Part shown: positions 1 through 64,000 of the stretch, one piece after another
Layout: the number at the start of each line of letters is the position of its first letter
How positions within the stretch are numbered: position 1 is the first letter of the stretch
NCBI GenBank assembly: GCA_028716665.1
Contig: JAQUPP010000001.1
Coordinates: 128,467-192,466 of the forward strand
Reading direction: 5' to 3'
Length of the DNA stretch: 64,000 nucleotides
Source of the DNA: Patescibacteria group bacterium
GTDB lineage: Bacteria; Patescibacteriota; Patescibacteriia; UBA2591; JAQUPP01
Notes under the pieces: generated by a model
Databases searched by the model: none
What the model was told of the DNA's origin: nothing
The model's input: only the letters and a program-made list of their open reading frames with translations
Position numbers and translations under genes: made by a program

Positions 1-503
1 CTAAGAGTGATCTTGAATATATTGAGGCGGCAAAAGCTTTTGATATTCATAATTATATGCTTTCATTCACGGAACAAGAGAAAGATATTCTTGAGATATT
101 AAAAGCTGACCCCAAAGCCCGAATAATTGCCAAAATTGAATCTTTAAGAGGGTTAAGTTTTGTCAGAGAAGTATATCCTAAATATCGAAGACAAGTTCGA
201 TTAATGGCGGCTCGTGATGATCTCTATATTAATATAGGTAGAGAAAAGACAAAGATATTTGATATACTCGCAGAAATTATCAGAGCAGACTCAAGGGCAA
301 TAGTCGCTTCGAGAATCTTGACGTCTTTAGAGGAAAAAGAAGTGGTGGAAATGGCAGATATTTCCGATTTAAGGTTGATGTTTTTAATGGGTTATAGGTA
401 TTTTTTGTTGAGCGACATGATTTGTTTTCATGAAGATTCTTTTAAGAAAGCTATGGAGATATTGAATTTTTTTGAAAGAGAGGTGGCTAATGAAAAAAAG
501 TAA
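1..503 (+). CDS. 5'-truncated ORF (runs off the window start). It weakly resembles the C-terminal part of a pyruvate-kinase/PEP-utilising TIM-barrel (KIES..G and MAARDDL motifs).
   Basis: The frame is open from base 3. The motifs RIIAKIESLRG and LMAARDDLYINIG resemble the PK 'KIENxEG' and 'MVARGDLG' motifs, but the match is weak. Confidence 0.3.
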   Translation, partial: KSDLEYIEAAKAFDIHNYMLSFTEQEKDILEILKADPKARIIAKIESLRGLSFVREVYPKYRRQVRLMAARDDLYINIGREKTKIFDILAEIIRADSRAIVASRILTSLEEKEVVEMADISDLRLMFLMGYRYFLLSDMICFHEDSFKKAMEILNFFEREVANEKK

Positions 504-1905
504 AGTTATTTGCGGTCTTGGATTTGGCGACGAAGGTAAGGGTTCTCTAATTGATTTTTTGGTAAGGCATTACAAAATACCCTTAGTGGTTAGGTACACA
601 GGCGGTCCGCAAGCAGGGCACAATGTAGTCGAACCAAATGGTCGGTGGCATTGTTTTGCCCAATTCGGAGCAGGAACATTAGTCCCCGAGATCAAGACAT
701 TTCTTTCCAAACAGATGTTGGTTAAGTTGGAAAATCTGGATCAAGAAGCGCGGGTTTTAAAGAGTAAAGGAGTGGAGAAGGTGTTCGAAAGGTTAATAAT
801 TGATACAGATGCCACTATTATCACTCCGGCCCATAAAATGATATGCCAAATGATGGAAATAGGCCGAAAAGAACGCCGATTCGGTTCTTGTGGGGTAGGT
901 GTTGGACAAGCCTTATATGATAGAGAAAAGGGTCTAGGAATAGTGATGGGAGATGTCTTAGATGAAAATGCCTTAAGGGTAAAATTAGAACATCTAATTG
1001 GGATAAAACTCAAAGAGGCTGAAAAAATTTTCAAAAAATGTCCATCTCTGGAGATGAAGGAAATCTATGATTACTTTCTAGACAGAGTCAATCCTCGAAT
1101 GCTTGCGCAATTTTATTCTCATTTTCTAAAAACAGCAAAAATCAATTTAGAAAAAGAGGATTATTTCTTTAGAACCATTAAACAAGAAATTGAGATGGTT
1201 TTTGAAGGAGCTCAAGGCGCACTTCTTGATTCAATTTATGGATTCAGTCCGTATATTACAAAAACCAGGGCGACGTTTCATAATGCAGAAAAAATTCTGA
1301 GACAAGTTTCAAAAATTGAAAAGATAGGAGTTGTTAGAGCATATCTTACCCGTCACGGACCAGGACCTTTTGTAACAGAAGATATTAATTTGGGGAAGAA
1401 GGTTAACGATTCATATAATCCGGAGAATAGATGGCAAGGAAAATTACGTTCAGGATGGTTTGATTTATTGGCTATTCGATATGGAGTTTTGATTAATGAG
1501 GGAGTTGATTGGATTGCTTTGACGAATTTAGACCAACTTTCAGGACTAAAGACAATAAGGGTCTGTACTTCTTATGACTACCATGGAGATTTGCGAATTC
1601 TTGAACCTTATTTCAAATGGGAATCTATTGGAAAGAGAAGAGCAAAAATTTTTGCCTTCAAAAAACCGGATATCAATTCAGTAAAAATCGGTGAATTGGC
1701 TCAAATTTTATTCCAATGCAAACCCTTGGAATATAAAGAATTTGCAGGGTGGAGAGAAGATCTAACCAATATAAGAACTTTTAAAAAACTTCCGAGTCAG
1801 GCGCAAGAATACATTAAATTCTTGCAAAACTCTGGAGGGTTAGGGGTTCCTATCAAAATTGTCTCGGTAAATCCTACTTGGGAGGGTAAGATTCTACTCG
1901 ATTAA
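490..1905 (+). CDS. purA: Adenylosuccinate synthetase
   Basis: An N-terminal GDEGKG P-loop is followed by GGPQAGHN. YLTRHGPGPFVTED matches the PurA 'TRVGxGPFPTE' motif. The start was chosen at MKKSKVICGLGFGDEGKG. Confidence 0.8.
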   Translation: MKKSKVICGLGFGDEGKGSLIDFLVRHYKIPLVVRYTGGPQAGHNVVEPNGRWHCFAQFGAGTLVPEIKTFLSKQMLVKLENLDQEARVLKSKGVEKVFERLIIDTDATIITPAHKMICQMMEIGRKERRFGSCGVGVGQALYDREKGLGIVMGDVLDENALRVKLEHLIGIKLKEAEKIFKKCPSLEMKEIYDYFLDRVNPRMLAQFYSHFLKTAKINLEKEDYFFRTIKQEIEMVFEGAQGALLDSIYGFSPYITKTRATFHNAEKILRQVSKIEKIGVVRAYLTRHGPGPFVTEDINLGKKVNDSYNPENRWQGKLRSGWFDLLAIRYGVLINEGVDWIALTNLDQLSGLKTIRVCTSYDYHGDLRILEPYFKWESIGKRRAKIFAFKKPDINSVKIGELAQILFQCKPLEYKEFAGWREDLTNIRTFKKLPSQAQEYIKFLQNSGGLGVPIKIVSVNPTWEGKILLD

Positions 1906-1910
1906 AATTA

Positions 1911-1945
1911 AAAAAGTCGTTCAGATTAAATCTGAACGACTTTTT
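1911..1945. terminator. Perfect hairpin (aaaaagtcgttcaga-ttaaa-tctgaacgacttttt). It is a bidirectional intrinsic terminator.
   Basis: A 15-bp perfect inverted repeat is flanked by A/T runs between purA and a tRNA. Confidence 0.6.
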
Positions 1946-1960
1946 AAAATATTATTCATA

Positions 1961-2032
1961 TGCCTCCGACAGGAATCGAACCCGTATCCCTGGTTCCGAA
2001 GACCAGTGCTCTATCCTTTGAGCTACGGAGGC
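1961..2032 (-). tRNA. tRNA-Arg (anticodon TCG)
   Basis: The reverse complement folds into a cloverleaf with a 7-bp acceptor stem, a GCUC/GAGC D-stem, anticodon loop CUUCGGA and T-loop UUCGAUU. No CCA is encoded. Confidence 0.85.
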
Positions 2033-2180
2033 AGAATATAAAATGACCAATTGACCTAATTTCTAATTGACCTAATCAATAACTAACAACTAAACGCCCA
2101 ATGTCTAAAATTTTTTGGGTCATTGAGTCATTGGGATTTATTTAGATCAATTAGATTAATTAGACTAATTAGTCATTAAT

Positions 2181-3227
2181 TTATTCTTTCAATAATTCTT
2201 CCGGATAAGTTGCGTGGGCCAAGGCTGTGTCTAAAGTAATAACTTTTTCCCGATAAAGCTTTTTTAAGCCATCTTCCAGTGTGCACATTCCTTCTTTGCC
2301 GCCGGTTTGCATACAAGATTTTATTTGGGCGATTTTATTTTCTCTGATTAAATTGGCAACTGCCGGAGTGTTAATTAAAACTTCTCTGACCGCGACTCTG
2401 CCGCCGCCAATTTTTGGTAATAAATGTTGAGAGATAATGCCTCTTAAGGCCAAGGCAATTTGCAATTTTACTTGGTTTTGTTGATGAGGGGGGAAAACAT
2501 CAATAATTCTATCAATGGTTTGAGGGGCGTTTGCAGTATGAAGAGTGGCTAAAATTAAATGTCCGGTTTCAGCCAAAGTAATAGCCAGCCCGATTGTTTC
2601 TAAATCTCTCATCTCTCCGACAAAAATTACATCAGGATTTTGTCTGACAATGTGTTTTAAGGCCGAATCAAAAGAGGTCATATCTTGTCCTAACTCTCGC
2701 TGAGCGATCAAACTTTTTTTGGAAGTAAAAACATATTCAATTGGATCTTCAAGGGTAATAATATGACAGGCTCGTTCATTATTAATTCTTTCAATCATTG
2801 CCGCCAAAGTGGTTGATTTTCCACAGCCTGTCGGCCCAGTCACTAAAACCAACCCGTCTTGAAGTTTAATTAATTCATGAGCTGCCGGAGGCAAGCCGAT
2901 TTCTTCCATGCTTGGAATTATCGGTTGAATAACTCTGGCCGCCAAAGCCAAATGTCCTTTTTCCCAAAAAATATTAATTCTAAAACGGATATTATCTTTA
3001 ATTTGATAAGAAAGATCTAAATTTTTCTTTTTTAAAAGTACTTCTTTTTGGGCCGGGGTCATAATCGGTTCGGCCAATTTTAAAATAGTTTCGTGGTCAA
3101 AAATAGGCCAATTTTGTATTGGCCTTAAAATTCCGTCAACGCGGAAAAATGCGGGCAAGCCGTTGGCTAAGTGAACATCTGATGCTTTTAGCGCAACTGC
3201 GCCTTCAAATATTTCATCAAGATTCAT
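2181..3227 (-). CDS. pilT: Type IV pilus retraction ATPase PilT
   Basis: Walker A GPTGCGKSTTLAAMI is present, and the whole protein is PilT/PilU-like (348 aa). Confidence 0.85.
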   Translation of the reverse strand: MNLDEIFEGAVALKASDVHLANGLPAFFRVDGILRPIQNWPIFDHETILKLAEPIMTPAQKEVLLKKKNLDLSYQIKDNIRFRINIFWEKGHLALAARVIQPIIPSMEEIGLPPAAHELIKLQDGLVLVTGPTGCGKSTTLAAMIERINNERACHIITLEDPIEYVFTSKKSLIAQRELGQDMTSFDSALKHIVRQNPDVIFVGEMRDLETIGLAITLAETGHLILATLHTANAPQTIDRIIDVFPPHQQNQVKLQIALALRGIISQHLLPKIGGGRVAVREVLINTPAVANLIRENKIAQIKSCMQTGGKEGMCTLEDGLKKLYREKVITLDTALAHATYPEELLKE

Positions 3228-3284
3228 ATTTTAGCTTTTTAGGAATTAGCTTATTAGCTTTTATAAATTCTCAAGTTAGTTTTT

Positions 3285-3845
3285 TTATACCCTGGATACG
3301 TATTCGCCTGTATCGGTGTTAATTTTAATAATATCGCCTTCTTTAATAAAAATAGGAACAGTAAGTTGAGCTCCAGTTTCTATGGTAACAATTTTACTGG
3401 GAGTAGTGGCTGAATCACCTTTAACTGCAGGCGGCGCTTCAATTACTCTTAAATCTATTTTTTTTGGAATTTTTATACTGATTGGTCTTTCATTAAAAAG
3501 CAATACCTCCACTTCCAATCCTTCTTTTAAAAAATTTTTTGCCGTACCCAATATTTTTTCGTTTAAAGCAAATTGTTCATAATCGTCATCATTCATAAAA
3601 TAAAAATCTTTTCCGGATGGATAAAGAAAACTTGCTTTGGAAGTACTGGTGGAAGCCTCTTCAATTTTATCGCTTGATGAAAAAGTTTTTTCCAAAGCCT
3701 GCCCGGTAATGAGATTTTTAAGTTTTACGCGCACAGATGCTCTTCTATTGGCAACGTGAGTATGAAGAGAACTGACTATTGCGTAAGGCGCGTCATCAAT
3801 TTCAAGAATGGTTCCAATATTTTTTAAATCATTTAAGGATAACAT
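3285..3845 (-). CDS. efp: Elongation factor P
   Basis: The EF-P fold motifs are present: VRVKLKNLxTG and a C-terminal ...TGEYVSRV. The length is 186 aa. Confidence 0.85.
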   Translation of the reverse strand: MLSLNDLKNIGTILEIDDAPYAIVSSLHTHVANRRASVRVKLKNLITGQALEKTFSSSDKIEEASTSTSKASFLYPSGKDFYFMNDDDYEQFALNEKILGTAKNFLKEGLEVEVLLFNERPISIKIPKKIDLRVIEAPPAVKGDSATTPSKIVTIETGAQLTVPIFIKEGDIIKINTDTGEYVSRV

Positions 3846-3854
3846 AATATTTTT

Positions 3855-4064
3855 TTAGCTTTTAACAAAAGGCAAAAGAGCCATAAATCTTGCTCTTTTA
3901 ATGGCATGAGTTAATTTTCTTTGATGTTTGGCACAGACTCCTCTTTTGCGGCTTGGTAAAATTCTTTCATAAGTGGAAACAAATCGGCGCAAAAGTTCTA
4001 TGTCTTTATAATCAATTTCATTAACGCTATTGATGCAAAAATAACAATGTTTTTGATTTTCCAT
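3855..4064 (-). CDS. rpsR: Ribosomal protein S18
   Basis: The S18 consensus CYFC...IDYKD..LLRRFVS...[19 protein letters not shown] is recognisable. Confidence 0.85.
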
Positions 4065-4171
4065 AATTTAAATTCTAATTATTACAAATTTTAGAGCTTA
4101 CAAATTATTACAAATATTCGTAAAAATTTGTATTTAATATTATTTAATTATTTGTAGCGATTCGCATTTAA

Positions 4172-4609
4172 TTAAAACGGAATCTCCTCCACGTCTATTT
4201 CTTCTTCAGGGGTATTCCCTTCTTCGGGTAATGGTTTTTCTTCAGCTTCGCGCGGTTCATTATTTGAAGAAGCTCCTCCTCTTGCTTTGGCGCCAAATTG
4301 GACAGCCTGAGCGATAATTTCAGTGGTGGATTTTTTATTTCCTTGAGCATCTTGCCAAGAACGAGTGGTTAATCTGCCCTCAACATAAGCTTCTTGTCCT
4401 TTAACCAAATAACGGCTGCAGACTTCGGCTAATTTGCCCCAAACAACTACTCGATGAAAATCGGTTTGTTCTTTTTTTTCTCCTTGAGCGCTGGTCCAAT
4501 TTCTTGAAGTAGCCAAACTGAAAGTCGCCACATTTTGGCCATTAGGAGTGGTTCGCGCTTCAGGGTCTCTGGTCAATCGTCCAATAATCAAAACTTTATT
4601 AAGATTCAT
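4172..4609 (-). CDS. ssb: Single-stranded DNA-binding protein
   Basis: An OB-fold SSB sequence carries the acidic C-terminal tail ...EEIPF. The gene sits between rpsF and rpsR. Confidence 0.85.
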   Translation of the reverse strand: MNLNKVLIIGRLTRDPEARTTPNGQNVATFSLATSRNWTSAQGEKKEQTDFHRVVVWGKLAEVCSRYLVKGQEAYVEGRLTTRSWQDAQGNKKSTTEIIAQAVQFGAKARGGASSNNEPREAEEKPLPEEGNTPEEEIDVEEIPF

Positions 4610-4632
4610 AATTAAAAAATTATTAAATTAGA

Positions 4633-5061
4633 TTAAAATAAATCGTCAATTTTTTGTTCTAAATCTTTTAAACTGGTTTTGACAGTTGTTTTTTCTTCTT
4701 CTTTGACTTCTTTAATTTCTTCTTCCTTTTTTTCCACAGAGTGTCTCGGTTTTCTAATTTTCATCGGTTTGGAATTAAGGGTTACAATCATGTGCCTTAA
4801 AATTTCAGGCATTAATCTGATTGTGTCGTTTATTCCTTTTATTTCTTTTGTTTCTATTTCAAAACGAAAAAGGTTGTAGAACCCGCGATAAACATGCTTA
4901 ATCGGGTAAGCCAGTTTTTTGTTGCCAAGTTCTTCTTCTTTAAGAATCTTGCCGCCGGCCTTCTCAATCAACGACCTTATTTTTTTTGAAATTACCGGTA
5001 CGTCTTGCTCCGTGTAAGGAGTGGGAATGATATAGAGAATTTCATACATAAGATTTGACAT
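4633..5061 (-). CDS. rpsF: Ribosomal protein S6
   Basis: The S6-like N-terminus (YEI.YI..P) and the position at the head of the rpsF-ssb-rpsR operon support the call. Confidence 0.75.
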   Translation of the reverse strand: MSNLMYEILYIIPTPYTEQDVPVISKKIRSLIEKAGGKILKEEELGNKKLAYPIKHVYRGFYNLFRFEIETKEIKGINDTIRLMPEILRHMIVTLNSKPMKIRKPRHSVEKKEEEIKEVKEEEKTTVKTSLKDLEQKIDDLF

Positions 5062-5089
5062 TAATGATTTAAACTATAATAATGTTATT

Positions 5090-6349
5090 ATGACATATTT
5101 TCTTATATTAGGCAATAATCCAACTTTGTCAATAGCTGAAATCTTAAAGATACTCACAGGCCCTTTTGAGATTAAAAAAATATCAGAAGAAGTTTTAATT
5201 ATAGATTTGCCGGGAAATAAAGAAATTGATTTTGCGTATTTGGAAAACCGGTTGGGCGGAACTGTTAAGATCGGCAAAATTTTACCAAATCAGGATTTAA
5301 AAAATTTGGCTGATTTGTTTTCTGAAAAATCCACTAAAGTCAGATTCGGATTCAGTGTTTATCGTCTGGATCATCAAGCTTCAATTTCTCAAATCGTAAA
5401 TTTGATCAAAAATTTGGCTTTGAATTTGAAAAAAGACCTTAAAGAAAAAGGAATTTCTTCCCGCTGGGTCACTTCTCGCGAAGACGCTCTTTCTTCGGTT
5501 ATTGTTCAAACAAACAAGCTTTTAGAAACCGGCGCGGAATTTGTATTTTTCGCCGAGAAAAACGGATTTTTATTCGGCAGAACCTTGGCTTGTCAGGATT
5601 TTAAAGAGTACGGCTTTCGCGATTTTGGCCGGCCGAATCGGTCAATGGAACAGGGAATTTTACCGCCAAAACTGGCCAAAATTATGATTAATCTGGCCGG
5701 CGAACTGGATAAAAAAGCTTTAATTTTAGACCCTTTTTGCGGCGCGGGCACGATTTTGCAAGAAGCAGCCCTAATGGGTTATAAAAATATTATTGGCGCT
5801 GATTTAAACCCCGAAGCGATTAAAGACACTAAGGGAAATTTAGAATGGCTTGCCGAAAACAACCAATTGCCAATGACCAATTACAAAATTTTTCAGGCCA
5901 ATGTTAAAGAAATTTCTAAAAAAATAGACCCTCAATCAATTGATTTAATTGTTGCCGAGCCTTATTTGGGTCCGACCAAAATTTCCAGTTTAAAAGCTCA
6001 ATTGCCGATTATAATGTCTAAATTATCTGATTTATATCTTGGCGCTTTTAAAGAATTTCAAAAAATTTTAAAACCAAACGGGCAAGTGGTGATGATTTTT
6101 CCGATTTATCAGGATTTAAAACAAAATAATGGAATTTTTTCCGAATTTATTTTGCCGGAAATTATCCGCCCAAGGCCGACCAGCCTCGGGCTGGAAAAAA
6201 TAGGCTGGCAAATTATTAATCCCATTCCTGAAAATTTAAAAAATCATCCGATTATCAAATCAACCAAGCGGCAATCAATTATTTACGCCCGAGCCAATCA
6301 AGAAGTCTGGCGCGAAATTTTTATCTTCTCTCTCGGCAAAAATAGATAA
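5090..6349 (+). CDS. Putative RNA (N2-G/N6-A type) SAM-dependent methyltransferase, Trm11/RlmL/UPF0020-like
   Basis: The SAM-binding motif LILDPFCGAGTIL is present, together with a degenerate (N/D)PPY-like AEPYLG. Confidence 0.5.
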   Translation: MTYFLILGNNPTLSIAEILKILTGPFEIKKISEEVLIIDLPGNKEIDFAYLENRLGGTVKIGKILPNQDLKNLADLFSEKSTKVRFGFSVYRLDHQASISQIVNLIKNLALNLKKDLKEKGISSRWVTSREDALSSVIVQTNKLLETGAEFVFFAEKNGFLFGRTLACQDFKEYGFRDFGRPNRSMEQGILPPKLAKIMINLAGELDKKALILDPFCGAGTILQEAALMGYKNIIGADLNPEAIKDTKGNLEWLAENNQLPMTNYKIFQANVKEISKKIDPQSIDLIVAEPYLGPTKISSLKAQLPIIMSKLSDLYLGAFKEFQKILKPNGQVVMIFPIYQDLKQNNGIFSEFILPEIIRPRPTSLGLEKIGWQIINPIPENLKNHPIIKSTKRQSIIYARANQEVWREIFIFSLGKNR

Positions 6350-6358
6350 AAATAAAAA

Positions 6359-6385
6359 GAGGGCAAGAATATCTTTCTTGCCCTC
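6359..6385. terminator. Bidirectional intrinsic terminator (gagggcaagaa-tatct-ttcttgccctc)
   Basis: An 11-bp perfect stem is flanked by A-run/T-run between convergent genes. Confidence 0.6.
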
Positions 6386-6395
6386 AAATAAATAA

Positions 6396-7283
6396 TCACC
6401 TCTTTAAATCTTTCAATAGCTGCTTCCGATTTTCTTCTTCGATCTTTCTTTTTTTCTTTTCTTTAGCCTCTTCTTGTTCTTCTATTGTCTTCTCAGCTTT
6501 GAAATACACACTTGCTATTCTTTGTGCAAGACGTCCCTCGCTATTTGAAGTAAATTCAAATGCCTTTTTCTTATCAATAATGCGTAAACAATAATACGTC
6601 CAACTTACTGATTCATATAAGGCGGTGGTGCTGCCAGATTCTTGCGTAATAATAATTTTTTTTCTTTTGTAAACTGTTGAATAAGAAAAATAATCATTCC
6701 TTTCTTTTCTCCATACAACCCCAGCCTTTTTTAAAAGATCGAGTGTTTTTTCTACATCAGAAGATCTTAATTCAATTGCTTCTGCCATTTTAGGCCTCCT
6801 TTTTATAAGGTTTAGATTTAATCCTTTCTTTCTAAAAATCATATCAAATCCGTCTGATAGTTTAGGTGGGTCTTCCTCCAGCGCTCGATAATGAGTTTTG
6901 ATAGTATCAGTAGTCACAGGGAATGCGGGACCCCTACCTTGTTTTAATCGTTGGTAATGTCTGCGAATACAAGTATTAAGCGGTGGTTTCATCCAGATAC
7001 AAATTATTTTTTTTGCGCCAGCTTTTCTGCTAATTTCGATAATTTTTTTGCGCATATTAACAAAAGCATTTGGCATATCCACTATCACGTTTTGTTTTTC
7101 AGATAACAACTTCTTTAATTTTTTCTTAATGATTTCAAATATTTCCATCTCGGATTTATCTCTATATTGTCTTTTAATTTCATCAGCATCAAGAATTTCC
7201 AATTTAGATTTTTTCGCCAAATTCTTAGCAAAGGTAGTTTTCCCGGAAGCCGGCACTCCAACCATTATATAACAGTTCGACAT
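6396..7283 (-). CDS. P-loop kinase-like NTPase. Its C-terminal ~120-aa domain is homologous to the two small upstream ORFs, and it ends in a K/E-rich tail.
   Basis: A Walker A GVPASGKTT lies at the N-terminus (AAA_33/zeta-toxin/PNK-like). The C-terminal half aligns with ORFs 7338-7769 and 7946-8293 (AEAIELRSS...YFSYS...YYCLRIIDKK). The tail is ...EEENRKQLLKDLKR. Confidence 0.6.
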   Translation of the reverse strand: MSNCYIMVGVPASGKTTFAKNLAKKSKLEILDADEIKRQYRDKSEMEIFEIIKKKLKKLLSEKQNVIVDMPNAFVNMRKKIIEISRKAGAKKIICIWMKPPLNTCIRRHYQRLKQGRGPAFPVTTDTIKTHYRALEEDPPKLSDGFDMIFRKKGLNLNLIKRRPKMAEAIELRSSDVEKTLDLLKKAGVVWRKERNDYFSYSTVYKRKKIIITQESGSTTALYESVSWTYYCLRIIDKKKAFEFTSNSEGRLAQRIASVYFKAEKTIEEQEEAKEKKKRKIEEENRKQLLKDLKR

Positions 7284-7337
7284 CTTTTACCTCCTTTTTA
7301 CAAAACGAATAAGAATGTTTTTTACTCCCTAAAATAG

Positions 7338-7769
7338 CTATAGTTTCAGTTTTTTTAACAATTCCTCTCGAGCATTGTTTTCTGTTTTTTCGCGACCCCC
7401 TTCTTCAACTGCCCATTTTTCATTTTCTATTTTTACAATACTCTCCCTGATTTTTTTAACAATTAACGAGAGCTGATGGGAGATTTCGAATAATATTTTT
7501 TGTGCCCAAGAGTCTCCATAATAGTCCCCGGCAGACTTAAATTCATTTTTCCCATCAAGAACACAAAAATAATAATAGCTTATCGAGCTGGTGTCATATA
7601 TACCACTTGTATCTTGGCAACCTTCTATAATAATAAATTCTATTCCATTATCAGTTGTTGAGAAATTATCTTTCCCATTTTCCCTCCATTTATCAGTCTC
7701 GAGTTTTGTTAATTTTTTCATGATTTCTCGTGTTTCTGAACTACCTAATTCAATTGGTTCTTTTACCAT
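7338..7769 (-). CDS. Small protein of unknown function, paralog of the kinase C-terminal domain
   Basis: MVKEPIELGSSETREIMKKL...SYYYFCVLDGKNEF...ELLKKLKL aligns to the kinase C-terminal domain and to the 115-aa ORF. Confidence 0.5.
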   Translation of the reverse strand: MVKEPIELGSSETREIMKKLTKLETDKWRENGKDNFSTTDNGIEFIIIEGCQDTSGIYDTSSISYYYFCVLDGKNEFKSAGDYYGDSWAQKILFEISHQLSLIVKKIRESIVKIENEKWAVEEGGREKTENNAREELLKKLKL

Positions 7770-7945
7770 CTTTCCTCCTTTCTTGTAAAAGGCGAGAATA
7801 TTTTTTCTCGCCCCCCTTTAAATAACTTATACTTCCAACTTTTTTATTAATTGCTCTTGAGCTCTTTTTTCTGCCCGTTCTTGTTGTCTTTTCTCTCTTC
7901 TAAGCTTTTTTTCTTCAACTATTTTTTGTTGATCATTTTTTTTCT

Positions 7946-8293
7946 TTAGTTCCTCTTTAGCCCTATGAAAGAGAGACGCAATTCTCTGCCCCCTACTTTT
8001 TCTGCTATAAAAAATCTACCTTCTCCGTCAAGAATCATTAAGGTATATTCTACTACCCATTTTTGACCACTACCGCTGTCATAATCTGCATAGTAGCTAG
8101 AAATATCTTTAATAGTGATTTCCATCTTCCCGCTAATCGTTAATACAAGAGAGTCTTTGTCTATTCTTTCTATTTTATTGAACTTATCAATCCCAATTTT
8201 TTCTAACTTCTCCAAAATTTCTTTTATTTTTATATCACTTAATTTGATCGGTTCTTTTGCCATTTTCTCCTCCTTTTTAAAGAACAATTTCAT
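7946..8293 (-). CDS. Small paralog of the same family, apparently frameshifted. A conserved K/E-rich tail is encoded in another frame down to 7827.
   Basis: MAKEPIKLSD...MILDGEGRFF is family-like. After a T6 run (plus-strand A6 at 8009-8014) the conserved ...GQRIASLFHRAKEEL...EQLIKKLEV tail continues in a different frame and ends at a stop at 7827-7829. Confidence 0.5.
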   Translation of the reverse strand: MKLFFKKEEKMAKEPIKLSDIKIKEILEKLEKIGIDKFNKIERIDKDSLVLTISGKMEITIKDISSYYADYDSGSGQKWVVEYTLMILDGEGRFFIAEKVGGRELRLSFIGLKRN

Positions 8294-8312
8294 TTAATTG
8301 TCTTATATTATC

Positions 8313-8341
8313 ACTATAGCACAAATTTAATTTTTGTCAAG
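8313..8341 (-). promoter_or_regulatory. Sigma-70-like promoter for the small-paralog/kinase operon (minus-strand TTGACA ... TTGTGCTATAGT)
   Basis: The reverse complement reads TTGACA followed by ~17 nt and then an extended -10 TGTGcTATAGT. Confidence 0.45.
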
Positions 8342-8353
8342 TATTCTCGACAT
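8334..8353. promoter_or_regulatory. Candidate operator TTGTCAAG-N5-TCGACA. A similar site lies upstream of the second TrmB paralog.
   Basis: It is an imperfect inverted repeat matching 25972-25990. Confidence 0.35.
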
Positions 8354-8373
8354 AAAGAGAGTGGATAACTAAT

Positions 8374-8401
8374 TTGACATATTTTATGGGTATTATATAA
8401 T
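8374..8401 (+). promoter_or_regulatory. Sigma-70-like promoter TTGACA-N16-TATAAT upstream of the TrmB-like regulator
   Basis: There are exact consensus hexamers, and the -10 lies ~35 nt upstream of the ATG at 8437. Confidence 0.55.
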
Positions 8402-8436
8402 AAAAGTGTCGTCGAAAAATATCAACAAATACGCTT

Positions 8437-9171
8437 ATGCAAATAGAAAAAGTTTTAGAACAATTTAATCTGAATAAAAAAGAAATTAGTGTCTATCTCA
8501 CCTGTTTGGAGCTGGGTCCTTCTACGGCCGGAGTGGTCGCCCAGAAAGCAGGCATAAAAAGAACCAGCGCTTATGATATTTTGGGAGACCTGATAAAAGT
8601 CGGGCTTATTACTCATACTATAAAAAATAATAAAAAATATTTTTTAGCCGAAGATCCGGAAATACTTAAAAAAATTCTTCACGAAAAAGAGAGAGCATTA
8701 GAAGAAGTTCTCCCTCAATTGAAATCTATTTATAATATCCCGGGCATAAAACCAAAAACAAAATTTTATGAGGGAGTTTCCGGGGCAAGAAACATATTTA
8801 GAGAAACATTATCTTGCCGAAAAAAAGAAGCTATGGCCATTCTTCCGTCAGTAGACATTTATGATCTTATCGGAGTGGATTTTGCCAAAGATTATGTCGC
8901 CGCTCGAACGAAATTAAAAATAAAAAGCAGAACCCTGCGCGTTAAGACACGCGAGTCAGAAGAAAAATATTTTTTTCAACACAAAGAACAACTTCGGGAG
9001 ATGCGATATCTTCCAAAGTCAATCACTTTTTATTCAACTATTCTAATTTGGGATGATAAAGTGGCAATTATTACTTCCAAAAAAGAAAGTTTCAGTTTTT
9101 TAATCGAAAGTCAAGAATTCAGCCAAACCATGAAAGCATTATTTGAAATGCTTTGGCTGCAATCAAAATAA
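8437..9171 (+). CDS. TrmB-family HTH transcriptional regulator
   Basis: The N-terminal winged helix (LTCLELGPSTAGVVAQKAGIKRTSAYDILGDLIKVGL) is typical of TrmB, and the 244-aa length fits. It is a paralog of 25201-25944. Confidence 0.65.
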   Translation: MQIEKVLEQFNLNKKEISVYLTCLELGPSTAGVVAQKAGIKRTSAYDILGDLIKVGLITHTIKNNKKYFLAEDPEILKKILHEKERALEEVLPQLKSIYNIPGIKPKTKFYEGVSGARNIFRETLSCRKKEAMAILPSVDIYDLIGVDFAKDYVAARTKLKIKSRTLRVKTRESEEKYFFQHKEQLREMRYLPKSITFYSTILIWDDKVAIITSKKESFSFLIESQEFSQTMKALFEMLWLQSK

Positions 9172-9186
9172 TAATTGAAAAAATTT

Positions 9187-9270
9187 ATGCGCATCGGAAT
9201 TGACGCTCGTCCCAGTACTAGATTCGCCGGTAGGCAAATCAGTACGGGACATCGCTTTGTTAAGAGATAG
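9187..9270 (+). pseudogene. Remnant of a glycosyltransferase 5' end (MRIGIDAR...) that terminates after 27 codons
   Basis: It shares aaatttatg-cgcatcggaattgacgctcg with the starts of the two GT genes downstream, and then diverges into a GC-rich hairpin. Confidence 0.4.
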
Positions 9271-9314
9271 GAATAAGTAAGTTGAGTTTAATTGAGTTTT
9301 AATTGAAAAACTTT

Positions 9315-10451
9315 ATGAGAATAGGCATAGACGCTCGATTTTACGGCCCGACGGGCAAAGGAATCGGGCGCTACACTCAGGAACTTATCAAAAATCTTGA
9401 AGAAACCCGCCAAAATTTTGCTTCACAAAACTTAGGCGGGCAAAAAGATGATTATTTTATTTTCCTCCGCCAAGAGGGCTTTAATTTATATCATCCTCAA
9501 AACCCTCATTTTCACAAGGTTTTGGCCGATTATCCCTGGTATTCCTGGCAAGAGCAGATATTATTCCCCAGACAACTCGCCTCTCAACGCCTTGATTTGG
9601 TTCATTTTCTCCACTTTAATGTTCCTCTGTTTTATCTCGGCCGGTTTGTAGTGACGATTCATGATTTGACTCATAATCAAACTACTCCAAAAGCTTCAAC
9701 ACACTGGAAATCAATTTTTTATTTTAAAAAAATTATTTATTATTTGATTATTAAAAATGCCATGCAACGGGCGGAAAAAATTATCACGGTTTCTAATTTT
9801 ATTAAAGATTCAATTGTGAAACAATATAAAATTAATCCAAAAAAAATCTCTGTAACTTATGAAGCGACTGATATGGCGCCAAAGATTTCAGACTTTGAAC
9901 CGGTTTCGGAGCAGATCCCGGATAATTATTTATTATATATCGGCAATGCTTACCCGCACAAAAATTTGGAACGTTTAATCAAGGCTTTTAAAATTGTTTT
10001 ATCAAAACACCCGGGGATTCGTTTAATTTTAGTCGGGAAAATGGATTATTTTTATCATAATTTGCAAAAATTAACGCAAGAATTGGGGTTGGAAGAAAAA
10101 GTTATTTTTTCCGGTCAAGCTTCTGATGAAAAATTAGCTTGGCTTTATAAAAATGGTTTGGCTTATGTGTTTCCTTCTTTATCTGAGGGATTTGGCCTGC
10201 CCGGTTTGGAAGCAATGAAGTTCGGTCTACCGGTAATCGCCTCAAAACATCAACCCTTGCCTGAAATTTATGGTTCAGCTGCTTTATATTTTAATCCTAA
10301 AAACATAGAAGAAATGGCTGCAACCATTAATCAAGCTATAGAAAACAAAAATCTTCGCGAAGAACTAATTCAAAAAGGATTTGAACAAATTAAAAAATAT
10401 TCTTGGGAAAAATGCGCCCAAGAAACAGAAGAAATTTACAAAAATTTATGA
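9315..10451 (+). CDS. Glycosyltransferase family 1 (GT4-like)
   Basis: The C-terminal EX7E-type region FPSLSEGFGLPGLEAMKFGLPVIAS is present. The start was chosen at MRIGIDARF by comparison with the paralog. Confidence 0.8.
   Translation: MRIGIDARFYGPTGKGIGRYTQELIKNLEETRQNFASQNLGGQKDDYFIFLRQEGFNLYHPQNPHFHKVLADYPWYSWQEQILFPRQLASQRLDLVHFLHFNVPLFYLGRFVVTIHDLTHNQTTPKASTHWKSIFYFKKIIYYLIIKNAMQRAEKIITVSNFIKDSIVKQYKINPKKISVTYEATDMAPKISDFEPVSEQIPDNYLLYIGNAYPHKNLERLIKAFKIVLSKHPGIRLILVGKMDYFYHNLQKLTQELGLEEKVIFSGQASDEKLAWLYKNGLAYVFPSLSEGFGLPGLEAMKFGLPVIASKHQPLPEIYGSAALYFNPKNIEEMAATINQAIENKNLREELIQKGFEQIKKYSWEKCAQETEEIYKNL
9343..9671 (+). repeat. Direct repeat copy 1 (~329 bp) of a recent tandem duplication
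   Basis: It is near-identical to 10476-10804, with about four mismatches seen by eye. Confidence 0.8.
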
Positions 10452-11008
10452 AAATCGGAATCGACGCCAGATTCTACGGCCCGACGGGCAAAGGAATCGG
10501 GCGCTACACTCAGGAACTTATCAAAAATCTTGAAGAAACCCGCCAAAATTTTGCTTCACAAAACTTAGGCGGGCAAAAAGATGATTATTTTATTTTCCTC
10601 CGCCAAGAGGGCTTTAATTTATATCATCCTCAAAACCCTCATTTTCACAAGGTTTTGGCCGATTATCCCTGGTATTCCTGGCAAGAGCAGATATTATTCC
10701 CCAGACAACTCGCCTCTCAACGCCTTGATTTAGTTCATTTTCTCCACTTTAATGTCCCTCTGTTTTATCTCGGCCGGTTTGTGGTGACGATTCATGATTT
10801 GACTTTATTGCAATACCCGACTCAACATAAAAATTCTTTAGCGAAATTTATATATTCTTTCAAACACGGATTTTTTATTTTAATTTTGAAAAATGCTCTG
10901 CGACGGGCGGAAAAAGTCATTACTGATTCGGAAAAATCGAAACAAGATTTGATTAAAAATTTCCATATAAAATCAGAAAAAATAAAAGTTGTTTATTTGG
11001 CCTGTTAG
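10448..11008 (+). pseudogene. Chimeric or truncated glycosyltransferase paralog. Its N-terminal 120 aa are nearly identical to the upstream GT, it diverges in the middle, and it stops before the catalytic C-terminal domain.
   Basis: It is 201 aa long. Bases 10476-10804 are about 99% identical to 9343-9671, and the ATG overlaps the upstream stop (ATGA). Confidence 0.5.
10476..10804 (+). repeat. Direct repeat copy 2 (~329 bp)
   Basis: It is near-identical to 9343-9671. Confidence 0.8.
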
Positions 11009-11039
11009 CGGTTAACTGAATAATTGATTGAAATTTTTT

Positions 11040-11063
11040 AAGACCATTTGGTCTTATTTTTTT
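11040..11063 (+). terminator. Intrinsic terminator (aagacca-ttt-tggtctt followed by T7)
   Basis: A hairpin is followed by a T-run downstream of the truncated GT. Confidence 0.5.
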
Positions 11064-11285
11064 GTGGGGGTTGACCCCCTCACCAAACGCTGATGTGTTT
11101 TTTAAATAAGGATTCTATTTTTATTTATATAAAATTGAATTTAAAGATTTATAAGATAAAAAATCAAATATTTATCAGTGTTCTAGGTGAGGGGGTTGAC
11201 AAAAAGCGAAAAATATGCTTAAATATAATAGTCAAACAATTTAGTTTTGGCGCAAAAACAACAGTACCTTAAATAGGAGGATAAA

Positions 11286-11723
11286 ATGTCGAAAGCAAGT
11301 GTTTTTGTCTTATTGTTTAATGAATGGGGAGAAGTTTTATTGGTTCACAATAAAGAGACTCCTCCTACCGGTGATAAGCCTTTTACAAAGGAAGCAGGCT
11401 GGGGCTTACCTGGCGGCGGAATTGAAGAAGGCGAAACAAATTTGGTCGCATTAATTCGCGAGCTTGGAGAAGAAACCGGTATTGTCGCCGATCAGATAAA
11501 AATCGGTGAAAAAGAGATTGAAGAAGTAAAGGGAAATGGCCATCAGATTTTTACTCGTAGAGCAGATCTAAAAGTAAAATCAGATGACATAAAATTTGTT
11601 TCATCAACGTCCGATGTTGATGAAGCAGAATGGTATTTATTAGAAGAATTACCTGTGGATTTGTATAATAGCCACAGGAGAAGAATCAAAAATTTTATTT
11701 TGAATCAAAAGACCAACGTATAA
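11286..11723 (+). CDS. NUDIX hydrolase
   Basis: The Nudix box GGGIEEGETNLVALIRELGEETGI is present. A GGAGG RBS lies upstream. Confidence 0.8.
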   Translation: MSKASVFVLLFNEWGEVLLVHNKETPPTGDKPFTKEAGWGLPGGGIEEGETNLVALIRELGEETGIVADQIKIGEKEIEEVKGNGHQIFTRRADLKVKSDDIKFVSSTSDVDEAEWYLLEELPVDLYNSHRRRIKNFILNQKTNV

Positions 11724-11737
11724 AGTTGGTCTTTTTC
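11709..11737 (+). terminator. Intrinsic terminator (aagaccaac-gtataaa-gttggtctt followed by T5). The stop codon is in the loop.
   Basis: A 9-bp perfect stem is followed by a T-run. Confidence 0.6.
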
Positions 11738-11803
11738 TATTTTACGACACACAAAGAGCTATTGTTTATTAGATAAAAGTTATTTTTATATAAATTATTA
11801 ACT

Positions 11804-11827
11804 TAATTGTTCCACGTGGAACAATTA
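11804..11827. promoter_or_regulatory. Perfect 24-bp palindrome tAATTGTTCCACGTGGAACAATTa (copy 1, downstream of the radical-SAM gene)
   Basis: It is identical to its own reverse complement, and a second exact copy lies at 12652-12675. Confidence 0.5.
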
Positions 11828-11838
11828 TCCCCCTGTCT

Positions 11839-12636
11839 TTAAAAACAAATCTTAATCGGCAGTTTAAATTGCTGGTTTAATTTTAAGATCTCCTGGCGAA
11901 CGTTATTTTCATAAATTCGCCTTTTTTGGAACAAAAGCTCTTGGCATTTTGGTATTAGTTCGGGGAAACTCGGTTCAAGGGCATTTTTGAAGTTTTGCCA
12001 ATTAGCCGGTGCAGTGTTAAAGGTATCCAATAAGACCTCATCTACCTTACCAACCAGATTCTTAAAGATAAGCGGCAAATCGGTTATATAGGGCAAAATA
12101 GGCCCAACAAAGGCATAAGTCGGAATGCCAGCTTGGTGAATGGTCTGGAGGGCTAGAAGTCTCTTTTCAGGTGAACTGGTGCCCGGTTCTAAGATCTTGG
12201 CTATTTTGGGATCAAGATTGATTAAACTGAAACCAACCTTTTTTTGCTTAAAACCTTTGATTAGTTCTATGTCTCGCAGAATAAGGTCAGATTTAGTCAG
12301 GATATTGATCGGCCATTGGTGCTCTAAGAGAATTTTGAGGCATTTCTGGGTAATTTGGTATTTTTGCTCTAAAGGATTGTAGGCGTCAGTAATGGTTGAA
12401 AAGAAAACATCATTTTTTGGCTTTCGTTTAACTTCTTTCTCCAATATATCCGGGGCGTTAATTTTAACCTCCATAAATTGACCCCATTTTTGATCGGGCT
12501 TGAATCGTTGAATAAACTGAAGGTTATAACAATAAACGCAGCCATGCGGACAGCCAGAATAAGGATTTAAGGTATAACTCTGAAAAGCTTTGGATTGGTT
12601 AAGAATAGATTTGGCTTGAATAAGCTTAATAGTCAT
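11839..12636 (-). CDS. Radical SAM protein, SplB-like DNA repair (spore-photoproduct-lyase family)
   Basis: The motif NPYSGCPHGCVYCY contains the Cx3Cx2C cluster. The start was set at MTIKLIQ, because the tracked start is a TTG inside the palindrome. Confidence 0.65.
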   Translation of the reverse strand: MTIKLIQAKSILNQSKAFQSYTLNPYSGCPHGCVYCYNLQFIQRFKPDQKWGQFMEVKINAPDILEKEVKRKPKNDVFFSTITDAYNPLEQKYQITQKCLKILLEHQWPINILTKSDLILRDIELIKGFKQKKVGFSLINLDPKIAKILEPGTSSPEKRLLALQTIHQAGIPTYAFVGPILPYITDLPLIFKNLVGKVDEVLLDTFNTAPANWQNFKNALEPSFPELIPKCQELLFQKRRIYENNVRQEILKLNQQFKLPIKICF

Positions 12637-12651
12637 TTGATTTATAAAATG

Positions 12652-12675
12652 AAATTGTTCCACGTGGAACAATTT
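12652..12675. promoter_or_regulatory. Perfect 24-bp palindrome aAATTGTTCCACGTGGAACAATTt (copy 2, 16 bp upstream of the radical-SAM start)
   Basis: It is an exact duplicate of the 11805-11826 core, and it sits where an operator would be. Confidence 0.5.
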
Positions 12676-12760
12676 TGGTTTTATTAGCTACTTATTATAT
12701 AAAAAAAGAGTATTTTTTATTGTTTAAACATTATCTATGCGTCGTACAATGGAAATTAAA

Positions 12761-13504
12761 CTATACCCTTTGATTTAAGGTTTTATAAATAATTTTTTTC
12801 AAATCTTGACTGAATTTGGTTTTTAAAATTTTGTTCGCGTTGCCAATGGCTGATTCAAATTTTGAATCAAAATTTATTTTGCCCAAAATTTGCACACCGG
12901 AAATTTTACTTTCGGTTTTTGTTTGAGAAAATTGGTGAGATTGATAATTTTCAATAATGCCCAAAATCGGCGCTTTCAGTTCTTTCAACATTTTGATATT
13001 TTTGTTAACCGTTTCCATGGTGGTTTTAGATGGGGTGGCGACAATCAAGAATTCGGTTTTTTTAACTAATTTTAAAATGTCCAAAGCCGCGTCGCCAATG
13101 CCTGGTGGCATATCAATAATTAAAAAGTCCAAATCGCCCCATTGAGTAATGGTTAACAGTTCTAAAATAATATTGGAAATGTCTTCGCCTCTTAAAAGAG
13201 CCGGTTTTTTGCCCGTATAGTAAATAATGGACATAAATTTCAGGCCTTCAAATTCCGGCGGGATAATTCCTTTGTCTTCTTTTGGGAAGAGGTTGTTGAT
13301 TCCCAAAATGGTATGAGTTGAGGGTCCACAAAAGTCCAGGTCTAAAAGGCCTGTTTTTAAGCCATTTTTAGCCAAATTTAACGCCAAAACAGAGGCAATT
13401 GAGCTTTTGCCGATTCCTCCTTTGCCTCCGGAAACAGCAATAATAGTTTTAATGTTTTTTAATCTTTGATTAATGATGTTTGGTCGTGGATCCATAAATT
13501 TCAT
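12761..13504 (-). CDS. Mrp/MinD/ParA-family P-loop ATPase (ApbC/NBP35-like). It is a possible HypB-type metallochaperone partner of HypA.
   Basis: The deviant Walker A is AVSGGKGGIGKSS. The start overlaps the hypA stop by 4 nt. Confidence 0.75.
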   Translation of the reverse strand: MKFMDPRPNIINQRLKNIKTIIAVSGGKGGIGKSSIASVLALNLAKNGLKTGLLDLDFCGPSTHTILGINNLFPKEDKGIIPPEFEGLKFMSIIYYTGKKPALLRGEDISNIILELLTITQWGDLDFLIIDMPPGIGDAALDILKLVKKTEFLIVATPSKTTMETVNKNIKMLKELKAPILGIIENYQSHQFSQTKTESKISGVQILGKINFDSKFESAIGNANKILKTKFSQDLKKIIYKTLNQRV

Positions 13505-13896
13505 TTAATAGAATCTATCCAAACGCCCCGGCCTTTGATAATTTTGAAATCCGGGCTTTTGCATTTCGGACATCTGAGATAAGTATGGGCGATTTCGGGG
13601 ATAAAATGGATATATTCAGCTTCATTTTTATTGAGTTTTTTGAGGATTTTACTAAAATTCCATTGATGTTGGCAAATGCGGCATTTTAAAATCGCTTTTT
13701 CGGTTTTAATTTTTATTTTGCCGGTTATTTTTTTAAGTCGGCCGATTTGTTTTAAAGAAAACTTAAAAATATCCCTGTCTATTTGTTGCAGTTCGCCTAT
13801 TTTTAAATTAATTTCGGAAATTTTTTTCAGTTTATTCTTTTTTTGATATTTTATGGCCGAATAAACAACGGCCTGAGCTAATGACCATTCGTGCAT
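13501..13896 (-). CDS. hypA: HypA-like zinc/nickel metallochaperone
   Basis: The N-terminus MHEWSLAQAVV contains the Ni-binding Met-His-Glu. Two CxxC pairs are present (CRIC...CPKC). The length is 131 aa. Confidence 0.65.
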   Translation of the reverse strand: MHEWSLAQAVVYSAIKYQKKNKLKKISEINLKIGELQQIDRDIFKFSLKQIGRLKKITGKIKIKTEKAILKCRICQHQWNFSKILKKLNKNEAEYIHFIPEIAHTYLRCPKCKSPDFKIIKGRGVWIDSIK

Positions 13897-13931
13897 AAAA
13901 TATATTATACATAAATAAAAAGAAAACGCTA

Positions 13932-13960
13932 TTGACGTTTTTATAAAGTTGTGCTATATT
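13932..13960 (+). promoter_or_regulatory. Promoter TTGACG-N17-TATATT with extended -10 (TTGTGCTATATT)
   Basis: It lies about 60 nt upstream of the ORF at 14021, and the same architecture recurs at 26049, 19417 and 8313. Confidence 0.5.
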
Positions 13961-14020
13961 TATATTATAAGATATAATAATAAAAGATCGTAAATAATTT
14001 AAATCTTAAAAAATAATATT

Positions 14021-14908
14021 ATGGAAAAAATAAAATATACTCCATCTTTAGAGGAAGTAGAAAAAGCTGAAAAAATGATGACTTCTGAACAAAGAGAAAT
14101 GAGCCAACAAAAAGAAGCATTAGCTATTGAACAAGAACAGAAAAAGCAAGATTTTTTTGTTGCAGCTGAAGAAATTATTAAAAAAATTAAATCTATTGAA
14201 AATATTTCTAATGAAAAAAGAAGGGAGATATTTTTAGGATTGATGGAAAAGATAAATAATGTGCCGAATTATTTTGAAAATTCTGAAGTAATTGAAAAAA
14301 GAAAGGAAATTGTTGAAATGATATTGCCCGAATATCCTGTTCTCGAAGTTTATCCTGGTAAAGAAAAAGCAAAATATATTGGATATTCCATGGAAGAATA
14401 CTACAATCATCCTGCTGCTTTTTCTGTCGCCCCAGAAGTAGGCGGAGAAGAAAGAAAAACTGGGGTTATTGGTGATCAAATTTTCTATCCTGATTGGAAT
14501 AATAACCATAATGGGCAACAATTATTCGTTTTATTTGATAATGAGACAGGACCGGATTTCACAGAATTTTATAGCGAAAGATATGAAAATTTATTGGAAA
14601 AATATGGCTTCCCTCGAGAATTAAGTCTTCATACTTTTGCGAGTGGTGGGATGCCATATTTAGAAGATAATCCTGAATTAAAGGAAAGATTTGAAGCAAT
14701 AAAAGAAGAATTTAGAAATGAACTTAATGTTTTAAGAGAGGAAGCAGGTAAATATTGGTCTGAAGTTGTTCAAGATAAAAGAACATTGCGCATCGCTAAA
14801 TTAGCAACTTTGTTTTTAGATGGTGATTTTTTAATGAAAGACAAGGGGATTAGTAACAATAAGAATGTTGAAGATAATCCAGGGTATATTATATATAAAA
14901 ATAAATAA
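14021..14908 (+). CDS. Hypothetical Glu/Lys-rich protein
   Basis: It is a long ORF with its own promoter, and I recognised no motif. Confidence 0.5.
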   Translation: MEKIKYTPSLEEVEKAEKMMTSEQREMSQQKEALAIEQEQKKQDFFVAAEEIIKKIKSIENISNEKRREIFLGLMEKINNVPNYFENSEVIEKRKEIVEMILPEYPVLEVYPGKEKAKYIGYSMEEYYNHPAAFSVAPEVGGEERKTGVIGDQIFYPDWNNNHNGQQLFVLFDNETGPDFTEFYSERYENLLEKYGFPRELSLHTFASGGMPYLEDNPELKERFEAIKEEFRNELNVLREEAGKYWSEVVQDKRTLRIAKLATLFLDGDFLMKDKGISNNKNVEDNPGYIIYKNK

Positions 14909-15084
14909 TAAATTTGCCTCGATTTATTTCCGTTTAATCAGTGAAAAAGAATTTTTTATTACATCATACAACACGGCATATTTGATCTCGGCTTTTTACA
15001 AAAGCCTACCCCAAAATGCTTTACACTTTAGATATAGCTGATAAGTTATTTACATACTCTACAGGACGAAATTTATTTAAAATA

Positions 15085-15120
15085 AAAAGAAAACGTTTAT
15101 TGATTAGCGTTTTCTTTTTA
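15085..15120. terminator. Bidirectional intrinsic terminator (agaaaacg...cgttttct flanked by A/T runs)
   Basis: A hairpin with T-runs on both strands lies between convergent genes. Confidence 0.5.
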
Positions 15121-15128
15121 TATTTTAA

Positions 15129-16124
15129 TTAAATAATACGAGACGCGGTCAATTGTTCTAAATAATTTTTTGGCTGGTTAATAATGATTTTTTTATTTAA
15201 TTTTTTCTGTCCGTATTTGACTATGGCTTTTTCGTCCGGTGCGTCGGAAAAGGCGGCGGTTAAAGCAGCCGCTTGAATAATAGCTTTTTGGCTAGCCGGA
15301 CCGATTAAAAGGCCGGTTGGGCCCGGATATTTGGCGGTTTCAAAATAATAATCTTTCGGATTTTTTAAAGCTTTTAATTTTTTATTTTCTTCAAAATTGC
15401 GGCCGATAATAATTTTATTTTTATCCACTCGCCAATGCCTCCCGATTTTTAAAAGGGAAATATCAGCATCGCTGATTTTTTTATTTTGATTGAATAAATC
15501 TTGTAATCTTTTGGCAAAACTTTTGTCAGTTAGAAGACAGCCGCCGGCCGGCGTAGGGAAATTTTTGATTCCCCATTTTTTAGCCAAAGCTAATTGGCGC
15601 TGGCGGGATCGTCCGGAAATATCCAGAAGATTATCTCTTTTGACCCAGCCCATTTTTTCCGCTTCGGTTTCCGAAAGCAATTTAGCGGACAGGGGACGCA
15701 GTAATTTTCCTTTTAATCCGGTTTGTTTTTCCACCAATTCCATGGCTTGGGAATGCTGAGACATCGGCCGCTGACCCAAAACTTCGCCGGTAAAAATAAA
15801 TTTCGCTCCTGTTTTTTTAGCCAATTGTTTGGCTTTTTTTAAAATAAAAATTCGGCAATCAATGCAAGGATTAATCGCCGAACCGTAATGATATTTCGGA
15901 TTTTGCACCATTTTTAAATAATCAGCCCCGGCTTTTATGGTTTTTAAAGGGATTTTTAATTTTTTGGCCGTTGTCTTGAGATTATTTTTTTTATCTTCGG
16001 GAATAAACGGAATTTCAACATTAAGGCAAATTACTTTAATGCCTTGTTTTTGCAATATTTTTGCCGCCAAAATAGAATCCAATCCGCCGGAAAAAAGTCC
16101 GATGGCTGTAATTTTTTTTGCCAT
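15129..16124 (-). CDS. PP-loop ATP pyrophosphatase, ThiI/MnmA-like putative tRNA thiolation enzyme with no THUMP or rhodanese domain
   Basis: The PP-loop is SGGLDS. TGEVLGQRPMSQ resembles ThiI 'TGEsLGQVASQT', and NPCIDC resembles the MnmA 'NPDILCN' region. Confidence 0.55.
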   Translation of the reverse strand: MAKKITAIGLFSGGLDSILAAKILQKQGIKVICLNVEIPFIPEDKKNNLKTTAKKLKIPLKTIKAGADYLKMVQNPKYHYGSAINPCIDCRIFILKKAKQLAKKTGAKFIFTGEVLGQRPMSQHSQAMELVEKQTGLKGKLLRPLSAKLLSETEAEKMGWVKRDNLLDISGRSRQRQLALAKKWGIKNFPTPAGGCLLTDKSFAKRLQDLFNQNKKISDADISLLKIGRHWRVDKNKIIIGRNFEENKKLKALKNPKDYYFETAKYPGPTGLLIGPASQKAIIQAAALTAAFSDAPDEKAIVKYGQKKLNKKIIINQPKNYLEQLTASRII

Positions 16125-16130
16125 AAAATT

Positions 16131-18779
16131 TTATTTAGAGGTGTATTCAATTTGCTTTTTGTCCAGAATAACGGCTTGAGCAGCGGAAAGCCTGGCAATA
16201 GGCACGCGATAAGGGGAGCAGCTCACATAATTAAATCCGTTTTTATGGCAAAATTTTATGCTCTCCGGGTCGCCACCGTGCTCGCCGCAAATTCCGATTT
16301 TCAAATCAGGTCTGACACTTCTTCCTTTTTTAATGGCTATTGTTATCAGTTGTCCGATGCCTTCTTGATCCAAAGTTTTAAACGGATCGTCTTTGAGTAT
16401 TTTTTTGTCCAAATATATTTTAATGAATTTTCCGGCATCGTCTCGAGAAAATCCCATGCCCATTTGCGTCAAATCATTGGTACCGAACGAGAAAAATTTC
16501 GCTTCCGCGGCGATTTCATCCGCCACCAGCGAGGCTCTTGGAACTTCAATCATAGTGCCGACCAAATATTCAATTTTTACTTTGTATTTTTTCATTGTTT
16601 CGGCAGCAATATTTATGACGACATTTTTTTGGTCTTTTAATTCATTAACATGTCCGACCAGAGGAATCATTATTTCCGGAACTATTTTTATTTTTTCTTT
16701 AGCCAATTCGCAAGCCGCGGAAATAATGGCTCGGGTTTGCATTTCGGTTATTTCCGGATAAGTAATACCCAACCTGCATCCGCGATGGCCGAGCATCGGA
16801 TTTGTTTCGTGAAGTTCGCAAGATTTTTGCCAAATTTTTTCTCCGGGCACATTTATTTTTTCGGAAAGTTCGAAAGATTCTTTTTCTGTTTTCGGCAAAA
16901 ATTCATGGAGCGGGGGATCTAAGAATCTGATCGTCACTTGAAATCCTTTCATCTCCCTAAAAAGGCCTTTAAAATCTTCTTTTTGGAAAACGAATAATTT
17001 ATTTAAAACTTCGTTTCGGCCGGCGAGGTCGTCGGCTAAAATCATTTTTTGCATCAAAGGCAAGCGCTCTTTGGCGAAAAACATATGTTCGGTTCGACAA
17101 AGGCCGATGCCTTCAGCGCCAAATTGGCGGGCGACTTTTGCATCTCGCGGAATATCGGCATTGGTTCTGATTTTTAATGTTCTGATTTTGTCAGCCCATT
17201 TCATAAACTCCGCAAATTCATTGCTTAATTTAGGTTCAATTCTCGCCATTTTCCCCAAAATTACTCGGCCAGTTGAACCGTCAAGAGAAATCCAATCTCC
17301 TTCTTTGATTGTCATTTTTTTGGTGAAAAATTTTTTATTTTTTTCATCTATTTTGATTTCTTCGCAACCAACCACAGCGCATTTTCCCATTCCTCTGGCT
17401 ACGACCGCGGCATGCGATGTCATTCCGCCGCGAGAAGTTAAAATTCCCTCCGCTGCGTTGATTCCGTGAATGTCATCAGGGCAAGTTTCGGCGCGAACTA
17501 AAATTACTTTTTCCGTTTTGCTTAAAATAACCGCTTCATCGGCATTAAAAACAACTTTTCCAATGGCCGCGCCCGGAGAAGCGGGAAGTCCTTGAGTAAT
17601 TATTTCTATTTTCGCTTTTGGATCAATAATCGGGTGAAGCAGTTGATTAATTTGTTCCGGTTCAAGACGCATTAAAGCTTCTTCTTTGGAAATTAATTTT
17701 TCTTTGACCATATCCACGGCGATTTTTACCGCCGCCTGAGTGGTTCGTTTGCCGGTTCTGGTTTGCAACATATAAAGTTTTCCTTGTTCAATCGTAAATT
17801 CAAAATCTTGCACATCTTTCCAGTGTTTTTCCAGCCGCATGACTATTTTTTTTAATTCATCGTAAACTTTCGGCATTTCTTTTTTAAGTTCTTCGATCGG
17901 TTTCGGCGTTCTGACTCCGGCCACGACGTCTTCGCCTTGGGCATTGATCAAATATTCGCCGTAAATTTTTTTCTCGCCGGTTGAAGGATTACGCGTAAAA
18001 CCCACGCCAGTACCGCAATTTTCGCCAAGATTGCCGAAAACCATGGACTGGATATTCACTGCCGTGCCCAAATTATCAGGAATTTTATTTAATAGGCGGT
18101 AAGTGGCGGCTCGCGGATTATTCCAGCTTTTGAAAACTGCCATTTCCGCCATTTCTAACTGCTTAAACGGATTATCGGGAAATTCGCGGCCGATTTTTTC
18201 GTGAATGAATTTTTTATATTTCGTGATTAAGGATTTAAGATCTTCTTCTCTGAGTTCAGTGTCAAATTTCACTCCGAGTTCTTCTTTTTTCTTATTTAAA
18301 ATATCTTCAAATTCTTCTTTATTGATTTCCAAAACAACATTGCCGAACATTTGGATAAAACGGCGATAAGCATCGTAAACAAAACGCGGATTTTTAGTTT
18401 TTTGAATCAAACCGGGAATGGTTTTTAAAGAAAGACCCAAATTTAAAATCGTATCCATCATTCCGGGCATGGAAAATTTCGCTCCGCTTCTCACTGAGAG
18501 AAGCAATGGCTCGGTCGGATCGCCGAATTTTTTGTTGGTTGCTTTTTCCAATTTTTTGAGAGCTTTTTCAAATTGTTTTTTAAAATCAGGCGGCAATTTT
18601 TCTTTGTGCTCGTAAAAATAGCAGCAAACCTCGGTTGTAATCGTAAAACCGGGAGGAATCGGAATGCCATTTTTAGACATTTCCGCCAATCCAGCTCCTT
18701 TGCCGCCGAGTAAATTTTTCATTTGTCCATTGCCGTCAGTTTCATTTTTGCTGAAAAAATAAATAAATTTCTTTTCCAT
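16131..18779 (-). CDS. ppdK: Pyruvate, phosphate dikinase
   Basis: GGKGAGLAEM is present at the N-terminus, with the phospho-His region GGMTSHAAVVARGMGK and a PEP-utilising C-terminus (GTNDLTQ). The length is 882 aa. Confidence 0.9.
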   Translation of the reverse strand: MEKKFIYFFSKNETDGNGQMKNLLGGKGAGLAEMSKNGIPIPPGFTITTEVCCYFYEHKEKLPPDFKKQFEKALKKLEKATNKKFGDPTEPLLLSVRSGAKFSMPGMMDTILNLGLSLKTIPGLIQKTKNPRFVYDAYRRFIQMFGNVVLEINKEEFEDILNKKKEELGVKFDTELREEDLKSLITKYKKFIHEKIGREFPDNPFKQLEMAEMAVFKSWNNPRAATYRLLNKIPDNLGTAVNIQSMVFGNLGENCGTGVGFTRNPSTGEKKIYGEYLINAQGEDVVAGVRTPKPIEELKKEMPKVYDELKKIVMRLEKHWKDVQDFEFTIEQGKLYMLQTRTGKRTTQAAVKIAVDMVKEKLISKEEALMRLEPEQINQLLHPIIDPKAKIEIITQGLPASPGAAIGKVVFNADEAVILSKTEKVILVRAETCPDDIHGINAAEGILTSRGGMTSHAAVVARGMGKCAVVGCEEIKIDEKNKKFFTKKMTIKEGDWISLDGSTGRVILGKMARIEPKLSNEFAEFMKWADKIRTLKIRTNADIPRDAKVARQFGAEGIGLCRTEHMFFAKERLPLMQKMILADDLAGRNEVLNKLFVFQKEDFKGLFREMKGFQVTIRFLDPPLHEFLPKTEKESFELSEKINVPGEKIWQKSCELHETNPMLGHRGCRLGITYPEITEMQTRAIISAACELAKEKIKIVPEIMIPLVGHVNELKDQKNVVINIAAETMKKYKVKIEYLVGTMIEVPRASLVADEIAAEAKFFSFGTNDLTQMGMGFSRDDAGKFIKIYLDKKILKDDPFKTLDQEGIGQLITIAIKKGRSVRPDLKIGICGEHGGDPESIKFCHKNGFNYVSCSPYRVPIARLSAAQAVILDKKQIEYTSK

Positions 18780-18850
18780 ATATTTTTAACATTATTTTAA
18801 TTAAATTGCAGTCATTATATTATATCCTAATTTTAGAATTTTTCAATTAA

Positions 18851-18886
18851 AAAAGAGGCAAATCAATTGTGATTTGCCTCTAATAT
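18851..18886 (-). terminator. Intrinsic terminator (agaggcaaatca...tgatttgcctct followed by a T-run on the minus strand)
   Basis: A 12-bp stem lies downstream of the stop of the minus-strand gene ending at 18892. Confidence 0.5.
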
Positions 18887-18891
18887 TTTTC

Positions 18892-19368
18892 TTATTTTAA
18901 ATCAGATATTTTTACTCGTCCAATCTCCTTTTCTAATTCCTCTTTTTCCCTGAGTAATTCGGGAAACCTTTTTTGGACATATCTGTTCTGCCAAATTTCC
19001 GACAGCCAAGGAATAGACGAATATGCGATAAAACTTAAGCCGGCGATAAAAATTGCCGGAGTTCTTGGAATAAAATCAGTAGGGTAAAAAATATGCGCTA
19101 TTCCTATTATACAAATAATTATCCAAATTAAGAACCAAACTTCGGAAAACCAACGAGGTTTTTTCTCGTGAATTGTTTCTTTTAATTTTTCCAATTCCCG
19201 AACCATTTTGATATTTTTGCCGGTTGCCAGGCAAAAATCAGGTAGGGGAAAAGGATGGAGATTTTTGCAAACCGGGCAACGTTTTAAAACGGTCTCACCA
19301 CAGCTGCACCTAATTTCATTCTCCATTACTATGAATATTTCTCCTCCACATATCGGACATTTCATTTT
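18892..19368 (-). CDS. Zinc-ribbon membrane protein, paralog A (CxxC x4 N-terminus, TM segments, conserved C-terminal ...RKFPELLREKEELEKEI)
   Basis: It is a paralog of 26343-26849. The start was chosen at MKCPICGG, which has a GGAGG RBS and is consistent with the promoter position. Confidence 0.55.
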   Translation of the reverse strand, partial: KMKCPICGGEIFIVMENEIRCSCGETVLKRCPVCKNLHPFPLPDFCLATGKNIKMVRELEKLKETIHEKKPRWFSEVWFLIWIIICIIGIAHIFYPTDFIPRTPAIFIAGLSFIAYSSIPWLSEIWQNRYVQKRFPELLREKEELEKEIGRVKISDLK

Positions 19369-19416
19369 TCCTCCTTGTTTTTTTATAAAGAACCATTGTC
19401 TGATTTTTATATTTAA

Positions 19417-19445
19417 ATAATAGCACATTTTTTGCCTTTTGTCAA
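19417..19445 (-). promoter_or_regulatory. Promoter (minus strand) TTGACA-N17-TATTAT with extended -10 TGTGCTATTAT
   Basis: It is the reverse complement of tgtcaa...ataatagcaca. Confidence 0.5.
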
Positions 19446-19492
19446 TAGATAAAATTATTGTATTTATCTATTTTTAAGGTATAATTTAGAAT

Positions 19493-20365
19493 ATGAAATT
19501 GAAAAATAGTGACAAAATATTTGTTGTTGAAAAAATTTATCAAAAGATTTTGGGAATATACCCGTTTTTAACGAAAACGGAGAAAAATATATTTAAGAAG
19601 AAGGCCAAATTTATTTTAGATAAATCTAAATGTGGAAAATCAGAACAAGAAATCTCGATTAAAAATTTATTGGCCCTTCTTAATAGTAATGGTCACGCAG
19701 ATATTAAAGAATGGCGCAAGTCGGATCGTAATTTTATGCGCAAGGCGAAAATTAAAAAATCACCATTTTCAAAAATTGAAAATAGAATTCTTTATATTAA
19801 AATTCCGTCATGGGCGAAATGGCTTGGCGATATTGATCAAAAATTAAATAAATTTTGTCAAAAAAATATTAAAAAGTATAATGCCATTATTATTGATGTG
19901 AGAGAGAATCAAGGCGGGTCGTCAAGAATTGCCCATAATTTTGCCGGCATTTTTTTCAAAAAGACATTTATTTACGGCAAATTTATCAAGAAAAATGAAA
20001 ACGGTAAATTGAAAACTACAGAGGGCAGATTTAAACCGAATAAAAAGATTTTTATTGACCAGCCTATTATAATTTTAATTTCAAGAAAATGTTTTAGTTC
20101 AAATGAACTGTTTCTCGCACCATTTAAAATTTTAAAAAGAGCTGTTTTGATCGGCGAACCCACGGCCGGAGGAAGCGCCAACCCGATATCAGAAATAGTT
20201 GAGATTTTTGGAAAGAAATTTATTATTAGAATTCCGACTTGGAGATTTTTTTTGAAAGATAAAAAACAGCCAATAGAAAAGACAAAAATTAGTCCGGATA
20301 TTGTTTATAAAGGTAAAAATATAGAAAAGTTTGCAAAGAATTATTTATTAAAAAATAATAAGTAA
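19493..20365 (+). CDS. S41-family (C-terminal processing/tail-specific) peptidase-like protein
   Basis: IIDVRENQGGSS and a later LIGEPTAGGSA resemble the S41 catalytic region. The protein is short (290 aa) and has no obvious PDZ domain. Confidence 0.5.
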   Translation: MKLKNSDKIFVVEKIYQKILGIYPFLTKTEKNIFKKKAKFILDKSKCGKSEQEISIKNLLALLNSNGHADIKEWRKSDRNFMRKAKIKKSPFSKIENRILYIKIPSWAKWLGDIDQKLNKFCQKNIKKYNAIIIDVRENQGGSSRIAHNFAGIFFKKTFIYGKFIKKNENGKLKTTEGRFKPNKKIFIDQPIIILISRKCFSSNELFLAPFKILKRAVLIGEPTAGGSANPISEIVEIFGKKFIIRIPTWRFFLKDKKQPIEKTKISPDIVYKGKNIEKFAKNYLLKNNK

Positions 20366-20440
20366 TACTTTTTTGCGAAATAAAATAAAAAAATAGCAGT
20401 AATACTATTTTTTTATTTTAAAAAATTTAAATTAGGTGTT

Positions 20441-20968
20441 TTATTCCTTGCAGCAGTTAAGAACCTTTTTTAATAAATCTCCCATTTTGCCGAAAAATCC
20501 GGTTTTTTCTTGGTCGTGGACATTCAGTTGGTTGTCGTCAATTTTCTTCAAGTTTGAAGTGTCGATTATTTTTAAATTTATCGCCCAAAATAGTGAATAA
20601 AGCTCGTATGATTTTTTAAATAAATCTTCGGCTTTTTCTTTTTCTCCTTGACCCAAGTGTTTTGTCCCGACTTCCATCAATCTCATCGAGCCGGCCAGTA
20701 AGTGTTTGGAAATGCACCAAACTTCGCCTTCGTAATCCTTGATAATTTTTTTCAATAAGTCCTTGCGCATTTCACGCACAGTTTTTAATAAATCAAAATA
20801 TTCCGATTTACCGGTTTTTTTTGCGGTAAAGAAAAAATGCTCTTCAATGGATATTAAATTCATGATGGCAATAGAGAGGTCTTCGTCCAACGAAAGATCC
20901 AGTCCGCCACTTTTACTTTCTTCAACTTTTTTTAAAAGTTTTTGAATTTTTTCTTGTTCCAAATCCAT
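20441..20968 (-). CDS. Hypothetical protein
   Basis: It is an ORF of 175 aa with no recognised motif. Confidence 0.45.
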   Translation of the reverse strand: MDLEQEKIQKLLKKVEESKSGGLDLSLDEDLSIAIMNLISIEEHFFFTAKKTGKSEYFDLLKTVREMRKDLLKKIIKDYEGEVWCISKHLLAGSMRLMEVGTKHLGQGEKEKAEDLFKKSYELYSLFWAINLKIIDTSNLKKIDDNQLNVHDQEKTGFFGKMGDLLKKVLNCCKE

Positions 20969-20976
20969 AAATTTGT

Positions 20977-21498
20977 TTATTTATAACATTTAGTAATCCA
21001 ATAATAAACTAAACTGGTGATTAATAAAAGAGACACCGGAATCACCACTTTTTGATAAGGAAAAAATACCTTGCCGTGATTTTTCTTTTTTAATAAATTG
21101 TTCAAACCAACGCTGATCAGGAAAACCAAACCGCCCAAAATAATGCCGAATAATAATTTATCCATCCCGCACAGGCGGTTCAAAGGATGCCCCATCAGCC
21201 CCATACCGTAAAAAGAGGCGATAAAAAAGAAATAAAAAACGAGATAAATGACGAAATCGCGCAGCTTGAAATGAATATTTTTTTTATCCAACCAGGTTAA
21301 AAACCAAATAATTAAGGAAATAATCAAGCCTCCAACCCAAATACCGGTAATTCCGTCATCAACGCCCAGCCAGCGTGAAAGCCCAATACCGGCGCCAACC
21401 GCGATAGTACAAACGGGGCAAACAGCAGAAGCTTGGTATGGCAGAAAAATCGCGGTTATGGCTAAAATCAGCCAAATATTTTTTTTAATTAAATCCAT
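20977..21498 (-). CDS. Polytopic membrane protein with CPVC in the first TM. It could be a DsbB/VKOR-like partner of the adjacent thioredoxin-fold protein.
   Basis: It has about four TM segments, a CxxC near the N-terminus and two later Cys. Its size (173 aa) is DsbB-like. The call is tentative. Confidence 0.3.
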   Translation of the reverse strand: MDLIKKNIWLILAITAIFLPYQASAVCPVCTIAVGAGIGLSRWLGVDDGITGIWVGGLIISLIIWFLTWLDKKNIHFKLRDFVIYLVFYFFFIASFYGMGLMGHPLNRLCGMDKLLFGIILGGLVFLISVGLNNLLKKKNHGKVFFPYQKVVIPVSLLLITSLVYYWITKCYK

Positions 21499-21500
21499 GA

Positions 21501-21884
21501 TTATAATTTACTTTGGAAAAATTTAATAATATCAACATCTCCTATCAAGCAGACTGGGTTTTTATTTGACCCGTCAAACAAAAAAGGAATAGCAAGATCT
21601 CCTTCATTTAATCCGCATTCCCCGGCTTTTTCTTTTAATAATTCAAGATTGACGGCGATAGAAGTGTCTCGGTTCTCAAATTTTATTTTTTCAGCCGCTT
21701 TATTCTGGGCTAAAAATTCTTCCACTTTTATACAATGGGGACAGGTCGGAGAAAAGAATAAAACAATTCCGTCTTCCGGACTATTATTTTTACTTTTTTG
21801 TCCCGATCGATTGCCGATAATAACAAAAATAATCCCGATTATCACTAAAACGATAATGATGGCAAATAAAAGTTTTTTATTCAT
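21501..21884 (-). CDS. Membrane-anchored thioredoxin-fold protein with a DsbA-type CPHC active site
   Basis: An N-terminal TM helix is followed by FFSPTCPHCIKVEEFL. Confidence 0.55.
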   Translation of the reverse strand: MNKKLLFAIIIVLVIIGIIFVIIGNRSGQKSKNNSPEDGIVLFFSPTCPHCIKVEEFLAQNKAAEKIKFENRDTSIAVNLELLKEKAGECGLNEGDLAIPFLFDGSNKNPVCLIGDVDIIKFFQSKL

Positions 21885-21940
21885 ACGATTTTCAAAGGTT
21901 TATTATTATATTTCTATTAAAGCACACTATTTATTAATTG

Positions 21941-24244
21941 TCAAAAAGTAATTTCCAAAAATGCTTTATCAGGATGATCAGTGGAAAAAGTCATAATCAG
22001 CCAATAACCGGGTTTATACATGGTCAATTGATTAAGTCCTTCATCTTGTGTTCTATAGCCAAGGCCTTCTAGATGATTTTTAACCGCAGTGACATCGTCT
22101 TTAGTAACAATACGGGGGAATATATAATCAAGCATTGAGCCATCCATATTATCAGTCATTTTAACTTGATTATTATAAAGCTGATTTAAAATCGGCAAAA
22201 GTTCGCCATCAATCGTTCGGCTTTTGTCATTAATCAGTTCGGAAGGGATCGCTCTTTCATAATTAATTTCCGGCCAAGTTCTTGTTGCGGTTGAAGCAAG
22301 GTTCGAATTTTGAACCGGAGTATTATAAGCGAAAACATTAGGCAGTGTCGGACAGAGAGTATTTTTGGAATTATTCGGGGAAACATAAGTGGTGGTTTTT
22401 GTTTTTTTGTAAACAGAAAATTCCGGTTTGCGACTGGTTAACTTGACTGAGTAAGAATCTGTTTGGCTGATTAAATCATTGGTTGTTGCGTAAAGAGTTG
22501 TTATTTCCGTGATGATTTTATCGTTATAATCCACGACCCACCCGGCGTTGTTTTTAACATTTCCGCTCCCGTCCAATTTTACCAAGAAACCGTCTTTATA
22601 ATAGGTGATGCTGCTAAGCAAAACGGATTGAACCACGTCAGTCGTATATTCGCCGGCAATAATCGCTCCACTGTCCGGTGTTGCTTTCATGACATAATTA
22701 GTCAAAGGGCCGGACTTGGGCGGTTCGATTTCTTTTATCCAGTCAATATTTAATTCTTGATCAGTTTTTATTGTCAGAATGCTTCCGTGAGAAGCTTCTG
22801 TCGCGGCTTTAATGGCTGCTTGAACTTTTTTCCAATCTTCTTGCGATTGTTTTGTTTTTTGATTTCCTTCTTTCAACATTTCCATTTCTCCGTATTTTTC
22901 AACATACCATTTGCGCTGATCGTTAACATCTTGCATTTTGGTTCCGCAATCATCATCAGCCCAAGTATTGGGTCCGGCAATTATTATTTTATTGTCAGTC
23001 GTTGAGATAATGGAATAATTTGTCATCGGTCCGCTGAAATCATTAAAACTCAAAGTTATTTTTTTGGCCCATTCCAAATTTCCAGAGGAACTAAATTTAA
23101 ATCCCATTAAAGAATTTTTTGGTTTTGAATTTACGCTATTGCTGTCTGTAATTAAAGATAAAGCAGCGGATAAATTTCCAAAAACAATATAACCGTTGTC
23201 TTTGGTTTTAGCAAGACCTTGAACGACAATTGCTCCTTGCCGCATTTCTTTCCAACCCATTTCAAGGCCGCCTTCCGGCTTGGTGATTACAGCCGCCATT
23301 TCCAAAGGGATGCCTTCAATGCTTTTTGCCCATTCAAAATTAAAATTTTTATCAAATTTGGCCAAGCCCGGATAAGTATCAAAATTGTAAGGAGGGTCTT
23401 TTTCCGGATTCGACTGAGTTAAATTGCCGGCTAAAGCATAACCGCCATCCGGCGTGGGAATTAAATAAGAATCGTTTTCGCGGGCAATGAAATTTTTTAT
23501 ATTTTTAGACCACTGGATATTTCCATTTTGATCAAATTTAAAAACTTTAAGCGATGAGTAGGGCTGATCAAAATAAACATCGCTGTCTTCTCCGACTTTA
23601 TCCGGCGTTAAATCAGTAATATTTGTGTAAAATAAAAAACCGTTATCAGCGGTTTCCAATAAAGAATTTTTGGCGTCTTCAACAAAGCCGGTAAATGATT
23701 TACTCCAAATCATATTGCCGTTTTTGTCCAATTTGGTGAACATTATTTTGTCCAGTTCTACGTTATCCGCGCTCCATTCTTTGGCAGTGATAAAACCCCA
23801 AACCTTGGAAACCATTAAATATCCGCCGCTTTTCAATTCAATAATTGATTGAACGTCTTCATCTCCCAAAGGATTTCCTGCGCCGGCGGCATTTTTGGTT
23901 TTTAAAAGTTTCATCCATTGGATACCTCCCTTTTTATCAAGTTTGGCCACAAAACCATCCGGCGGGATAAACATAATATTCGGATCCGTGGTTCCGGAAA
24001 CAATATAACCGCCGTCTTTGGTCGGCCATGCGCCATTAATTTTTGTGAATACCAAAATGCGATATGATTTAAAAAAAGTGGTATTTGATAAAGAAAGAAC
24101 GCAACTTGATGGGTCGTTATCAATTGAAGCAATGTCGGCAATTGAGGCAGTGAGAGTCGGGGTAATAACTTTAACCGCCGCGACTACAATCGCCGCGCAT
24201 CCAAAAATCACAATCGCCAGAAATGTAATAATATTTTTTTTCAT
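21941..24244 (-). CDS. Secreted beta-propeller repeat (SBBP-like) protein
   Basis: A signal/TM N-terminus is followed by at least six repeats of the form K(L/F)DxxGxxxWxKxφ. The length is 767 aa. Confidence 0.55.
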   Translation of the reverse strand: MKKNIITFLAIVIFGCAAIVVAAVKVITPTLTASIADIASIDNDPSSCVLSLSNTTFFKSYRILVFTKINGAWPTKDGGYIVSGTTDPNIMFIPPDGFVAKLDKKGGIQWMKLLKTKNAAGAGNPLGDEDVQSIIELKSGGYLMVSKVWGFITAKEWSADNVELDKIMFTKLDKNGNMIWSKSFTGFVEDAKNSLLETADNGFLFYTNITDLTPDKVGEDSDVYFDQPYSSLKVFKFDQNGNIQWSKNIKNFIARENDSYLIPTPDGGYALAGNLTQSNPEKDPPYNFDTYPGLAKFDKNFNFEWAKSIEGIPLEMAAVITKPEGGLEMGWKEMRQGAIVVQGLAKTKDNGYIVFGNLSAALSLITDSNSVNSKPKNSLMGFKFSSSGNLEWAKKITLSFNDFSGPMTNYSIISTTDNKIIIAGPNTWADDDCGTKMQDVNDQRKWYVEKYGEMEMLKEGNQKTKQSQEDWKKVQAAIKAATEASHGSILTIKTDQELNIDWIKEIEPPKSGPLTNYVMKATPDSGAIIAGEYTTDVVQSVLLSSITYYKDGFLVKLDGSGNVKNNAGWVVDYNDKIITEITTLYATTNDLISQTDSYSVKLTSRKPEFSVYKKTKTTTYVSPNNSKNTLCPTLPNVFAYNTPVQNSNLASTATRTWPEINYERAIPSELINDKSRTIDGELLPILNQLYNNQVKMTDNMDGSMLDYIFPRIVTKDDVTAVKNHLEGLGYRTQDEGLNQLTMYKPGYWLIMTFSTDHPDKAFLEITF

Positions 24245-24804
24245 TTTTTTAGATATTTTTTAATTTTATTCAAAAGAAAATCAAATTTAATATATCCGGA
24301 ATCTTTATTAATGTGTCCCGCGTTTTTAATAATGATTAATTTGGTATTTAAATTTTTTGCCAGCACTTTGCCTTTTTCAAGCGGGACGTAGGGATCATTA
24401 TTTGAATTGATAACATAAAATTTCTGGCAATTTTTATTTATTTTAGTCCAATTAAAGGATTTGGTCGTAAAGGTTCTATTAAGTTTATCAAAATCTCTAC
24501 GGCCTATCAAGCCGGTGAAACCAGCCACAAAAAATGCGGCTTTAATCGGATGATTCAATTTTCCCAAAACACTCAATAAAAAAGACGGCCCCAAGCTATG
24601 GCCGATAACTATAGTATCTTTATCTAAATATTGGTTGTATTTTTTAAAGATTTTCAGCCAATTTTTTAAAGATTGATTTTTGGGGGTAGGAAATTCAGGA
24701 ATAAAAACCCGGCAACCGATTTTTTTCAATTCGGATTTTAACCAAGGAAACCAGTTTCCCTTCGGACTTCCGCAGGTACCATGAATTATAATTACATTAG
24801 TCAT
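24241..24804 (-). CDS. Alpha/beta serine hydrolase (RBBP9/YdeN-like)
   Basis: The nucleophile elbow GHSLG is present and the protein is 187 aa. Confidence 0.6.
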   Translation of the reverse strand: MTNVIIIHGTCGSPKGNWFPWLKSELKKIGCRVFIPEFPTPKNQSLKNWLKIFKKYNQYLDKDTIVIGHSLGPSFLLSVLGKLNHPIKAAFFVAGFTGLIGRRDFDKLNRTFTTKSFNWTKINKNCQKFYVINSNNDPYVPLEKGKVLAKNLNTKLIIIKNAGHINKDSGYIKFDFLLNKIKKYLKK

Positions 24805-24812
24805 TAATTTTT

Positions 24813-25115
24813 TTATTTGTATCTATTTTTGTCTCTTTTGACAACTTTATTAAAACTTTTTCTGATTGCTTTGTCCAAATCAACATTATTTGAATTGGCA
24901 AAACAAATCAGCGTATAAATTATATCGCCGATTTCTTCTTCCAGCTCTTGTTTCTTTTCTTCATCTCTTTTCGGCTTGTCGCCGTAAAGATGATTAACTA
25001 ATCTCGCGAATTCGCCGCATTCTTCGTAAAGCCGCGCCAAAATTGACAACTGAGACCAGTATTTCCAGTCGTTTTCTTTAAACCATTTGTCCAATTCTTT
25101 TTGATATTTTTTCAT
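24813..25115 (-). CDS. MazG-like nucleotide pyrophosphohydrolase
   Basis: The acidic motifs EECGEF...ELEEEIGDIIYTL are typical of the small MazG/NTP-PPase family (100 aa). Confidence 0.65.
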   Translation of the reverse strand: MKKYQKELDKWFKENDWKYWSQLSILARLYEECGEFARLVNHLYGDKPKRDEEKKQELEEEIGDIIYTLICFANSNNVDLDKAIRKSFNKVVKRDKNRYK

Positions 25116-25139
25116 AAACGCAAATTAAAATATTTTTTA

Positions 25140-25210
25140 TGGACCTAGGCAGAATCGAACTGCCGTCTCCGCAATGCGAATGCGGCGTATTACCACTATA
25201 CTATAGGCCC
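25140..25210 (-). tRNA. tRNA-Ala (anticodon CGC)
   Basis: The cloverleaf carries the G3:U70 Ala identity pair, anticodon loop UUCGCAU and T-loop UUCGAUU. Confidence 0.85.
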
Positions 25211-25944
25211 TTGTTTGCCAAACCTTGCCAGGTTAAATCAAATAAAATTCTGACAAAATTGGCGATTTTTTTATCTTCAATGGAAACAATGAAAATTTCA
25301 TCTTGCAGAGAACCGAGTAAAATTTTATCGCCGACAATACCTAGATCACTGCCAGACGGTTTTATATTTTTAGGCAAAAAACGAATTTGGTGAAACGGCC
25401 CTTGATTTCTTTTAGTATAATCTTTAGCAACCGGCTCGTCAAATAAAATTTCTCTAACCGAGAAGTTTTTATTTTTCTGTTTTTTTTCAAAAGGTTTGGC
25501 CATTTTGGGGTATCGTTTGTCAGCCTCGCTTATTGTACTAATAAATAATATTTCACCCTGATATTCTAAGATATCCTGATAAGCCCGATCCGGCGCGTCC
25601 TCGCCTTCAAAAATCATAATTTTTGGTTTTTGTTTTTCTAAATTATGGATAGCCATTAATTGAGGCAATAAACTTTGAAAATCCAAAATTTGTTCATTTA
25701 AAGAATTTAAAATTTTTTTTGGCGGCTGGGCGATAAAAACTTGGGTCCGTTCTTTGAGCGAGCGGGTGACTAATCCTTTTTCGGCCAGTAAATCCAAAAT
25801 TAAATAAGTAGTTGGACGTTTGACTCCGCTTTTTTTGCTGATTTCCATGGGCGTGCCGGCGCCAAGTTCCAAGGCAGCCAAATAAACAGCTGATTCTTTT
25901 TCCGCCAGACCGAATTTAGTTAATTGTTCCTTTAAAGTGTTCAT
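25201..25944 (-). CDS. TrmB-family HTH transcriptional regulator (paralog of 8437-9171)
   Basis: LAALELGAGTPMEISKKSGVKRPTTYLILDLLAEKGL is a TrmB-type winged helix. The stop region abuts the 5' end of the tRNA. Confidence 0.65.
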   Translation of the reverse strand: MNTLKEQLTKFGLAEKESAVYLAALELGAGTPMEISKKSGVKRPTTYLILDLLAEKGLVTRSLKERTQVFIAQPPKKILNSLNEQILDFQSLLPQLMAIHNLEKQKPKIMIFEGEDAPDRAYQDILEYQGEILFISTISEADKRYPKMAKPFEKKQKNKNFSVREILFDEPVAKDYTKRNQGPFHQIRFLPKNIKPSGSDLGIVGDKILLGSLQDEIFIVSIEDKKIANFVRILFDLTWQGLANKGL

Positions 25945-25971
25945 GTTTTTATTATAACATATTTATTGATG

Positions 25972-25990
25972 TTGTCAAGATTATTGACAC
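25972..25990. promoter_or_regulatory. Candidate operator palindrome TTGTCAA-GATTA-TTGACA in the divergent region
   Basis: It is an inverted repeat about 30 bp upstream of the regulator start, and it resembles 8334-8353. Confidence 0.4.
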
Positions 25991-26048
25991 ATAAGTTATC
26001 CACAGATACATTTAACTTTGTTTATTCACTATTTGGCGTCTAAAATTC

Positions 26049-26077
26049 TTGACAGATTTTAAAAATTGTGCTATACT
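26049..26077 (+). promoter_or_regulatory. Promoter TTGACA-N17-TATACT with extended -10 (TTGTGCTATACT)
   Basis: It has near-consensus hexamers with ideal spacing, about 30 nt upstream of the ATG at 26107. Confidence 0.6.
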
Positions 26078-26106
26078 GTTTTTAGAATATTAAAAAGGGG
26101 GAAGAG

Positions 26107-26346
26107 ATGAAAAATTTTTTTAGATTTTGGGGTCCAGTGATTATTGTGTGCTTAGGTGTAATTTTTCTATTCAAAAGTCTATTTGTTGCTCAAGATGCGT
26201 TTATGAAATCATCTGTGGTGCCTATTTGGACTTTATTTGGAGAACTTGGAGGAGCTATACTCACACTTGGAGGAGTTTTTCGGCTTACGTACATTGTAGA
26301 AACAGATATATTTGAAGAAAAAAACGAAAAAGGAGGTAAAAAATGA
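26107..26346 (+). CDS. Small two-TM membrane protein
   Basis: A GGAAGAG RBS is present, and the stop overlaps the next start (ATGA). Confidence 0.5.
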   Translation: MKNFFRFWGPVIIVCLGVIFLFKSLFVAQDAFMKSSVVPIWTLFGELGGAILTLGGVFRLTYIVETDIFEEKNEKGGKK

Positions 26347-26849
26347 AATATCCTAAATTCAGATGTTCTAAATGCGGAAGTAGTGTATTTGAAGAAGGAT
26401 TTACGATTGAGAGCACAAGTAACTTTATTTGGGATATCAAAGAACTCAAATGTGGCAGGTGTGGTGAAATTTTAGTAGCAAAATGCTCGGTCTGTGATAA
26501 ATGGCATGCACCAATAAAATCAAATTGTCTGACGGCTGATGAAAAAAAGGTTCGGGGATTAGAGAAGGTGAATCAGGAAATTAGAAAAAAAGAACCCCCT
26601 TATTATGGGCTTATCTTCGTAGGATGTTTTTGGGGATTTGCTATCCTGGGAGTAGGATTAGTAATAGAATGTCACCCCGTTATTTTTATAGGTGGTTGTC
26701 TGATATTTCTAACCATATGCATGGCTCTTTGTGCTTCTACGGTTAAGTTTCAAAAATTTATAGAACGGAAAACTCGCCAAAAATTTCCAGAACTTTTTCA
26801 GAAAAAAGAGGAATTAGAGAGAGAAATTAAAAGGACAAAGAAAAGGTAA
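26343..26849 (+). CDS. Zinc-ribbon membrane protein, paralog B
   Basis: The N-terminus CSKCGS...CGRCG...CSVCDK is followed by TM segments and the C-terminal ...RQKFPELFQKKEELEREIKR. It is homologous to 18892-19368. Confidence 0.55.
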   Translation: MKYPKFRCSKCGSSVFEEGFTIESTSNFIWDIKELKCGRCGEILVAKCSVCDKWHAPIKSNCLTADEKKVRGLEKVNQEIRKKEPPYYGLIFVGCFWGFAILGVGLVIECHPVIFIGGCLIFLTICMALCASTVKFQKFIERKTRQKFPELFQKKEELEREIKRTKKR

Positions 26850-26856
26850 CAAAAAA

Positions 26857-26890
26857 AGGGGTCTGAAAAAATTCAGCCCCTTTTTTCTAT
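26857..26890 (+). terminator. Intrinsic terminator (ggggtctgaa...ttcagcccc followed by T6)
   Basis: A GC-rich hairpin is followed by a T-run after the stop. Confidence 0.55.
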
Positions 26891-26910
26891 TTATAGAAAT
26901 TTCGAATTGT

Positions 26911-27177
26911 TTATTTTTTAGAACCAATTTTGGTTTTCATGCCGAGAATTGTTCCGGTTGCGACGCCCGCCGCATAAACCATAATTGCTATTATACTTCT
27001 TTCATTATCAAGCCGAGTTAAAATATTATAAAGCACGAGCATTGATACAACTGTCACGGCAAAAGAAAAAATAGCCGCGGGAACAACTTTTTCTTTATTG
27101 ATATATCGCCAATTAAGAGTTAACAAAAAATCCTGCAAAACGCCAGCTAAGTAATAAATTATAAGATAATAATGCAT
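26911..27177 (-). CDS. Small membrane protein (hypothetical)
   Basis: It is 88 aa long with two to three TM segments. Confidence 0.4.
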   Translation of the reverse strand: MHYYLIIYYLAGVLQDFLLTLNWRYINKEKVVPAAIFSFAVTVVSMLVLYNILTRLDNERSIIAIMVYAAGVATGTILGMKTKIGSKK

Positions 27178-27199
27178 ATTTGTGTGTTTTTATAATCAA

Positions 27200-27271
27200 T
27201 GCCCCCGAGAGGAATCGAACCCCTATCTCATCCTTAGGACGGATTTGCTCTATCCGTTGAGCTACGAGGGC
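27200..27271 (-). tRNA. tRNA-Arg (anticodon CCT)
   Basis: The cloverleaf has T-loop UUCGAUU and anticodon loop GUCCUAA. There is one A:G mismatch in the anticodon stem and an unusual G32. Confidence 0.75.
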
Positions 27272-27282
27272 GGAAAATTAAC

Positions 27283-27415
27283 AAGTATATAAGTTAATAA
27301 GTTGGTAAGCTAACTAAGTAAATAAGCTGATAAGTATGTAAGTGGATAAGCAAATAAATAATTTATTATTTCTTTTTTACTTATCTACTTATTAACTTGC
27401 CAGCTTGGTTAGCTT
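27283..27415. repeat. Long AT-rich imperfect palindrome built of ATAAG/CTTAT words, next to the tRNA-Arg(CCT) 5' flank
   Basis: aagttaataagttggtaagctaactaagtaaataagctgataag ... cttatctacttattaacttgccagcttggttagcttatttgtcagctt. Confidence 0.4.
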
Positions 27416-27431
27416 ATTTGTCAGCTTGAAA

Positions 27432-27638
27432 TTATTGCTTGATCAATTTTCCCATTAGCGATTCGGCCAAATGAGATAAGAAACTTGTTTGACTGTTTAT
27501 AATTGCCAAGACAACTAAAACCAAAATTAAAATTGTGGTTGTCCAAAATACTTTTTTTAATCCTTTGCGAATGTAATCACTGGTATCGGGGGCAGTTTTT
27601 AATTTTGTTTCGTTGGCGATTTTTATTGTTTGAGCCAT
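27432..27638 (-). CDS. Small single-TM protein (hypothetical)
   Basis: It is 68 aa long with a central hydrophobic helix. Confidence 0.35.
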   Translation of the reverse strand: MAQTIKIANETKLKTAPDTSDYIRKGLKKVFWTTTILILVLVVLAIINSQTSFLSHLAESLMGKLIKQ

Positions 27639-27793
27639 ATTTTTATATTTAGTTAAAATCTTATATCCAATACTTTAAATGATAAATAGGTTTTTGTCAA
27701 TTGGGAGGGTATAAAAAGGTTGACTATTAAAATTATTCTATTATAATTTAATATCATGTCTTTAATTTAATTAATAATTAACTAAAAAATATT

Positions 27794-28186
27794 ATGTTTG
27801 AAAAAGACGCAAAAATGAAACCCGAAGACACCGAAACAATTATCGGCGCCGGGGTAAAAGTTGAAGGAACTTTCGTGGCCGCCGGAGACGTAGTGGTCAA
27901 AGGCCAAATCATCGGTTCAGTTGAAACCGAGAGTGATTTGATTTTAAAACAGGGTGGCTTGATTGAAGCCGACATTAAAGCCCAAAATATTTCCGTAGCC
28001 GGAGTGGTTAAGGGAAATTTGGAAGTATTGAATAAAATTGAAATGGCTTCCACGGCCAATGTCGCGGGCGATATTAATTGCCAAATCCTTTCCATGGAAG
28101 AAGGAGCGACTTTAAGCGGCCGCTGCAGCGTTGGCAAGGGCCCATCAACTTCCGGACATAAAAGAGAAAAAGCAGAAGAGATATAA
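27794..28186 (+). CDS. Bactofilin
   Basis: Repetitive beta-helix motifs (G.V.G...V.G.V.G) run throughout its 130 aa. Confidence 0.65.
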   Translation: MFEKDAKMKPEDTETIIGAGVKVEGTFVAAGDVVVKGQIIGSVETESDLILKQGGLIEADIKAQNISVAGVVKGNLEVLNKIEMASTANVAGDINCQILSMEEGATLSGRCSVGKGPSTSGHKREKAEEI

Positions 28187-28206
28187 AGGGCTTTCTTTAA
28201 ATTTTT

Positions 28207-28390
28207 GAGCGCGAAGCACGATAAAAATTTAACTAGAAAACCTTTACCCGCCCAGATTTTTGGACTATTAATTAAGATTAGGGCGATGTATTAGGTCTAT
28301 GTTTTATCTGACCCGAAGATTGTGGCAAGTAAGTGTCCAAAAACTTGGGCGGGTACGCAAAATTATAGTTAAAAATTTTGCGCTTTCAGC
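28207..28390 (+). other. A ~180-nt extended imperfect hairpin. Inner arms acccgcccagatttttggac / gtccaaaaacttgggcgggt are enclosed by outer arms gcgc..aaaaatttaacta / tagttaaaaattttgcgc. It is a candidate structured RNA or attenuator.
   Basis: Two nested inverted-repeat pairs about 75 nt apart were seen by eye. The region is GC-enriched relative to its surroundings. Confidence 0.3.
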
Positions 28391-28413
28391 TTAAATTTTC
28401 AAATAATTTTGGT

Positions 28414-29196
28414 ATGTATTTTTACATTTACGATTCTTTTTTATCTGAGAAAAGGTATGAAAAACAAGTCAATGAAATAGAAATTCGATTGGCTAATTTA
28501 GGTATTACGGGCAAAAAAATCCGCTTTTCCATTTTAAAAAGCATCTCGGATATTATCAAAGAAAGTTTAAGAGATAAAAATCCAACCGTAGTGATTGTGG
28601 GAAGTGATGAAACTTTTATTCAAGCGGCTATTCCCATGGCTAATCAAAATGCGGTTCTGGGTTTTATCCCCACTCAGTCAAACTCAACAATGGCGCATAT
28701 TTTAGGCTTGCCGACCAATGAATTCGCCTGTGATGTGATTTCATCGCGCCGAATTGAAGATGTAAGCTTGGGCATGATTAACGGGCAGTATTTTCTTTCG
28801 TCTTTAGAATTTAATCCGGTTCAGACCCGTTTGATTTGCGATGAACAATATCAAATCAATCCTACCGGAATTAATCTGACAAAAGTTGTTAATTTGGATC
28901 TTTTGCAATTTAAAAAAATGTCTCAGGACCCTGATTTTAAAAAAACAGTTTCCGATCCAAAAGACAATTATTTGGAAGTTTTATTGGGAAATGCGGGCAA
29001 AGACTTTCTTTTTATAAAAGGCAAAGACAAAAAAGACAGTTTATTTTTCGTAAAAAAATTGAGAGTTGAATCCAAAAAAGAGGGCGATGAAGTATTTATT
29101 AAAGTTGATCAGAATAAAATCGTTAAAACTCCGGCCATAATTGAAGTTGCTCCCAAAGTTTTAAAATTAATTGTCGGAAAAGACAGACTCATCTAA
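28414..29196 (+). CDS. Diacylglycerol/lipid kinase catalytic-domain protein (YegS/BmrU-like) with a degenerate GGDGT motif (GSDET)
   Basis: The DAGK_cat pattern FYIYD...VVIVGSDETFIQA...LGFIPTQSNST is present. Confidence 0.55.
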   Translation: MYFYIYDSFLSEKRYEKQVNEIEIRLANLGITGKKIRFSILKSISDIIKESLRDKNPTVVIVGSDETFIQAAIPMANQNAVLGFIPTQSNSTMAHILGLPTNEFACDVISSRRIEDVSLGMINGQYFLSSLEFNPVQTRLICDEQYQINPTGINLTKVVNLDLLQFKKMSQDPDFKKTVSDPKDNYLEVLLGNAGKDFLFIKGKDKKDSLFFVKKLRVESKKEGDEVFIKVDQNKIVKTPAIIEVAPKVLKLIVGKDRLI

Positions 29197-29257
29197 AATT
29201 TTCAATTTTCAATAAAATTAACTCGTTAACTCTTTAATCCGTTAACTCAAAAATAAA

Positions 29258-29896
29258 ATGAACAAACTAGACATTGCAAAACTTATTGATTATACGAATG
29301 TAAGCCCGATTGCCACGAGTTCTGATATTAAAAAACTTTGCCAAGAAGCCAAGAAATACGGCTTCTTTTCCGTTTGCGTGACTTCTTCAAGAGCAAAATT
29401 GGCTAAAAGTTTTTTGAAAAATTCATCAATAAAATTAATCAGCGTGGTTGGATTTCCACATGGCACCACCACCAGCCAAATTAAAGCGGCCGAAGCCAAA
29501 CAGGCGGTTGAAAACGGAGCTGACGAAATTGACATGGTGATGAACATTGGCGCTTTTAAAGAAAAAAATTATCAATATGTTTTAAATGAAATAAAAATGG
29601 TGGTTAAATCGGCAAAACCGAAATCGGTTAAAGTGATTATTGAAACTTGTTATTTGACTAAAAATGAAATTAAGAAAGTTTGTCAAATTGTGAAAAAATC
29701 CGGCGCAGTTTTTGTCAAAACTTCCACCGGTTACGGACCGTCAGGCGCGAAAGAAGAAGATATTAAATTGATGCGAAAAACAGTTGGTCCAGATTTCGGC
29801 GTAAAAGCTTCAGGTGGAATTAGAGATTTGGAAACAATTTTAAAAATGATTAAAGCCGGAGCAAATCGAATCGGCACCAGAACTTTATTGAAGTAG
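29258..29896 (+). CDS. deoC: Deoxyribose-phosphate aldolase
   Basis: The motifs VCV..., FVKTSTGYG and KASGGIRDLET are present (Schiff-base Lys region). The length is 212 aa. Confidence 0.85.
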   Translation: MNKLDIAKLIDYTNVSPIATSSDIKKLCQEAKKYGFFSVCVTSSRAKLAKSFLKNSSIKLISVVGFPHGTTTSQIKAAEAKQAVENGADEIDMVMNIGAFKEKNYQYVLNEIKMVVKSAKPKSVKVIIETCYLTKNEIKKVCQIVKKSGAVFVKTSTGYGPSGAKEEDIKLMRKTVGPDFGVKASGGIRDLETILKMIKAGANRIGTRTLLK

Positions 29897-29899
29897 AAA

Positions 29900-29998
29900 A
29901 TAGTTTACAGTTTTTAGTTAATGGTTATAGTTGGTCGGTTGCTAGTTTAAAACCAAAAACCAGTAAACTAAAACTAAAGACTAATAACCAAAAACCAT
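29900..29998. repeat. AT-rich imperfect palindrome (agtttac.../...gtaaact words) between deoC and comM
   Basis: tagtttacagtttttagttaatggttatagttggt pairs with accagtaaactaaaactaaagactaataaccaaaaacca. Confidence 0.35.
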
Positions 29999-29999
29999 T

Positions 30000-31559
30000 A
30001 TGTTAGCGAAAATTCTTTCGGCAGTTAATGTCGGAATAGAATCAAATTTAGTGGAAGTTGAAGTGGATATTGCAAGCGGATTTCCTTGTTTTGATATTGT
30101 CGGCTTGCCGGATCGGGCCATTGAAGAATCAAAAATGAGAGTTCGCTCGGCCATTATTAATTCCGGCTTGAAATTTTTACCGGATCCGCGCAAAAAACGT
30201 TTAACAATTAATTTGGCGCCGGCTGATGTGAAAAAAGAAGGCTCGGTTTATGATTTGCCCATGGCGGTTGGAATTTTAATCGCTTCAAATCAGATCCCGG
30301 CCGATTTTTTAAAAGAGAAGAGTTTATTTGTCGGCGAATTGGCTTTAAACGGCGAGCTTCGTCATTCTAAAGGGGTTTTACCAATGGCGATTTTAGCCGC
30401 GGAAAAAGGCATCAAAAATATTTTTTTGCCTTCTTCTAATGCTCAAGAGGCGGCTTTGATAGAAAATGAAAATTTTAAAATTTATCCGCTTGATTCTTTG
30501 GATTCTTTAATCAGTCATTTGACCGGACAAAAAATAATCAAACCTTTTATCGGCGAAAATATTAATGTTTTGGAGAAAGAAACAGAATATGAATTTGATA
30601 TGGCTTATGTCAAAGGCCAAGAACAGGCAAAAAGAGCCTTGGAAATCGCGGCAGCCGGCGGACACAATATTTTGATGAGCGGCGCGCCGGGTTCAGGAAA
30701 AACTCTTTTGGCAAAAACTATACCTTCAATTTTGCCGAAAATGTCCAAAGAAGAAATTTTAGATGTAACAAAAATTTACAGCGTGGCCGGACTTTTAACA
30801 GAAGGCGAACTGAAATTTGAAAGACCTTTTCGATCTCCTCATCACACTATTTCTGACGTAGCCATGGTTGGCGGAGGACAAATCCCCAAACCGGGTGAAA
30901 TCAGCTTGGCTCATCGGGGAGTTTTATTTTTAGACGAAGTGCCGGAATTTTCCCGTCATGTTTTGGAAAGTTTGCGCCAGCCGTTGGAAGATGGCATAAT
31001 TTCCATTTCCCGAGCCAGGGGCGCTTTGGTTTTTCCATCAAAATTTATTTTAATTGCCGCTCAAAATCCTTGTCCTTGCGGATATTATCGCGATCCGGAA
31101 AAACCATGCCGCTGCGGTATTGGCGAAATTACAAAATATCGTAAAAAAATATCCGGGCCGTTGTTGGACCGAATTGATTTGCACTTGGAAATTCCCCGTC
31201 TTAAATTTGAAAAATTAACCAATGAAAAAGTTGCTGAAAGTTCAAAAGAAATCAGAAAAAGAGTGGAAAAAGCGAGAGAAATTCAAACAAAAAGATTTAA
31301 AAATGATTCATCCAAGAAAAAAGTTTTAACCAATGCCGAAATGACTTTGCCGCAATTGAAAAAATTCTGTCAAGTTGACGATAAAAGCCACGAATTATTG
31401 AAAAAAGCCATTGATCAATTTGCTTTGTCAACGCGCGCTTATCATCGGATTTTAAAAGTTTCCCGAACCATTGCCGATTTGGCCGGCGACAAAGAAATTA
31501 CTTTTAATCATATTGCCGAAGCCATTCAATATAGGACAAAATTAGAAGAAGTATTATAG
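30000..31559 (+). CDS. comM: Mg-chelatase-like AAA+ ATPase ComM/YifB
   Basis: A Lon-like N-terminal domain is followed by Walker A GAPGSGKT and the YifB C-terminus. The length is 519 aa. Confidence 0.85.
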   Translation: MLAKILSAVNVGIESNLVEVEVDIASGFPCFDIVGLPDRAIEESKMRVRSAIINSGLKFLPDPRKKRLTINLAPADVKKEGSVYDLPMAVGILIASNQIPADFLKEKSLFVGELALNGELRHSKGVLPMAILAAEKGIKNIFLPSSNAQEAALIENENFKIYPLDSLDSLISHLTGQKIIKPFIGENINVLEKETEYEFDMAYVKGQEQAKRALEIAAAGGHNILMSGAPGSGKTLLAKTIPSILPKMSKEEILDVTKIYSVAGLLTEGELKFERPFRSPHHTISDVAMVGGGQIPKPGEISLAHRGVLFLDEVPEFSRHVLESLRQPLEDGIISISRARGALVFPSKFILIAAQNPCPCGYYRDPEKPCRCGIGEITKYRKKISGPLLDRIDLHLEIPRLKFEKLTNEKVAESSKEIRKRVEKAREIQTKRFKNDSSKKKVLTNAEMTLPQLKKFCQVDDKSHELLKKAIDQFALSTRAYHRILKVSRTIADLAGDKEITFNHIAEAIQYRTKLEEVL

Positions 31560-31622
31560 GGCAAGCTAATAAGTTGATAAGCTTACTAAGTAAATAAGTT
31601 AATAAGTAAATAAATAACGAAG

Positions 31623-32690
31623 ATGAAAAAAAATAAAGTTATTCATTTAAAAAGAAGTTATCGCATCGGCCGCGAAATTATCGCCGATATGAAGGGCTGC
31701 GACGCGCGAATCATTAATGATGAGCAGCTTTTAAAAAGATTGGTTCAGGAAGCTATCCACAAAACAGACCATCATTTATTAAGTTTGGTCTCCAAAAAGT
31801 TTTCACCGGTCGGAATAACGATTGTCGGAATTTTAGCCGAAAGCCATATCAGCGTGCATACTTATCCGGAAATCGGCTATGTCGGCATTGATATTTTTAC
31901 TTGCGGCGCGAATAAACCAGAGCCGATCCTTGATTATTTAAAGGAAAAAATCGGCGCCAAAGATGTAAGTTGGACGTTTATTAAAAGAGGAACAATGCGT
32001 CAATGGAAGACAATTTTGCAAAGTGAAGGATTCAGGCGTGAAATTGAGGTGATAAAAACAATTCATAAACGACAAACTCCATATCAAAATTTGGAATTGG
32101 TTAAAACAAAAAAACTCGGTACCTGTCTTTTTTCAAACGGTATTTTGCAATATGCAACAACTGATTCAAATTTTTATGATGATCAAATGTTAAAAAAATT
32201 AAAACTTATCAAGGCGGAATCGGTTTTGATTATCGGCGGCGGAGATTGTTCGGTTCTGAAAAAAATAATTCCGAATAAGCATTTGAAAGACATTTATATG
32301 TTTGAGCAAGATCAGCAAGTGGTGGAAATTGCCAAAAAATATTTGGGAGCAAATAAGGTTTTGAGAGATCCGCGTTTGAAAATGTTTTACGGCGACGCAC
32401 TTGAAACCATTCCCTATTTGAAAGACAAAAAAATTGACTACGCGGTGGTGGATATTATTTCAGAATCAGAAACAAAATTTAAAAAATTCTACAACGAAAT
32501 GATGAAATTGCTGCATGAAATAAAGGTTCCGGCTTGGTCGGCTTGCGCGGGAAATATTTTGGAAACGCAAAAACTGAAATGCATTAAAAATTCAGCCGAA
32601 AAATTTTATGATCATATTATCATGGAAGATAAATGGTTTTTGTCCGGCGGAATGACAAGATTTTTATTCGGTGAAAAACTGAGAAAATAA
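31623..32690 (+). CDS. Fusion of S-adenosylmethionine decarboxylase proenzyme (SpeH-type) and a spermidine-synthase-like domain
   Basis: The N-terminal half has the SpeH pyruvoyl motif LAESHISVHTYPE and FTCG. The C-terminal half has SpeE-like IIGGGDCS, VEI and GDA, but lacks the D-x-x-D-P-x-G-P motif. Confidence 0.7.
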   Translation: MKKNKVIHLKRSYRIGREIIADMKGCDARIINDEQLLKRLVQEAIHKTDHHLLSLVSKKFSPVGITIVGILAESHISVHTYPEIGYVGIDIFTCGANKPEPILDYLKEKIGAKDVSWTFIKRGTMRQWKTILQSEGFRREIEVIKTIHKRQTPYQNLELVKTKKLGTCLFSNGILQYATTDSNFYDDQMLKKLKLIKAESVLIIGGGDCSVLKKIIPNKHLKDIYMFEQDQQVVEIAKKYLGANKVLRDPRLKMFYGDALETIPYLKDKKIDYAVVDIISESETKFKKFYNEMMKLLHEIKVPAWSACAGNILETQKLKCIKNSAEKFYDHIIMEDKWFLSGGMTRFLFGEKLRK

Positions 32691-32691
32691 T

Positions 32692-33582
32692 ATGAAGAAG
32701 AAAAAATATACATTTGAATTTCATCCCACGGGAAAAATTCTTGAGGGCAAAAAAGCGAATTTTAATTATGCTTACGGTTTTGCTTATGACAAACTTATTT
32801 ATAAAGGCAAAACCAAATATCAGAAAATTGAACTTTTTGACACGCCGTGGCTGGGCAAATTATTGAAATTGGACGGTTATTTCCAAACCTCTGAAAAAGA
32901 TGAATTTTTTTATCACGAAGCAATGACGCAACCGGCTTTGTTCTCGCATCCCAATCCGAAAAAAGTTTTGATTATCGGCGGCGGAGATGGCGGAATTTTA
33001 AAGCAAGTTTTGGCGCATCGATCAATTGAGAAAGTAATAATGGTGGAAATAGACAAGGAAGTGATTGATTTTTCCAAAAAATATTTAAAATTTATCCACA
33101 AAAATTCATTTAAAAATCCTAAAGCTGAAATTATTGTCGGAGACGGGAAAAAATTTGTGGAAGAAACAAAAGAAAAATTTGATGTGATTATTTCCGATTT
33201 GACCGATCCGATTGGTCCGTCAAAAGCGCTTTATACAAGAAGTTTTTATCAGAAAATCTCATCAAAACTGGGGAAAAACGGCATTTTTATGACACATTTG
33301 GATTTGGTGACCACTCGGCCGGAATTATCAAAATGGATTTATAAAAATTTAAAATCTGTTTTTAAATTTTCTTCGGTTTTTGCTTCTTATATCCCTCTTT
33401 ATGGATCTTTAATGGCTTTCGGTATTAACAGCAATTATATTGACGCGACAAAAATAAAAAATGAAATTATTCAAAAAAGATTAAAAGAACGCAAGGTGAA
33501 AAATTTGAAATGGTATTATCCGAAAATTCATCAGGCGATTTTTGCCTTGCCGGTTTATCTTAAAAAGCTATTTAAAATTTAA
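32692..33582 (+). CDS. speE: Spermidine synthase / aminopropyltransferase
   Basis: It has the canonical LIIGGGDGG, MVEID, VGDG and ISDLTDPIGP motifs. Confidence 0.8.
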   Translation: MKKKKYTFEFHPTGKILEGKKANFNYAYGFAYDKLIYKGKTKYQKIELFDTPWLGKLLKLDGYFQTSEKDEFFYHEAMTQPALFSHPNPKKVLIIGGGDGGILKQVLAHRSIEKVIMVEIDKEVIDFSKKYLKFIHKNSFKNPKAEIIVGDGKKFVEETKEKFDVIISDLTDPIGPSKALYTRSFYQKISSKLGKNGIFMTHLDLVTTRPELSKWIYKNLKSVFKFSSVFASYIPLYGSLMAFGINSNYIDATKIKNEIIQKRLKERKVKNLKWYYPKIHQAIFALPVYLKKLFKI

Positions 33583-33660
33583 GTTAGTGATATAATTTAG
33601 AAAATTAAAAAAGTCTCTCTAAAAATTTTTAGAGAGACTTTTTTAATATATTAATTTTTT

Positions 33661-34902
33661 TTACTCCGCGTAAATATAACCCAAAATACGCACATCATTA
33701 CGGTTAATTGTTCTCTGGGTGACGCGCCAAGGAGTAGGATGATTCATCTCAGTAAAAGTAATAGTGTCATTGTTAAAAGATTCAACATAAGCAACGTGTC
33801 CCCAACAATAGGAACTTCTTCCACAACAACCGCGGCCGGCCTCACATAAAGAAACAACGGCTCCTTTTTGAGGATCATCTCCAATTTTAAATCCTCGCTG
33901 TCTGGCGTTACCGAGCCAGTCTTTGGCATTACCGCTCCAAGCGACACATTTGCCGAGATCGGTTGCCCATTTATAAGCTACATAAGAAGTACATTGACCG
34001 TTATAAAATTTGTGGCATTTTGTGTTTCTTAACCAAGAATTGTAGTTTGGTGAAGTTGTTACCAATTCTGTTTTTTCAAAACGAGGTTGAACAACTTGAG
34101 GTTTTGGCACTACCGGCGGAGGTGCTGAAGGTTGAGATCCGTAAGGAATAATTAAAATATCATTTGCTAAAATATCAGAAGCATCGGCCAAGCCGTTGAA
34201 ATCAACGATATCATTTATTGACGCTTTATATTTTCTAGCGATTTGATCCAAAGTTTCACCCGATTTGACTTTATGAGTTAAACCGTCGATAGGCAAAATA
34301 GAAAGTGTTTGTCCGGGTCTGATAAGATTTGCCGAACGAAGCGTTAAATTGTTTGCCGCAAGAATGGAAGTGATATTAATGCCGAATTTTTGAGCAATAG
34401 TATAAATAGTATCCCCTGCTTCAATGACATATTTTTCAACCTCTGTTCTGGTGTTTGGCATTGAGTCATTAAATTCTGTCTCAGGAGTAATTAAAGTGCT
34501 GCCGCCCAGGGTTAAAGAAATATCAGAATTTGCCAGCATTCTATTGCCGGCAATATGAAAATCAGCCTCCTTCTTATCGGAAGAGGCTTGATTGTTAAAA
34601 TTATTTTGAGCCTTAACAATAATTTTATCTTGATTGGTAATAGAGGTAATCAAATTTTCATGATTGGAGTTTTCATAAAGATTTTTCATTTCCAAAGATG
34701 AGAAAATAATAAAAAAGGCGATTACCGCCACTAAAGCAAATTCGCCCGTTATTATTTTATCACGGTGTCTAAGGCAAAAATGAGAGATGTAAAGTATTCT
34801 CCCGATAATCGCTTTTCCCAGATTGGCCAAGCCTGATTGAACATTGGACCACAAATTGTTCAGAAAAACCTTAAGATAATTGTTTTCAAGAGGTTTTTTC
34901 AT
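33661..34902 (-). CDS. Membrane-anchored peptidoglycan hydrolase with two LysM domains and a CHAP domain
   Basis: An N-terminal TM segment is followed by two LysM repeats (YVIEAGDTIYTIAQKFG..., HKVKSGETLDQIARKY...) and a C-terminal Cys...His CHAP-like region (GQCTSYVAYKW...GHVAYVE). Confidence 0.7.
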   Translation of the reverse strand: MKKPLENNYLKVFLNNLWSNVQSGLANLGKAIIGRILYISHFCLRHRDKIITGEFALVAVIAFFIIFSSLEMKNLYENSNHENLITSITNQDKIIVKAQNNFNNQASSDKKEADFHIAGNRMLANSDISLTLGGSTLITPETEFNDSMPNTRTEVEKYVIEAGDTIYTIAQKFGINITSILAANNLTLRSANLIRPGQTLSILPIDGLTHKVKSGETLDQIARKYKASINDIVDFNGLADASDILANDILIIPYGSQPSAPPPVVPKPQVVQPRFEKTELVTTSPNYNSWLRNTKCHKFYNGQCTSYVAYKWATDLGKCVAWSGNAKDWLGNARQRGFKIGDDPQKGAVVSLCEAGRGCCGRSSYCWGHVAYVESFNNDTITFTEMNHPTPWRVTQRTINRNDVRILGYIYAE

Positions 34903-35135
34903 AATTTAACCCTTGTTCAGGGTTGTTTTTTATTATCAAGCGAGTGAGAGAAAAGCAATCCGCTAATGCGAGAGTGCTTTTCCGAGCAAGCGCAGATATC
35001 AAAGGTTTAATATCTTTATTATACCACTAATTTTTCGCTTGTCAAGAGGATAAGTTTATGTTAAGATTAAATGATAAAAATATAGAAAAGAGTATGAAAA
35101 GTAAAATATTTTCAAAAAAATTAACCAAAAAGATG

Positions 35136-37652
35136 GAAGATTATAATTTTGCCAAAATAGAAAAAAAGTGGCAAAAAGTTTGGGAAAAATTGAAGCTTCA
35201 TCAGGCTCAGGATTCTTCCGAAAAGCCCAAACAATATATTTTGGCGGAATTTCCTTATCCTTCCGGTGACGGTCTCCATGTGGGGCACTGCCGCCCTTAT
35301 TTAGCCATGGACGTCTTGGCCAGAAAAAGACGAATGCAAGGGCAAAACGTTCTTTACCCTATGGGTTGGGACGCTTTTGGTTTGCCGACGGAAAATTATG
35401 CCATCAAAAAAGGAATTCATCCGGCCAAAATCACAGCTCAAAATATCGCTGTTTTTAAAAAACAATTTGAATCTTTGGGAATTTCTTTTGATTGGTCTAA
35501 AGAAATTAATACCACTGATCCGAAATATTATAAATGGACGCAATGGATTTTTATCCAATTGTTTAAGAGAGGAATGGCTTATCAATCTGAAATTCCGATT
35601 AACTGGTGTCCAAAATGCAAGATCGGTTTGGCAAATGAAGAAGTGGTTCAGGGAAAATGCGAACGCTGCGGCGCTCAAACTGAGAGGCGGCAAATGAAAC
35701 AATGGATGCTTAAAATTACCGAATATGCAGATCGTTTGATTAAAGAATTGGAAACAGTTGATTATCTGGAAAAAATTAAAACTCAGCAAATCAATTGGAT
35801 TGGCCGAAGCGAAGGAACAAATTTAAAATTTTTAATTAAAGATTCTGATTCGGAAGAAGAACAATCTATTGAAGTTTTTACCACTCGCGTTGATACGATT
35901 TACGGCGTAACGGCTTTGGTAATCGCGCCCGAGCATAAAATGATTGAGACATTAAAATTAAAAATTAAAAATTTGGAAGAAGTGGAAAAATATATTAAAG
36001 CATCTCAAGAAAAATCAGACATGGAAAGAACTGATTTGGCAAAAGAAAAATCAGGCGTCCAATTAAAAGGACTTTTTGCCGTTAATCCGATTAATAAAAA
36101 ATCAGTGCCGATTTTCCTCGGCGATTATGTGATTGCCGCTTATGGCGGAGGCTCGGTTATGGTTGTGCCGGCTCATGATCAAAGAGATTTTGATTTTGCC
36201 CAAAAATACGGATTGGAAATTATTGAGGTAATCAAACCTGACCAAAATCACAAAGCCGCGGAAAAGGGCGCCAATAATGAGTTATTAGAGGCCTTTGAAT
36301 CAGAGGGAATTTTAATCAATTCGGAAGAATTTTCCAATTTAGCTTCTGCTGAAGCAAGAAAAAAAATCACTGAAAGATTGACTTTGGAAAAATCAGGCGG
36401 ACTAAAAATAAATTATAAATTGCGAGATTGGGTTTTTTCCCGTCAGCATTATTGGGGAGAACCGATTCCATTGGTTTTCTGTCAAAAATGCGCTGACAAA
36501 ATAAAAAGTAAGAAACAAGAAGCGGATTGTAAAGAATTTAATCAGGGAGAATTATTAAATCCCGGCTGGACGGCGATTGAAGAAAAAAATTTGCCGGTTG
36601 AGTTGCCTTATCTTAAAAAATATCAGCCGTCAGGAACAGGTGAATCGCCACTCAGCAAATGCGAGAATTGGATAAAAGTGAAATGTCCGCGATGCGGCGC
36701 TTGGGCGAGAAGAGAAACCGACACCATGCCGAATTGGGCCGGTTCAAATTGGTATTTTATCCGTTATCTTGATTCCAAAAATGACAAAACTTTAGCCAGT
36801 CCGGAAAAAATGAAATATTGGTTGCCGGTTGATATTTATAATGGCGGAATGGAACACACAACTTTGCATCTTCTTTATTCCCGTTATTGGTATAAATTTT
36901 TATATGACATTGGCCTCGCGGAAAGCAATGAACCTTATTTTAAGAGAAGATCACACGGAATGATTCTGGCAGAAGATGGCAGGAAAATGAGTAAAAGTTT
37001 TTCCAATGTTGTTAACCCGAATGAGATCGTCAAAAAATATGGCGCTGATACTCTGCGGCTTTATGAAATGTTTATGGGACCGTATGATCAGCCGATTGCT
37101 TGGAACACTCAAACTATTGAAGGGGTTTGGCGTTTTATAAATCGGGTATGGAATTTAGCTTCTCAAACAAATTTAAAATCAGATGTTAAAAATGACGACT
37201 TGGAGTGTTTGATGCATCAGACAATAAAAAAAGTAAGCGAGAATATTGAGAATTTTAAATTCAACACCACGGTTGCCTTTCTAATGGAATATTTGAATGT
37301 TCTGGAAAAATCTCCGAATATCTCCGGCATTAAAACTTTACTTTTATTATTATCTCCTATTACTCCCCATCTTTGTGACGAACTTTGGTCTAAAATTAAT
37401 GGTGGTAAAAAAAGTATTTTTCAAGAAAAATGGCCGGAATTTGATTCTCGATTAGTCAAAGAAAAAGATTTTATTTTAGTTGTTCAAATTAACGGTAAAA
37501 TGAGAGATTCAATTAAAACTCATATTGGCATTACTGAAGAAGAAGCAAGTCGGATTGCTCTTAATAGTCAGAAAATTCAGAAATTTTTGAACGGACAAAA
37601 AATTAAAAAAACAATTTTTATCGCCGGAAGATTAATTAATTTAGTGGTTTAA
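35136..37652 (+). CDS. leuS: Leucyl-tRNA synthetase
   Basis: The HIGH-type region is PYPSGDGLHVGHCRPY and KMSKS is present. The start was chosen at MEDYNFAKIEKKWQ. Confidence 0.9.
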   Translation, partial: EDYNFAKIEKKWQKVWEKLKLHQAQDSSEKPKQYILAEFPYPSGDGLHVGHCRPYLAMDVLARKRRMQGQNVLYPMGWDAFGLPTENYAIKKGIHPAKITAQNIAVFKKQFESLGISFDWSKEINTTDPKYYKWTQWIFIQLFKRGMAYQSEIPINWCPKCKIGLANEEVVQGKCERCGAQTERRQMKQWMLKITEYADRLIKELETVDYLEKIKTQQINWIGRSEGTNLKFLIKDSDSEEEQSIEVFTTRVDTIYGVTALVIAPEHKMIETLKLKIKNLEEVEKYIKASQEKSDMERTDLAKEKSGVQLKGLFAVNPINKKSVPIFLGDYVIAAYGGGSVMVVPAHDQRDFDFAQKYGLEIIEVIKPDQNHKAAEKGANNELLEAFESEGILINSEEFSNLASAEARKKITERLTLEKSGGLKINYKLRDWVFSRQHYWGEPIPLVFCQKCADKIKSKKQEADCKEFNQGELLNPGWTAIEEKNLPVELPYLKKYQPSGTGESPLSKCENWIKVKCPRCGAWARRETDTMPNWAGSNWYFIRYLDSKNDKTLASPEKMKYWLPVDIYNGGMEHTTLHLLYSRYWYKFLYDIGLAESNEPYFKRRSHGMILAEDGRKMSKSFSNVVNPNEIVKKYGADTLRLYEMFMGPYDQPIAWNTQTIEGVWRFINRVWNLASQTNLKSDVKNDDLECLMHQTIKKVSENIENFKFNTTVAFLMEYLNVLEKSPNISGIKTLLLLLSPITPHLCDELWSKINGGKKSIFQEKWPEFDSRLVKEKDFILVVQINGKMRDSIKTHIGITEEEASRIALNSQKIQKFLNGQKIKKTIFIAGRLINLVV

Positions 37653-37655
37653 TTA

Positions 37656-38522
37656 ATGTCGCTTAAACAAGAAACACAAGAAATTTGCAATCAATATCAA
37701 ATTCAACCTTTAAGAAGAAGAGGACAAAATTTTTTAATTAATCAGGACGCGATAAATAAATTATTGGACGCGGCTAATTTGGAAAAATCAGATTGTGTGA
37801 TAGAAATCGGCGCCGGACTTGGAATTTTAACTCAAGAAATATCGGAAAAAGTAAAAAAAGTTTTAGCCGTGGAAATTGACAAGAAATTAATTGAGGTTTT
37901 GAAAGAAAAATTGAAAGATTATAAAAATGTTGAGATTCTACAAGAAGACATTCTTCAAATTCCAAATTCTAGATTCCAAATTCTGGATTCTTACAAGGTG
38001 GTGGCGAATTTGCCTTTTAATATTACCAGCGCGGTTCTAAGAAAATTTTTAGAAAATCCCGACGCCGCAAGGGGTCGGGACTCCGACCAAGAGCGTCGGA
38101 GAAAACCAAAATCAATAACTCTAATCCTTCAAAAAGAAGTTGGAGAGCGCATTCTGGCTCGACCGCCCGAAATGAATCTTTTGGCGATCTCAATTCAATT
38201 TTACAGTCAGCCCAAAAGAATTTTTAAAATTTCAAAAGAAAATTTTTGGCCCAAACCAAAAGTTGATTCAATAATTTTACAAATTATTCCAAATTATGAG
38301 TCAAACAGAACCAATGTAGACGAAGATGTTTTTTTTAAAATTGTCAGAGCCGGTTTTTCTTCGCCGCGAAAATACCTCTTGAATAATTTGGTGAAAAGTG
38401 CTATGGTAAATAAAGAAGAAGGTGAAAATATTTTATCTCAAACAAATCTTTCTCTAAAATCCAGAGCACAGGAATTATCAATTGAAAATTGGATAAATTT
38501 AGTTAATAAAATTAAAAAATAA
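37656..38522 (+). CDS. rsmA: 16S rRNA (adenine1518/1519-N6)-dimethyltransferase
   Basis: GQNFL and the SAM motif VIEIGAGLGILT are present in a KsgA fold, with one charged insertion. Confidence 0.85.
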   Translation: MSLKQETQEICNQYQIQPLRRRGQNFLINQDAINKLLDAANLEKSDCVIEIGAGLGILTQEISEKVKKVLAVEIDKKLIEVLKEKLKDYKNVEILQEDILQIPNSRFQILDSYKVVANLPFNITSAVLRKFLENPDAARGRDSDQERRRKPKSITLILQKEVGERILARPPEMNLLAISIQFYSQPKRIFKISKENFWPKPKVDSIILQIIPNYESNRTNVDEDVFFKIVRAGFSSPRKYLLNNLVKSAMVNKEEGENILSQTNLSLKSRAQELSIENWINLVNKIKK

Positions 38523-38526
38523 TTTC

Positions 38527-39240
38527 ATGCCGCAAAAGAAAAATACTTTTATTATAGTTTTTTTCATCTTAATCGGCATTGGCGCCGTTACTCTTGGTTT
38601 TCTGAAAATAAAAGGGGCAATTTATGCTCCTTTTATTAGTTATTCCAAACCAAAATCATTAACCCAAGAAGAGATTTTGGCCGGCTTAAAAATTATTGAT
38701 ACGGATCAAGACGGTTTTTCTGACTTCGACGAACAGTTTAAATATCAAACTTCGGCTTATTTGGCGGACTCTGACAGTGACGGATATTCTGATAAAACCG
38801 AAGTAGACGCGCAGTCCGATCCTTTAAATCTTATTTCAACCCCGCTTAATAAATTGGCAGCGGGAAGTGAAAATAATTTAGAAAAAACATTTTCCAGCCC
38901 CAGTGTTGGGACATTAAATCCAACTTCTAATTTAAGCAATGAGTCTGTTCAGAAAATTCGTGATTTATTGGTGGATAAAGGAGGTTTAAGCCGTGATGTT
39001 GTGGATAAGCTTGATAGCGAAACTCTTCAGAAGTTATATAATGAAACTAAGACAGAAACAGGAATAGATTTGGAAGCAATAGCAACGCCGAATACTGCTT
39101 CGGGCGATTTTTCTGATTTGGATATAAATGAGTTACGTCAACTCTTGATCACGCAAGGAGCGGATCCGGAAATATTAAATAAAATAGATGACGAAACATT
39201 AAAATTAATGTTTTTACAGTCAGCTCAACAATCACAATAA
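38527..39240 (+). CDS. Membrane-anchored protein with calcium-binding DxDxDG-type (thrombospondin-type-3-like) repeats
   Basis: An N-terminal TM segment is followed by DTDQDGFSDFDE and DSDSDGYSDKTEVD. Confidence 0.45.
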   Translation: MPQKKNTFIIVFFILIGIGAVTLGFLKIKGAIYAPFISYSKPKSLTQEEILAGLKIIDTDQDGFSDFDEQFKYQTSAYLADSDSDGYSDKTEVDAQSDPLNLISTPLNKLAAGSENNLEKTFSSPSVGTLNPTSNLSNESVQKIRDLLVDKGGLSRDVVDKLDSETLQKLYNETKTETGIDLEAIATPNTASGDFSDLDINELRQLLITQGADPEILNKIDDETLKLMFLQSAQQSQ

Positions 39241-39287
39241 GCAGAGAAGTAATAATCTGTTAGTTTATTAACTTATTATTTTACTCG

Positions 39288-42200
39288 TTGGCTTTTAAAT
39301 TTTTTATGAAAGCTAAAAAATTATTAAATTTTAGAATTTTAACCGGGGCGGTTTTATTGGTAATGTTTTTATCGATAATGACTCCGGTTTTATTTTATCC
39401 AAAACAAGCTCAAGCCCAAATGGTAGTTCATGATCCGCTTAAAGTGATAGTGGATAAGGTTTGGGAATTTTTAAAATTAGCTTGGAAAAATGGCGCGGGA
39501 ATCGCTTACAAAAACGCGATTAACACTTATACCAGTCAAATAGCCACGCAAACTGCCGAATGGGTGGCCTCGGGAGGAAAAGGACAAACCCCAATGTTTA
39601 TCGCCGATCCGGACTATTGGGTTAAGGTGGGAGATAATATGTTGGGAGAGTTTATTGACGCGGCCGCAGGACCGAAAGGCTTTTTCGGACAAAGCTTGTG
39701 CGATCCGATTGATCCGACTCTCCGTTTGAACATTTTAATTTCTTTTGATCCGCTTTATCGTCAAAAAACTTGGACACAAGAAAACAAATGTTCTTTCACT
39801 AAAATAAGACAAAGAATCAAAGAGGCAAGTCAAAAAAATTTAATTGAATTTTCCGTGGATTTGAAAGAAGGACCAGTTGGCAGATATCAGTCCAGTTTTA
39901 AATCCATTTTTGAAGCGGACAGTAAATTAAATGAATGGCAGACCGCTGATTGGCCGGGCGGGGATCACAAAACAAATCTGAAAATGATTGCTGATAAAAT
40001 TACAAGCATTCAAAAAGATTTTTCTCAAACCGTTGAGGATTTAAAAGCCAATAAAAACAATACTTCATTAATTCAAAAAGAAAATATTCAAGCTGATTTT
40101 CGAAACAGAATCAATAATAATGTTTGGGGACCGGACGAACCTCCGGCGACACAATATGGACAATATTTGAAATTTTGGCAAAAAAATACGTCAGCCTGCG
40201 CGGCCAAAAATAAAGAAAATTTTTGTCAGGATTTGAATTGTTATAATATCTGCAGCAAAACTGATTGTTTGGGTAATTTTACCAATTGTTTGGCTTATAC
40301 CAATAGAGCCAATCTTTATGTTAAACAATTAATAGATTGGACCAACCAATTGACAGGCATGATTAATAAAACTGATTTTACCGCTTTGACAACCAAAGAA
40401 GAGGTTACCTTGGAAGATATCGGCAGAATGTATTCGGAAGATAATGATTTGAGAATTACTTTAAGTCTCCAATCCAGTTTGATGGAAAAACAAGCCAATG
40501 CGGTATCTAAATCTCAATATTTTCAATCTCTCCAGGGCAGGCTTAATGATGTGACAACAAAAATTTCCGGTTTGACTAAAACTCCGTCATCATTGGTTGA
40601 TACGGCGGCTCGGGAGGCGGTAAAAAATGGCACAGCCAGTCCGATGCAATATACCGGTGTGGCGGTGGCCGACGCAATTGGCATATTTACCAATACTTTA
40701 ATTGATAAACTTTTAAAACAAATTTTTGAGAAAGGCTATAATGTTAATGTTTCACCGGAGGCGGTTAGAACACAGCCATTTTTAAGCGGAGAAGGAGGGT
40801 TGATTACTTTGGGTTCAAACGCGGGTGGATCGCTTTTTTCCGACTTGACAGTGGCTTCTTTGAAAAAAGGCGGGGAAATATCAATTTATGACGAATACTC
40901 AGTTTGCCCACAAGATCCGAAATACGCTTTGCCGAGCAATTGCGTAATGGATTCGGGAATGGTTAGAGCACTTGAAGACAATTTGACTTTAAAACAAGCC
41001 ATGGATAAAAATTTAATTCATTCGGATTGGTTGGTCAGCGGACGAAGTAAAAAAGACGCAGCTACTGATTATTTGGGCCGCTACAGTTTAACCAATATTA
41101 AAAAATTGCGCGCGATCAGAGTTTTTCCATTAGGTTTGGAAATTGCGGCGCAAAAAATTTATGACGGTAAATTGGGTGATGCTCAATTTACTTTAAAAGA
41201 TATTGTTGACGGATTTGATAAAGTCAGTTCAGACGGTGATTGTCGGATTTATATTGATCCTACTAAAACTCCGAAAGAAGGAAGTATGGAAATTCCATGT
41301 CCGGTTTGGGACAATGATCATTGTTATACTAATGTAGGGAAAACAAAAGAATCATTTTCCGCTTCACCTTTTTGTCATTTGGTTGATCCGAATTGGGTTT
41401 TAAAAGCGCCGTCTTTTCAATGTGAAACCATTGCTTATTCGGCTATTCCTTTACCCGGTTCCAACCAACGTCAGGAAACCTGTATTGATATGAAAGATTG
41501 TATTCACGAAGACGCGAATGGGAAATGCGATACTTGGGGTTATTGCACCAGAGAAAAAAATATTTGGCGGGCAGGCGGAAATTCTTGCGACAGCCAATTT
41601 AATACTTGTCAAACTTATACTAAAACCAGCGATAAAAAAAGTTCTTCTTATTTGGCCAATACTTTAAATTTTGCTAATTGCAGCGTCAATGATGTGGGTT
41701 GTAAATGGTATTGTTCCGATTATCAAAAAAGTTTTGGGGCCAATAAGGCAGATATTTGGGCTTGCGAAAAACCGGGAGTATCATTGACTTGCATAGACAG
41801 AGATGAAAGCGGCCAATGTACAACTTATGGGAAAAATGGTACTGAGCAAAATCCTACCCAAAACGCCATTTTCTTTAATCGCAATGTTGAAAAATGCGAC
41901 AAAAATTCAGAGGGCTGCCATGAATATATTCGGACTGCTACTGATTCAAAAATTTATTTAAAAACCGCGCCAGAATGGATGGATTGTGAAGGTGACAGCC
42001 CGAGTTTGGAATGTTCTAATTTCGCCACCAGTTGTGAAAAAGAAGATGTCGGTTGCGGATTATATGCGCCAATCAATAATGATCCGACTATCCCGGGAAT
42101 TGTTTCTGAAGGAAATCGTTGTTCGGAAAAATGTGTTGGAACGAATTATTTCAAAGAAATGAAGACAAATTTTGAAACCAATCAGCCCGACGTGCTGCTA

Positions 42201-45200
42201 ATTCCTTCTTTAGCCAAATCTTGTTCTGCGCCGGGTTGCGAAGAATTTACCAATTTAGATGAAGTGGCAAAGGGTGGTGAAGGAATACAATATTATTCTT
42301 ATATTCGAACTTGCCAAAAACCGGATACGCAAACTTGCGGTTATTATTACACTTGGGTTGGTTCAGATACCAATGGTTATCAATTAAAAAAATATTATTT
42401 AACAGCTGGGGCAGGAGGACCGGCAGAAATTGACAGCCCGTCTGCTCAATTCGGAATATGTGATAAAGACCAAATTTTTACTAATCCTCATTGCAAAGAA
42501 TTTTATGACGCGGATGGAAAAGTAAGTTATCGTATTTACGAAAATACTATTACTTGCTCTGATGATTGTCATCCTTTAAGGATAACTATTCCAACTGGTT
42601 TTGACTCAACTAAATGTTCAAATAGCGGCGGGACATGGGATAATGGAAATTGTATTTATCAAACCATTCCTACTGAAAGCGTTTCTTGTAGCAAGGCCAA
42701 TATCGGCTGCCGAGAATATAAAGGCAACGCCGCCAATAATGTTCGCCAAATTTTAAAAAGTGATTTTGAAGACGCGAAGGACCAAGGTTGGAATGGGACG
42801 CCTGTTAATGAATCAGGAGTTTATACGGGTCATTCATTGCAGAGCCCATCATTTATGATTTCTCACTCAGTTTCTTTAACGAGCGAAAAATCTTATATAC
42901 TTTCTTTCTGGGCCAGGGGCAATGGTGACTACTACTCATTTTTTACAAAAGATAAAGAAACTGTTTGGTTTAATAATAAAGATAAAACAACTATTTTTTC
43001 CGATGATTGGCAAGAAATTAAATTGGGGCCAATTTATTCGAACAATCAATTATCTTCTGGTGATTGGGAACTAAATATTAGAGGTCCTAATGGATTTTAT
43101 GTTGACGATATTATTTTAAAAGAAGTTAAAGACGATTTGAATTTAATCAAAGATTCTTGGAAAACAAAAATGCCTGCTGGATGCACTGTCTCGGGTTGCC
43201 AGGCATATAAAGATCAAAACAACAAACTTCAATATCTGACTTCATTTGCTCGTCTTTGTGATGAAAAATCAGTCGGCTGCGAAGCTTTGATTGACACCAA
43301 AAATTCCACTTCGCCGTTTGCTGAAACATTTAAAAATGGAACAACGGTTCCGGACGACAGTCCGATTTATTTGATCAATGATTCCAAAAAATCCTGTCAA
43401 GAAACAAACAAGGGTTGTCAAAGATTCGGTTTGCCGACGCTTTCTTCCGAAGATACGGTAGTTGGTTGGTCTGATTTATATTTAAGAAATAATCCTGATA
43501 ATTATTCTGCCAAGATTCTTTGCGACAGCGCGAATACCGGTTGCGAAGAATATAAAATCAACGGTTCCGGCAGTTCGGTTTATTTCAAAGATCCGGGCGA
43601 AAATCTTTGCGAATGGCGCGAAAAAATAATGGTCGGAGGAGAAAATAAAACAGGTTGGTTCAAAAAGGGAACCAGCCAGCCTTGCTATTACAACACAGAC
43701 AACACTCCATATCAAATCAATGGTCTTTATAGTATTAAAACAAGTGCTGAACCTGATTATAAAAATATAGCCGGAGTTTGTCCTCAAAAACAAACCGGTT
43801 GCACGCAATTTACTGATTTTGGAGCCACGGTTGGCAATAATTTAATTAATGGCGGAGATTTTGAAACCGGAAATTTGGGTCAATGGACACCTGCCTATGG
43901 TTCAGTAGCAAAACCTGATACAATTCAGCTTTTAAGCGGATTTGGTCAACCTGCTAATTTTTTAAGAATTGAAAGCGACGGTTCAAGTCCTCGTTTTGGC
44001 GTAGCTCAATACCCGGAATTTAATGATTTGCCAAGTGGCGCCAGTTTTAATTTTTCGGCTAAAATTAAATTAGATAATAATCTTACTGATGACGTAAAAG
44101 CGACTGTTTATTTGGACTTATTTTATCGGGGCAATAAAGAATTTGACAATCAAGGTTGTATTGTAAAAATTGACGACAAGTCTGTTCCCCGAGATTGTTC
44201 AGATTCGGAAAGCGCAATTGTTCGGACGTGTGCCGACCAAGGGAAAGATAACTGTACTGGTTCTAATGATTTAGAAAAATCTTATGTACAATGTTTAAAA
44301 GATGTTAATTTGGGAAATGTAAATGGTTGGTGTTTTAATTGGGTTTATGGCTATCAGCCGGCTGTCGGTTGGGGAGGAATTGATACAACCAATAAAGATT
44401 GGATAACTTTGAATAAAACAATTGTTGCCGGCGGAAAAGATAATCCTAAAAATTTGCCTTTATATAAAATAATGGTATCCCCTGTTTTAGTCAAAGGAAA
44501 TGGGACTGCGGGAGTTATTGATATCACAAATAGTAGTGTATATGCTGATTTTGATGATATCAGTTTGAAACAAATTCAAAATTATTATTATCTTGATGAC
44601 GACAAGTTGGATCAATCTTCCTGTCAAGGCAATGTTTCACAAAAACAAGATTGCATTCTCTTACTTGATTCAAGTTTAAAAAATGCCGATGGTCAAGTTT
44701 TGGCCACTTATAATACTTTTGCCACTTACAAAAAATCGGAAGCAACTAATCCAAAATACGGATTGGTTTCGCCGGTTGATTGTACAAAAGGAGTACCACA
44801 AACTGGCAAAAGTTGTACAGATGCTGAATATACAAATACAGATTATTGTAAATATTGTTCGTCTTACGGACAAATTAAAAATGACGCGAATACAATTCTT
44901 AAAGTCCGGCAAGATAGAACTTGCGGCGAATGGCTGACTTGCACCAGCTCGCGTTCAGAATGGGATAAAACTAGCGGTTCTTTTAAAGATATTTGTGAAG
45001 CGGTTGGCCGTTGCGACAAATTGATCGGCACTGGAAATGCGAATCAATGCGGTCATCTGATTTGGGAAAATGACCCGAAAGTTTTAGCCGATAATATATA
45101 TCAAAACCGAGATGTTTCTTGGAGCGGGATGGATTACGCCGGCCACTCAATTTACAATATGTACCCGATTGAAAGATTATGGGCCAAGGAATATAACGGT

Positions 45201-47510
45201 GTTTACAGATTAAGTTATCTTGATACAAACGGGAGCGTTTATGGAGTCGATGGAATTAAACTTAAATCGTCGATACAACCAGATAGTGAGATTAATTCAA
45301 CGCAATTGACAAAATCTACTATTGGGAAAACCTGTCGAGCTTATCCGGAAAAAGATTCGCCATTTAAGAGTGACGTGGAAAAATATTATTTTTCCGATGT
45401 TAATGTTTGCAATGATACGAATAATACCGGCGAAAATAAAGATTGCCAATGCAGTTACACTAAAGATGATTATGGCGGAACAACAAAATATTATAATACG
45501 GCGCCGACAACAACGGGAATTTGTGTGAGCAGCAGTGATGGCAAGGAAACAGGAGATACAACTCAGAATATTTGCGTGAGCACTCAAAATGATCATACTC
45601 CGGGAATTTGGAAAACTTTAACCAAACAGACAAACGCGCTTGGTCTGAGAGGTTTTTGTTTGGAACCGGATCCATCAAAACCTGCTGATTTAAATGCTTG
45701 CATTACCTGGTGGCCCGGCGCGGCAATCGGCGACCCGGATATTTATAATCAATTCACTTCTGCCGGCTATCAAGCCGCGAATGAGCGACAATGGTATTGT
45801 GCTAAAAAAATTGAAGTTCCAGTAATAGATTTACAATCAGAGGGTAATTTAACAATGACTTCTCATAACGATTGTAAATCTGGAGAAACATGGAAATGCG
45901 CTTGGCAGAAAGGTAATATATGTAATGATGTGGAATGGTGGCCACATAATTGGAGATCGGATAGTTGTTCAACAAATATAACAGGTATTTATTCTGTTAG
46001 TGAGCTTGATAATTGTAATTTAGATTGTCCCGCTCAAGCGATATTTTCTTTGGGTAATAGCTCATCAAATAGAGTCAAAAATTTAAAGGCGGACATGGTT
46101 GAAAGTATTAATATTAATGTTTGTTCTTGTACCAGCGCTAATGGTGCTGGCGATACGAATACCTGTTCAAGCGGTTCCTGTACAGATATTAGTGGGAATG
46201 ATTCAGGAAGTCTTTGGGGCTGGGATCCTCTGGTATTATCTTTAAATGATTCTAATTCTTGGACATCATCTTACGGTTCGGGGAATGGCGTAAAGATAAT
46301 TGCTAACTGGAAAGAAGATCAAACTTTTGATTCTTTGGTATTAAAAGCAGCAGATGAAAAGAATTTTGGATACTTTAAAATAAATTCAATCACTTTAAAA
46401 ATTAAAAATGATTGTGAACAAGTTGTTAAAATTGCGGATACTGACAGAATGGCCACCGCTTACACTAATCGGGTAAATAATATTAAAAATTATTTTAATG
46501 ATTCTGTGGATGGTAAAACAGAGTTTGAAAATTGTACTCCTTGGGGCGCGGTTAAAAATTGGGATACATCAACAGTTTATATTACAGAATCATCAAATAC
46601 TTGTGAAATAAATAAGGGTGCTTTATATGATTATACGGGCAACATAAAAGACTCTGTTTTTGCTAAAAAACTTTTTGCTCGATCTTTTGATGTCAAAACA
46701 TTTTCTTTGTCTGATTTTCAATATCATACGGGAAGCTTATATACTGTTTTGGATTCTACTAATACTCCTCAAGTGGCGGCCCCAACCTGTGATGAATTAA
46801 CGAATGTTTGTAAAATGGATTCTGAGGGGGCTTCAAATCATATTACTATCGGTAATGTCTATAAAGATGGAGAGAACATTACTCGTGTTCAGTCATATTT
46901 GGCAATTTTGAAATTTTATGCTTGGGCAAATGAAAATCAAATGCCGATCAGGGAAATTTCCATTGATTGGGGAGATAGAGCTGGCGAAGTTAATCCTTAT
47001 TCGGTAATAGCTAAAAATCACAAACAGGCTTGTTGTGAAGGAAGTGGCAGTTGTGCAAATCTCGGAGTTGCATGTAAAGAAGGAATCAATGCCGGCAAAG
47101 CTTGCAATAAAGATTCAGATTGTTTAAAAGAATATGCTTTATGCACAAATAAAAAATGTCAGGCCGGGGTTAATCAAAATCAGGCTTGTGATAAACCAGA
47201 AGATTGTCCGATTTATAGCGAATGTCAAAATATGGTTAATTTAAATTTCGGCAATATTCCTGATGCCTGCACAAATAATTATTTCCAATTTACTCATATT
47301 TATCAATGCGCCGGCGAAGGTTCACCGGGTTGGAATGCCTTTAAGTGTTCCAATACTTGTTGTTTTAAACCTCGCGTTTATGTTCAAGATAATTGGGGTT
47401 GGTGTAATAATGGAAAGGAGAATGTATTAAAATCATCTAATGGTAAATGTAATGGATTGGGGATAGCAGGCACACCATTCGGAGGCTTAATAATTATTAG
47501 ACCGCAATAA
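39288..47510 (+). CDS. Giant (2,740 aa) Cys-rich secreted/anchored surface protein with CBM4/9-like (galactose-binding-like) domains
   Basis: It has a signal/TM N-terminus and more than 100 Cys. Two regions match the CBM pattern (DFEDA..GWNG...; NGGDFETGNLGQWT...). Confidence 0.7.
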   Translation: MAFKFFMKAKKLLNFRILTGAVLLVMFLSIMTPVLFYPKQAQAQMVVHDPLKVIVDKVWEFLKLAWKNGAGIAYKNAINTYTSQIATQTAEWVASGGKGQTPMFIADPDYWVKVGDNMLGEFIDAAAGPKGFFGQSLCDPIDPTLRLNILISFDPLYRQKTWTQENKCSFTKIRQRIKEASQKNLIEFSVDLKEGPVGRYQSSFKSIFEADSKLNEWQTADWPGGDHKTNLKMIADKITSIQKDFSQTVEDLKANKNNTSLIQKENIQADFRNRINNNVWGPDEPPATQYGQYLKFWQKNTSACAAKNKENFCQDLNCYNICSKTDCLGNFTNCLAYTNRANLYVKQLIDWTNQLTGMINKTDFTALTTKEEVTLEDIGRMYSEDNDLRITLSLQSSLMEKQANAVSKSQYFQSLQGRLNDVTTKISGLTKTPSSLVDTAAREAVKNGTASPMQYTGVAVADAIGIFTNTLIDKLLKQIFEKGYNVNVSPEAVRTQPFLSGEGGLITLGSNAGGSLFSDLTVASLKKGGEISIYDEYSVCPQDPKYALPSNCVMDSGMVRALEDNLTLKQAMDKNLIHSDWLVSGRSKKDAATDYLGRYSLTNIKKLRAIRVFPLGLEIAAQKIYDGKLGDAQFTLKDIVDGFDKVSSDGDCRIYIDPTKTPKEGSMEIPCPVWDNDHCYTNVGKTKESFSASPFCHLVDPNWVLKAPSFQCETIAYSAIPLPGSNQRQETCIDMKDCIHEDANGKCDTWGYCTREKNIWRAGGNSCDSQFNTCQTYTKTSDKKSSSYLANTLNFANCSVNDVGCKWYCSDYQKSFGANKADIWACEKPGVSLTCIDRDESGQCTTYGKNGTEQNPTQNAIFFNRNVEKCDKNSEGCHEYIRTATDSKIYLKTAPEWMDCEGDSPSLECSNFATSCEKEDVGCGLYAPINNDPTIPGIVSEGNRCSEKCVGTNYFKEMKTNFETNQPDVLLIPSLAKSCSAPGCEEFTNLDEVAKGGEGIQYYSYIRTCQKPDTQTCGYYYTWVGSDTNGYQLKKYYLTAGAGGPAEIDSPSAQFGICDKDQIFTNPHCKEFYDADGKVSYRIYENTITCSDDCHPLRITIPTGFDSTKCSNSGGTWDNGNCIYQTIPTESVSCSKANIGCREYKGNAANNVRQILKSDFEDAKDQGWNGTPVNESGVYTGHSLQSPSFMISHSVSLTSEKSYILSFWARGNGDYYSFFTKDKETVWFNNKDKTTIFSDDWQEIKLGPIYSNNQLSSGDWELNIRGPNGFYVDDIILKEVKDDLNLIKDSWKTKMPAGCTVSGCQAYKDQNNKLQYLTSFARLCDEKSVGCEALIDTKNSTSPFAETFKNGTTVPDDSPIYLINDSKKSCQETNKGCQRFGLPTLSSEDTVVGWSDLYLRNNPDNYSAKILCDSANTGCEEYKINGSGSSVYFKDPGENLCEWREKIMVGGENKTGWFKKGTSQPCYYNTDNTPYQINGLYSIKTSAEPDYKNIAGVCPQKQTGCTQFTDFGATVGNNLINGGDFETGNLGQWTPAYGSVAKPDTIQLLSGFGQPANFLRIESDGSSPRFGVAQYPEFNDLPSGASFNFSAKIKLDNNLTDDVKATVYLDLFYRGNKEFDNQGCIVKIDDKSVPRDCSDSESAIVRTCADQGKDNCTGSNDLEKSYVQCLKDVNLGNVNGWCFNWVYGYQPAVGWGGIDTTNKDWITLNKTIVAGGKDNPKNLPLYKIMVSPVLVKGNGTAGVIDITNSSVYADFDDISLKQIQNYYYLDDDKLDQSSCQGNVSQKQDCILLLDSSLKNADGQVLATYNTFATYKKSEATNPKYGLVSPVDCTKGVPQTGKSCTDAEYTNTDYCKYCSSYGQIKNDANTILKVRQDRTCGEWLTCTSSRSEWDKTSGSFKDICEAVGRCDKLIGTGNANQCGHLIWENDPKVLADNIYQNRDVSWSGMDYAGHSIYNMYPIERLWAKEYNGVYRLSYLDTNGSVYGVDGIKLKSSIQPDSEINSTQLTKSTIGKTCRAYPEKDSPFKSDVEKYYFSDVNVCNDTNNTGENKDCQCSYTKDDYGGTTKYYNTAPTTTGICVSSSDGKETGDTTQNICVSTQNDHTPGIWKTLTKQTNALGLRGFCLEPDPSKPADLNACITWWPGAAIGDPDIYNQFTSAGYQAANERQWYCAKKIEVPVIDLQSEGNLTMTSHNDCKSGETWKCAWQKGNICNDVEWWPHNWRSDSCSTNITGIYSVSELDNCNLDCPAQAIFSLGNSSSNRVKNLKADMVESININVCSCTSANGAGDTNTCSSGSCTDISGNDSGSLWGWDPLVLSLNDSNSWTSSYGSGNGVKIIANWKEDQTFDSLVLKAADEKNFGYFKINSITLKIKNDCEQVVKIADTDRMATAYTNRVNNIKNYFNDSVDGKTEFENCTPWGAVKNWDTSTVYITESSNTCEINKGALYDYTGNIKDSVFAKKLFARSFDVKTFSLSDFQYHTGSLYTVLDSTNTPQVAAPTCDELTNVCKMDSEGASNHITIGNVYKDGENITRVQSYLAILKFYAWANENQMPIREISIDWGDRAGEVNPYSVIAKNHKQACCEGSGSCANLGVACKEGINAGKACNKDSDCLKEYALCTNKKCQAGVNQNQACDKPEDCPIYSECQNMVNLNFGNIPDACTNNYFQFTHIYQCAGEGSPGWNAFKCSNTCCFKPRVYVQDNWGWCNNGKENVLKSSNGKCNGLGIAGTPFGGLIIIRPQ

Positions 47511-47600
47511 TTATAGCTTATTAGCTTGTAGCTTCTTGGCTTTTTAGAAAATAAAAAAGAGTAGGTCTATTACAGACCTACTCGGCGAGAAATAAATTTC

Positions 47601-48485
47601 TCATTTTAACAAAGTCAATTTTGTAGTTACAGTTTTATTGCCCATCAAGGTTTTTGCAAAATAAATTCCATTAGGTAATTGTTTCCCGGATTCATTTTTC
47701 CCGTTCCATATCCGTTCTTTCAAAATGGTCTTTACTTTTTTACCGCTGATATCGTAAATCGCAATTTGGCCAACGACCGAGGTTCTAAAATGGCAAGAAT
47801 AAGAAAATGGATTTGGAAAGATTTCTAATTTTTCATTTTGATTTTTCCATTTTTCATTTTCCTCAACTCCTTGACTTTCCCCCATCGAATCTAGAAGCAC
47901 TTTATTGTTATTATGATAGGTTTGATAAGCAAGATTATCAAGCTTTCCGCCAAAAGGAAAGTGGGGATTTTCCCCAGTCTCCCACCAAACCTCTAGAATT
48001 AAAATATCAATTCTTGTTGCTCGTAAGCAGCTTGATGCCCCCCAGATTAGAGAGTGGAATTCCATCTCTTGTCTCCAGTCGGTATAACTAGTCCCCCAAA
48101 TATTAGAGCTGGAATAAAGTTTTCCTTCTGAAATCATATAAAATCGGAAACAGACAGAATCTGACAGAACTTTAATATCAGTAAAGAGTTGGGAAGTATC
48201 GCCAATATCCCGATTATATTCTTTTTTAAAATATTCCGCATATCTTCCGGAATCAACCATAAATTGAACAGAATGTTGACTGTTTCTCCACGGGCTATGA
48301 TCATCTGAAACTTTCACTGTTCCATAACTCAAAAGAGCATCAGGTCCAAAATAATCCAGAAATACTGAATCCGCGTTACTTGAATCTACCGGGATCCATC
48401 CATCGACCGGCTGTGTTAGTCCAAAAACCGAACTGAAAAATCCGAACATTAAAACTATAACTAAAATAAATTTTTTAAAGAACAT
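47601..48485 (-). CDS. Secreted protein with a C-terminal domain resembling the T9SS/Por-type (FlgD-Ig-like) sorting tail
   Basis: It has a signal peptide. The last ~75 aa (FPNPFSYSCHFRTSVVGQIAIYDISGKKV...NGIYFAKTLMGNKTVTTKLTLLK) fit the Por_Secre_tail pattern. Confidence 0.45.
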   Translation of the reverse strand: MFFKKFILVIVLMFGFFSSVFGLTQPVDGWIPVDSSNADSVFLDYFGPDALLSYGTVKVSDDHSPWRNSQHSVQFMVDSGRYAEYFKKEYNRDIGDTSQLFTDIKVLSDSVCFRFYMISEGKLYSSSNIWGTSYTDWRQEMEFHSLIWGASSCLRATRIDILILEVWWETGENPHFPFGGKLDNLAYQTYHNNNKVLLDSMGESQGVEENEKWKNQNEKLEIFPNPFSYSCHFRTSVVGQIAIYDISGKKVKTILKERIWNGKNESGKQLPNGIYFAKTLMGNKTVTTKLTLLK

Positions 48486-48582
48486 TTGTCCCCCTTTGAG
48501 TTAAACGTTATTGTCTAACTGTATAATACTCTATCATATTTTTTGCTTTTTGTCAAGATGTTATAATAAGTTAATTTTTATG

Positions 48583-51465
<2,883 letters not shown>

Positions 51466-51473
51466 TTTGAATT

Positions 51474-53375
51474 ATGATTGATGATATCGTATTAAAATTT
51501 AAAGAGTTGCCGTTAGAAGTTCAAGACAAGCTATCTTCGATAGAAATTTTAGGAATTTTAGATAAAATAGAAAAGCAATATTCTCAACGCCAGGTTTCTT
51601 TGGCCGAGATACTGATGAGGATCGCAATTAAAGAGATAGATATTAATAATTTGACAGAGATTTTGGAGAAAGAATATCTTTTGGAAAGGGAAAAGGCGAG
51701 AGAGATCAGTATTGCTTTGAAAGAAAAAATTTCGTGGTTAGCATTAGGTTTTGACATAGAAAAAAAAGAATTATTGGAAGAAAAAGCAGAATCGAAATAT
51801 TTTCAATTACCAGGGAAAATTAGAAATGTAATTTTTGCTCCGGAAAATACGGAAATTTTTAACCAACTTGCCGAAAAATATAATTTTGACATTAATGCCA
51901 TAGTAATAAGGCTGGTAGTTGGAGATATTACATTTAATGATTTGGATAAAATATTAGTAACGGATTATCATCTCCTTGTATCTGCGTTAAGGGATGTTGA
52001 AGAAAATTTGAGTAAAATTTTGAAACCGATTATTCAAATGCTAGAAATGCAGAAACCGGGAGAAATCAATACAGAAGAGCTTGATAGAGAAATTGAAAAA
52101 TTAAAAGAGAATATTCCTACTCTTGCTGCAAAACTTGATATTAATCAGGCGGCGGACAATGCGATTACCAAGGTTGGCCTGACTTTCCCAGATGAAACAA
52201 TAGAAAAACGTTTTAAAAATGTAGTCATTTCTTTTTTAAGAGAAGTGCGCGGAGAGATTGAAACAAGAATTGTTTTAAAAAGACCACAAAAAATCGGAGG
52301 CGTGGAATTGGACGAAAAAATAGTTGACAAGGTGATGGATATTTTGAAACAAGAAAAGCCGATGATTAAAATTGAACCAATGGGTAATATTCCTCAGATT
52401 GAACTGGCCGAAGGACTAAAACAGCCGGAAGAAACAATTCAAAAATTTACTCGCATGGAAAAACCCGAAATAAAATCAGTTTCTTTGTTGTCTAAAATTG
52501 AAGAAGAAAAATTACTTCCTCAACCTGAAGAAGTAAAAGAGAAATTATTAAAAGAAAAATTTGAGCAAGAACCGTTGGTAGCACCGATTTTAGAAAAACC
52601 GGCTCCGGTTATTGAAAAGCCCAAGCCGATAATTCCGGAAATTAAAATTGTCAAAGAAGAACCAAAATTGGCCATGCCGGAATTTAAACCGATTATTCCG
52701 CCTGTTTTGGAAAAGAAAATTGAAGAGAAAACAGCGCCAAATTTATTTACCGCGGTTTCGGAAGAACCGAAAACTAAAGTTTCCGGACCGGAAGAAATTA
52801 CTGATGTTTTAAAAGAAATTGATCAATTACCGCCGGGAGATACCCCATTTGTTCTTGATGAAGAGGCAGAAGACAAATTTAAATTACCGGTTAGAGAATT
52901 GCCAAAAGAGGAATTGAAACCAATTATTGAAGAGCCAAAAGTTGAAGAAATAAAAAAAGAAATTAAACCTCAACCTCAGGCGGAAATTTTTATTCACCGG
53001 CCGCCTCGCGAGCCGGCAATGGCTAAAATGGAAGAAATTAAGGTTACTCCTCGTGTTTCCGGCCCGATTGAAGAGTTACAAGGTGCCACTCTTCAGGATT
53101 TTCGAAGATGGGGCAGCGCTGAACAAGCTGTTCAAAAAATAAAAGAAAAAATAGATTTATTGGGGGAAGAATCTTTGGTTAAAAAATCGGAAGGAATCAA
53201 GGCATGGAAAGAATCAGAAATTAATAAATTATATTTGGATATCGGCACGGAATCAATTGATAAGGGCATCTCAGTCAGTGAAGTAATCATTTTAAGACAA
53301 AAAGAAAATCGTAAAACTTTAAACGAAGAAGAATTTGACAAAGTGGTGGAATTGAACCAGAACCTCCGTTTCTGA
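51474..53375 (+). CDS. Hypothetical Glu/Lys/Pro-rich protein with EKP/IIP repeats
   Basis: It is 633 aa long and includes the repetitive stretch EKPAPVIEKPKPIIPEIK. Confidence 0.45.
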   Translation: MIDDIVLKFKELPLEVQDKLSSIEILGILDKIEKQYSQRQVSLAEILMRIAIKEIDINNLTEILEKEYLLEREKAREISIALKEKISWLALGFDIEKKELLEEKAESKYFQLPGKIRNVIFAPENTEIFNQLAEKYNFDINAIVIRLVVGDITFNDLDKILVTDYHLLVSALRDVEENLSKILKPIIQMLEMQKPGEINTEELDREIEKLKENIPTLAAKLDINQAADNAITKVGLTFPDETIEKRFKNVVISFLREVRGEIETRIVLKRPQKIGGVELDEKIVDKVMDILKQEKPMIKIEPMGNIPQIELAEGLKQPEETIQKFTRMEKPEIKSVSLLSKIEEEKLLPQPEEVKEKLLKEKFEQEPLVAPILEKPAPVIEKPKPIIPEIKIVKEEPKLAMPEFKPIIPPVLEKKIEEKTAPNLFTAVSEEPKTKVSGPEEITDVLKEIDQLPPGDTPFVLDEEAEDKFKLPVRELPKEELKPIIEEPKVEEIKKEIKPQPQAEIFIHRPPREPAMAKMEEIKVTPRVSGPIEELQGATLQDFRRWGSAEQAVQKIKEKIDLLGEESLVKKSEGIKAWKESEINKLYLDIGTESIDKGISVSEVIILRQKENRKTLNEEEFDKVVELNQNLRF

Positions 53376-53398
53376 TAATTTAAAATTGAAAAATCAAA

Positions 53399-53770
53399 AT
53401 GGAAAATGACAGTGTAAATTTTAAAAATGAATTCAAAAAACGCCTCTATAACTGGGTTTTAAGGTTAATCAAGTTTATAGACAAGCTTCCCAAAGACTCC
53501 GTATGCAATGTCTTGGGAAAACAGCTTCTAAGAAGTGGAACAAGCATTTTGGCAAATTATATTGAGGCAAACTCAGCCAGCTCAAAGAAAGATTTTATCA
53601 ATTTTTTCACTCATTCTTTAAAATCAGCCAATGAATCTAAGGTTTGGCTGACATTATTAAGAGATACTGACAAAGGAGATAAAAATGAATTGCAGTGGTC
53701 ATTAAAAGAACTGATAGAAATAGCCAATATTCTGGCTTCTAGTATTTTAACTCTCAAGGGTAAGAAATAA
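53399..53770 (+). CDS. Four-helix-bundle protein of the 23S-rRNA-IVS / DGR-Avd family
   Basis: Family-like motifs are present (...SILANYIEANSASSKKDFINFF.HSLKSANESKVWL). The length is 123 aa. Confidence 0.6.
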   Translation: MENDSVNFKNEFKKRLYNWVLRLIKFIDKLPKDSVCNVLGKQLLRSGTSILANYIEANSASSKKDFINFFTHSLKSANESKVWLTLLRDTDKGDKNELQWSLKELIEIANILASSILTLKGKK

Positions 53771-53828
53771 TTTTGACATTTTGAATTGTAATTTTAATTT
53801 TTGATATTTACATTTTGCATTTTTTATC
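53771..53828 (+). promoter_or_regulatory. Cassette 3' element (ttttgacattttgaattgtaattttaatttttgatatttacatttt) upstream of the VirB3-like ORF
   Basis: It recurs at 55086-55139 and 57716-57748, each directly upstream of a start codon. Confidence 0.45.
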
Positions 53829-54260
53829 ATGCAATTCATCGTTCCACAATTTATTGATATTGAACCGAAAATAATCGGGCAGATTACGCCACGGCAATTT
53901 TTGACTATTATTATCACGACTATCACTATTGGTGTTTGCTATAAATTATTTGATTTTGCTTTATTCATTTTGGTCGCGATTATCACCGCGTCAGTGGGAG
54001 TATCTCTCGCCTTTTTGAAAGTTAATGGCCGGCCGATATATTATTTTCTCGTAAATGTTTTTCAAACTTTTCGCAGGCCCAAAATAAGAGTTTGGCGCAA
54101 AGAATTTATTAGAATTGTTGAAAAAAATTTCAGAGATAAAGAAAAAACAGCCAGAACAATGCAGGAATTTGTTCCCCGTCCCCCGCTTTCTTCCACTCGG
54201 CTTTCTCAAGTTGCCCTATTGGTTGATACGGGAGGGAAATATACCGAAGACAATGAATAA
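53829..54260 (+). CDS. Small two-TM membrane protein, candidate VirB3-like
   Basis: It is 143 aa long with a hydrophobic hairpin, and it lies immediately upstream of the VirB4-like ATPase. Confidence 0.3.
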   Translation: MQFIVPQFIDIEPKIIGQITPRQFLTIIITTITIGVCYKLFDFALFILVAIITASVGVSLAFLKVNGRPIYYFLVNVFQTFRRPKIRVWRKEFIRIVEKNFRDKEKTARTMQEFVPRPPLSSTRLSQVALLVDTGGKYTEDNE

Positions 54261-54331
54261 TAGCTTTTTAGCTTGTAGCTTATTAGCTTTTTAGGGCTAA
54301 GAAGCTAATTCCTAATATCCTAATTTTAAAT

Positions 54332-54997
54332 ATGAATAATCAAAAACCTCAATTTCCTTCAACGCAAAAATATTTAAACATTTCCGAAATAAGAAATGAT
54401 TGCGTTATTTTGCAAGACGGCACTTTAAGGGCTGTTCTTTTGGTTTCTTCAATTAATTTTTCCTTGAAATCAGAAGAAGAGCAAAATGCCGTGATTCAAG
54501 CTTATGTTCAATTTTTAAATTCTTTGGATTTTCCGATTCAAATCGTTATTCAATCCAGGCCGTTTAACATCAATCCTTATTTGACTCAATTGGAAGAATT
54601 AAAAAGAACCCAAACCAATGATTTGTTAAAAGCGCAAATGGCTGATTATATTGATTTCACCAGAGAATTAATCCAAATGGGCGAAATAATGAGTAAACGT
54701 TTTTATATAGTGGTGCCTTACAATCCTTTAGGCGACAAAAAACGAAGTTTCGCGTCCATTATGACTGATGTTTTAAGCGCTGCTTCGGTTGTTAAGCTTA
54801 AAAGAGAAAAATTTGAAAAATACAGAGAAATTCTTTTCAGGAGAATGGATAACGTTTTGTCAAATCTTTCAAGTATGGGCATTAAAGCAATATCACTCGA
54901 CACTCAAAGTTTGATTGAACTTTTCTATAATACTTATAATCCATCCAGCGCTCAGAATCAAAAATTAGTTGAAATAAAAGATTTAAGAGTTGAATAG
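54332..54997 (+). CDS. N-terminal domain of a VirB4-like ATPase, encoded as a separate ORF
   Basis: The pattern CVILQDGTLRAVLLVSSINFSLKSEEEQNAVIQAYVQFLNSL.FPIQIVIQSRP is typical of Gram-positive-type VirB4 N-termini. It is separated from the ATPase core by a cassette remnant. Confidence 0.4.
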   Translation: MNNQKPQFPSTQKYLNISEIRNDCVILQDGTLRAVLLVSSINFSLKSEEEQNAVIQAYVQFLNSLDFPIQIVIQSRPFNINPYLTQLEELKRTQTNDLLKAQMADYIDFTRELIQMGEIMSKRFYIVVPYNPLGDKKRSFASIMTDVLSAASVVKLKREKFEKYREILFRRMDNVLSNLSSMGIKAISLDTQSLIELFYNTYNPSSAQNQKLVEIKDLRVE

Positions 54998-55085
54998 TAA
55001 TAAATCAAAATTAAAAAATCAAAATGCAAAATGACAGTGTAAAGTTTAAAACTAATAAAAGTCAAAAAGTATTTTATAAATTCAA
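54998..55085 (+). repeat. Internally deleted copy of the 4HB cassette 5' end (MQNDSVKFK... 25-codon remnant)
   Basis: aaaaatcaaaatgcaaaatgacagtgtaaa matches 53381-53415. Confidence 0.6.
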
Positions 55086-55117
55086 TAATTTTACATTTTA
55101 ATTTGTCATTTTAATCT

Positions 55118-57076
55118 TTGATATTTACATTTTCTATTATGCCAATACGACCATCGGCTTTAAACGAGCCAACAACAATTGAAAAAGTCCAAAGTCCGCA
55201 AGAAATAAAAATTCGAGAAACCAAAAGAGATACAGAGGCGAAAGAGATTTTGAAATCCGAAGAGGCCTATCAAAGAGGGACTATCACCGTCAGAGACTTG
55301 GTTGCTCCGGCGGCTTTAAGAGTAGACGCGAAATATTTGCAATTGGGTGATCAATATTTAAGAACCATTTTTGTCACCACCTTTCCCCGTTATGTTATGG
55401 TGGGTTGGTTTTCACCGATAATTCATCTTAACGCACCTTTGGATATTGCGATGTTTTTCTATCCGGTTGAGAGTAAAGAAGTTTTAAAACAATTATTAAA
55501 GAAGGTTGGTAATTTGGAAGTCGAGATTCAAGCTGATCGGGAAAAAACATTGCCACGAGACCCGGTTAAAGAAACCGCGTTGCAAGACATTGAAAAATTA
55601 AGAGATGATTTAACTACCGGGACTGAACATTTTTTCCAACTTGCTTTATATGTGACTATTTATGCCAATGATTTAAAAGCGTTGGATCTTCTGACCGAAA
55701 GAGTGGAAACGATATTTGGCGGTAAAATGGTTTATACTCGCCGTGTTCTTTATCAATCCGAACAAGGATTTAACTCCACTTTGCCTTTGGCTAACGATGA
55801 AATAATGACTACGGTCAATATGAGCTCCTCTCCTTGCGCTTCAAGTTTTCCTTTTATTTCCGCAGATCTTACTTCGGATAGCGGCGTGCTTTATGGGATT
55901 AACCGTCATAATAACAGTTTGATTTTATTCGACAGATTTTCCATGCCGAATGCGAACTTCACTGTTTTTGCCACCAGCGGTAGCGGTAAAAGTTATTTTG
56001 CCAAATTGGAAGTTTTGCGTTCTTTAATGCTTGGCACTGACGTGATTATTATTGATCCGGAAAGAGAATATAAGCATCTTTGCGATGCAGTGGGCGGAAC
56101 TTATGTTAATATTTCTCTAACTTCAGAAAGTAAAATCAATCCTTTTGATTTGCCGCGTTCATCAAGTCAGGATGTAAAAACCGGTGATTTGATTCGTTCC
56201 GCGGTTATTACTTTGAAAGGATTATTGAAAATTTGTATTGGCAAACCGGATGAAAAGGGGAATCTCAGTTTTACGCCGGAAGAAGATTCATTGATTGATC
56301 GCGCTTTAATTGAATCCTACGCTAAAAAAGATATTGTTCCGGGTTGCGATTTAAGTCAGATGGAAATGCCGATTATGGGTGATTTGCAGGAAATTTTGGA
56401 AGGAATGGAAGGCGGCAATAATTTAGCCGAGCGTCTTAAAAAATATACTCAAGGAACGTTCAGTGGATTTTTAAATAACCCGACCAATGTTCAAATGGAT
56501 AATAAATTGGTGATTTTTTCCGTCAGGGATTTGGAAGACGAATTAAGACCGATGGCCATTTATACGATTGTGAATTATATTTGGAATGTTGTCCGTTCGC
56601 AAATGAAAAAAAGAATTTTAATGATTGATGAAGCTTGGTGGCTGCTGCAATATGAAGATTCGGCGAAATTCATTTATGCTTTGGTGAAACGCTGCCGCAA
56701 ATATTATCTGGGCGTGACCACCATCAGTCAAGATGTGGCGGATTTCTTGAATTCTCCTTATGGAAAAGCCATTGTTACCAACTCGGCCATGCAATTGCTT
56801 TTAAAACAATCTCCGGCTGCCATTGACTTGATCGCCAAGACTTTTATGTTGACTGAAGGAGAAAAATATTTATTACTTGAATGTGGTGTTGGCGACGGCA
56901 TATTCTTCGCCGGCAATAAACACGCGGCGATTAAAGTGGTTGCTTCTTACTCGGAAGATCAGTTAATCACTTCTGATCCGCGCCAAATTTTGGAAATTGA
57001 ACAAGCCAAAAGAGATTTTGATAAAAGTTTAGATAAGGGCTCGTCAGAAAGTATCGGCGATATGCCCATTGAATAA
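55118..57076 (+). CDS. VirB4/TraC/TrbE-like conjugation-type ATPase core
   Basis: Walker A FATSGSGKSYFAK, Walker B ILMIDEAWWLL and the C-terminal KYYLGVTTISQDVAD are present. The length is 652 aa. Confidence 0.7.
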   Translation: MIFTFSIMPIRPSALNEPTTIEKVQSPQEIKIRETKRDTEAKEILKSEEAYQRGTITVRDLVAPAALRVDAKYLQLGDQYLRTIFVTTFPRYVMVGWFSPIIHLNAPLDIAMFFYPVESKEVLKQLLKKVGNLEVEIQADREKTLPRDPVKETALQDIEKLRDDLTTGTEHFFQLALYVTIYANDLKALDLLTERVETIFGGKMVYTRRVLYQSEQGFNSTLPLANDEIMTTVNMSSSPCASSFPFISADLTSDSGVLYGINRHNNSLILFDRFSMPNANFTVFATSGSGKSYFAKLEVLRSLMLGTDVIIIDPEREYKHLCDAVGGTYVNISLTSESKINPFDLPRSSSQDVKTGDLIRSAVITLKGLLKICIGKPDEKGNLSFTPEEDSLIDRALIESYAKKDIVPGCDLSQMEMPIMGDLQEILEGMEGGNNLAERLKKYTQGTFSGFLNNPTNVQMDNKLVIFSVRDLEDELRPMAIYTIVNYIWNVVRSQMKKRILMIDEAWWLLQYEDSAKFIYALVKRCRKYYLGVTTISQDVADFLNSPYGKAIVTNSAMQLLLKQSPAAIDLIAKTFMLTEGEKYLLLECGVGDGIFFAGNKHAAIKVVASYSEDQLITSDPRQILEIEQAKRDFDKSLDKGSSESIGDMPIE

Positions 57077-57090
57077 AATATTTTAATCAT

Positions 57091-57651
57091 ATGAAAAAAG
57101 TTATATTAATTATTGTTATTTTAGTTTTAATCGGCGGCACGGTTTGGTTTTTGATGTCAAAAAAAAGCCAACCAATTTTGGAAAATAAAAATATTATAAA
57201 TCAATTGGTTGATCAAGAAAACACGGTTAACCAAAATCAGGTTGAAACAGAAACATTGGTTCCAACTGCGGAAGATTTATTAAAAATAGATTTAACAAAT
57301 CAGGCACGGTCTTTTATTGAACGTTATGGGAGTTACTCTACGGACAGTAATTATGAAAATTTGCAAGAATTATTGCCGAAAATGGCTCAGCCGCTTAGAA
57401 CAGAAACAGAATCAAGAATTCAAAAAGGAGTGAAAAAAGACATGGCTGTTAATGATTTTTTCGGGCTGACTACTAAAATAATTTCCATCAATTTGGATAA
57501 ATTCGTCCCGGATTCGCAAGCGATTTTTACCGCGGAAATTCAAGAGCAAGCCGCGCGCTTAGGTCAAACAGATATTTTATATAAAACAGTAAAATTGACT
57601 TTTATAAAATCAGCCGATGAATGGAAAGTGGGAGAGATAGAGATTCATTAA
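57091..57651 (+). CDS. Bitopic membrane protein, possible VirB8-like (NTF2-like) component
   Basis: An N-terminal TM segment is followed by a ~150-aa periplasmic domain. The call rests on architecture only. Confidence 0.3.
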   Translation: MKKVILIIVILVLIGGTVWFLMSKKSQPILENKNIINQLVDQENTVNQNQVETETLVPTAEDLLKIDLTNQARSFIERYGSYSTDSNYENLQELLPKMAQPLRTETESRIQKGVKKDMAVNDFFGLTTKIISINLDKFVPDSQAIFTAEIQEQAARLGQTDILYKTVKLTFIKSADEWKVGEIEIH

Positions 57652-57748
57652 TAAATCAAAAATTAAAAATCAAAATGAAAAATGACAATGATAAAAATTT
57701 AAAATTAAAAATAAGAAATATTTTTGACATTTTAAATTATAGTAATTT
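57652..57748 (+). repeat. Second internally deleted cassette copy (MKNDNDKNLK... remnant plus ttttgacattttaaatt 3' element)
   Basis: aaaaatcaaaatgaaaaatgacaatg is followed by atttttgacattttaaattatag. Confidence 0.55.
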
Positions 57749-58204
57749 ATGGTTAGTGATATTGAAGAACAAGAAACAGAACAATCAATCGCCGTGAGAT
57801 TAAAAGCGGAAAGAGCCGAGGATGTGGTGAAATCAGATGATTCGGGAACGTCTTTCACCGGGAAAACCAAAGAATTGAAAGATGCGGCTCAGCGCCTTAA
57901 AACTGTTTATCGGATAATTAACGGAGCTTCGGCGATAACCGTAGTTGGTTTGATTGTCACCTTTCTATTGATGAATGCTCAATTGATTTTCGGTAATTTA
58001 TTAAAAGTCAAATTTGTGCCGGCTTTGGAAATATGGGAAATTATTATTTTGGGTATTATTGATGTCATTATTTTAACTGTCTTATTTTGTTTAATAGTGC
58101 TTTCAACCATCAGCGTAGTGGCCATCACTGATCCCGGGGAACTTTTTAAACTGCTATGGAGTAGTGGTTTGCAAATAATTAAAAACGCATTTTCACCATC
58201 GTAA
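57749..58204 (+). CDS. Three-TM membrane protein (hypothetical)
   Basis: It is 151 aa long, with an acidic N-terminus followed by three hydrophobic helices. Confidence 0.4.
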   Translation: MVSDIEEQETEQSIAVRLKAERAEDVVKSDDSGTSFTGKTKELKDAAQRLKTVYRIINGASAITVVGLIVTFLLMNAQLIFGNLLKVKFVPALEIWEIIILGIIDVIILTVLFCLIVLSTISVVAITDPGELFKLLWSSGLQIIKNAFSPS

Positions 58205-58221
58205 AAAATAATTTTATTTAA

Positions 58222-59493
58222 ATGACAATTAAAAATAAAAAAACTTATTTACTTATTTACTTATCAGCTTATTTGCTTATCAGTTTATTCGCGGCTGATT
58301 TTGCTTTGGCTCAGATTAAATTTCAACCTCAAGTAAGTCTTCCCGGCTTTATGAATGTCGGCGACATAAAAAATATTAGCGGCACGACTTTGGGTGAATT
58401 TATTATTGCTTTTTATAAATGGTCTATTGGCACAATCGCTTTTTTGGCTGTGGTGATGATTATGATTGCCGGTTTTCGCTGGATGACTGCGGCTGGCAGC
58501 GCGCCTCAAATTACACAAGCCAAAGATCGGATTAATTCCGCTTTGATCGGTTTGATTTTGGCCATTGGCGCTTACAGTTTATTGAGTTTTCTGAATCCCG
58601 CTTTAGTCAGATTCAAAAATTTGAATATTACAAATATTAATAATATAGAATTGGGGATAACTTGGTGCAGGGATATTTATAATAATAGTTTAATGAATCA
58701 TTTACCTGAAGAAAATGTGGTTGAATACGGTCAAGTTAATATTGATAAAACTATTAATGGAAAAACTCAATTAATTGGACAAGTTTTGGACAAACCATGT
58801 GCTCAAAGATTCCAGGTTGTTCAAGAAGAAAATGGTGTTTGGAAAGCGGCCGGTAATTCTTGTTGGACAGATTTTTGCGAAGGGGATAACAGTTGCTATA
58901 GACAGTCATCGGATAATAGTTTTATTTGCACAGATCCTATAAAATTATGTGAAGGAAAGCCGAGTACCAGTGATGCGACTTGCGCGCTTTATTTGAAAGA
59001 CGTAGGATGGGGCACTTTATATGACAAAAGTCGGCATGTTTGCGCTTATGAACCAAAGGGTTTAAATAATTGTATTCTCGATACTTTATTCAACTGTCCA
59101 AATCCCAAAGAGGGTGATAAAAAATATGAGCGGGTCAATTGCTCTGCTTCTAAAGACGCAGCAAACAATAGCGCGTGTTGGCTAAAAGGCGATGAAAAAC
59201 CTCAAGTTACTGAAGGCAAAAGATGCGCCGATGTCGATAAAACCCCTCAACCAACCTGGAGTAAAGATGGAATTTGTTGTCATGAAGTAGGAACGCTTTT
59301 TAACGACTCAAAAAATTATGTAATGTGTTACACTATTCAACCCAAGCAACTCAGATGTGAAAAATATTCATGGGACGCGCTGCCAGGGAAAAAAAGGGAA
59401 ATTATATTCTCAAGTTCTTGCGCAGAGGGTGAACAACCAGGGGTTAATATAAGCGGCGATTGTAACACAGCTTGGACTTGGTTTCGTCCTTAA
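58222..59493 (+). CDS. Secreted protein with a VirB2/TrbC-like pilin hairpin fused to a ~280-aa Cys-rich C-terminal domain
   Basis: A signal peptide is followed by YKWSIGTIAFLAVVMIMIAGFRWMTAAGS...AKDRINSALIGLILAIGAYSLL (compare VirB2 ...AVLGIVAIGISWMFGRAS...) and then at least 24 Cys. Confidence 0.45.
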   Translation: MTIKNKKTYLLIYLSAYLLISLFAADFALAQIKFQPQVSLPGFMNVGDIKNISGTTLGEFIIAFYKWSIGTIAFLAVVMIMIAGFRWMTAAGSAPQITQAKDRINSALIGLILAIGAYSLLSFLNPALVRFKNLNITNINNIELGITWCRDIYNNSLMNHLPEENVVEYGQVNIDKTINGKTQLIGQVLDKPCAQRFQVVQEENGVWKAAGNSCWTDFCEGDNSCYRQSSDNSFICTDPIKLCEGKPSTSDATCALYLKDVGWGTLYDKSRHVCAYEPKGLNNCILDTLFNCPNPKEGDKKYERVNCSASKDAANNSACWLKGDEKPQVTEGKRCADVDKTPQPTWSKDGICCHEVGTLFNDSKNYVMCYTIQPKQLRCEKYSWDALPGKKREIIFSSSCAEGEQPGVNISGDCNTAWTWFRP

Positions 59494-59509
59494 AGAGTAA
59501 AGTTAATTT

Positions 59510-60808
59510 TTGAAATTTTTTGTTAATATGAATAAAAAAGCCTTAATTATATTTTTAGTGGCAGTGATAATTTTAGCCGGATTGGTTTGGTTTGTCTTTT
59601 TTCGTCAAAAACCGGTTGTTGTTCAGCCAACTCCTGAGCAACCGATTACGGAGCAGCCGGCTCGATTGCCGGTAACTAGAAGTCAGTGGGAAGGGATGAC
59701 CATTGAAGAACGGGGACGCTTAGGTCTGCCTATTTCGGAATGGCCGGCAGAAGAAACAATAACTCCCGAAACTCCCGTGGCGCCGGAAAAAATAACTCCG
59801 GAAATTGATGAAGTGGCTTCCGGCAGCAGAACATGGATTAATACTATTTCTGATGACCAGGTTCAAAATGCAACTTTAGCCGGTGACGGACAGAGTAATA
59901 TTTATTACGATAAAACAGGCGGGCATTTTTATAAAATAGATAATTTGGGCAATAAAGAATTATTGACTGATCAAGTTTTTTATAATGTGGATAATATCAA
60001 TTGGGCCCCGACCAAAGACAGAGCGATTTTGGAATACCCGGACGGATTTAAAGTGATGTATGATTTTGATCAAAAAAAACAATATACTTTGCCAAAAAAT
60101 TGGGAAAATTTTTCTTGGGATTCGTCAGGTTCTCATTTTGCGTTTGAATCAACCAGTCAATATCCGGAAAATAATTGGTTGGCTACCAGTCGGGCCGACG
60201 GCAGTGAAGCAAAACCGATTGAACATATCGGAAACAATGCTGACAAAGTAACGGTTTCTTGGTCGCCGAATAATCAAGTTGTCGCTTTCTCGGCTACCGG
60301 AGATCCGCGAGGCGCTTGGGAACAGGAAATATTATTAATCGGCCAAAATGGCGAAAATTTTAAATCTTTGGTTATTGACGGCCGCGGTTTTGAATCGAAA
60401 TGGTCTCCAGTCGGCGACAAAATTGTTTACAGTGTTTACAGTTCTGATTCAAACTATCAACCCAAACTTTATATAGTGGATGCTCAAGGAGATGCAATCG
60501 GTAGCGGTAAAATAGATTTAAATTTGGCTACATGGGCCAATAAATGTTCATTTAATAATAATGGCAATACTCTTTATTGCGCTGTTCCTAAAAGTTTACC
60601 TGAAGGATCAGGATTAATACCTGATTTAGCCGCTAATACTCGTGATGATTTTTATAAGATAGATGTGGCCACCGGTCAAATTTCATTCTTGGCTGAAGGA
60701 GCAATGGGCGGATATAATGTAGGTGATATTTATTTATCAAGTGATGACAGTATGCTGTATTTTATTGACAAAGACACCAGTCATTTAAGATCAATCAGGC
60801 TAAAATAA
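59510..60808 (+). CDS. Membrane-anchored PD40/TolB-like beta-propeller protein with a Pro-rich linker
   Basis: An N-terminal TM segment and a PxxP linker are followed by repeated W(S/A)P...(A/V)(F/Y)S blades. Confidence 0.5.
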   Translation: MKFFVNMNKKALIIFLVAVIILAGLVWFVFFRQKPVVVQPTPEQPITEQPARLPVTRSQWEGMTIEERGRLGLPISEWPAEETITPETPVAPEKITPEIDEVASGSRTWINTISDDQVQNATLAGDGQSNIYYDKTGGHFYKIDNLGNKELLTDQVFYNVDNINWAPTKDRAILEYPDGFKVMYDFDQKKQYTLPKNWENFSWDSSGSHFAFESTSQYPENNWLATSRADGSEAKPIEHIGNNADKVTVSWSPNNQVVAFSATGDPRGAWEQEILLIGQNGENFKSLVIDGRGFESKWSPVGDKIVYSVYSSDSNYQPKLYIVDAQGDAIGSGKIDLNLATWANKCSFNNNGNTLYCAVPKSLPEGSGLIPDLAANTRDDFYKIDVATGQISFLAEGAMGGYNVGDIYLSSDDSMLYFIDKDTSHLRSIRLK

Positions 60809-60847
60809 GTAAATAGGCAAATAAGCTAACTAAGTAAATAAGTTGAA

Positions 60848-62032
60848 ATGAAAATTCAAAATTCCAAATTCAAAATTCCAAATTCTTTACTTATAATCGC
60901 CTTAATGGCGTTTTTTTGGTTTTGGGCCGGTCAGCAAGTTTCGGCTGCCTGTATCCCGCTTGGCGGAACAGATCAGCGCCCGGAAGGTTGTAATGGCAAT
61001 CCTTGTTGTCCCGGTTCTAATTGCCAAGCCACGCCACTTTTTGGAGATTCTCAAGGTTCGAACACAATGTTTCAAATTAATTGTTGGAATATTAGTGAAG
61101 GCGTAATGCCTATTACCGGTATAGAAACTGACACTCAAGAATCAAAATCAATAATTGCTCCGCAATTGCAAGTTCAAATTCCAGGTTTTCAAGGATTTAC
61201 CACTGATGAAAGTAAAATCGTGACTGAGCAAAATGGCAAAAAAAGTTATTCCTTTCCATGGATTGGCGAATATCTTATAGCTCTTTATAAATGGGCGATC
61301 AGATTAATCGCCGCTTTGGCCGTGGTGATGATTATGTGGGCCGGGGTGGAATGGATGATTGCCGGAGGCAATAGCAGTCGGATTTCCGATGCCAAAGGAA
61401 GAATCACTGGTGCTTTATTCGGGCTGGTTTTATTATTAGGCATTAATACTTTTTTAAATTTTATAAATCCGCAGTTAACTTTTTTCAAGCCGATTCATCT
61501 GGGAGAAATTGCAAAAATTGAGCTTGATGCAGAAGAAATAGATTATCCGATTGTTTTGGAAGGACAGACAGACTCGGATTGGTGGAGATTTAACCCGGGA
61601 ATTACCAAACAAATACCTGATATGTCGCCCCAATTAGCCAGTTTTACAGATTGTCTTGGTAAAAAAATCGTTGGTTCGGATAATAAACCAAAAGCGGTAA
61701 TTACCAGTATTTCCGATGATGCAGGCGTGGAAAGATGTAGAAATGCCTGGCAAAAAAAGGATTGTCGAGAAGAAAATGATCCTAATTGTTATTCTTGTCA
61801 TCATACTAAAAATTCTTGTCATTATGGAGGCAAGGAGTGTCCAGCTCAATCTTATGCCATAGATATTGGTATAACCACCAGTCCTTCGCCAACGGAAATA
61901 ATCAACGCGATTAAAGAGTGTAACCCGAACGCTTATATTTGTTATACTCCTTATAATAACTGCCCGGGTCATACAAATCATATTCATACCAGTATTGGTT
62001 GGGACTCCGGTTGTAAATGCGATAAAAAATAA
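60848..62032 (+). CDS. Paralogous secreted protein: Cys-rich N-terminal region, VirB2/TrbC-like hairpin, Cys-rich C-terminal domain
   Basis: YKWAIRLIAALAVVMIMWAGVEWMIAGGNSSRISDAKGRITGALFGLVLLLG aligns with the 58222 protein. Confidence 0.45.
   Translation: MKIQNSKFKIPNSLLIIALMAFFWFWAGQQVSAACIPLGGTDQRPEGCNGNPCCPGSNCQATPLFGDSQGSNTMFQINCWNISEGVMPITGIETDTQESKSIIAPQLQVQIPGFQGFTTDESKIVTEQNGKKSYSFPWIGEYLIALYKWAIRLIAALAVVMIMWAGVEWMIAGGNSSRISDAKGRITGALFGLVLLLGINTFLNFINPQLTFFKPIHLGEIAKIELDAEEIDYPIVLEGQTDSDWWRFNPGITKQIPDMSPQLASFTDCLGKKIVGSDNKPKAVITSISDDAGVERCRNAWQKKDCREENDPNCYSCHHTKNSCHYGGKECPAQSYAIDIGITTSPSPTEIINAIKECNPNAYICYTPYNNCPGHTNHIHTSIGWDSGCKCDKK
60852..60886 (+). repeat. Heptanucleotide tract (AAATTCA/AAATTCC)x4 plus AAATTCT, starting 2 nt after the start codon of the pilin-like gene
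   Basis: Five tandem 7-nt units are seen directly. Confidence 0.7.
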
Positions 62033-62040
62033 ATCAATTT

Positions 62041-63429
62041 ATGCCTCAAAATAAAACAATATATGCCTGTTCAAAATGCGGATCTCAATTTCCAAAATGG
62101 TTGGGACAATGTTCGGAATGCGGCGCATGGGGAACAATTTCTGAAACTGTTCAAAATAATTCTCCGCGCAAAAATTTTACAACAACAAAAGCCGGTGAAG
62201 TTATTGAATTCAGCGCCATTAAAAGCCAAAATTTTTCAAGATTTAAAACAGGCATTGAAGAATTGGACAGAGTTTTGGGAGGTGGATTGGTTCCGGGTTC
62301 GCTGATTCTTTTGGGCGGCGCGCCGGGCGTTGGAAAGAGCACTTTAGTATTACAAATAGTAAGGCAAATTTCTAATCTGCCAGTTAATGAACCAAATTCC
62401 AAATTCCAAATTCCAAATTCTGTATTATATATCAGTGGCGAAGAATCAGCCGAGCAAGTAAAATTGCGATTGGAAAGAATCGGCGTTTCGGAAAATAATT
62501 TAAAATTTTTCGGCGATACGGATGTTGATGTCATTTGCGCCACAATTGAAAAACATAAGCCTAAAATAGCGGTGGTTGACTCAATCCAGACGGTCTCTTC
62601 TTCCGGGGTTGATTCGGAAGCGGGCAGCGTTAATCAAATTCGCGCTTCAACCGCCAAATTAATGGAAGTCGGCAAGAAAACACAAACAACAATTTTTATT
62701 GTCGGTCATATTACCAAACAAGGCTCAGTGGCCGGTCCTAAAACTTTGGAGCATTTGGTTGATGTTGTCTTATATCTTGAAGGCGATTCGCATCATCATT
62801 TTCGTTTTTTAAGATCTTATAAAAATCGTTTCGGTTCAACTAATGAAGTCGGAGTTTTTGAAATGAAAAAACAAGGATTGGTGGAAATAAAAAATCCTTC
62901 CGAAGTTTTTTTGGCCAATCGGAATTCTCAAGTCATCAGCGGCTCGGTAATCGCGGCCATTATGGAAGGCGTTCGTCCTTTTTTGATAGAAGTTCAGGCA
63001 CTTGTTTCAAGAACTAATTTTGGCTATCCGCAAAGAAAAAGCACGGGTTTTGACTTTAACCGTTTACAGCTTTTGGTCGCGGTTTTAACCAAACGATGCG
63101 GCCTTAAATTGGAAAATCAGGATATTCATATCAATATTGTCGGCGGATTGGAAATTTCCGAACCGGCGGCAGATTTGGCCGTGGCTATGGCCATTGCTTC
63201 CGCTTTTTACAACAAACCGATTGACGCTAAAACTTTATTTTTCGGCGAAGTCGGTCTGGCCGGCGAATTGAGAAATGTTTCTTGGCCGGAAAAAAGAATT
63301 AAAGAAGCGGAAAAATTGGGTTTTGAAAAAATTGTGATGTCTAAAGAAAAATTTTTGGATTTTCAGCCGAAAATAAAAATTATTCAGGAAGAAAATTTGA
63401 GCCAGGCGATAAAAACAGTATTGGGATAG
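62041..63429 (+). CDS. radA: DNA repair protein RadA/Sms
   Basis: It has an N-terminal zinc ribbon CSKCGSQFPKWLGQCSECGAWG, Walker A GGAPGVGKST and a Lon-like C-terminus. A ~12-aa insertion is encoded by the heptamer tract. Confidence 0.85.
   Translation: MPQNKTIYACSKCGSQFPKWLGQCSECGAWGTISETVQNNSPRKNFTTTKAGEVIEFSAIKSQNFSRFKTGIEELDRVLGGGLVPGSLILLGGAPGVGKSTLVLQIVRQISNLPVNEPNSKFQIPNSVLYISGEESAEQVKLRLERIGVSENNLKFFGDTDVDVICATIEKHKPKIAVVDSIQTVSSSGVDSEAGSVNQIRASTAKLMEVGKKTQTTIFIVGHITKQGSVAGPKTLEHLVDVVLYLEGDSHHHFRFLRSYKNRFGSTNEVGVFEMKKQGLVEIKNPSEVFLANRNSQVISGSVIAAIMEGVRPFLIEVQALVSRTNFGYPQRKSTGFDFNRLQLLVAVLTKRCGLKLENQDIHINIVGGLEISEPAADLAVAMAIASAFYNKPIDAKTLFFGEVGLAGELRNVSWPEKRIKEAEKLGFEKIVMSKEKFLDFQPKIKIIQEENLSQAIKTVLG
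62404..62431 (+). repeat. Heptanucleotide tract (AAATTCC)x3 plus AAATTCT inside radA
   Basis: It is near-identical to 60866-60886. Confidence 0.7.
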
Positions 63430-63456
63430 AAAAATTCAATAATTTATCAATAAAAA

Positions 63457-63486
63457 ATAGCCTTGACAAAAGGGCTATTTTTTGAT
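63457..63486 (+). terminator. Intrinsic terminator (atagcc-ttgacaaaag-ggctat followed by T6). It overlaps a TTGACA -35-like box for the next gene.
   Basis: A hairpin is followed by a T-run after the radA stop. Confidence 0.5.
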
Positions 63487-63553
63487 AGTATAATTGTATG
63501 GTTAAGATGAATATAATAAAGGTTAAAAATTTAATTAATTAAATTAAAAAAAT

Positions 63554-64000
63554 ATGTCTACCGAAACAGGTGGTTATGTGCCACCAAAAGAAAATATAGA
63601 AGATACTACTGAAGTAACAGGCCAAGAAGCTGCAGAAAAAATAAAGGAAGTTGTTGAAAAAACCGAAAAAGACAAGGAGATTGAAGAATTGATTGCTAAT
63701 GCCCAAAACATTGAAGATTTAATTAATAATGTTTTACCTAAAATCGACGCAATGGAGGGTCTTGAACCGACCCCAGCCGACGAACTTAAGATAATTATTG
63801 ATGATATAAGGAAAACAGGCGATTTTACTTCTATGCCAAGCGATCATGGTCTACGTGAAAAAGTTTTTAAATTATTATCACCAGAACTTCCTGAAAAAGG
63901 GGGAGGAAAATCTTTTCTTGATAGAGAATTACTTTATAAAATAAAATTGAATCAAAGCGAACTTCCAGAGGGCGAAAAGGGAGATCTCACTAAAACATTG
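63554..64000 (+). CDS. 3'-truncated hypothetical acidic protein (runs off the window end)
   Basis: The frame is open from the ATG at 63554 to the end of the window. Confidence 0.35.
   Translation, partial: MSTETGGYVPPKENIEDTTEVTGQEAAEKIKEVVEKTEKDKEIEELIANAQNIEDLINNVLPKIDAMEGLEPTPADELKIIIDDIRKTGDFTSMPSDHGLREKVFKLLSPELPEKGGGKSFLDRELLYKIKLNQSELPEGEKGDLTKTL

Follow-up and report, generated by a model that had tools for sequence, protein, structure and literature searches.

In PSTK and Kti12, which are P-loop kinases, a flexible linker joins the N-terminal domain to a C-terminal domain (CTD) that binds tRNA, and tRNA-stimulated ATPase activity depends on having the two domains in the same polypeptide (PMC6511879). 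The P-loop of PSTK has the form GxP(G/A)xGK(S/T), and its residues G14, K17, S18, D41, R116, and R120 are important according to mutagenesis (PMC2275090). Characterised members of the PNK/PSTK/Kti12 class act on hydroxyls that are linked to nucleic acids or belong to small molecules, and not on proteins (PMC2275090). One report describes a 195-aa AAA_33-type kinase as an epsilon/zeta-like toxin (PMC5728571). In HipBST, a piece of the kinase, HipS, acts in trans as an antitoxin (PMC6581861, PMC10627512).

The locus described here lies in a window of 64 kb, which is the whole stretch of DNA analysed, in a genome with a GC content of 35%. A strain-specific island of four genes (A, B, C, and TrmB) has a Patescibacteria bacterium as its host. 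Genes A, B, and C are minus-strand ORFs with paralogous alpha/beta domain copies of ~100 aa (Table 1), and the cassette is best explained as a strain-specific accessory operon with the order promoter, C, B, A, terminator, together with a divergent TrmB gene. The initial annotation described a three-gene cassette; its three ORFs are present on the minus strand, but the divergent TrmB gene belongs to the same strain-variable segment. The convergent neighbour of A, beyond the terminator, is a methyltransferase gene. In blastn comparisons the left synteny break is at window position 6324, and the right break is at 9173 (L006) or 9313 (L007). The borders carry duplicated glycosyltransferase fragments and a hairpin repeat of roughly 95 bp, and no mobile-element genes flank the island. 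A repeat search gave no convincing flanking repeats as a sign of mobile insertion; only one stands out, in which 38 nt of the glycosyltransferase 5′ end are duplicated, at 9172 and 9300. The window also contains three tRNAs, all ordinary Rfam tRNA matches.

Table 1. Features of the strain-variable segment and its surroundings (window positions).
Feature	Position	Strand	Description
Strain-variable segment	6325..9172	.	~2.85 kb; A, B, C, and TrmB; from blastn synteny breaks and ORF maps of L005-L009
Intrinsic terminator	6359..6385	-	11-bp stem then T-run; between A and convergent methyltransferase gene
Gene A	6396..7283	-	295 aa; kinase domain and third domain copy
Domain copy 3	6399..6788	-	A residues 166-295 (130 residues); basic core, then K/E-rich helix ending QLLKDLKR
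Internal start signal	6786..6800	-	AGGAGG 6800-6795 and ATG of Met166 (6788-6786), in frame
Kinase domain	6789..7283	-	A residues 1-165
Gene B	7338..7769	-	143 aa; intact free-standing copy
Hairpin	7787..7816	-	-15.9 kcal/mol, z -3.3; just past shifted-frame stop of C
Former 3′ part of C, now in -1 frame	7827..7988	-	QRIASLFHRAKEEL...EQLIKKLEV then stop
Gene C as it now reads	7946..8293	-	ORF of 115 aa; core kept, tail absent
G5 run, break in C reading frame	7989..7993	-	identical in L001-L003
Promoter-like site for C, possibly B and A	8313..8340	-	TTGACA-16-TATAGT with TG
Promoter-like site for TrmB	8374..8401	+	perfect consensus
TrmB-family HTH regulator	8437..9171	+	244 aa; inside variable segment

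A promoter had been proposed at 8313-8341, and a promoter-like site scoring 11/12, with an extended -10 TG, is found at 8340-8313. This site can be aligned with the promoter of the single gene that sister strains carry. The hairpin at 7787-7816 may weakly terminate or attenuate transcription between C and B; the terminator scan did not call it. The TrmB of the island is only 35% identical to a TrmB paralogue found elsewhere on a sister contig (L009).

The N-terminus of A is confirmed as an AAA_33/DxTN P-loop kinase of the PNK/PSTK/Kti12 class. The Walker-A kinase-like NTPase of the initial annotation is recovered by Pfam AAA_33 (PF13671) at 72.1 bits against a cutoff of 27 (7.8e-20, residues 6-131), and Pfam KTI12 matches the same N-terminal domain at 42 bits against a cutoff of 22 (7.7e-11). 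The best NCBIfam match is PSTK (2.9e-16); the PSTK equivalog TIGR03574 is not reached, with 59.7 bits against a cutoff of 290.5 over positions 3-117 of 249. The closest solved structure is the PSTK of Methanocaldococcus jannaschii (MjPSTK; PDB 3ADB/3A4L), at 3.9e-9 over residues 5-158. The PHROG family "polynucleotide kinase" gives 2.6e-13, the NCBIfam bacterial Pnkp family gives 7.8e-8, and the PNK kinase domains in the PDB give 0.006 or weaker.

The P-loop of A, G9-V-P-A-S-G-K15-T16, fits the PSTK form. D34 aligns with D41 of MjPSTK (the Walker-B/catalytic Asp, D35 in T4 Pnk), and R108-H-Y-Q-R112 aligns with R116...R120, the RxxxR lid motif. The PSTK residues listed above have counterparts in A, namely G14 (or, questionably, G12), K15, T16, D34, R108, and R112. 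At the DxTN position A reads VIVD69-M-P-N72 and PSTK reads VIVDDTN, so A keeps the D and N but has P for T; the corresponding residues of a Kti12-like protein (P0007) are D-D-L-N. The active site of A is apparently intact. The start of A is M1, behind AGGAGG-N6-ATG, and the NCBI start at M7 would remove part of strand 1 of the P-loop fold. The kinase domain has a net charge of +21 and the core of its C-terminal copy has +5, which fits nucleic-acid binding, while B and C have acidic or neutral cores (pI 4.6 for B).

The domain plan of A resembles that of PSTK, with an N-terminal kinase, a linker, which is short and basic in A, and a charged C-terminal module. PSTK and Kti12 have their tRNA-binding, substrate-recruiting domain at the position where A holds the shared domain (PMC6511879). 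In contrast to the three-helix CTD of PSTK, A has an unrelated predicted alpha/beta domain and a helix, and it is accompanied by free-standing paralogues of this module, which are not a feature of PSTK. A is also bacterial (CPR), whereas PSTK is archaeal and eukaryotic, and no selenocysteine link is seen for A. Kti12, an Elongator-associated, tRNA-dependent ATPase, has a similar two-domain plan in which the CTD delivers tRNA in cis. However, A matches only positions 5-123 of the 271 in the KTI12 profile, and the CTDs are not homologous: a Kti12-like protein compared with the domain alignment by hhalign has a probability of 0.2%, with no homology to the three-helix CTD. Elongator is not known from bacteria. 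The polynucleotide 5′-kinases (T4 Pnk, the bacterial Pnkp kinase domain, and mammalian PNKP), which act on nucleic-acid ends, are similar to A in their DxTN/AAA_33 clade and basic character, but A lacks a phosphatase or ligase partner domain, has none of the RNA-repair genes Hen1, Rnl, and RtcB beside it, and shows less similarity to these enzymes than to PSTK in the PDB.

The likeness of the three domain copies, first aligned by eye, is significant by BLASTP and by leave-one-out HMMs. B matches the C-terminal module of A (A-CTD) at 7e-7 and C at 7e-9, and the frameshift-corrected C matches the A-CTD at only 0.014. Among the 1309 six-frame ORFs of the window, the leave-one-out profiles place the omitted copy first in each case (A 1.5e-18, B 3e-15, and C 3e-9), and no fourth copy was found in the window. 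The K/E-rich tail that had been ascribed to every copy is present in A and in B, where it ends in ELLKKLKL; C reaches its EQLIKKLEV ending only through the -1 frame. The tails end in register on a common (E/Q)L(L/I)KxL motif even though the copies share only about 30% identity, which implies long-term selection on all three copies, the fused one included. AlphaFold2 models of low confidence predict a beta-alpha-beta4-alpha order for the domain. B and full-length A, each modelled from a 4-row alignment, reach a pLDDT of 57, and the tail helices are the most confident part (pLDDT 75-85).

The initial annotation could not place the domain in a known family, and this holds for Pfam, NCBIfam, PADLOC, PHROGs, and the PDB, although homologues do occur in sister strains. 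Six domain members scanned singly against Pfam and a six-sequence profile run against PDB sequences matched nothing. The Foldseek search it had proposed leaves the domain unplaced, with nothing usable in the PDB (best E 0.13 with the pLDDT 57 model), and the model of A retrieves only generic P-loop kinases and AAA+ ATPases. Word-indexed searches with B, A, and the kinase domain return self matches and one Kti12-like protein (E 0.19), which is probably from an Asgard archaeon. A three-copy profile searched against 1.84 billion representative proteins finds the three copies and three repeat-protein artefacts. Since this exhaustive search missed the sister homologues (~40 bits), "orphan" means only that nothing lies above roughly 45 bits. 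A scan of genome contigs gave one spurious 22-residue match, a scan of viral contigs found nothing, and phage tblastn gave one weak P-loop match.

The junction of kinase and domain in A carries a gene-start signal. The pattern AGGAGG-N4-10-ATG occurs at only seven sites in the 64 kb: four are proxy gene starts, two others (8263 and 19365) are read as true starts, and the seventh is Met166. The signal at Met166 is a retained or still active translation start, and the presence of AGGAGG-N6-ATG at this junction suggests a recent fusion or dual expression. The AGGAGG of B is at 7779-7774. C most likely starts at M11 (8263), behind AGGAGG 8274-8269, and not at 8293, which gives a protein of 105 aa.

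C is now truncated by a -1 frameshift at the G5 run between its core and its tail. The tail continues in the -1 frame at 7988-7830, with a stop at 7829-7827, and three further assemblies from this population have an identical frameshift. Programmed -1 frameshifting was considered for C and is ruled out, as an X XXY YYZ heptamer is lacking and no significant frameshift-stimulating structure lies downstream of the G5 run (z -0.44).

Five sister loci (L005-L009), whose neighbouring genes are 86-94% identical, lack the 2.85-kb segment. They carry 0.4-0.5 kb instead, with one domain homologue of 83-89 aa, and no kinase is present in the 1.5-17 kb examined at these loci. The homologue is under purifying selection, with a dN/dS of 0.16-0.21 (about 0.2), so the domain has a function that does not require the kinase. 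The sister protein is like B and C in its N-terminal half and like A in its C-terminal half. A recent deletion between C and the A-CTD was considered as the origin of the sister allele and is ruled out, because sister and cassette copies have a coding identity of 30-43%, far below the ~90% of the flanks. It is more likely that the sister allele and the cassette are old divergent alleles. The island is known from only one population.

The explanation that is tentatively favoured is a PSTK/Kti12-style kinase with an appended domain that targets a macromolecular ligand, probably RNA, and with free paralogues that modulate it. The C-terminal module of A would tether the kinase to this ligand, and the kinase would phosphorylate a hydroxyl of the ligand, or ligand binding would turn on ATP hydrolysis. 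B and C, as free copies of the targeting module, would probably share its ligand or partner, or else associate with A via the helix, and would in this way tune the access of the kinase to the ligand. The domain family would predate the fusion, a single copy working alone at the same locus in the sister strains. The start signal at Met166 would point to a recent fusion to the kinase domain or to additional, separate translation of the module. Several observations do not fit this targeting model well. The C-terminal module is predicted to be alpha/beta and is not homologous to the three-helix CTD of PSTK and Kti12, the acidic or neutral cores of B and C are odd for RNA binders, and the T of DxTN is Pro in A. 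Placement in a strain-variable island with its own regulator is a pattern seen more often for conflict or accessory genes than for RNA metabolism, and only one population carries the module. The structure models are also of low confidence, and the fold searches were empty.

The main rival, which is rather unlikely, is a toxin-antitoxin-like or defence-like conflict module. The basic kinase would be a growth-arresting toxin of the zeta/AAA_33 type, autoinhibited in cis by its CTD like a fused toxin-antitoxin, the acidic B and formerly C would neutralise it in trans, and TrmB would regulate the operon. The segment is indeed present or absent among strains with ~90% identical flanks, it has a dedicated HTH regulator, and its strongly basic kinase is preceded by small acidic proteins. 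Divergence among the copies has been fast, the family distribution is near-orphan, and the reported AAA_33-type toxin and HipS provide precedents. The order of regulator, small protein(s), and P-loop kinase at a strain-variable locus is similar to epsilon/zeta and PezAT, including the short AAA_33-type "zeta-like" toxins, and Pfam Zeta_toxin (PF06414) matches A slightly over its cutoff (24.3 against 22.3 bits). However, this marginal match is confined to the generic P-loop core and falls far short of those of AAA_33 and PSTK. The kinase is nearer to PSTK than to zeta toxins. B and C are paralogues of the kinase's own C-terminal domain, and no epsilon-, PezA-, or ParD-type antitoxin is found, B and C matching no Pfam, NCBIfam, or PADLOC family. 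PADLOC-DB v2 gives no meaningful match (best VakA, E 0.0014 and 17 bits, then AriA, 0.0067, both P-loop only), and B, C, the sister protein, and TrmB match nothing in it. B and A are separated by 54 nt and do not overlap, the regulator is divergent and not co-transcribed, and the island is without flanking mobile-element genes. The sister strains also keep the domain under purifying selection with no kinase to neutralise. HipBST is alike in concept, as a separately encoded kinase-domain polypeptide controls its kinase and its third component is an HTH protein. In contrast, HipT is a Hanks-like/HipA-fold Ser/Thr kinase and not a P-loop kinase, there is no sequence relation, and the domain is split off in HipBST while it is duplicated beside a fused copy in the cassette.

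It is unlikely that the locus holds no integrated system and is only a hotspot where a lineage-specific small gene was duplicated and is decaying, and where the kinase, an unrelated neighbour, was joined to one copy when a stop codon was accidentally lost. Every assembly has the frameshift in C, a gene-start signal persists at the fusion junction, one short copy suffices for the sister strains, and the glycosyltransferase fragment duplication and the ~95-bp hairpin repeat point to recombination. Against this, A and B, with 295 and 143 codons, are long uninterrupted ORFs at 35% GC with strong SD sites, and the C-terminal motif in register implies selection on all copies.

A kinase control module of an undescribed kind is a more doubtful reading. 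A PSTK-like kinase would carry a sensor or autoinhibitor in cis, and the free paralogues would be antagonists or decoys in trans. In this CPR bacterium, a lineage-specific fold would then serve a fused-TA- or defence-like logic, and the module would be swapped as an allele at a recombination hotspot.

A self-contained phospho-regulatory module, in which the shared domain is a protein-kinase substrate or pseudosubstrate with its candidate acceptor in a conserved Y-(D/E)-(S/T)-x-S loop, is improbable: all three kinase-linked copies have the loop SGxY(D/E)(S/T)xS and the kinase-less sister homologues lack it, and bacteria do have P-loop protein kinases such as HprK/P and BY-kinases, but the relatives of A (PSTK, Kti12, PNK, and the shikimate, gluconate, and dephospho-CoA kinases) are not protein kinases, the class has no known autophosphorylation motif, the gap in the sister alignment could be just a shorter hairpin, and the "substrate or decoy" of the initial annotation is not supported as worded, given the hydroxyls on which the class acts, the tRNA-binding domain at the same position in PSTK and Kti12, and the selection on kinase-less sister copies. 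The free copies may nevertheless act as competitors or decoys; the core of B is acidic (pI 4.6), against the net +21 of the kinase.

With one known population and a function that is only inferred, the module has limited impact. If the targeting model is true, the cassette would be a CPR bacterial case of the PSTK/Kti12 design, in which a P-loop kinase is tethered to a substrate-recruiting domain. The recruiting domain would have been swapped for an unrelated lineage-specific fold that is also made as free proteins. The locus appears to capture a domain fusion under way, with a ribosome-binding site and start codon intact at the junction, and the kinase-free allele in close relatives provides a natural comparison. 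For Patescibacteria, whose accessory genome is largely unannotated, it would be a further case open to testing.

The three ORFs A, B and C follow one another head to tail at 6396-8293, on the minus strand of a Patescibacteria (CPR) metagenome-assembled genome, where NCBI labels their products 'hypothetical protein' and 'ATP-binding protein'. Each has a strong Shine-Dalgarno AGGAGG upstream, 4-6 nt from its ATG. The start of C is most probably Met11 (8263), which has AGGAGG just upstream. Shine-Dalgarno spacing and alignment to O-phosphoseryl-tRNA(Sec) kinase (PSTK) indicate that A should start at Met1 (7283, 295 aa); the NCBI start, Met7 (7265, 289 aa), loses most of the PSTK-aligned beta-strand 1. 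The promoter scan finds no promoter-like site in the C-B and B-A gaps, so B and A would most simply be transcribed by read-through from the C promoter, or from an unrecognised promoter. Several weak promoter-like sites (9-10 of 12) occur within the coding regions of C and B, and the C-B interval contains a hairpin (-15.9 kcal/mol, z -3.3).

Features of the cassette, its surroundings and the related loci (window positions unless a locus is named)
Feature	Position	Strand	Remark
Gene C	8293/8263-7946	-	ORF map
Gene B	7769-7338	-	143 aa; ORF map
Gene A	7283-6396	-	295 aa; ORF map
Promoter-like site	8340-8313	-	TTGACA-16-TATAGT, extended -10 TG
Intrinsic terminator	6385-6359	-	clean; terminator scan
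Methyltransferase, UPF0020-type	5090-6349		neighbouring gene
38-nt duplicate of glycosyltransferase start (MRIGIDAR)	9172-9209 vs 9300-9337		abuts TrmB stop codon
Tandem glycosyltransferase paralogues	9303-10451 and 10403-11008		near-identical N-termini
Further TrmB-family paralogue	25201-25944	-	about 32% identical to L009 TrmB
Further TrmB-family paralogue, L009	11104-11853	-	35% identical to island TrmB
Repeat of about 95 bp, intergenic	34927-35020		single window copy; long imperfect hairpin (-28.8 kcal/mol)
Same repeat, L006	4982-5075
Same repeat, L007	9199-9292 and 10865-10922 (reverse)
Same repeat, L008	824-922		partial
Very large ORF	39288-47510	+	2740 aa

The N-terminus of A (residues 1-165) is a P-loop kinase, as the initial annotation had proposed, with a Walker A motif G9-VPASG-K15-T16 and a Pfam AAA_33 match of 72 bits (7.8e-20). 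Other Pfam matches are KTI12 (7.7e-11), shikimate kinase and, barely over the cutoff, Zeta_toxin (2.4e-5). NCBIfam gives PSTK at 2.9e-16 and bacterial Pnkp at 7.8e-8, both well under their equivalog cutoffs, and PHROG gives 'polynucleotide kinase' at 2.6e-13. Among solved structures, M. jannaschii PSTK (3ADB/3A4L) is the top match by a wide margin, at E 3.9e-9 over A residues 5-158; PNK kinase domains in the PDB reach 0.006-0.03. Mutagenesis of PSTK has identified the P-loop 11-GxP(G/A)xGK(S/T)-18, Asp41, Arg116 and Arg120 as important (PMC2275090). In the PSTK alignment A keeps all of these, as the Walker A residues, D34, R108 and R112, and the position of the DxTN motif is occupied by D69-M-P-N72. 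The domain has a net charge of +21 and a pI of 10.1. A is an apparently active member of the PNK/PSTK/Kti12 ('DxTN') clade, a new and divergent one, orthologous to neither PSTK nor Kti12. The kinase-domain search retrieved no close bacterial relative; its one non-self protein is a Kti12/PSTK-like sequence of 263 aa (E 0.19) on JGI contig Ga0374083_0847501 (L010). With its many Arf/Ras/Roc small GTPases, this contig may come from an Asgard-type archaeon.

The domain of about 100 aa common to B, C and the C-terminus of A (residues 166-295) is a true repeat, as first judged by eye. In BLASTP, B matches A(166-295) at 7e-7 (31% over 91 aa) and C at 7e-9 (32% over 84 aa), while C against A gives 0.014 at best and needs frameshift correction of C. 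When profiles were built minus one copy and run against the full set of 1309 six-frame window ORFs, the left-out copy was the top non-training sequence each time (A 1.5e-18, B 3e-15, C 3e-9), and no fourth copy was found across the 64-kb window. The copies resemble each other in the domain core and not in the low-complexity tail, and the three tails terminate in register as (E/Q)L(L/I)K(K/D)L(K/E)x-COOH. The core charge is +5 in A, -1 in C and -7 (pI 4.6) in B. The domain could be placed in no family of the databases searched, in line with the earlier failure to place it: Pfam, NCBIfam, PADLOC and PHROGs contain no match, nor do PDB sequences searched with a six-sequence profile. AlphaFold2 models of B and A, built on very shallow alignments, have a pLDDT of 57 each and share a predicted order of short strand, helix, four strands and one long helix. 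Confidence is confined to the charged tail (pLDDT 75-85), and Foldseek finds no significant match for either model.

ORF C itself ends in GGRELRLSFIGLKRN and its stop codon. The tail EQLIKKLEV, previously assigned to this ORF, belongs instead to the -1 frame beyond a G5 run (7993-7989), which reads QRIASLFHRAKEEL...EQLIKKLEV (7988-7830, stop 7829-7827) and aligns with AQRIASVYFKAEK...QLLKDLKR of A. The identical G5 run occurs in two MAG assemblies at NCBI and in an independent assembly from Logan, with 100% identity across 2.3 kb, and is thus a trait of the population and not a single-assembly error. There is no slippery heptamer at the site, and the RNA 3' of it shows no excess of structure over shuffled sequence (z -0.44). 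The frameshift is read as a recent truncating mutation.

In A, the linker ...LNLIKRRPK-M166AEAIEL is coded by AAAAGGAGGCCTAAAATG, so that Met166 carries a complete, in-frame AGGAGG-N6-ATG start signal like the starts of B and C. Counting both strands, the 64-kb window contains seven such AGGAGG-ATG motifs. Four occurrences are proxy-gene starts, two (8263, Met11 of C, and 19365) lie within extended ORFs and are read as true starts, and Met166 is the seventh. Either the kinase was recently fused to a third small gene by stop-codon loss, or the C-terminal module may also be translated separately.

A metagenome-contig search with the neighbouring methyltransferase finds four loci from closely related strains (86-94% identity); a fifth comes from another MAG. 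Synteny with these sister loci extends on the left to 6324 and resumes on the right at 9173 or 9313, at the glycosyltransferase genes. The 2.85-kb island between these breaks comprises A, B, C and a divergent TrmB regulator, which is a distinct family member and not a relocated copy. The sister loci have 0.4-0.5 kb in its place, with a single minus-strand gene of 83-89 aa. Its product is homologous to the shared domain (BLASTP 9e-7 to the C-terminus of A, 3e-5 to B; about 40 bits, E about 3e-11, with a profile of the window copies only). The KEPIEL strand at the N-terminus, the hairpin loop SGxY(D/E)(S/T)xS and the charged tail are all absent from it. The dN/dS of this gene, 0.16-0.21 (three sequence variants; 0.08-0.14 for the adjacent methyltransferase), indicates that it is functional. 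No kinase homologue is present within the fetched sister stretches. An exhaustive profile search of 1.84 billion representatives missed the sister homologues although they are part of that collection, so the family's seeming confinement to this lineage holds within a sensitivity limit of about 45 bits.

The sister promoter can be aligned with that of C, and the terminators are alike in architecture only. The coding sequences of the long and short forms share just 30-43% amino-acid identity amid flanks of about 90% nucleotide identity, which rules out a recent deletion and points to long-diverged alleles at a locus prone to recombination. The duplicated glycosyltransferase 5' fragment and the hairpin repeat of about 95 bp at the borders support such a locus, and on the right side of the island the glycosyltransferase duplications are traces of recombination. 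The short-read contigs from the window's own population, L001 and L002, also end at this border. In sister strains the repeat, which resembles a small MITE/REP-like mobile element, is inserted at the methyltransferase 3' end, where it alters the C-terminus and borders the variable locus; in L005 it is missing from this position.

[quoted passage not shown] A follows the same plan with a non-homologous module. This module may recruit the macromolecular ligand of the kinase, probably RNA given the kinase class and strong positive charge, and the free paralogues would modulate it by competing for the ligand or associating via the common terminal helix. This reading, the most parsimonious one, is tentatively preferred, at less than even probability. 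A toxin-antitoxin or defence-like module is rather unlikely: it would fit the island's variability between strains, its dedicated regulator and the pairing of a small acidic protein with a basic kinase, and it has precedents in a short AAA_33 kinase for which zeta-like toxin action is reported (PMC5728571) and in HipBST, where a subdomain of the kinase works in trans, but no defence or antitoxin model is matched and the sister gene is under selection though kinase-less. That the cassette is no system at all, only duplication debris with an accidental fusion, is unlikely. Phosphorylation of the shared domain by the kinase, as first suggested, is improbable, since the kinase class speaks against it and its single supporting point is a Y-(D/E)-(S/T)-x-S loop limited to kinase-linked copies.

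So far one population alone is known to carry the module, and its function is inferred. Two features of it are new: the architecture, which joins a kinase to a lineage-specific domain of no assigned class and has tandem free paralogues of that domain beside it, and the natural occurrence of kinase-plus and kinase-minus alleles.

Follow-up and report, generated by a model that had tools for sequence, protein, structure and literature searches.

An AdoMetDC–aminopropyltransferase fusion with a remodelled acceptor site, encoded next to a canonical SpeE in Patescibacteria

Animal spermine synthase has been proposed to descend from bacterial fusions of AdoMetDC with an aminopropyltransferase (APT); its decarboxylase half has lost activity and now plays a structural part. 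In trypanosomatids, the AdoMetDC prozyme is a catalytically dead partner of a live AdoMetDC. AdoMetDC–APT fusions occur commonly and have been validated in experiments (PMC12803844, PMC11107197); they are also found in Ca. Pelagibacter (PMC11107197). Two of them, from a deltaproteobacterium (MBW2649524, 358 aa) and from Ca. Krumholzibacteria (MCK4773364, 376 aa), displayed both AdoMetDC and spermine synthase activity (PMC12803844). In human spermine synthase (SMS), the N-terminal domain is needed for the dimer (PMC3585406, PMC12803844). The terminal nitrogens of polyamine acceptors are gripped by acidic residues (PMC3585406). In V. vadensis, a SpeD is joined to a SpeDC which has become degraded (PMC10407285). 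Where a bacterial genome encodes two APTs, one of them typically carries out the spermidine step and the other the tetraamine step (PMC11107197).

The locus described here, from a Patescibacteria bacterium with a small genome, encodes such a fusion (ORF1) followed by SpeE (ORF2). AdoMetDC–APT fusions as such are already known, but this paired and remodelled version appears to be undescribed: a literature search on Patescibacteria polyamine fusions and APT pseudoenzymes did not retrieve the ORF1 subfamily.

Layout of the locus and identity of the two genes

The analysed window is the whole stretch of DNA (64 kb). The features considered are listed below.

31623..32690, + strand: ORF1, 355 aa; predicted fusion of a class 1b AdoMetDC proenzyme with an aminopropyltransferase-like domain
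31677..31991, + strand: AdoMetDC (SpeD/SpeH) domain of ORF1, residues 19-123 (PF02675)
31836-31871, + strand: AESHISVHTYPE motif region of ORF1 (direct translation)
31842..31844, + strand: codon of Ser74, where the proenzyme is predicted to cut itself (Glu73|Ser74) and from which the pyruvoyl group would arise (aligned with S63 of T. maritima)
32004..32153, + strand: beta-sheet N-terminal domain of the SpeE fold, ORF1 residues 128-177, including Trp128, Gln155 and Gln176 (PF17284, E 2.6e-7)
32154..32687, + strand: Rossmann-type aminopropyltransferase-like core, ORF1 residues 178-355 (PF01564, Foldseek)
32235..32252, + strand: GGGDCS cofactor loop, ORF1 residues 205-210; Asp208 at the position of human SpdSyn Asp104
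32304..32318, + strand: EQDQQ, ORF1 residues 228-232; Glu228/Asp230 corresponding to the ribose-binding E124/D126 of human SpdSyn
32451..32492, + strand: Asp277 (catalytic-Asp equivalent) and shortened lid, DIISESETKFKKFY (alignments, translation)
32692..33582, + strand: ORF2, 296 aa; predicted canonical polyamine aminopropyltransferase (SpeE)
32977-32994, + strand: GGGDGG of ORF2 (direct translation)
33196-33219, + strand: DLTDPIGP of ORF2 (direct translation)
33604..33647, no strand: hairpin, stem of 20 bp, in the gap between ORF2 and a convergent LysM/CHAP gene (consensus scan only)

ORF2 starts 1 nt past the stop codon of ORF1, the junction reading TAA-t-ATG, and the hairpin downstream of ORF2 likely marks the end of the ORF1-ORF2 transcription unit. 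The two genes very probably constitute a two-gene AdoMetDC plus SpeE polyamine module. Searches of the 64-kb window for ODC, ADC, agmatinase and pyruvoyl ArgDC, for a second SpeD, and for the PNPase, TAL and Smr genes which flank the module in relatives did not identify any of them. The diamine source for the module is either located outside the window or replaced by import.

Residues 19-123 of ORF1 matched the Pfam family AdoMet_dc (PF02675) with an E-value of 2.7e-32 (111.7 bits vs a cutoff of 25). ORF1 also passed the NCBIfam class 1b AdoMetDC equivalog TIGR03330 (112.3 bits vs a cutoff of 75.65). The first-pass annotation, in which ORF1 was described as a pyruvoyl SAM decarboxylase with an ESH motif joined to a SpeE-like domain, was confirmed by this score, by the Pfam domains and by the translation. 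The AdoMetDC domain could be aligned with the T. maritima enzyme at 32% identity, E62, S63, H68 and C83 of the latter corresponding to E73, S74, H79 and C94 of ORF1. The catalytic and self-processing roles of S63, H68 and C83 are those given in PMC10407285. All four ORF1 residues were invariant across the ORF1 family (24 aligned homologues), and the domain was 75% conserved between both operon types of the family. Judged by its sequence, the N-terminal half of ORF1 is an intact class 1b AdoMetDC proenzyme. Self-cleavage would split off the first 73 or so residues as the beta chain, and the alpha chain (residues 74-355) would bear the pyruvoyl group together with the entire aminopropyltransferase-like part.

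ORF2 passed both SpeE equivalog cutoffs (NF002010, 319.8 vs 260; TIGR00417, 273.6 vs 249.55). Its best PDB match was E. coli SpeE (E 5e-58), and full-length alignments were obtained with 3O4F, 1INL and 1IY9. Its motifs are complete: GGGDGG, YHE, D-x-x-D-P-x-G-P, the equivalent of Tyr241 and the C-terminal helices. As judged from the sequence, ORF2 is a complete and canonical SpeE, and its earlier description as a textbook SpeE is upheld by the scores and by all motifs.

Fold, cofactor site and acceptor site of the fused domain

In the C-terminal part of ORF1, Pfam detected Spermine_synt_N at residues 128-177 and Spermine_synth (PF01564) at residues 197-299; the latter match covered only profile positions 18-124 of 186 (54.8 bits vs a cutoff of 22.9). 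ORF1 failed the SpeE equivalog cutoffs (NF002010, 107.6 vs 260; TIGR00417, 80 vs 249.55), and the fused domain shares 31% identity with ORF2 over 138 aa. The AF2 model of ORF1 reached a mean pLDDT of 89.4, with a dip to 77 at residues 281-290. Foldseek returned human spermine synthase (3C6K) as the best full-length structural match of the model (E 1.6e-23), and structures of SpeE and ligand-bound SpdSyn were aligned over 236-250 columns with an rmsd of 2.1-3 A. The fold of the fused domain is intact as modelled. Both the model and the alignments indicate that ORF1 stops directly past the last beta-strand and that the C-terminal three-helix domain is missing. The architecture is that of the short AdoMetDC–APT fusions related to animal spermine synthase. 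To see whether the APT half descends from this group or from a local SpeE duplicate, sequences were scored with a HMM of the C-terminal domain: short fusions, with a median of 78 and a maximum of 105 bits, scored much like canonical SpeE (median 78), and the alignment extended to the model end in the short fusions only.

The constraint acting on the fused domain was compared with that on the neighbouring SpeE in the same genome pairs (21 pairs), and mean identities of 56.1% and 56.8%, respectively, were obtained. A decaying relic was ruled out by this SpeE-equal constraint and by the invariant cofactor site. A methyltransferase was also considered and rejected: all Pfam methyltransferase matches were sub-threshold and Asp208, the residue which excludes the carboxylate of AdoMet, is kept.

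The residues expected around dcAdoMet were inspected in 31 family sequences (53-96% identity). Gln176, Tyr185, Glu228 and Asp277 (Q70, Y79, E124 and D173 in human SpdSyn) were conserved in 31/31, and Gln155 (Q49) and Asp208 (D104) in 30/31. Position 258 (D155 in human SpdSyn) is Asp or Asn in all of them, and Asn is also present there in T. maritima. D104 and D155 of the human enzyme are taken here to be dcAdoMet-site residues; the ligand or catalytic roles of Q49, Q70, Y79, E124 and D173 have been described (PMC12812037). The cofactor and catalytic columns had a mean conservation of 0.96, vs 0.70 for the whole domain, and their invariance was not matched in any of 20,000 random column sets. 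Within the GGGDCS loop, Cys209 is conserved in 30/31 and Ser210 in 31/31 sequences. Gln231 and Gln232 are invariant in the family, the former being rare at that column elsewhere. Asp186, Asp208 and Asp277 are the acidic residues left around the position of the aminopropyl amine of dcAdoMet. Binding of dcAdoMet or MTA by the fused domain is considered probable.

The change from GGGDGG to GGGDCS (32235-32252) was confirmed by translation. In the first-pass annotation it was among the grounds for calling the domain degenerate, being either inactive or altered in its substrate. As a sign of inactivity it does not hold in view of the D(G/C)G of validated bacterial spermine synthases (PMC11107197) and of the GGGDCG of an ORF2 orthologue (locus L020). 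The D-x-x-D-P-x-G-P motif had been reported as absent from the fused domain. This was only partly correct: the second (+3) Asp and P-x-G-P are indeed missing, but the first, catalytic Asp is kept as Asp277. Nor does the loss of the motif argue for inactivity, the same being observed in human spermine synthase and in most short fusions.

Changes at the acceptor site go further than this motif. The position of D176 of human SpdSyn is occupied by Ser or Asn at position 280 in the ORF1 family. Position 342, equivalent to Y241 of human SpdSyn and Y351 of human SMS, is variable (Gly, Thr, Ser or Leu) with a conservation of only 0.42. The columns of D167 and E172 of human SMS carry Val/Ile/Thr and Thr/Ser, respectively, and E353 falls within a one-residue deletion. 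According to the alignment, the ORF1 family is therefore devoid of every acidic acceptor residue known from either binding mode. The acceptor-site columns reached a conservation of 0.64, vs 0.70 for the domain, and the same columns reached 0.63 in seven canonical SpeE neighbours, so that only individual residues are informative. The DLT...IPS[FY]xExW of short fusions is replaced by D[ILV][IV] and F[LF]S-x-G-M. The lid is shorter by 4-5 residues than in canonical enzymes and displays a conserved acidic residue at position 283 as well as Lys285 and Lys287. Both lysines should be unfavourable to a polycation acceptor.

Family, pairing with SpeE and possible roles of the fused domain

The architecture of ORF1 is shared by 31 homologue clusters at 53-96% identity, with lengths of 348-367 aa except for a 300-aa partial, and with the cofactor loop GGGDCS in 30 and GGGEGS in one; ORF1 is therefore neither a one-off nor an assembly artefact. 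The subfamily is narrow, being made of sequences from Patescibacteria/Magasanikbacteria which form one cluster at 50% identity. A HMM built on the family gave 655 bits within the family and at most 193 bits for the nearest other fusions. A canonical SpeE adjoins the fusion in 14/14 distinct loci of the subfamily (11 clusters at 90% identity), whereas a second APT was found near other AdoMetDC–APT fusions in 0/17 loci (0/6 short, 0/11 long). The modules of relatives also contain a PLP-dependent ODC or ADC, an arginase-fold enzyme or a pyruvoyl ArgDC, with no other SpeD homologue. An apparent insertion in two loci (L019 and L027, a match of about 1.5 kb) was discarded: tblastn had merged the fusion with the adjacent SpeE.

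Alignment with SpeE, proposed in the first-pass annotation for locating the catalytic residues, showed that the fused domain retains the catalytic Asp, the counterpart of Tyr79 and all dcAdoMet ligands and that the acceptor-site residues are replaced. In the same annotation, retained catalytic residues together with widespread fusions were seen as the mark of an ordinary variant. Both were largely found. It is because of the further acceptor-site changes proper to this subfamily and the constant presence of a canonical SpeE, which sets it apart from all other fusions examined, that the finding stays alive; neither point had been noted in that annotation.

The preferred reading, with a probability of about 0.45, attributes to ORF1 both the supply of dcAdoMet and the aminopropylation of some acceptor different from putrescine, and to ORF2 the synthesis of spermidine. 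In favour of it are the intact fold, the nearly invariant cofactor and catalytic positions, the SpeE-like constraint, the precedents of active fusions and of two-APT genomes, and the constant pairing with SpeE; the lost acceptor-binding residues, the short lid with its lysines and the undetectable similarity to human SMS past the catalytic Asp speak against it. With dcAdoMet delivered by ORF1, ORF2 would aminopropylate a diamine which is imported or made elsewhere, yielding spermidine or N1-aminopropylagmatine. The fused domain would bind dcAdoMet produced by the decarboxylase half of its own chain, at a distance of a few nanometres. The simplest candidate for its acceptor is the triamine produced by ORF2, which would be converted to a tetraamine; with this second step acting on the product of ORF2, a separate SpeE would always have to be retained. 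Taken on its own, catalysis by the fused domain on a non-putrescine acceptor is given slightly less than even odds. The lysines of the lid hint at a non-polyamine acceptor, either less cationic or carboxylate-bearing, which is nevertheless judged improbable.

According to the main rival reading, the fused domain could instead bind dcAdoMet (or MTA) and transfer nothing, acting as a dimerisation or regulatory module (e.g. by product sensing) or as a hand-off site to SpeE, with ORF2 alone making spermidine. This is a credible possibility, although we would not call it probable. It is consistent with the acidic and aromatic acceptor-binding residues being all lost or variable, and with the short, Lys-bearing lid; Asp186, Asp208 and Asp277 would suffice for binding alone. 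The strict pairing with SpeE is most simply understood if the fusion provides AdoMetDC activity only, and combinations of a live and a dead half have precedents in human SMS, in the SpeD-SpeDC of V. vadensis and in the prozyme. However, the catalytic Asp and Tyr are invariant, the constraint on the fused domain equals that on a working SpeE, and the C-terminal helices belonging to the SpeE dimerisation surface are missing. Furthermore, P0140 and P0147, short fusions of the same architecture in which APT function was lost, have kept the AdoMetDC triad, but GGGD and the catalytic Asp are gone; such motifs, invariant in the ORF1 family, are therefore not maintained by a purely structural role. 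A specific form of this idea is that the polyamine site was given up in favour of a tight dcAdoMet pocket with three Asp, through which the domain would sense its ligand and control or activate the AdoMetDC half, or pass dcAdoMet on to SpeE; it appears rather unlikely.

Two further explanations carry less weight. ORF1 could be an ordinary bifunctional AdoMetDC–spermidine/spermine synthase using putrescine, next to a redundant or differently regulated spermidine synthase (ORF2). It resembles the validated 358- and 376-aa fusions (PMC12803844) in architecture and size, a comparison made via the sequences of their presumed relatives. End-to-end HMM matches to short fusions and the retained cofactor and catalytic residues point in the same direction. 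Redundancy, however, does not predict that an adjacent SpeE is retained in all 14 loci while a second APT is missing around all 17 other fusions; the IPS[FY]xExW of short fusions and human SMS has become F[LF]S-x-G-M, and the family is isolated in its HMM scores. This explanation is thus improbable. As for the decarboxylase half, neofunctionalisation of SpeD into pyruvoyl ornithine/arginine decarboxylases (SpeDC/SpeDA) is widespread and includes the candidate phyla radiation (PMC10407285). The N-terminal half of ORF1 could accordingly be a source of diamine rather than of dcAdoMet, in line with ODC, ADC and agmatinase not being found within the 64-kb window. This is very improbable: the modules of relatives already possess the enzymes for diamine production and no other SpeD, the window yielded no second one, TIGR03330 was passed, and the domain is well conserved across both operon types. 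We infer AdoMet, and not ornithine or arginine, as the substrate of ORF1 from this operon logic, because SpeE would otherwise have no source of dcAdoMet.

If the fused domain is active, its acceptor site would do without all the acidic and aromatic residues on which known enzymes rely, and a second polyamine would be made by ultra-small bacteria. An inactive domain would be the first case of an APT-derived pseudoenzyme linked to a live AdoMetDC and might exert allosteric control over dcAdoMet supply in organisms which are poor in regulators.

Comparison with known polyamine enzymes

The short AdoMetDC–APT fusions are close to ORF1. They consist of an N-terminal class 1b AdoMetDC and an APT fold in about 345-376 aa, lack the C-terminal three-helix domain and, in most cases, D-x-x-D-P-x-G-P, and some of them (P0091-P0191) matched the ORF1-family profile from end to end. 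At the site of that motif they are mostly of the DLTMHPEAFT type, and the last position of the GGGD loop is S, Y, F or T. DLT, the aromatic IPS[FY] and usually a Glu are kept in these proteins, unlike in the ORF1 family. Short and long fusions are moreover solitary and produce spermidine and spermine themselves, whereas the ORF1 family is paired with SpeE.

Canonical SpeE (E. coli 3O4F, T. maritima 1INL, human 2O06) and the fused domain have in common the N-terminal beta domain, the Rossmann core and the equivalents of Q49, Q70, Y79, D104, E124, D155 and D173. The fused domain differs by GGGDCS in place of GGGDGG, by the lack of equivalents of D176, P-x-G-P and Y241, and by the loss of about 45 C-terminal residues corresponding to the dimerisation helices. 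In SpeE, the dimerisation surface is formed by these helices and the N-terminal domain (PMC12812037). Two-APT genomes are similar to the ORF1-ORF2 locus in that two APT-type domains coexist and presumably share the work between them; canonical acceptor motifs are present in both of their members, whereas one member of the present pair is joined to AdoMetDC and altered at its acceptor site.

The prozyme and the SpeD-SpeDC of V. vadensis, in which a live AdoMetDC is combined with a dead polyamine-enzyme paralogue, resemble ORF1 in case its fused domain transfers nothing. Their dead partners are AdoMetDC paralogues which have lost the catalytic residues, whereas the partner in ORF1 is an APT domain in which they are kept. 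Were that domain to sense a ligand, ORF1 would amount to regulation of the prozyme type within a single bacterial polypeptide, would recall the trypanosomatid system in its function and would be a mirror image of animal spermine synthase.

Human spermine synthase (3C6K) shares with ORF1 the three-domain layout and the lack of the +3 Asp, of P-x-G-P and of the C-terminal helices. Its site reads DLTAVPIST, and it is functional without D-x-x-D-P-x-G-P and these helices. With hhalign, the ORF1 family was matched to human SMS with 97.5% probability over residues 131-283; past the catalytic Asp, similarity was undetectable, and the equivalents of Y351 and E353 are missing in ORF1. The polarity of the two proteins is opposite: in human SMS a dead AdoMetDC-like domain accompanies a live APT, whereas in ORF1 AdoMetDC appears intact and it is the APT which is in question. 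The ORF1 subfamily has perhaps followed the opposite trajectory to animal spermine synthase, or represents a new specialisation of the transferase half.

The ORF1-ORF2 locus and its counterparts

ORF1, a fusion of AdoMetDC with an aminopropyltransferase (APT)-like domain, is joined through TAA-t-ATG to ORF2 in a window of about 35% G+C.

Features of the locus and domain matches in ORF1
31623..32690, + strand: ORF1, AdoMetDC-APT-like fusion (355 aa)
ORF1 residues 19-123: AdoMet_dc
ORF1 residues 128-177: Spermine_synt_N
ORF1 residues 197-299: Spermine_synth, partial
32692..33582, + strand: ORF2, canonical SpeE (296 aa)
33604-33647: palindromic hairpin (20-bp stem, only 4 G-C pairs) between convergent ORF2 and LysM/CHAP gene
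38527-39240: small protein with bacterial TSP3 repeat, preceding the 2740-aa ORF
39288-47510: very large ORF (2740 aa, TTG start), ~6 kb downstream of ORF1-ORF2

The class 1b AdoMetDC equivalog cutoff was passed by ORF1, which failed the SpeE equivalog cutoffs; both of these were passed by ORF2. By sequence, ORF1 contains an intact AdoMetDC proenzyme and ORF2 is an intact SpeE. The pair is flanked by housekeeping genes (DeoC, ComM-like Mg-chelatase ATPase, LeuRS, KsgA), and when the whole 64-kb window was searched for ODC, ADC, agmatinase or another SpeD, none was found. The hairpin may act as a bidirectional terminator. The closest public relatives of the window are the Patescibacteria MAGs L018 (JAQUOF010000001.1) and L019, with 96% ORF1 identity each.

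Homologues of the same architecture (31 clusters, the family) have a single representative at 50% clustering (P0023, 655 bits), the next matches reaching at most 193 bits. Relatives with at least 53% identity were found at only 10 loci among 185,579 species-representative genomes, all in Patescibacteria or Ca. Magasanikbacteria. The family fusion was always paired with a canonical SpeE (14/14 distinct loci, 11 clusters at 90% identity), located upstream or downstream and often overlapping or within ~30 nt; the exception to adjacency is locus L020, where an ATP-grasp gene intervenes.

Module layouts among the 14 loci
ODC-SpeE-fusion
ADC-SpeB-fusion-SpeE
pyruvoyl ArgDC-fusion-SpeE
fusion-SpeE alone, window included

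At locus L007, a pyruvoyl-dependent arginine decarboxylase (PF01862, 4454-4999) immediately precedes fusion plus SpeE, and no ureohydrolase gene occurs in the 5 kb around the module. This suggests a route from agmatine to N1-aminopropylagmatine, or a SpeB encoded elsewhere. In several Magasanikbacteria (L001, L003, L008, L010 flanks) PNPase precedes the module, which is followed by transaldolase plus Smr. All three are missing from the 64-kb window, and therefore the module has moved during evolution. A LAGLIDADG homing endonuclease-like ORF with a faint Pfam match occurs just downstream of SpeE in L008 (7086-7712) and L009.

Additional genes at two loci
L020:2147-3922: 591-aa protein immediately upstream of the fusion orthologue (Patescibacteria MAG122, JBFLZX010000008.1)
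L020:5089-6099: ATP-grasp, D-Ala-D-Ala ligase-like, between fusion and SpeE
L005:9957-10982 and 7523-8455: ATP-grasp homologue (35% identical to that of L020) and radical-SAM gene (lysine 2,3-aminomutase-like, directly after SpeE), near the module

The 591-aa protein has the reversed domain order, with a complete canonical SpeE (GGGDGG, DTTDPIGP) followed by apparently two AdoMetDC-like repeats, one of which was detected by Pfam (PF02675, 460-564, 31.5 bits); judged by eye, the usual His/Cys are missing from them. L020 therefore holds three APT-type and two or three SpeD-type domains. The ATP-grasp association, limited to 2/14 loci and absent from the window, may be coincidence or a hint of polyamine conjugation.

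Retained residues of the fused domain

Every motif quoted in the first-pass annotation was found in place. Its report that D-x-x-D-P-x-G-P is absent held for the remainder of the motif but not for the first, catalytic Asp, kept as Asp277. AdoMetDC-APT fusions are a known and common kind of protein. The family profile retrieved >100 proteins at E < 1e-30 among 1.84 billion representatives; the matches listed were mostly fusions, many of 343-376 aa matching end to end. Since such fusions are also proven bifunctional in several bacteria (PMC11107197, PMC12803844), the existence of the fusion is in itself ordinary.

GGGDCS and the incomplete second motif had been read as signs of degeneracy; for inactivity they are weak evidence. 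D(G/C)G is present in validated spermine synthases (PMC11107197), the ORF2 orthologue of L020 has GGGDCG, and in short fusions (bacterial AdoMetDC-APT proteins of ~345-376 aa) the last glycine-loop position is G, S, Y, F or T. Human spermine synthase (SMS; sequence checked against PDB 3C6K) reads DLTAVPIST after catalytic Asp276 and ends in ...ELWVFYTVWKKAKP, without the +3 Asp, P-x-G-P or the C-terminal three-helix domain. Short fusions mostly show DLTMHPEAFT and end in IPSFCExWVFA. Retrieved by human SMS at 30-34% identity, they fit the published description of bacterial proteins related to animal spermine synthase; two of those proteins (358 and 376 aa) have both AdoMetDC and spermine synthase activity (PMC12803844).

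ORF1 was mapped onto human, T. maritima and E. coli SpeE and human SMS. Residue roles, apart from those of D104 and D155, were taken from PMC12812037, where D173 of human spermidine synthase (SpdSyn) is the base deprotonating the attacking amine.

Retained residues, human SpdSyn equivalents and occurrence in the family
Gln155: Q49, 30/31
Gln176: Q70, 31/31
Tyr185: Y79, 31/31
Asp208: D104, 30/31
Glu228: E124, 31/31
Asp230: D126, 31/31
Asp/Asn258: D155 (Asn in T. maritima), Asp or Asn in all 31
Asp277: D173, 31/31

Contrary to the supposed degeneracy, catalytic Asp, Tyr and cofactor ligands are all retained. Across a family of 53-96% identity, cofactor and catalytic columns had a mean conservation of 0.96, against 0.70 over the whole domain, a level of invariance that 20,000 random column sets never reached. 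Over 21 genome pairs, the AdoMetDC halves share 75% identity on average, the fused halves 56.1% and the neighbouring SpeEs 56.8%. The last two values and the invariant columns show that the fused domain is as constrained as an active enzyme. Among known structures, human SMS 3C6K matched the ORF1 model best over its full length (E 1.6e-23), and SpeE structures superposed on the C-domain of the model with rmsd 2.1-3 A; the domain is well folded in the model, and its constellation of cofactor and catalytic residues is conserved.

Changes in the acceptor region

The changes hold against canonical SpeE and short fusions alike.

Changed positions of ORF1 (family; SpeE; short fusions; human SMS)
174: Val/Ile/Thr; Val/Ile in reference SpeEs, variable in neighbouring SpeEs; Asp/Glu 21/33; D167
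179: Thr/Ser; Glu; Glu; E172
279: Ile/Val; Thr; Thr; Thr
280: Ser/Asn; Asp (Hs D176); Met or Asp; Ala
342: variable Gly/Thr/Ser/Leu; Tyr (Hs Y241); Phe/Tyr 29/33; Y351

At E353 of human SMS the family has a one-residue deletion, and its lid is 4-5 residues shorter, with the conserved pattern [ED]-x-K-x-K-x-F-Y. Cys209 and Gln231, among others, are conserved in the family and rare at these columns elsewhere; within the family, Ser210 and Gln232 do not vary at all and position 229 is mostly Gln (25/31). As acidic residues hold polyamine substrates at their terminal nitrogens (PMC3585406), these changes indicate an acceptor site that has been rebuilt or abandoned. As a set, the acceptor columns vary also in seven SpeE neighbours, hence set-level conservation is non-discriminating.

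Cys308 (window 32544-32546) aligns with E. coli SpeE Q197 and human SMS Q315, and presumably with human SpdSyn Q206. Of the 31 family members, 19 keep Gln there, as do 28 of 33 short fusions; its replacement by Cys or Ser in the window's own subclade (P0001-P0008) is a further acceptor-region loss.

Function and comparison with known enzymes

ORF1 is inferred to self-cleave at Glu73|Ser74 and supply dcAdoMet, and ORF2 to make the triamine. For the fused domain we tentatively favour, with a probability of about 0.45, continued catalysis with an acceptor other than putrescine. It would aminopropylate the product of ORF2, the simplest candidate acceptor, to a tetraamine. That SpeE is obligatory would follow if the fused domain cannot use putrescine, and genomes with two APTs normally split the spermidine and tetraamine steps. 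Catalysis is also favoured because the catalytic Asp, Tyr and cofactor ligands are invariant, as in enzymes, and dead versions lose them. Two short fusions of other lineages, P0140 (350 aa, L017:52-1104) and P0147 (359 aa, L015:993-2072), serve as a natural control: the ESH/His/Cys triad of AdoMetDC is intact, GGGD is lost and the catalytic Asp is replaced by Ser or Leu. Judged from these residues, their APT half is clearly dead; GGGD and the catalytic Asp decay once the domain is merely structural. No SpeE was found on their contigs, both short.

The main rival, a non-catalytic domain that binds dcAdoMet, is a serious if rather doubtful possibility. It better explains why all known acceptor ligands are lost and variable and why the lid is short and bears Lys. 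The SpeE pairing it explains equally well; the invariance of residues lost in P0140 and P0147 speaks against it. That ORF1 is a redundant bifunctional fusion is unlikely, and a neofunctionalised decarboxylase half highly improbable. For the descent of the APT half, spermine-synthase-like short fusions and a truncated local SpeE duplicate are both in play.

In the literature searched there was no report of a subfamily in Patescibacteria whose acceptor site is remodelled in this way and whose SpeE partner is obligate. A polyamine specialist would not be astonished; the family nevertheless gives a clean example, readily tested, of either a novel way to build an acceptor site or a pseudoenzyme derived from an APT. 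Other fusions stand alone, with no second APT in the flanks covered, some of them short, at any of 17 loci (6 of short and 11 of long fusions), whereas the family fusion always occurs with SpeE. The family bears on the evolution of animal spermine synthase. Human SMS and ORF1 both lack the +3 Asp, P-x-G-P and the C-terminal helices, whereas Y351, D167, E172 and E353 are kept in human SMS.

Follow-up and report, generated by a model that had tools for sequence, protein, structure and literature searches.

Suspicion that the intervening sequences (IVSs) of rRNA genes are mobile goes back to the early 1990s, but a workable system for testing it has been lacking. In the 23S rRNA IVSs that carry an S23p ORF (Leptospira, Coxiella burnetii, Xanthomonas-type S23p), an ORF of the PF05635 family is placed in the loop of an inverted-repeat stem. 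PF05635 and the GxxExxY proteins form very large families for which, to our knowledge, no function is known. The Coxiella IVS contains tandem GACAGAT 7-mers right upstream of its S23p ORF, and IVSs are distributed sporadically and have long been suspected of mobility (PMC4990558).

Gene-less repeats are known from several bacteria. The MITE-like Correia/NEMIS elements of Neisseria, ERIC of enterobacteria and RPE of Rickettsia are multicopy elements of 100-150 nt with terminal inverted repeats, which are intergenic, likely co-transcribed, present in both orientations and variable between strains; RPE are also found in frame within genes. T-even phages have free-standing homing endonuclease genes between conserved genes, where these small genes sit precisely between their neighbours and show presence/absence and replacement polymorphism. 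Arrays of the 7-mer GGGAATC, often arranged as convergent pairs, occupy intergenic regions of Xanthomonas (70-75 such pairs in X. campestris and X. citri), and heptamer arrays also occur in Nostoc/Anabaena; the study describing them treats G-quadruplexes and makes no link to an S23p/4HB gene or to a mobile element (Rehm et al. 2015, PMC4692102).

Here we analyse a cassette in a 64,000-nt stretch of Patescibacteria DNA (the window). As in the rRNA IVSs, a PF05635 ORF encoding a four-helix-bundle (4HB) protein lies in the loop of an inverted-repeat stem, tandem 7-mers (here of the CAAAATG type) directly precede it, and the distribution is sporadic. Unlike the IVSs, all three copies are located between protein-coding genes of an operon and not in an rRNA helix, and gene-less derivatives are abundant; excision by RNase III is an analogy for the present family. 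These derivatives share the features listed above for Correia/NEMIS, ERIC and RPE, and related 7-mer arrays lie in frame in radA, as RPE do in genes, but their full-length partner codes for a 4HB or GxxExxY protein instead of a known transposase and the arms are tandem 7-8-mers. The Xanthomonas and Nostoc/Anabaena arrays are likewise intergenic tandem 7-mers, often in inverted pairs, with a G-rich unit in Xanthomonas and an A-rich one in the present copies. Precise insertion, polymorphism and nuclease-fold cargo (GxxExxY, GIY-YIG) in relatives of the cassette locus recall the phage homing endonuclease genes, which are not known to have inverted 7-mer arms or gene-less derivatives.

Results

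Three copies of one cassette fill spacers of a secretion operon

The host locus is a Patescibacteria type IV secretion operon. An earlier note on this DNA had proposed a repeated cassette with one intact gene and two gene-less copies, each adjoining the start of a secretion-locus gene. Its coordinates check out (Table 1) and the repeat is real: the 23-mer AAAAATCAAAATGNAAAATGACA occurs three times as an exact match in the window, once per copy, where 0.05 occurrences were expected, and a count of three was reached in 0 of 100 shuffles. The genes directly downstream of copies 1, 2 and 3 encode PrgI, the VirB4 core and a 151-aa membrane protein, respectively. When the window was searched by nhmmer with a profile made from 38 related elements, the copies were found with E-values of 5e-19, 4e-11 and 1e-6; besides them only one weak arm-like stretch inside an ORF (47787-47860) was recovered. 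Within that stretch, a fourth copy at 47824-47846 (profile E=9e-6) was considered and rejected, since it lies in a Por_Secre_tail-type ORF of the same length as its homologues; it is kept as an unexplained arm-like stretch.

Table 1 Cassette copies, their parts and related elements, in coordinates of the window
Feature	Position	Strand	Description
Solo AGCTT-type arm	47511..47545	+	after stop of 2740-aa ORF
Copy 1	53376-53828	+	occupies entire spacer from stop of ORF 51474-53375 to ATG of PrgI-like gene at 53829
Copy 1, 5' leader	53376..53398	+	outer 5' arm; begins right after TGA of upstream gene
Copy 1, 5' arm core	53389..53426	+	7-mer array AAAAATC AAAATGG AAAATGA CAGTGTA AATTTTA
Intact 4HB gene, 123 aa	53399..53770	+	PF05635 23S_rRNA_IVP, TIGR02436
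Copy 1, 3' arm	53771..53828	+	inverted 7-mer array TTTTGACATTTTGAATTGTAATTTTAATTTTTGATATTTACATTTTGCATTTT; ends 1 nt before PrgI-like ATG
Gene-less AGCTT-type element, 8-mer arms	54261..54331	+	different family; fills PrgI / TraC-N spacer
Copy 2, gene-less, 141 nt	54998..55138	+	both arms; exact fill of TraC-N / VirB4-core spacer
Copy 3, gene-less, decayed, 97 nt	57652..57748	+	5' arm intact; 3' arm cut to first ~20 nt

All three copies have in common the 5' flank and the beginning of the 4HB gene (~9 codons), with 90% (copy 2) and 75% (copy 3) identity to copy 1 over a 52-nt block. The 3' element was likewise said to recur in both short copies; this is correct for copy 2 (86% identity to copy 1 over 50 nt), whereas in copy 3 only ~20 nt of it remain. 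That remnant (TAAGAAATATTTTTGACATTTTA against TAAGAAATAATTTTGACATTTTG) still includes the last codons and the stop of the 4HB ORF and supports the view of the earlier note that the short copies are internally deleted derivatives. The whole of copy 2 can be aligned with 37 gene-less elements of other genomes. A split of virB4 by copy 2 was rejected, as the ~220-aa TraC-like N-terminal ORF is separate in 120 of the 120 best homologues and also in those relatives that lack an element at this spacer.

The 5' and 3' arms, whose relationship had so far escaped notice, are mutual inverted repeats (CAAAATG/CATTTTG) with a period of 7 nt: self-identity is 0.63 at lag 7 vs 0.26-0.30 at lags 3-4. The ATG and first 9 codons of the 4HB gene fall within the 5' arm core of copy 1, and in every full copy start codon and first ~9 codons are situated inside this arm.

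Fold z-scores of copies 1, 2 and 3 were modest, at -1.4, -2.2 and -0.35, respectively, RNAalifold found no consensus structure for the elements, and the region 53000-58500 gave no match in Rfam, rRNA included. With a hand-set structure 76.5% of the cells were paired between the arms, vs 76.2% after shuffling and 39-60% when partner columns were slid, and no compensatory covariation between the arms beyond column composition was seen. The stem closes the spacer in 9 of 16 cases, where 2.7 are expected.

The 4HB protein and the arms are under purifying selection

Assignment of the gene to the 23S-IVS/4HB family, already made in the earlier note, was confirmed by Pfam PF05635 (66.4 bits against a cut-off of 33.8, with residues 13-113 aligned to positions 6-105 of the 106-position profile) and by NCBIfam TIGR02436 (82.2 bits, cut-off 24). 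We know of no nuclease motif in the protein, and the PADLOC defence-system models matched neither the 4HB nor the GxxExxY protein. The family motif R-x3-S-x3-N-x2-E is present as R45, S49, N53 and E56, residues that are invariant or nearly so in 12 divergent members; the helix motif was published as GxxRxxxSxxxNxxE (PMC3936711).

Both the 4HB protein and the arms are much better conserved than synonymous sites. For the gene, dN is 0.07-0.15 and dS is saturated; identity is 30-55% at third codon positions, vs 65-90% in the arms. Thus, strong purifying selection acts on the protein and on the arm sequence. Because synonymous sites are saturated, the copies are old, and the 85-92% protein identity between lineages reflects constraint and not recent horizontal transfer, a reading of these values that we considered and dropped.

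Each 4HB subfamily has its own 7-mer arms

The window contains further elements of the same class (Table 1). The AGCTT-type element in the PrgI / TraC-N spacer has full-length relatives that encode another 4HB subfamily. On the rule that arms are specific to a subfamily, AGCTT hairpins had been predicted to be the arms of such a subfamily, which was borne out in 4/4 long elements and 6/6 genes. Arm type followed protein subfamily in the six AGCTT cases and in all other cases examined, showing that every 4HB subfamily has its own arms. In Anabaena, a 4HB gene between cas6 and cas4 is flanked by (AGGTGAC)n/(GTCACCT)n arms, and the XCC0516-type 4HB gene between accB and accC of Xanthomonas has the published GGGAATC arrays on both sides. 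In the full-text literature within our reach, mostly outside subscription journals, we found no report linking 4HB or GxxExxY proteins to inverted heptamer arms or gene-less derivatives; an earlier description is possible.

The family is widespread and mostly gene-less

The arm motif was found at more than 120 loci of many lineages, including many CPR classes and records titled Nitrospirae, Planctomycetes, Dehalococcoidia, Elusimicrobia and Pacearchaeota, some of these taxon labels coming from metagenome bins that are possibly contaminated. A 4HB gene was present at only 8 of 127 motif sites. Element lengths are bimodal, with gene-less forms of 90-140 nt (about 110), of which more than 100 were found, and gene-bearing forms of 430-460 nt (about 450). 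There are several copies per genome, and assembly contigs break within elements.

The elements lie almost exclusively between co-directional genes, in orientations of 24 vs 12, and adjoin stop and start codons at a distance of a few nt; matching geometry was observed between lepB and hisS (26-nt leader, 57-nt tail). The contexts are unrelated to each other: a secretion operon, lepB-hisS, accB-accC, cas6-cas4 and tRNA flanks. The ends of the elements, rich in TAA/ATA, fall on stop and start codons, and no target-site duplication is readable from comparison of filled and empty sites. No event of movement was observed directly. No transposase or recombinase is associated with the elements, the full-length partner encoding the 4HB protein only. 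In viral contigs the motif was matched only once, and therefore no vector was identified.

Elements turn over at orthologous spacers of near-identical strains

In related loci the corresponding stop-to-start spacers are empty or hold other elements, among them a cassette with a gene for a GxxExxY nuclease-fold protein, in full and gene-less form. The TraC-N/VirB4 spacer is filled by the 141-nt gene-less copy in the window, by an AGCTT-type hairpin in locus L003, by a 108-nt gene-less GxxExxY cassette in L002 and by the full 478-nt GxxExxY cassette in L005, whereas the spacers of L007 are empty and 4-5 nt long. Flanks of L002 and L003 are 98.6-99.2% identical, yet unrelated elements occupy the same spacer. 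Elements thus turn over at orthologous spacers among near-identical strains. Together with the number of loci, the two size classes and the assembly breaks inside copies, this presence/absence and replacement polymorphism bears out the earlier suggestion of a proliferating MITE-like family.

Altogether, three unrelated folds were found between inverted-repeat arms: 4HB and two nuclease folds, GxxExxY (PD-(D/E)XK) and GIY-YIG. The tandem 7-8-mer design of the arms is common to the 4HB and GxxExxY cassettes; the GIY-YIG cassette is single and degraded, with only a short plain inverted repeat beside the ORF. Since the GxxExxY cassettes combine a like arm architecture with an unrelated fold, the idea that the 4HB protein dictates arm design is weakened.

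Discussion

The three copies probably represent one family of selfish, horizontally spreading palindromic cassettes, built like 23S rRNA IVSs and accompanied by gene-less MITE-like derivatives. In the full form of ~450 nt, the 4HB (S23p/IVS-protein) gene occupies the loop, and the inverted arms on either side each comprise about 4-8 tandem 7-mers. The forms of ~100-140 nt are probably products of internal deletion; like MITEs relative to their parents, they are more numerous than the full form. We infer that the cassette is co-transcribed with the operon and that pairing of the arms loops out the insert, so that the upstream stop and the downstream start would remain close. Looping-out would make insertions tolerable in tightly coupled operons, as they are in rRNA helices, and RNase III may cleave the stem, if the analogy to IVSs and Correia/ERIC elements holds. 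Recognition of the arms would depend on their sequence; the encoded protein is the most plausible candidate for this and could then also act in trans on gene-less copies. Swaps of spacer content would be sufficiently explained if flanking genes recombined homologously between strains.

The order of events may have been the reverse, the palindromic 7-mer hairpin being the primary REP/MITE-like repeat, moved by an unlinked enzyme, with short copies as the ancestral state and 4HB, GxxExxY and GIY-YIG genes landing in the loops later. Gene-less copies are indeed far commoner than gene-bearing ones, their loops often contain other nested hairpins, and three unrelated folds sit between inverted-repeat arms, although in the GIY-YIG case these are only a short plain inverted repeat. 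We consider this scenario unlikely. The 5' arm of every full copy includes the 4HB start and its first codons, copy 3 keeps the end of the ORF, and the gene-less GxxExxY element of L002 stands at the spacer that holds the full cassette in L005. Furthermore, protein subfamily is matched by arm type throughout, and element sizes are sharply bimodal and not scattered.

The arms could instead be operon-internal RNA structures that benefit the host, be it by processing, stabilisation, attenuation or outward promoter activity, with the 4HB protein as their regulator; this is the core of the promoter-donor idea of the earlier note. It would agree with conservation of the arms as sequence, with a TTGTCA-17-TACATT motif in the 3' arm consensus that is oriented toward the downstream gene, with the near-constant position between co-directional genes and with 4HB genes between cas genes having been read as functionally linked (PMC3936711). 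Such a role is nevertheless quite improbable. The L007 operon works with 4-5-nt spacers and no element, unrelated families interchange at one spacer of 99%-identical strains, and the elements are found in both orientations and in unrelated contexts. Promoter-like matches were common in the scan but barely above background (27 vs 16±4 expected). Donation of promoters by the cassettes is not supported, nor is the donation of starts that had also been suggested: in relatives with empty or differently filled spacers the ATG and N-terminus of the downstream genes are unchanged.

The copies can hardly be a remnant or an accessory gene of a diversity-generating retroelement (DGR), a connection hinted at before. 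Avd proteins of DGRs and PF05635 proteins are assigned to one structural superfamily of 4HB proteins (PMC10053308). However, no reverse-transcriptase family was matched by any of the 40 window ORFs scanned against Pfam or listed in the Pfam annotation of related loci, and no template/variable repeat pair differing at adenines is present in the window. Its only long direct repeat (9307/10440, 300 nt, 97% identity) has mismatches of mixed type, clustered at the ends, with no specificity for A. A PDB search matched 2RLD (3e-13 with the single 4HB sequence, 4e-29 with a profile of 12 members) and, with the profile, 2GSC (9e-23), and none of the 13 chains listed at E<=10 was named Avd. For this window the Avd/DGR reading is refuted.

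Local duplication or chance likeness of low-complexity spacers is refuted as well and retains practically no probability: the G+C content of the window is 36%, the spacers are A/T-rich and the in-ORF match without length difference from homologues may be chance, but three exact matches of 22-23 nt against 0.05 expected, the nhmmer E-values of the copies and the full-length element in other phyla stand against it.

Beyond the palindromic cassettes of this operon, we offer a wider and clearly more speculative proposal. Proteins of the 4HB (S23p/IVS) type, and GxxExxY proteins in parallel, may each bind their own inverted 7-mer arrays in a sequence-specific manner and be the trans-acting part of an unrecognised class of transposase-less mobile or self-maintaining elements. 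This class might comprise classical rRNA IVSs, the Patescibacteria cassettes of operon spacers with their gene-less hairpins, and also the Xanthomonas GGGAATC repeats and cyanobacterial heptamer arrays. XCC0516 reportedly forms a pentameric ring; one such ring could read one array at about 7 nt per subunit, which would suit the 4-8 units that an arm usually has.

Conclusions

The locus provides a defined cassette anatomy, with subfamily-specific 7-mer arms and a start codon within the arm, together with natural alleles of orthologous spacers in the operon, which may be filled, empty, swapped or deleted for the gene. Cultivable hosts are available for direct tests: in Xanthomonas (XCC0516 at accB/accC, with a solved protein structure, PDB 2GSC) and Anabaena (cas6/cas4), arm binding, RNase III processing, translational coupling and mobility can be addressed. 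The cassettes offer an origin for orphan heptamer repeat arrays and account for one cause of assembly breaks in Candidate Phyla Radiation genomes. They also call for caution, in that 4HB genes inside operons such as cas and secretion loci should not be taken as functional partners of their neighbours.

Cassette copies in the type IV secretion locus

The region sequence was inspected directly and its ORFs were enumerated. The surrounding genes form a Patescibacteria type IV secretion locus (PrgI-like, TraC-like 221-aa ORF, 645-aa VirB4 core, pilin-like genes), in which three spacers are filled by copies of one cassette. The 123-aa ORF of copy 1 is a clear member of the four-helix-bundle (4HB) family of 23S rRNA intervening sequences (IVS) (PF05635, 66 bits; TIGR02436, 82 bits), with 2RLD and 2GSC (XCC0516) as structurally solved relatives. 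The 23-mer AAAAATCAAAATGNAAAATGACA is identical in all three copies, against 0.05 expected matches. Compared with copy 1, the 5' blocks (52 nt) of copies 2 and 3 are 90% and 75% identical and the 3' block (50 nt) of copy 2 is 86% identical; in copy 3 the 3' element is reduced to its first ~20 nt. The copy 3 remnant TAAGAAATATTTTTGACATTTTA retains the gene's last codons and stop, the copy 1 equivalent being TAAGAAATAATTTTGACATTTTG. The repeated cassette described in the earlier note, one intact and two internally deleted copies, is real, and its MITE-like reading was right in substance. The element is an IVS-type cassette residing outside rRNA, with gene-less derivatives.

Overlooked there was that the cassette ends are mutual inverted repeats (CAAAATG/CATTTTG), here called arms. 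Both are tandem 7-mer arrays, with a self-identity of 0.63 at lag 7 versus 0.26-0.30 at lags 3-4. Two cognate 7-mer arrays enclose a constrained gene that starts inside the 5' arm; the whole is a conserved unit, and the cassette loses this gene through internal deletion. A window search with a profile of related elements returned only the three copies plus one weak arm-like stretch (nhmmer E=9e-6), which in a Por_Secre_tail-type protein codes for the variable linker ENEKWKNQNEKLE. It equals homologues in length and lacks a 3' arm; the resemblance may be fortuitous, or a solo arm may have taken the linker's place.

Arm-type arrays were also seen inside genes. The one in radA is an in-frame 13-aa insertion, LPVNEPNSKFQIP, directly after the RadA Walker A region; it is missing from the related loci L003 and L005 (RadA 97-98% identical) and from L007, and looks like a recent RPE-like entry into an essential gene.

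Features of the 64,000-nt window
Feature	Position	Strand	Description
Copy 1	53376-53828	+	Entire spacer, stop of ORF 51474-53375 to ATG at 53829
4HB ORF of copy 1	53399-53770	+	Intact, 123 aa
Copy 2	54998-55138	+	Fills a second spacer
Copy 3	57652-57748	+	Fills a third spacer
AGCTT-type hairpin	54261-54331		Also in L003
Split VirB4/TraC ATPase	54332-57076		Two ORFs: TraC-like N-terminal ~220 aa, core ~645 aa
Arm-like stretch	47787-47860	-	GAAAATG/CAAAATG-type 7-mers, 5'-arm-like, within ORF 47601-48485
TAAG-containing 8-mers (AAGTTAAT AAGTTGGT AAGCTAAC...)	27283-27445, 31563-31619, 60807-60847, 58240-58264		One hairpin beside a tRNA gene, the rest solo arms in spacers
(CCAAATT)n array	62393-62431		In radA (ORF 62041-63429)
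CAAATTC/AAAATTC array	37956-37990		In frame within KsgA/RsmA-like methyltransferase ORF 37656-38522 (...QIPNSRFQILDS...)
CAAATTC/AAAATTC array	60851-60885		N-terminus MKIQNSKFKIPNS of pilin-like protein (start of ORF 60848-62032)
Direct repeat, 300 nt, 97% identity	9307-9606, 10440-10739		Spans starts of glycosyltransferase gene (9303-10451) and following ORF (10403-11008)

Orthologous spacers in relatives

Five spacers were tabulated on fetched contigs encoding near-identical TraC proteins. At 73% TraC identity (L007-L009) every tabulated spacer measures 4-30 nt. In L002, L003 and L005 (TraC identity 95%, flanking genes ~89-90% identical to the window in nucleotides) the equivalent spacers are occupied by other elements, each reaching from the stop codon precisely to the ATG. 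One is a 478-nt cassette whose GxxExxY gene (PF13366, TIGR04256) is enclosed by inverted arms of its own, made of TTACAAAT-type units; it precedes PrgI in L002 and L003 and separates TraC-N from VirB4 in L005; the TraC-N/VirB4 spacer of L002 holds a 108-nt gene-less form of it. The spacer before PrgI in L005 (1717-2143) carries a GIY-YIG cassette that looks like a decaying copy: it has an inverted repeat of its own, and codon 37 is followed by an in-frame TAA. Gene-less hairpins of several families (AGCTT-, CCTAATT- and AACATT-type) were likewise found in the relatives' spacers. The flanking genes of L002 and L003 are 98.6-99.2% identical, yet their TraC-N/VirB4 spacer elements are unrelated. 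The cassette occupies stop-to-start spacers with rapid turnover between strains.

The earlier note had proposed that the copies donate promoters and starts. Whatever the spacer contains, the downstream ATG and N-terminus are unchanged, so the elements do not donate start codons; promoter donation is not supported.

Copy 2 did not split virB4, because the TraC-like ORF, a separate protein of about 200-235 aa in the best 120 homologues, including relatives with an element-free spacer, is on this comparison ancestrally separate in the lineage. In the metagenome contig L002 (10775-12711), ORF calling divides the VirB4 core in two (468 + 174 aa), a frameshift or assembly error, the near-identical L003/L004 having a single 645-aa ORF.

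Elsewhere, in another Patescibacteria secretion locus (L093, 2690-5170), the PrgI-like gene and the gene after it are flanked by three distinct 4HB cassettes, no two of which share an arm type; a window-type 3' arm fragment lies beside the third. Patescibacteria secretion operons seem to be recurrent hosts of cassettes.

The hint at a diversity-generating retroelement (DGR) was dropped: a scan of 40 window ORFs gave no match to a reverse-transcriptase family, the window's sole long direct repeat is free of adenine-specific mismatches, and the 4HB family profile reached no PDB chain named Avd, the DGR accessory protein. That repeat, with mismatches of mixed types at its ends, is not a template/variable pair and is probably a partial gene duplication.

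Distribution and size classes

Scanning one genome per species for the motif AAATCAAAATGNAAAATGACA gave at least 120 loci. Among the matches listed, these fall in many CPR classes, further record titles naming Nitrospirae, Planctomycetes, Dehalococcoidia, Elusimicrobia, Thermodesulfovibrionia and Pacearchaeota; single genomes hold several copies, the 4HB gene follows the motif at only 8 of 127 sites, and element lengths, taken between the 5' arm and the best 3' arm, form clusters of 90-140 nt and 430-460 nt. Copy 2 could be aligned end to end with 37 gene-less elements of other genomes. Co-directional genes are the usual neighbours of gene-less elements (24 elements in gene orientation, 12 opposite), whose ends are within a few nt of stop and start codons.

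A close homologue (89% identity) between lepB and hisS has the geometry of copy 1: its leader, ORF and tail measure 26, 372 and 57 nt. Among L130-L139, locus L137 has the lepB-4HB junction followed by secDF and a GIY-YIG gene in place of hisS, and the cassette therefore coincides with a rearrangement breakpoint. Breaks of independent assemblies fall inside elements, and annotation marks several near-identical 4HB proteins, located at contig ends, as partial. Many gene-less elements (L010, L011, L013, L032, L066) contain a short G+C-rich hairpin within their loop, e.g. tcccgcgaagcggga, and other loci contain nested gtcattgcgagcgaagcgaagcaatc-type palindromes; both are additional repeat families nested in arms.

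Arm units differ between protein subfamilies

Judged from the fetched loci, each other 4HB gene has its own arm unit; the gene in L028 is flanked by TAAG-8-mer-type units as in the window.

Arm units of cassettes in other genomes
Locus	Cargo	Arm unit	Gene-less counterpart
L093	4HB	CAAAACT/CAAAAGT	
L093	4HB	TACGAAT	
L010	4HB	CCTAATT	Hairpins in L002/L003/L005
L028	4HB	CTTATG/ATAAG	Window arrays 27283-27445, 31563-31619, 60807-60847
L121	GxxExxY	TACTAAT	

It was therefore predicted that AGCTT-type hairpins are arms of a further 4HB subfamily, and metagenomes were scanned for TAGCTTNTTAGCTTNTAGCTT. Among the matches listed, element lengths were bimodal (most 63-130 nt, four 176-291 nt, four 418-452 nt), all four elements of 418-452 nt contained a 4HB gene, and AGCTT arms stood on both sides of six out of six genes of the subfamily with ...SQMRRAAVSIPSNIAEGRRRG.... 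The arms around a 4HB gene of L206 correspond to the AACATT-type hairpin of L005.

Selection on gene and arms

Full cassettes differ by dN 0.07-0.15 with saturated dS; in the gene body, identity at third codon positions is 30-55%, against 65-93% for leader, first ten codons and tail. Purifying selection therefore acts on protein and arm sequences alike, and the lineages are old. In an alignment of 38 sequences the arms pair in 76.5% of cells, compared with 39-60% when partner columns were slid and 76.2% when partners were shuffled among sequences. What is conserved is thus the arm sequence itself, and compensatory changes do not maintain the arms in individual copies. Such a pattern fits a sequence-specific factor reading the arms, or conserved master elements from which copies are made; selection for base pairing as such fits less well.

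Proposed mechanism

We infer that the cassette is transcribed together with the operon and that the cassette arms pair and loop out the insert. In the minimum-energy fold of copy 2, 54997-55002 pairs with 55135-55140 and brings the upstream TAG beside the VirB4-core ATG; the predicted fold closes the spacer to at most 12 nt from both codons in 9 of 16 gene-less elements elsewhere (2.7 expected). Loop-out would keep tightly coupled genes (empty-state spacers 4-5 nt) expressible, and a stem closing the spacer would explain why surviving insertions are exactly spacer-filling. Only by analogy is RNase III cutting of the stem plausible. Given arms with a conserved sequence that varies between protein subfamilies, the most economical candidate for a factor reading them is the protein that the cassette encodes, with the caveat that GxxExxY cassettes have the same arm design and an unrelated fold. 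Homologous recombination can suffice to cause the spacer swaps between strains.

Comparison with known systems

The Coxiella IVS resembles the cassette in its tandem heptamers, there GACAGAT, upstream of an S23p ORF; it is cut by RNase III and was proposed to be a transposition remnant or mobile element (PMC4990558). CPR rRNA insertions contain 23S_rRNA_IVP ORFs (PMC11270868). Cyanobacterial plasmids offer further cases: in Anabaena sp. 90 the 4HB gene, with (AGGTGAC)n on one side and (GTCACCT)n on the other, is located between cas6 and cas4, and a Geminocystis gene has (GGGAAAA)n and (TTTCCCT)n as flanks. An earlier study took the cas-adjacent arrangement to indicate a functional tie to cas genes (PMC3936711).

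In Xanthomonas, an XCC0516-type gene between accB and accC is flanked by GGGAATC GGGAGTG GAGAATC GGGAATC ... CCCATTC CCCATTC TCGACTC CCTATTC, the GGGAATC repeats published for X. campestris and X. citri. About 186 such sites with 70-75 convergent pairs were discussed as G-quadruplex motifs, with no general mobile-element association reported (PMC4692102); "S23" and "four helix" are both absent from that text. Full texts, whose coverage is incomplete so that this is absence of evidence only, yielded no paper linking 4HB genes, heptamer arms and these repeats. The rule of subfamily-specific heptamer arms joins several observations that were previously separate.
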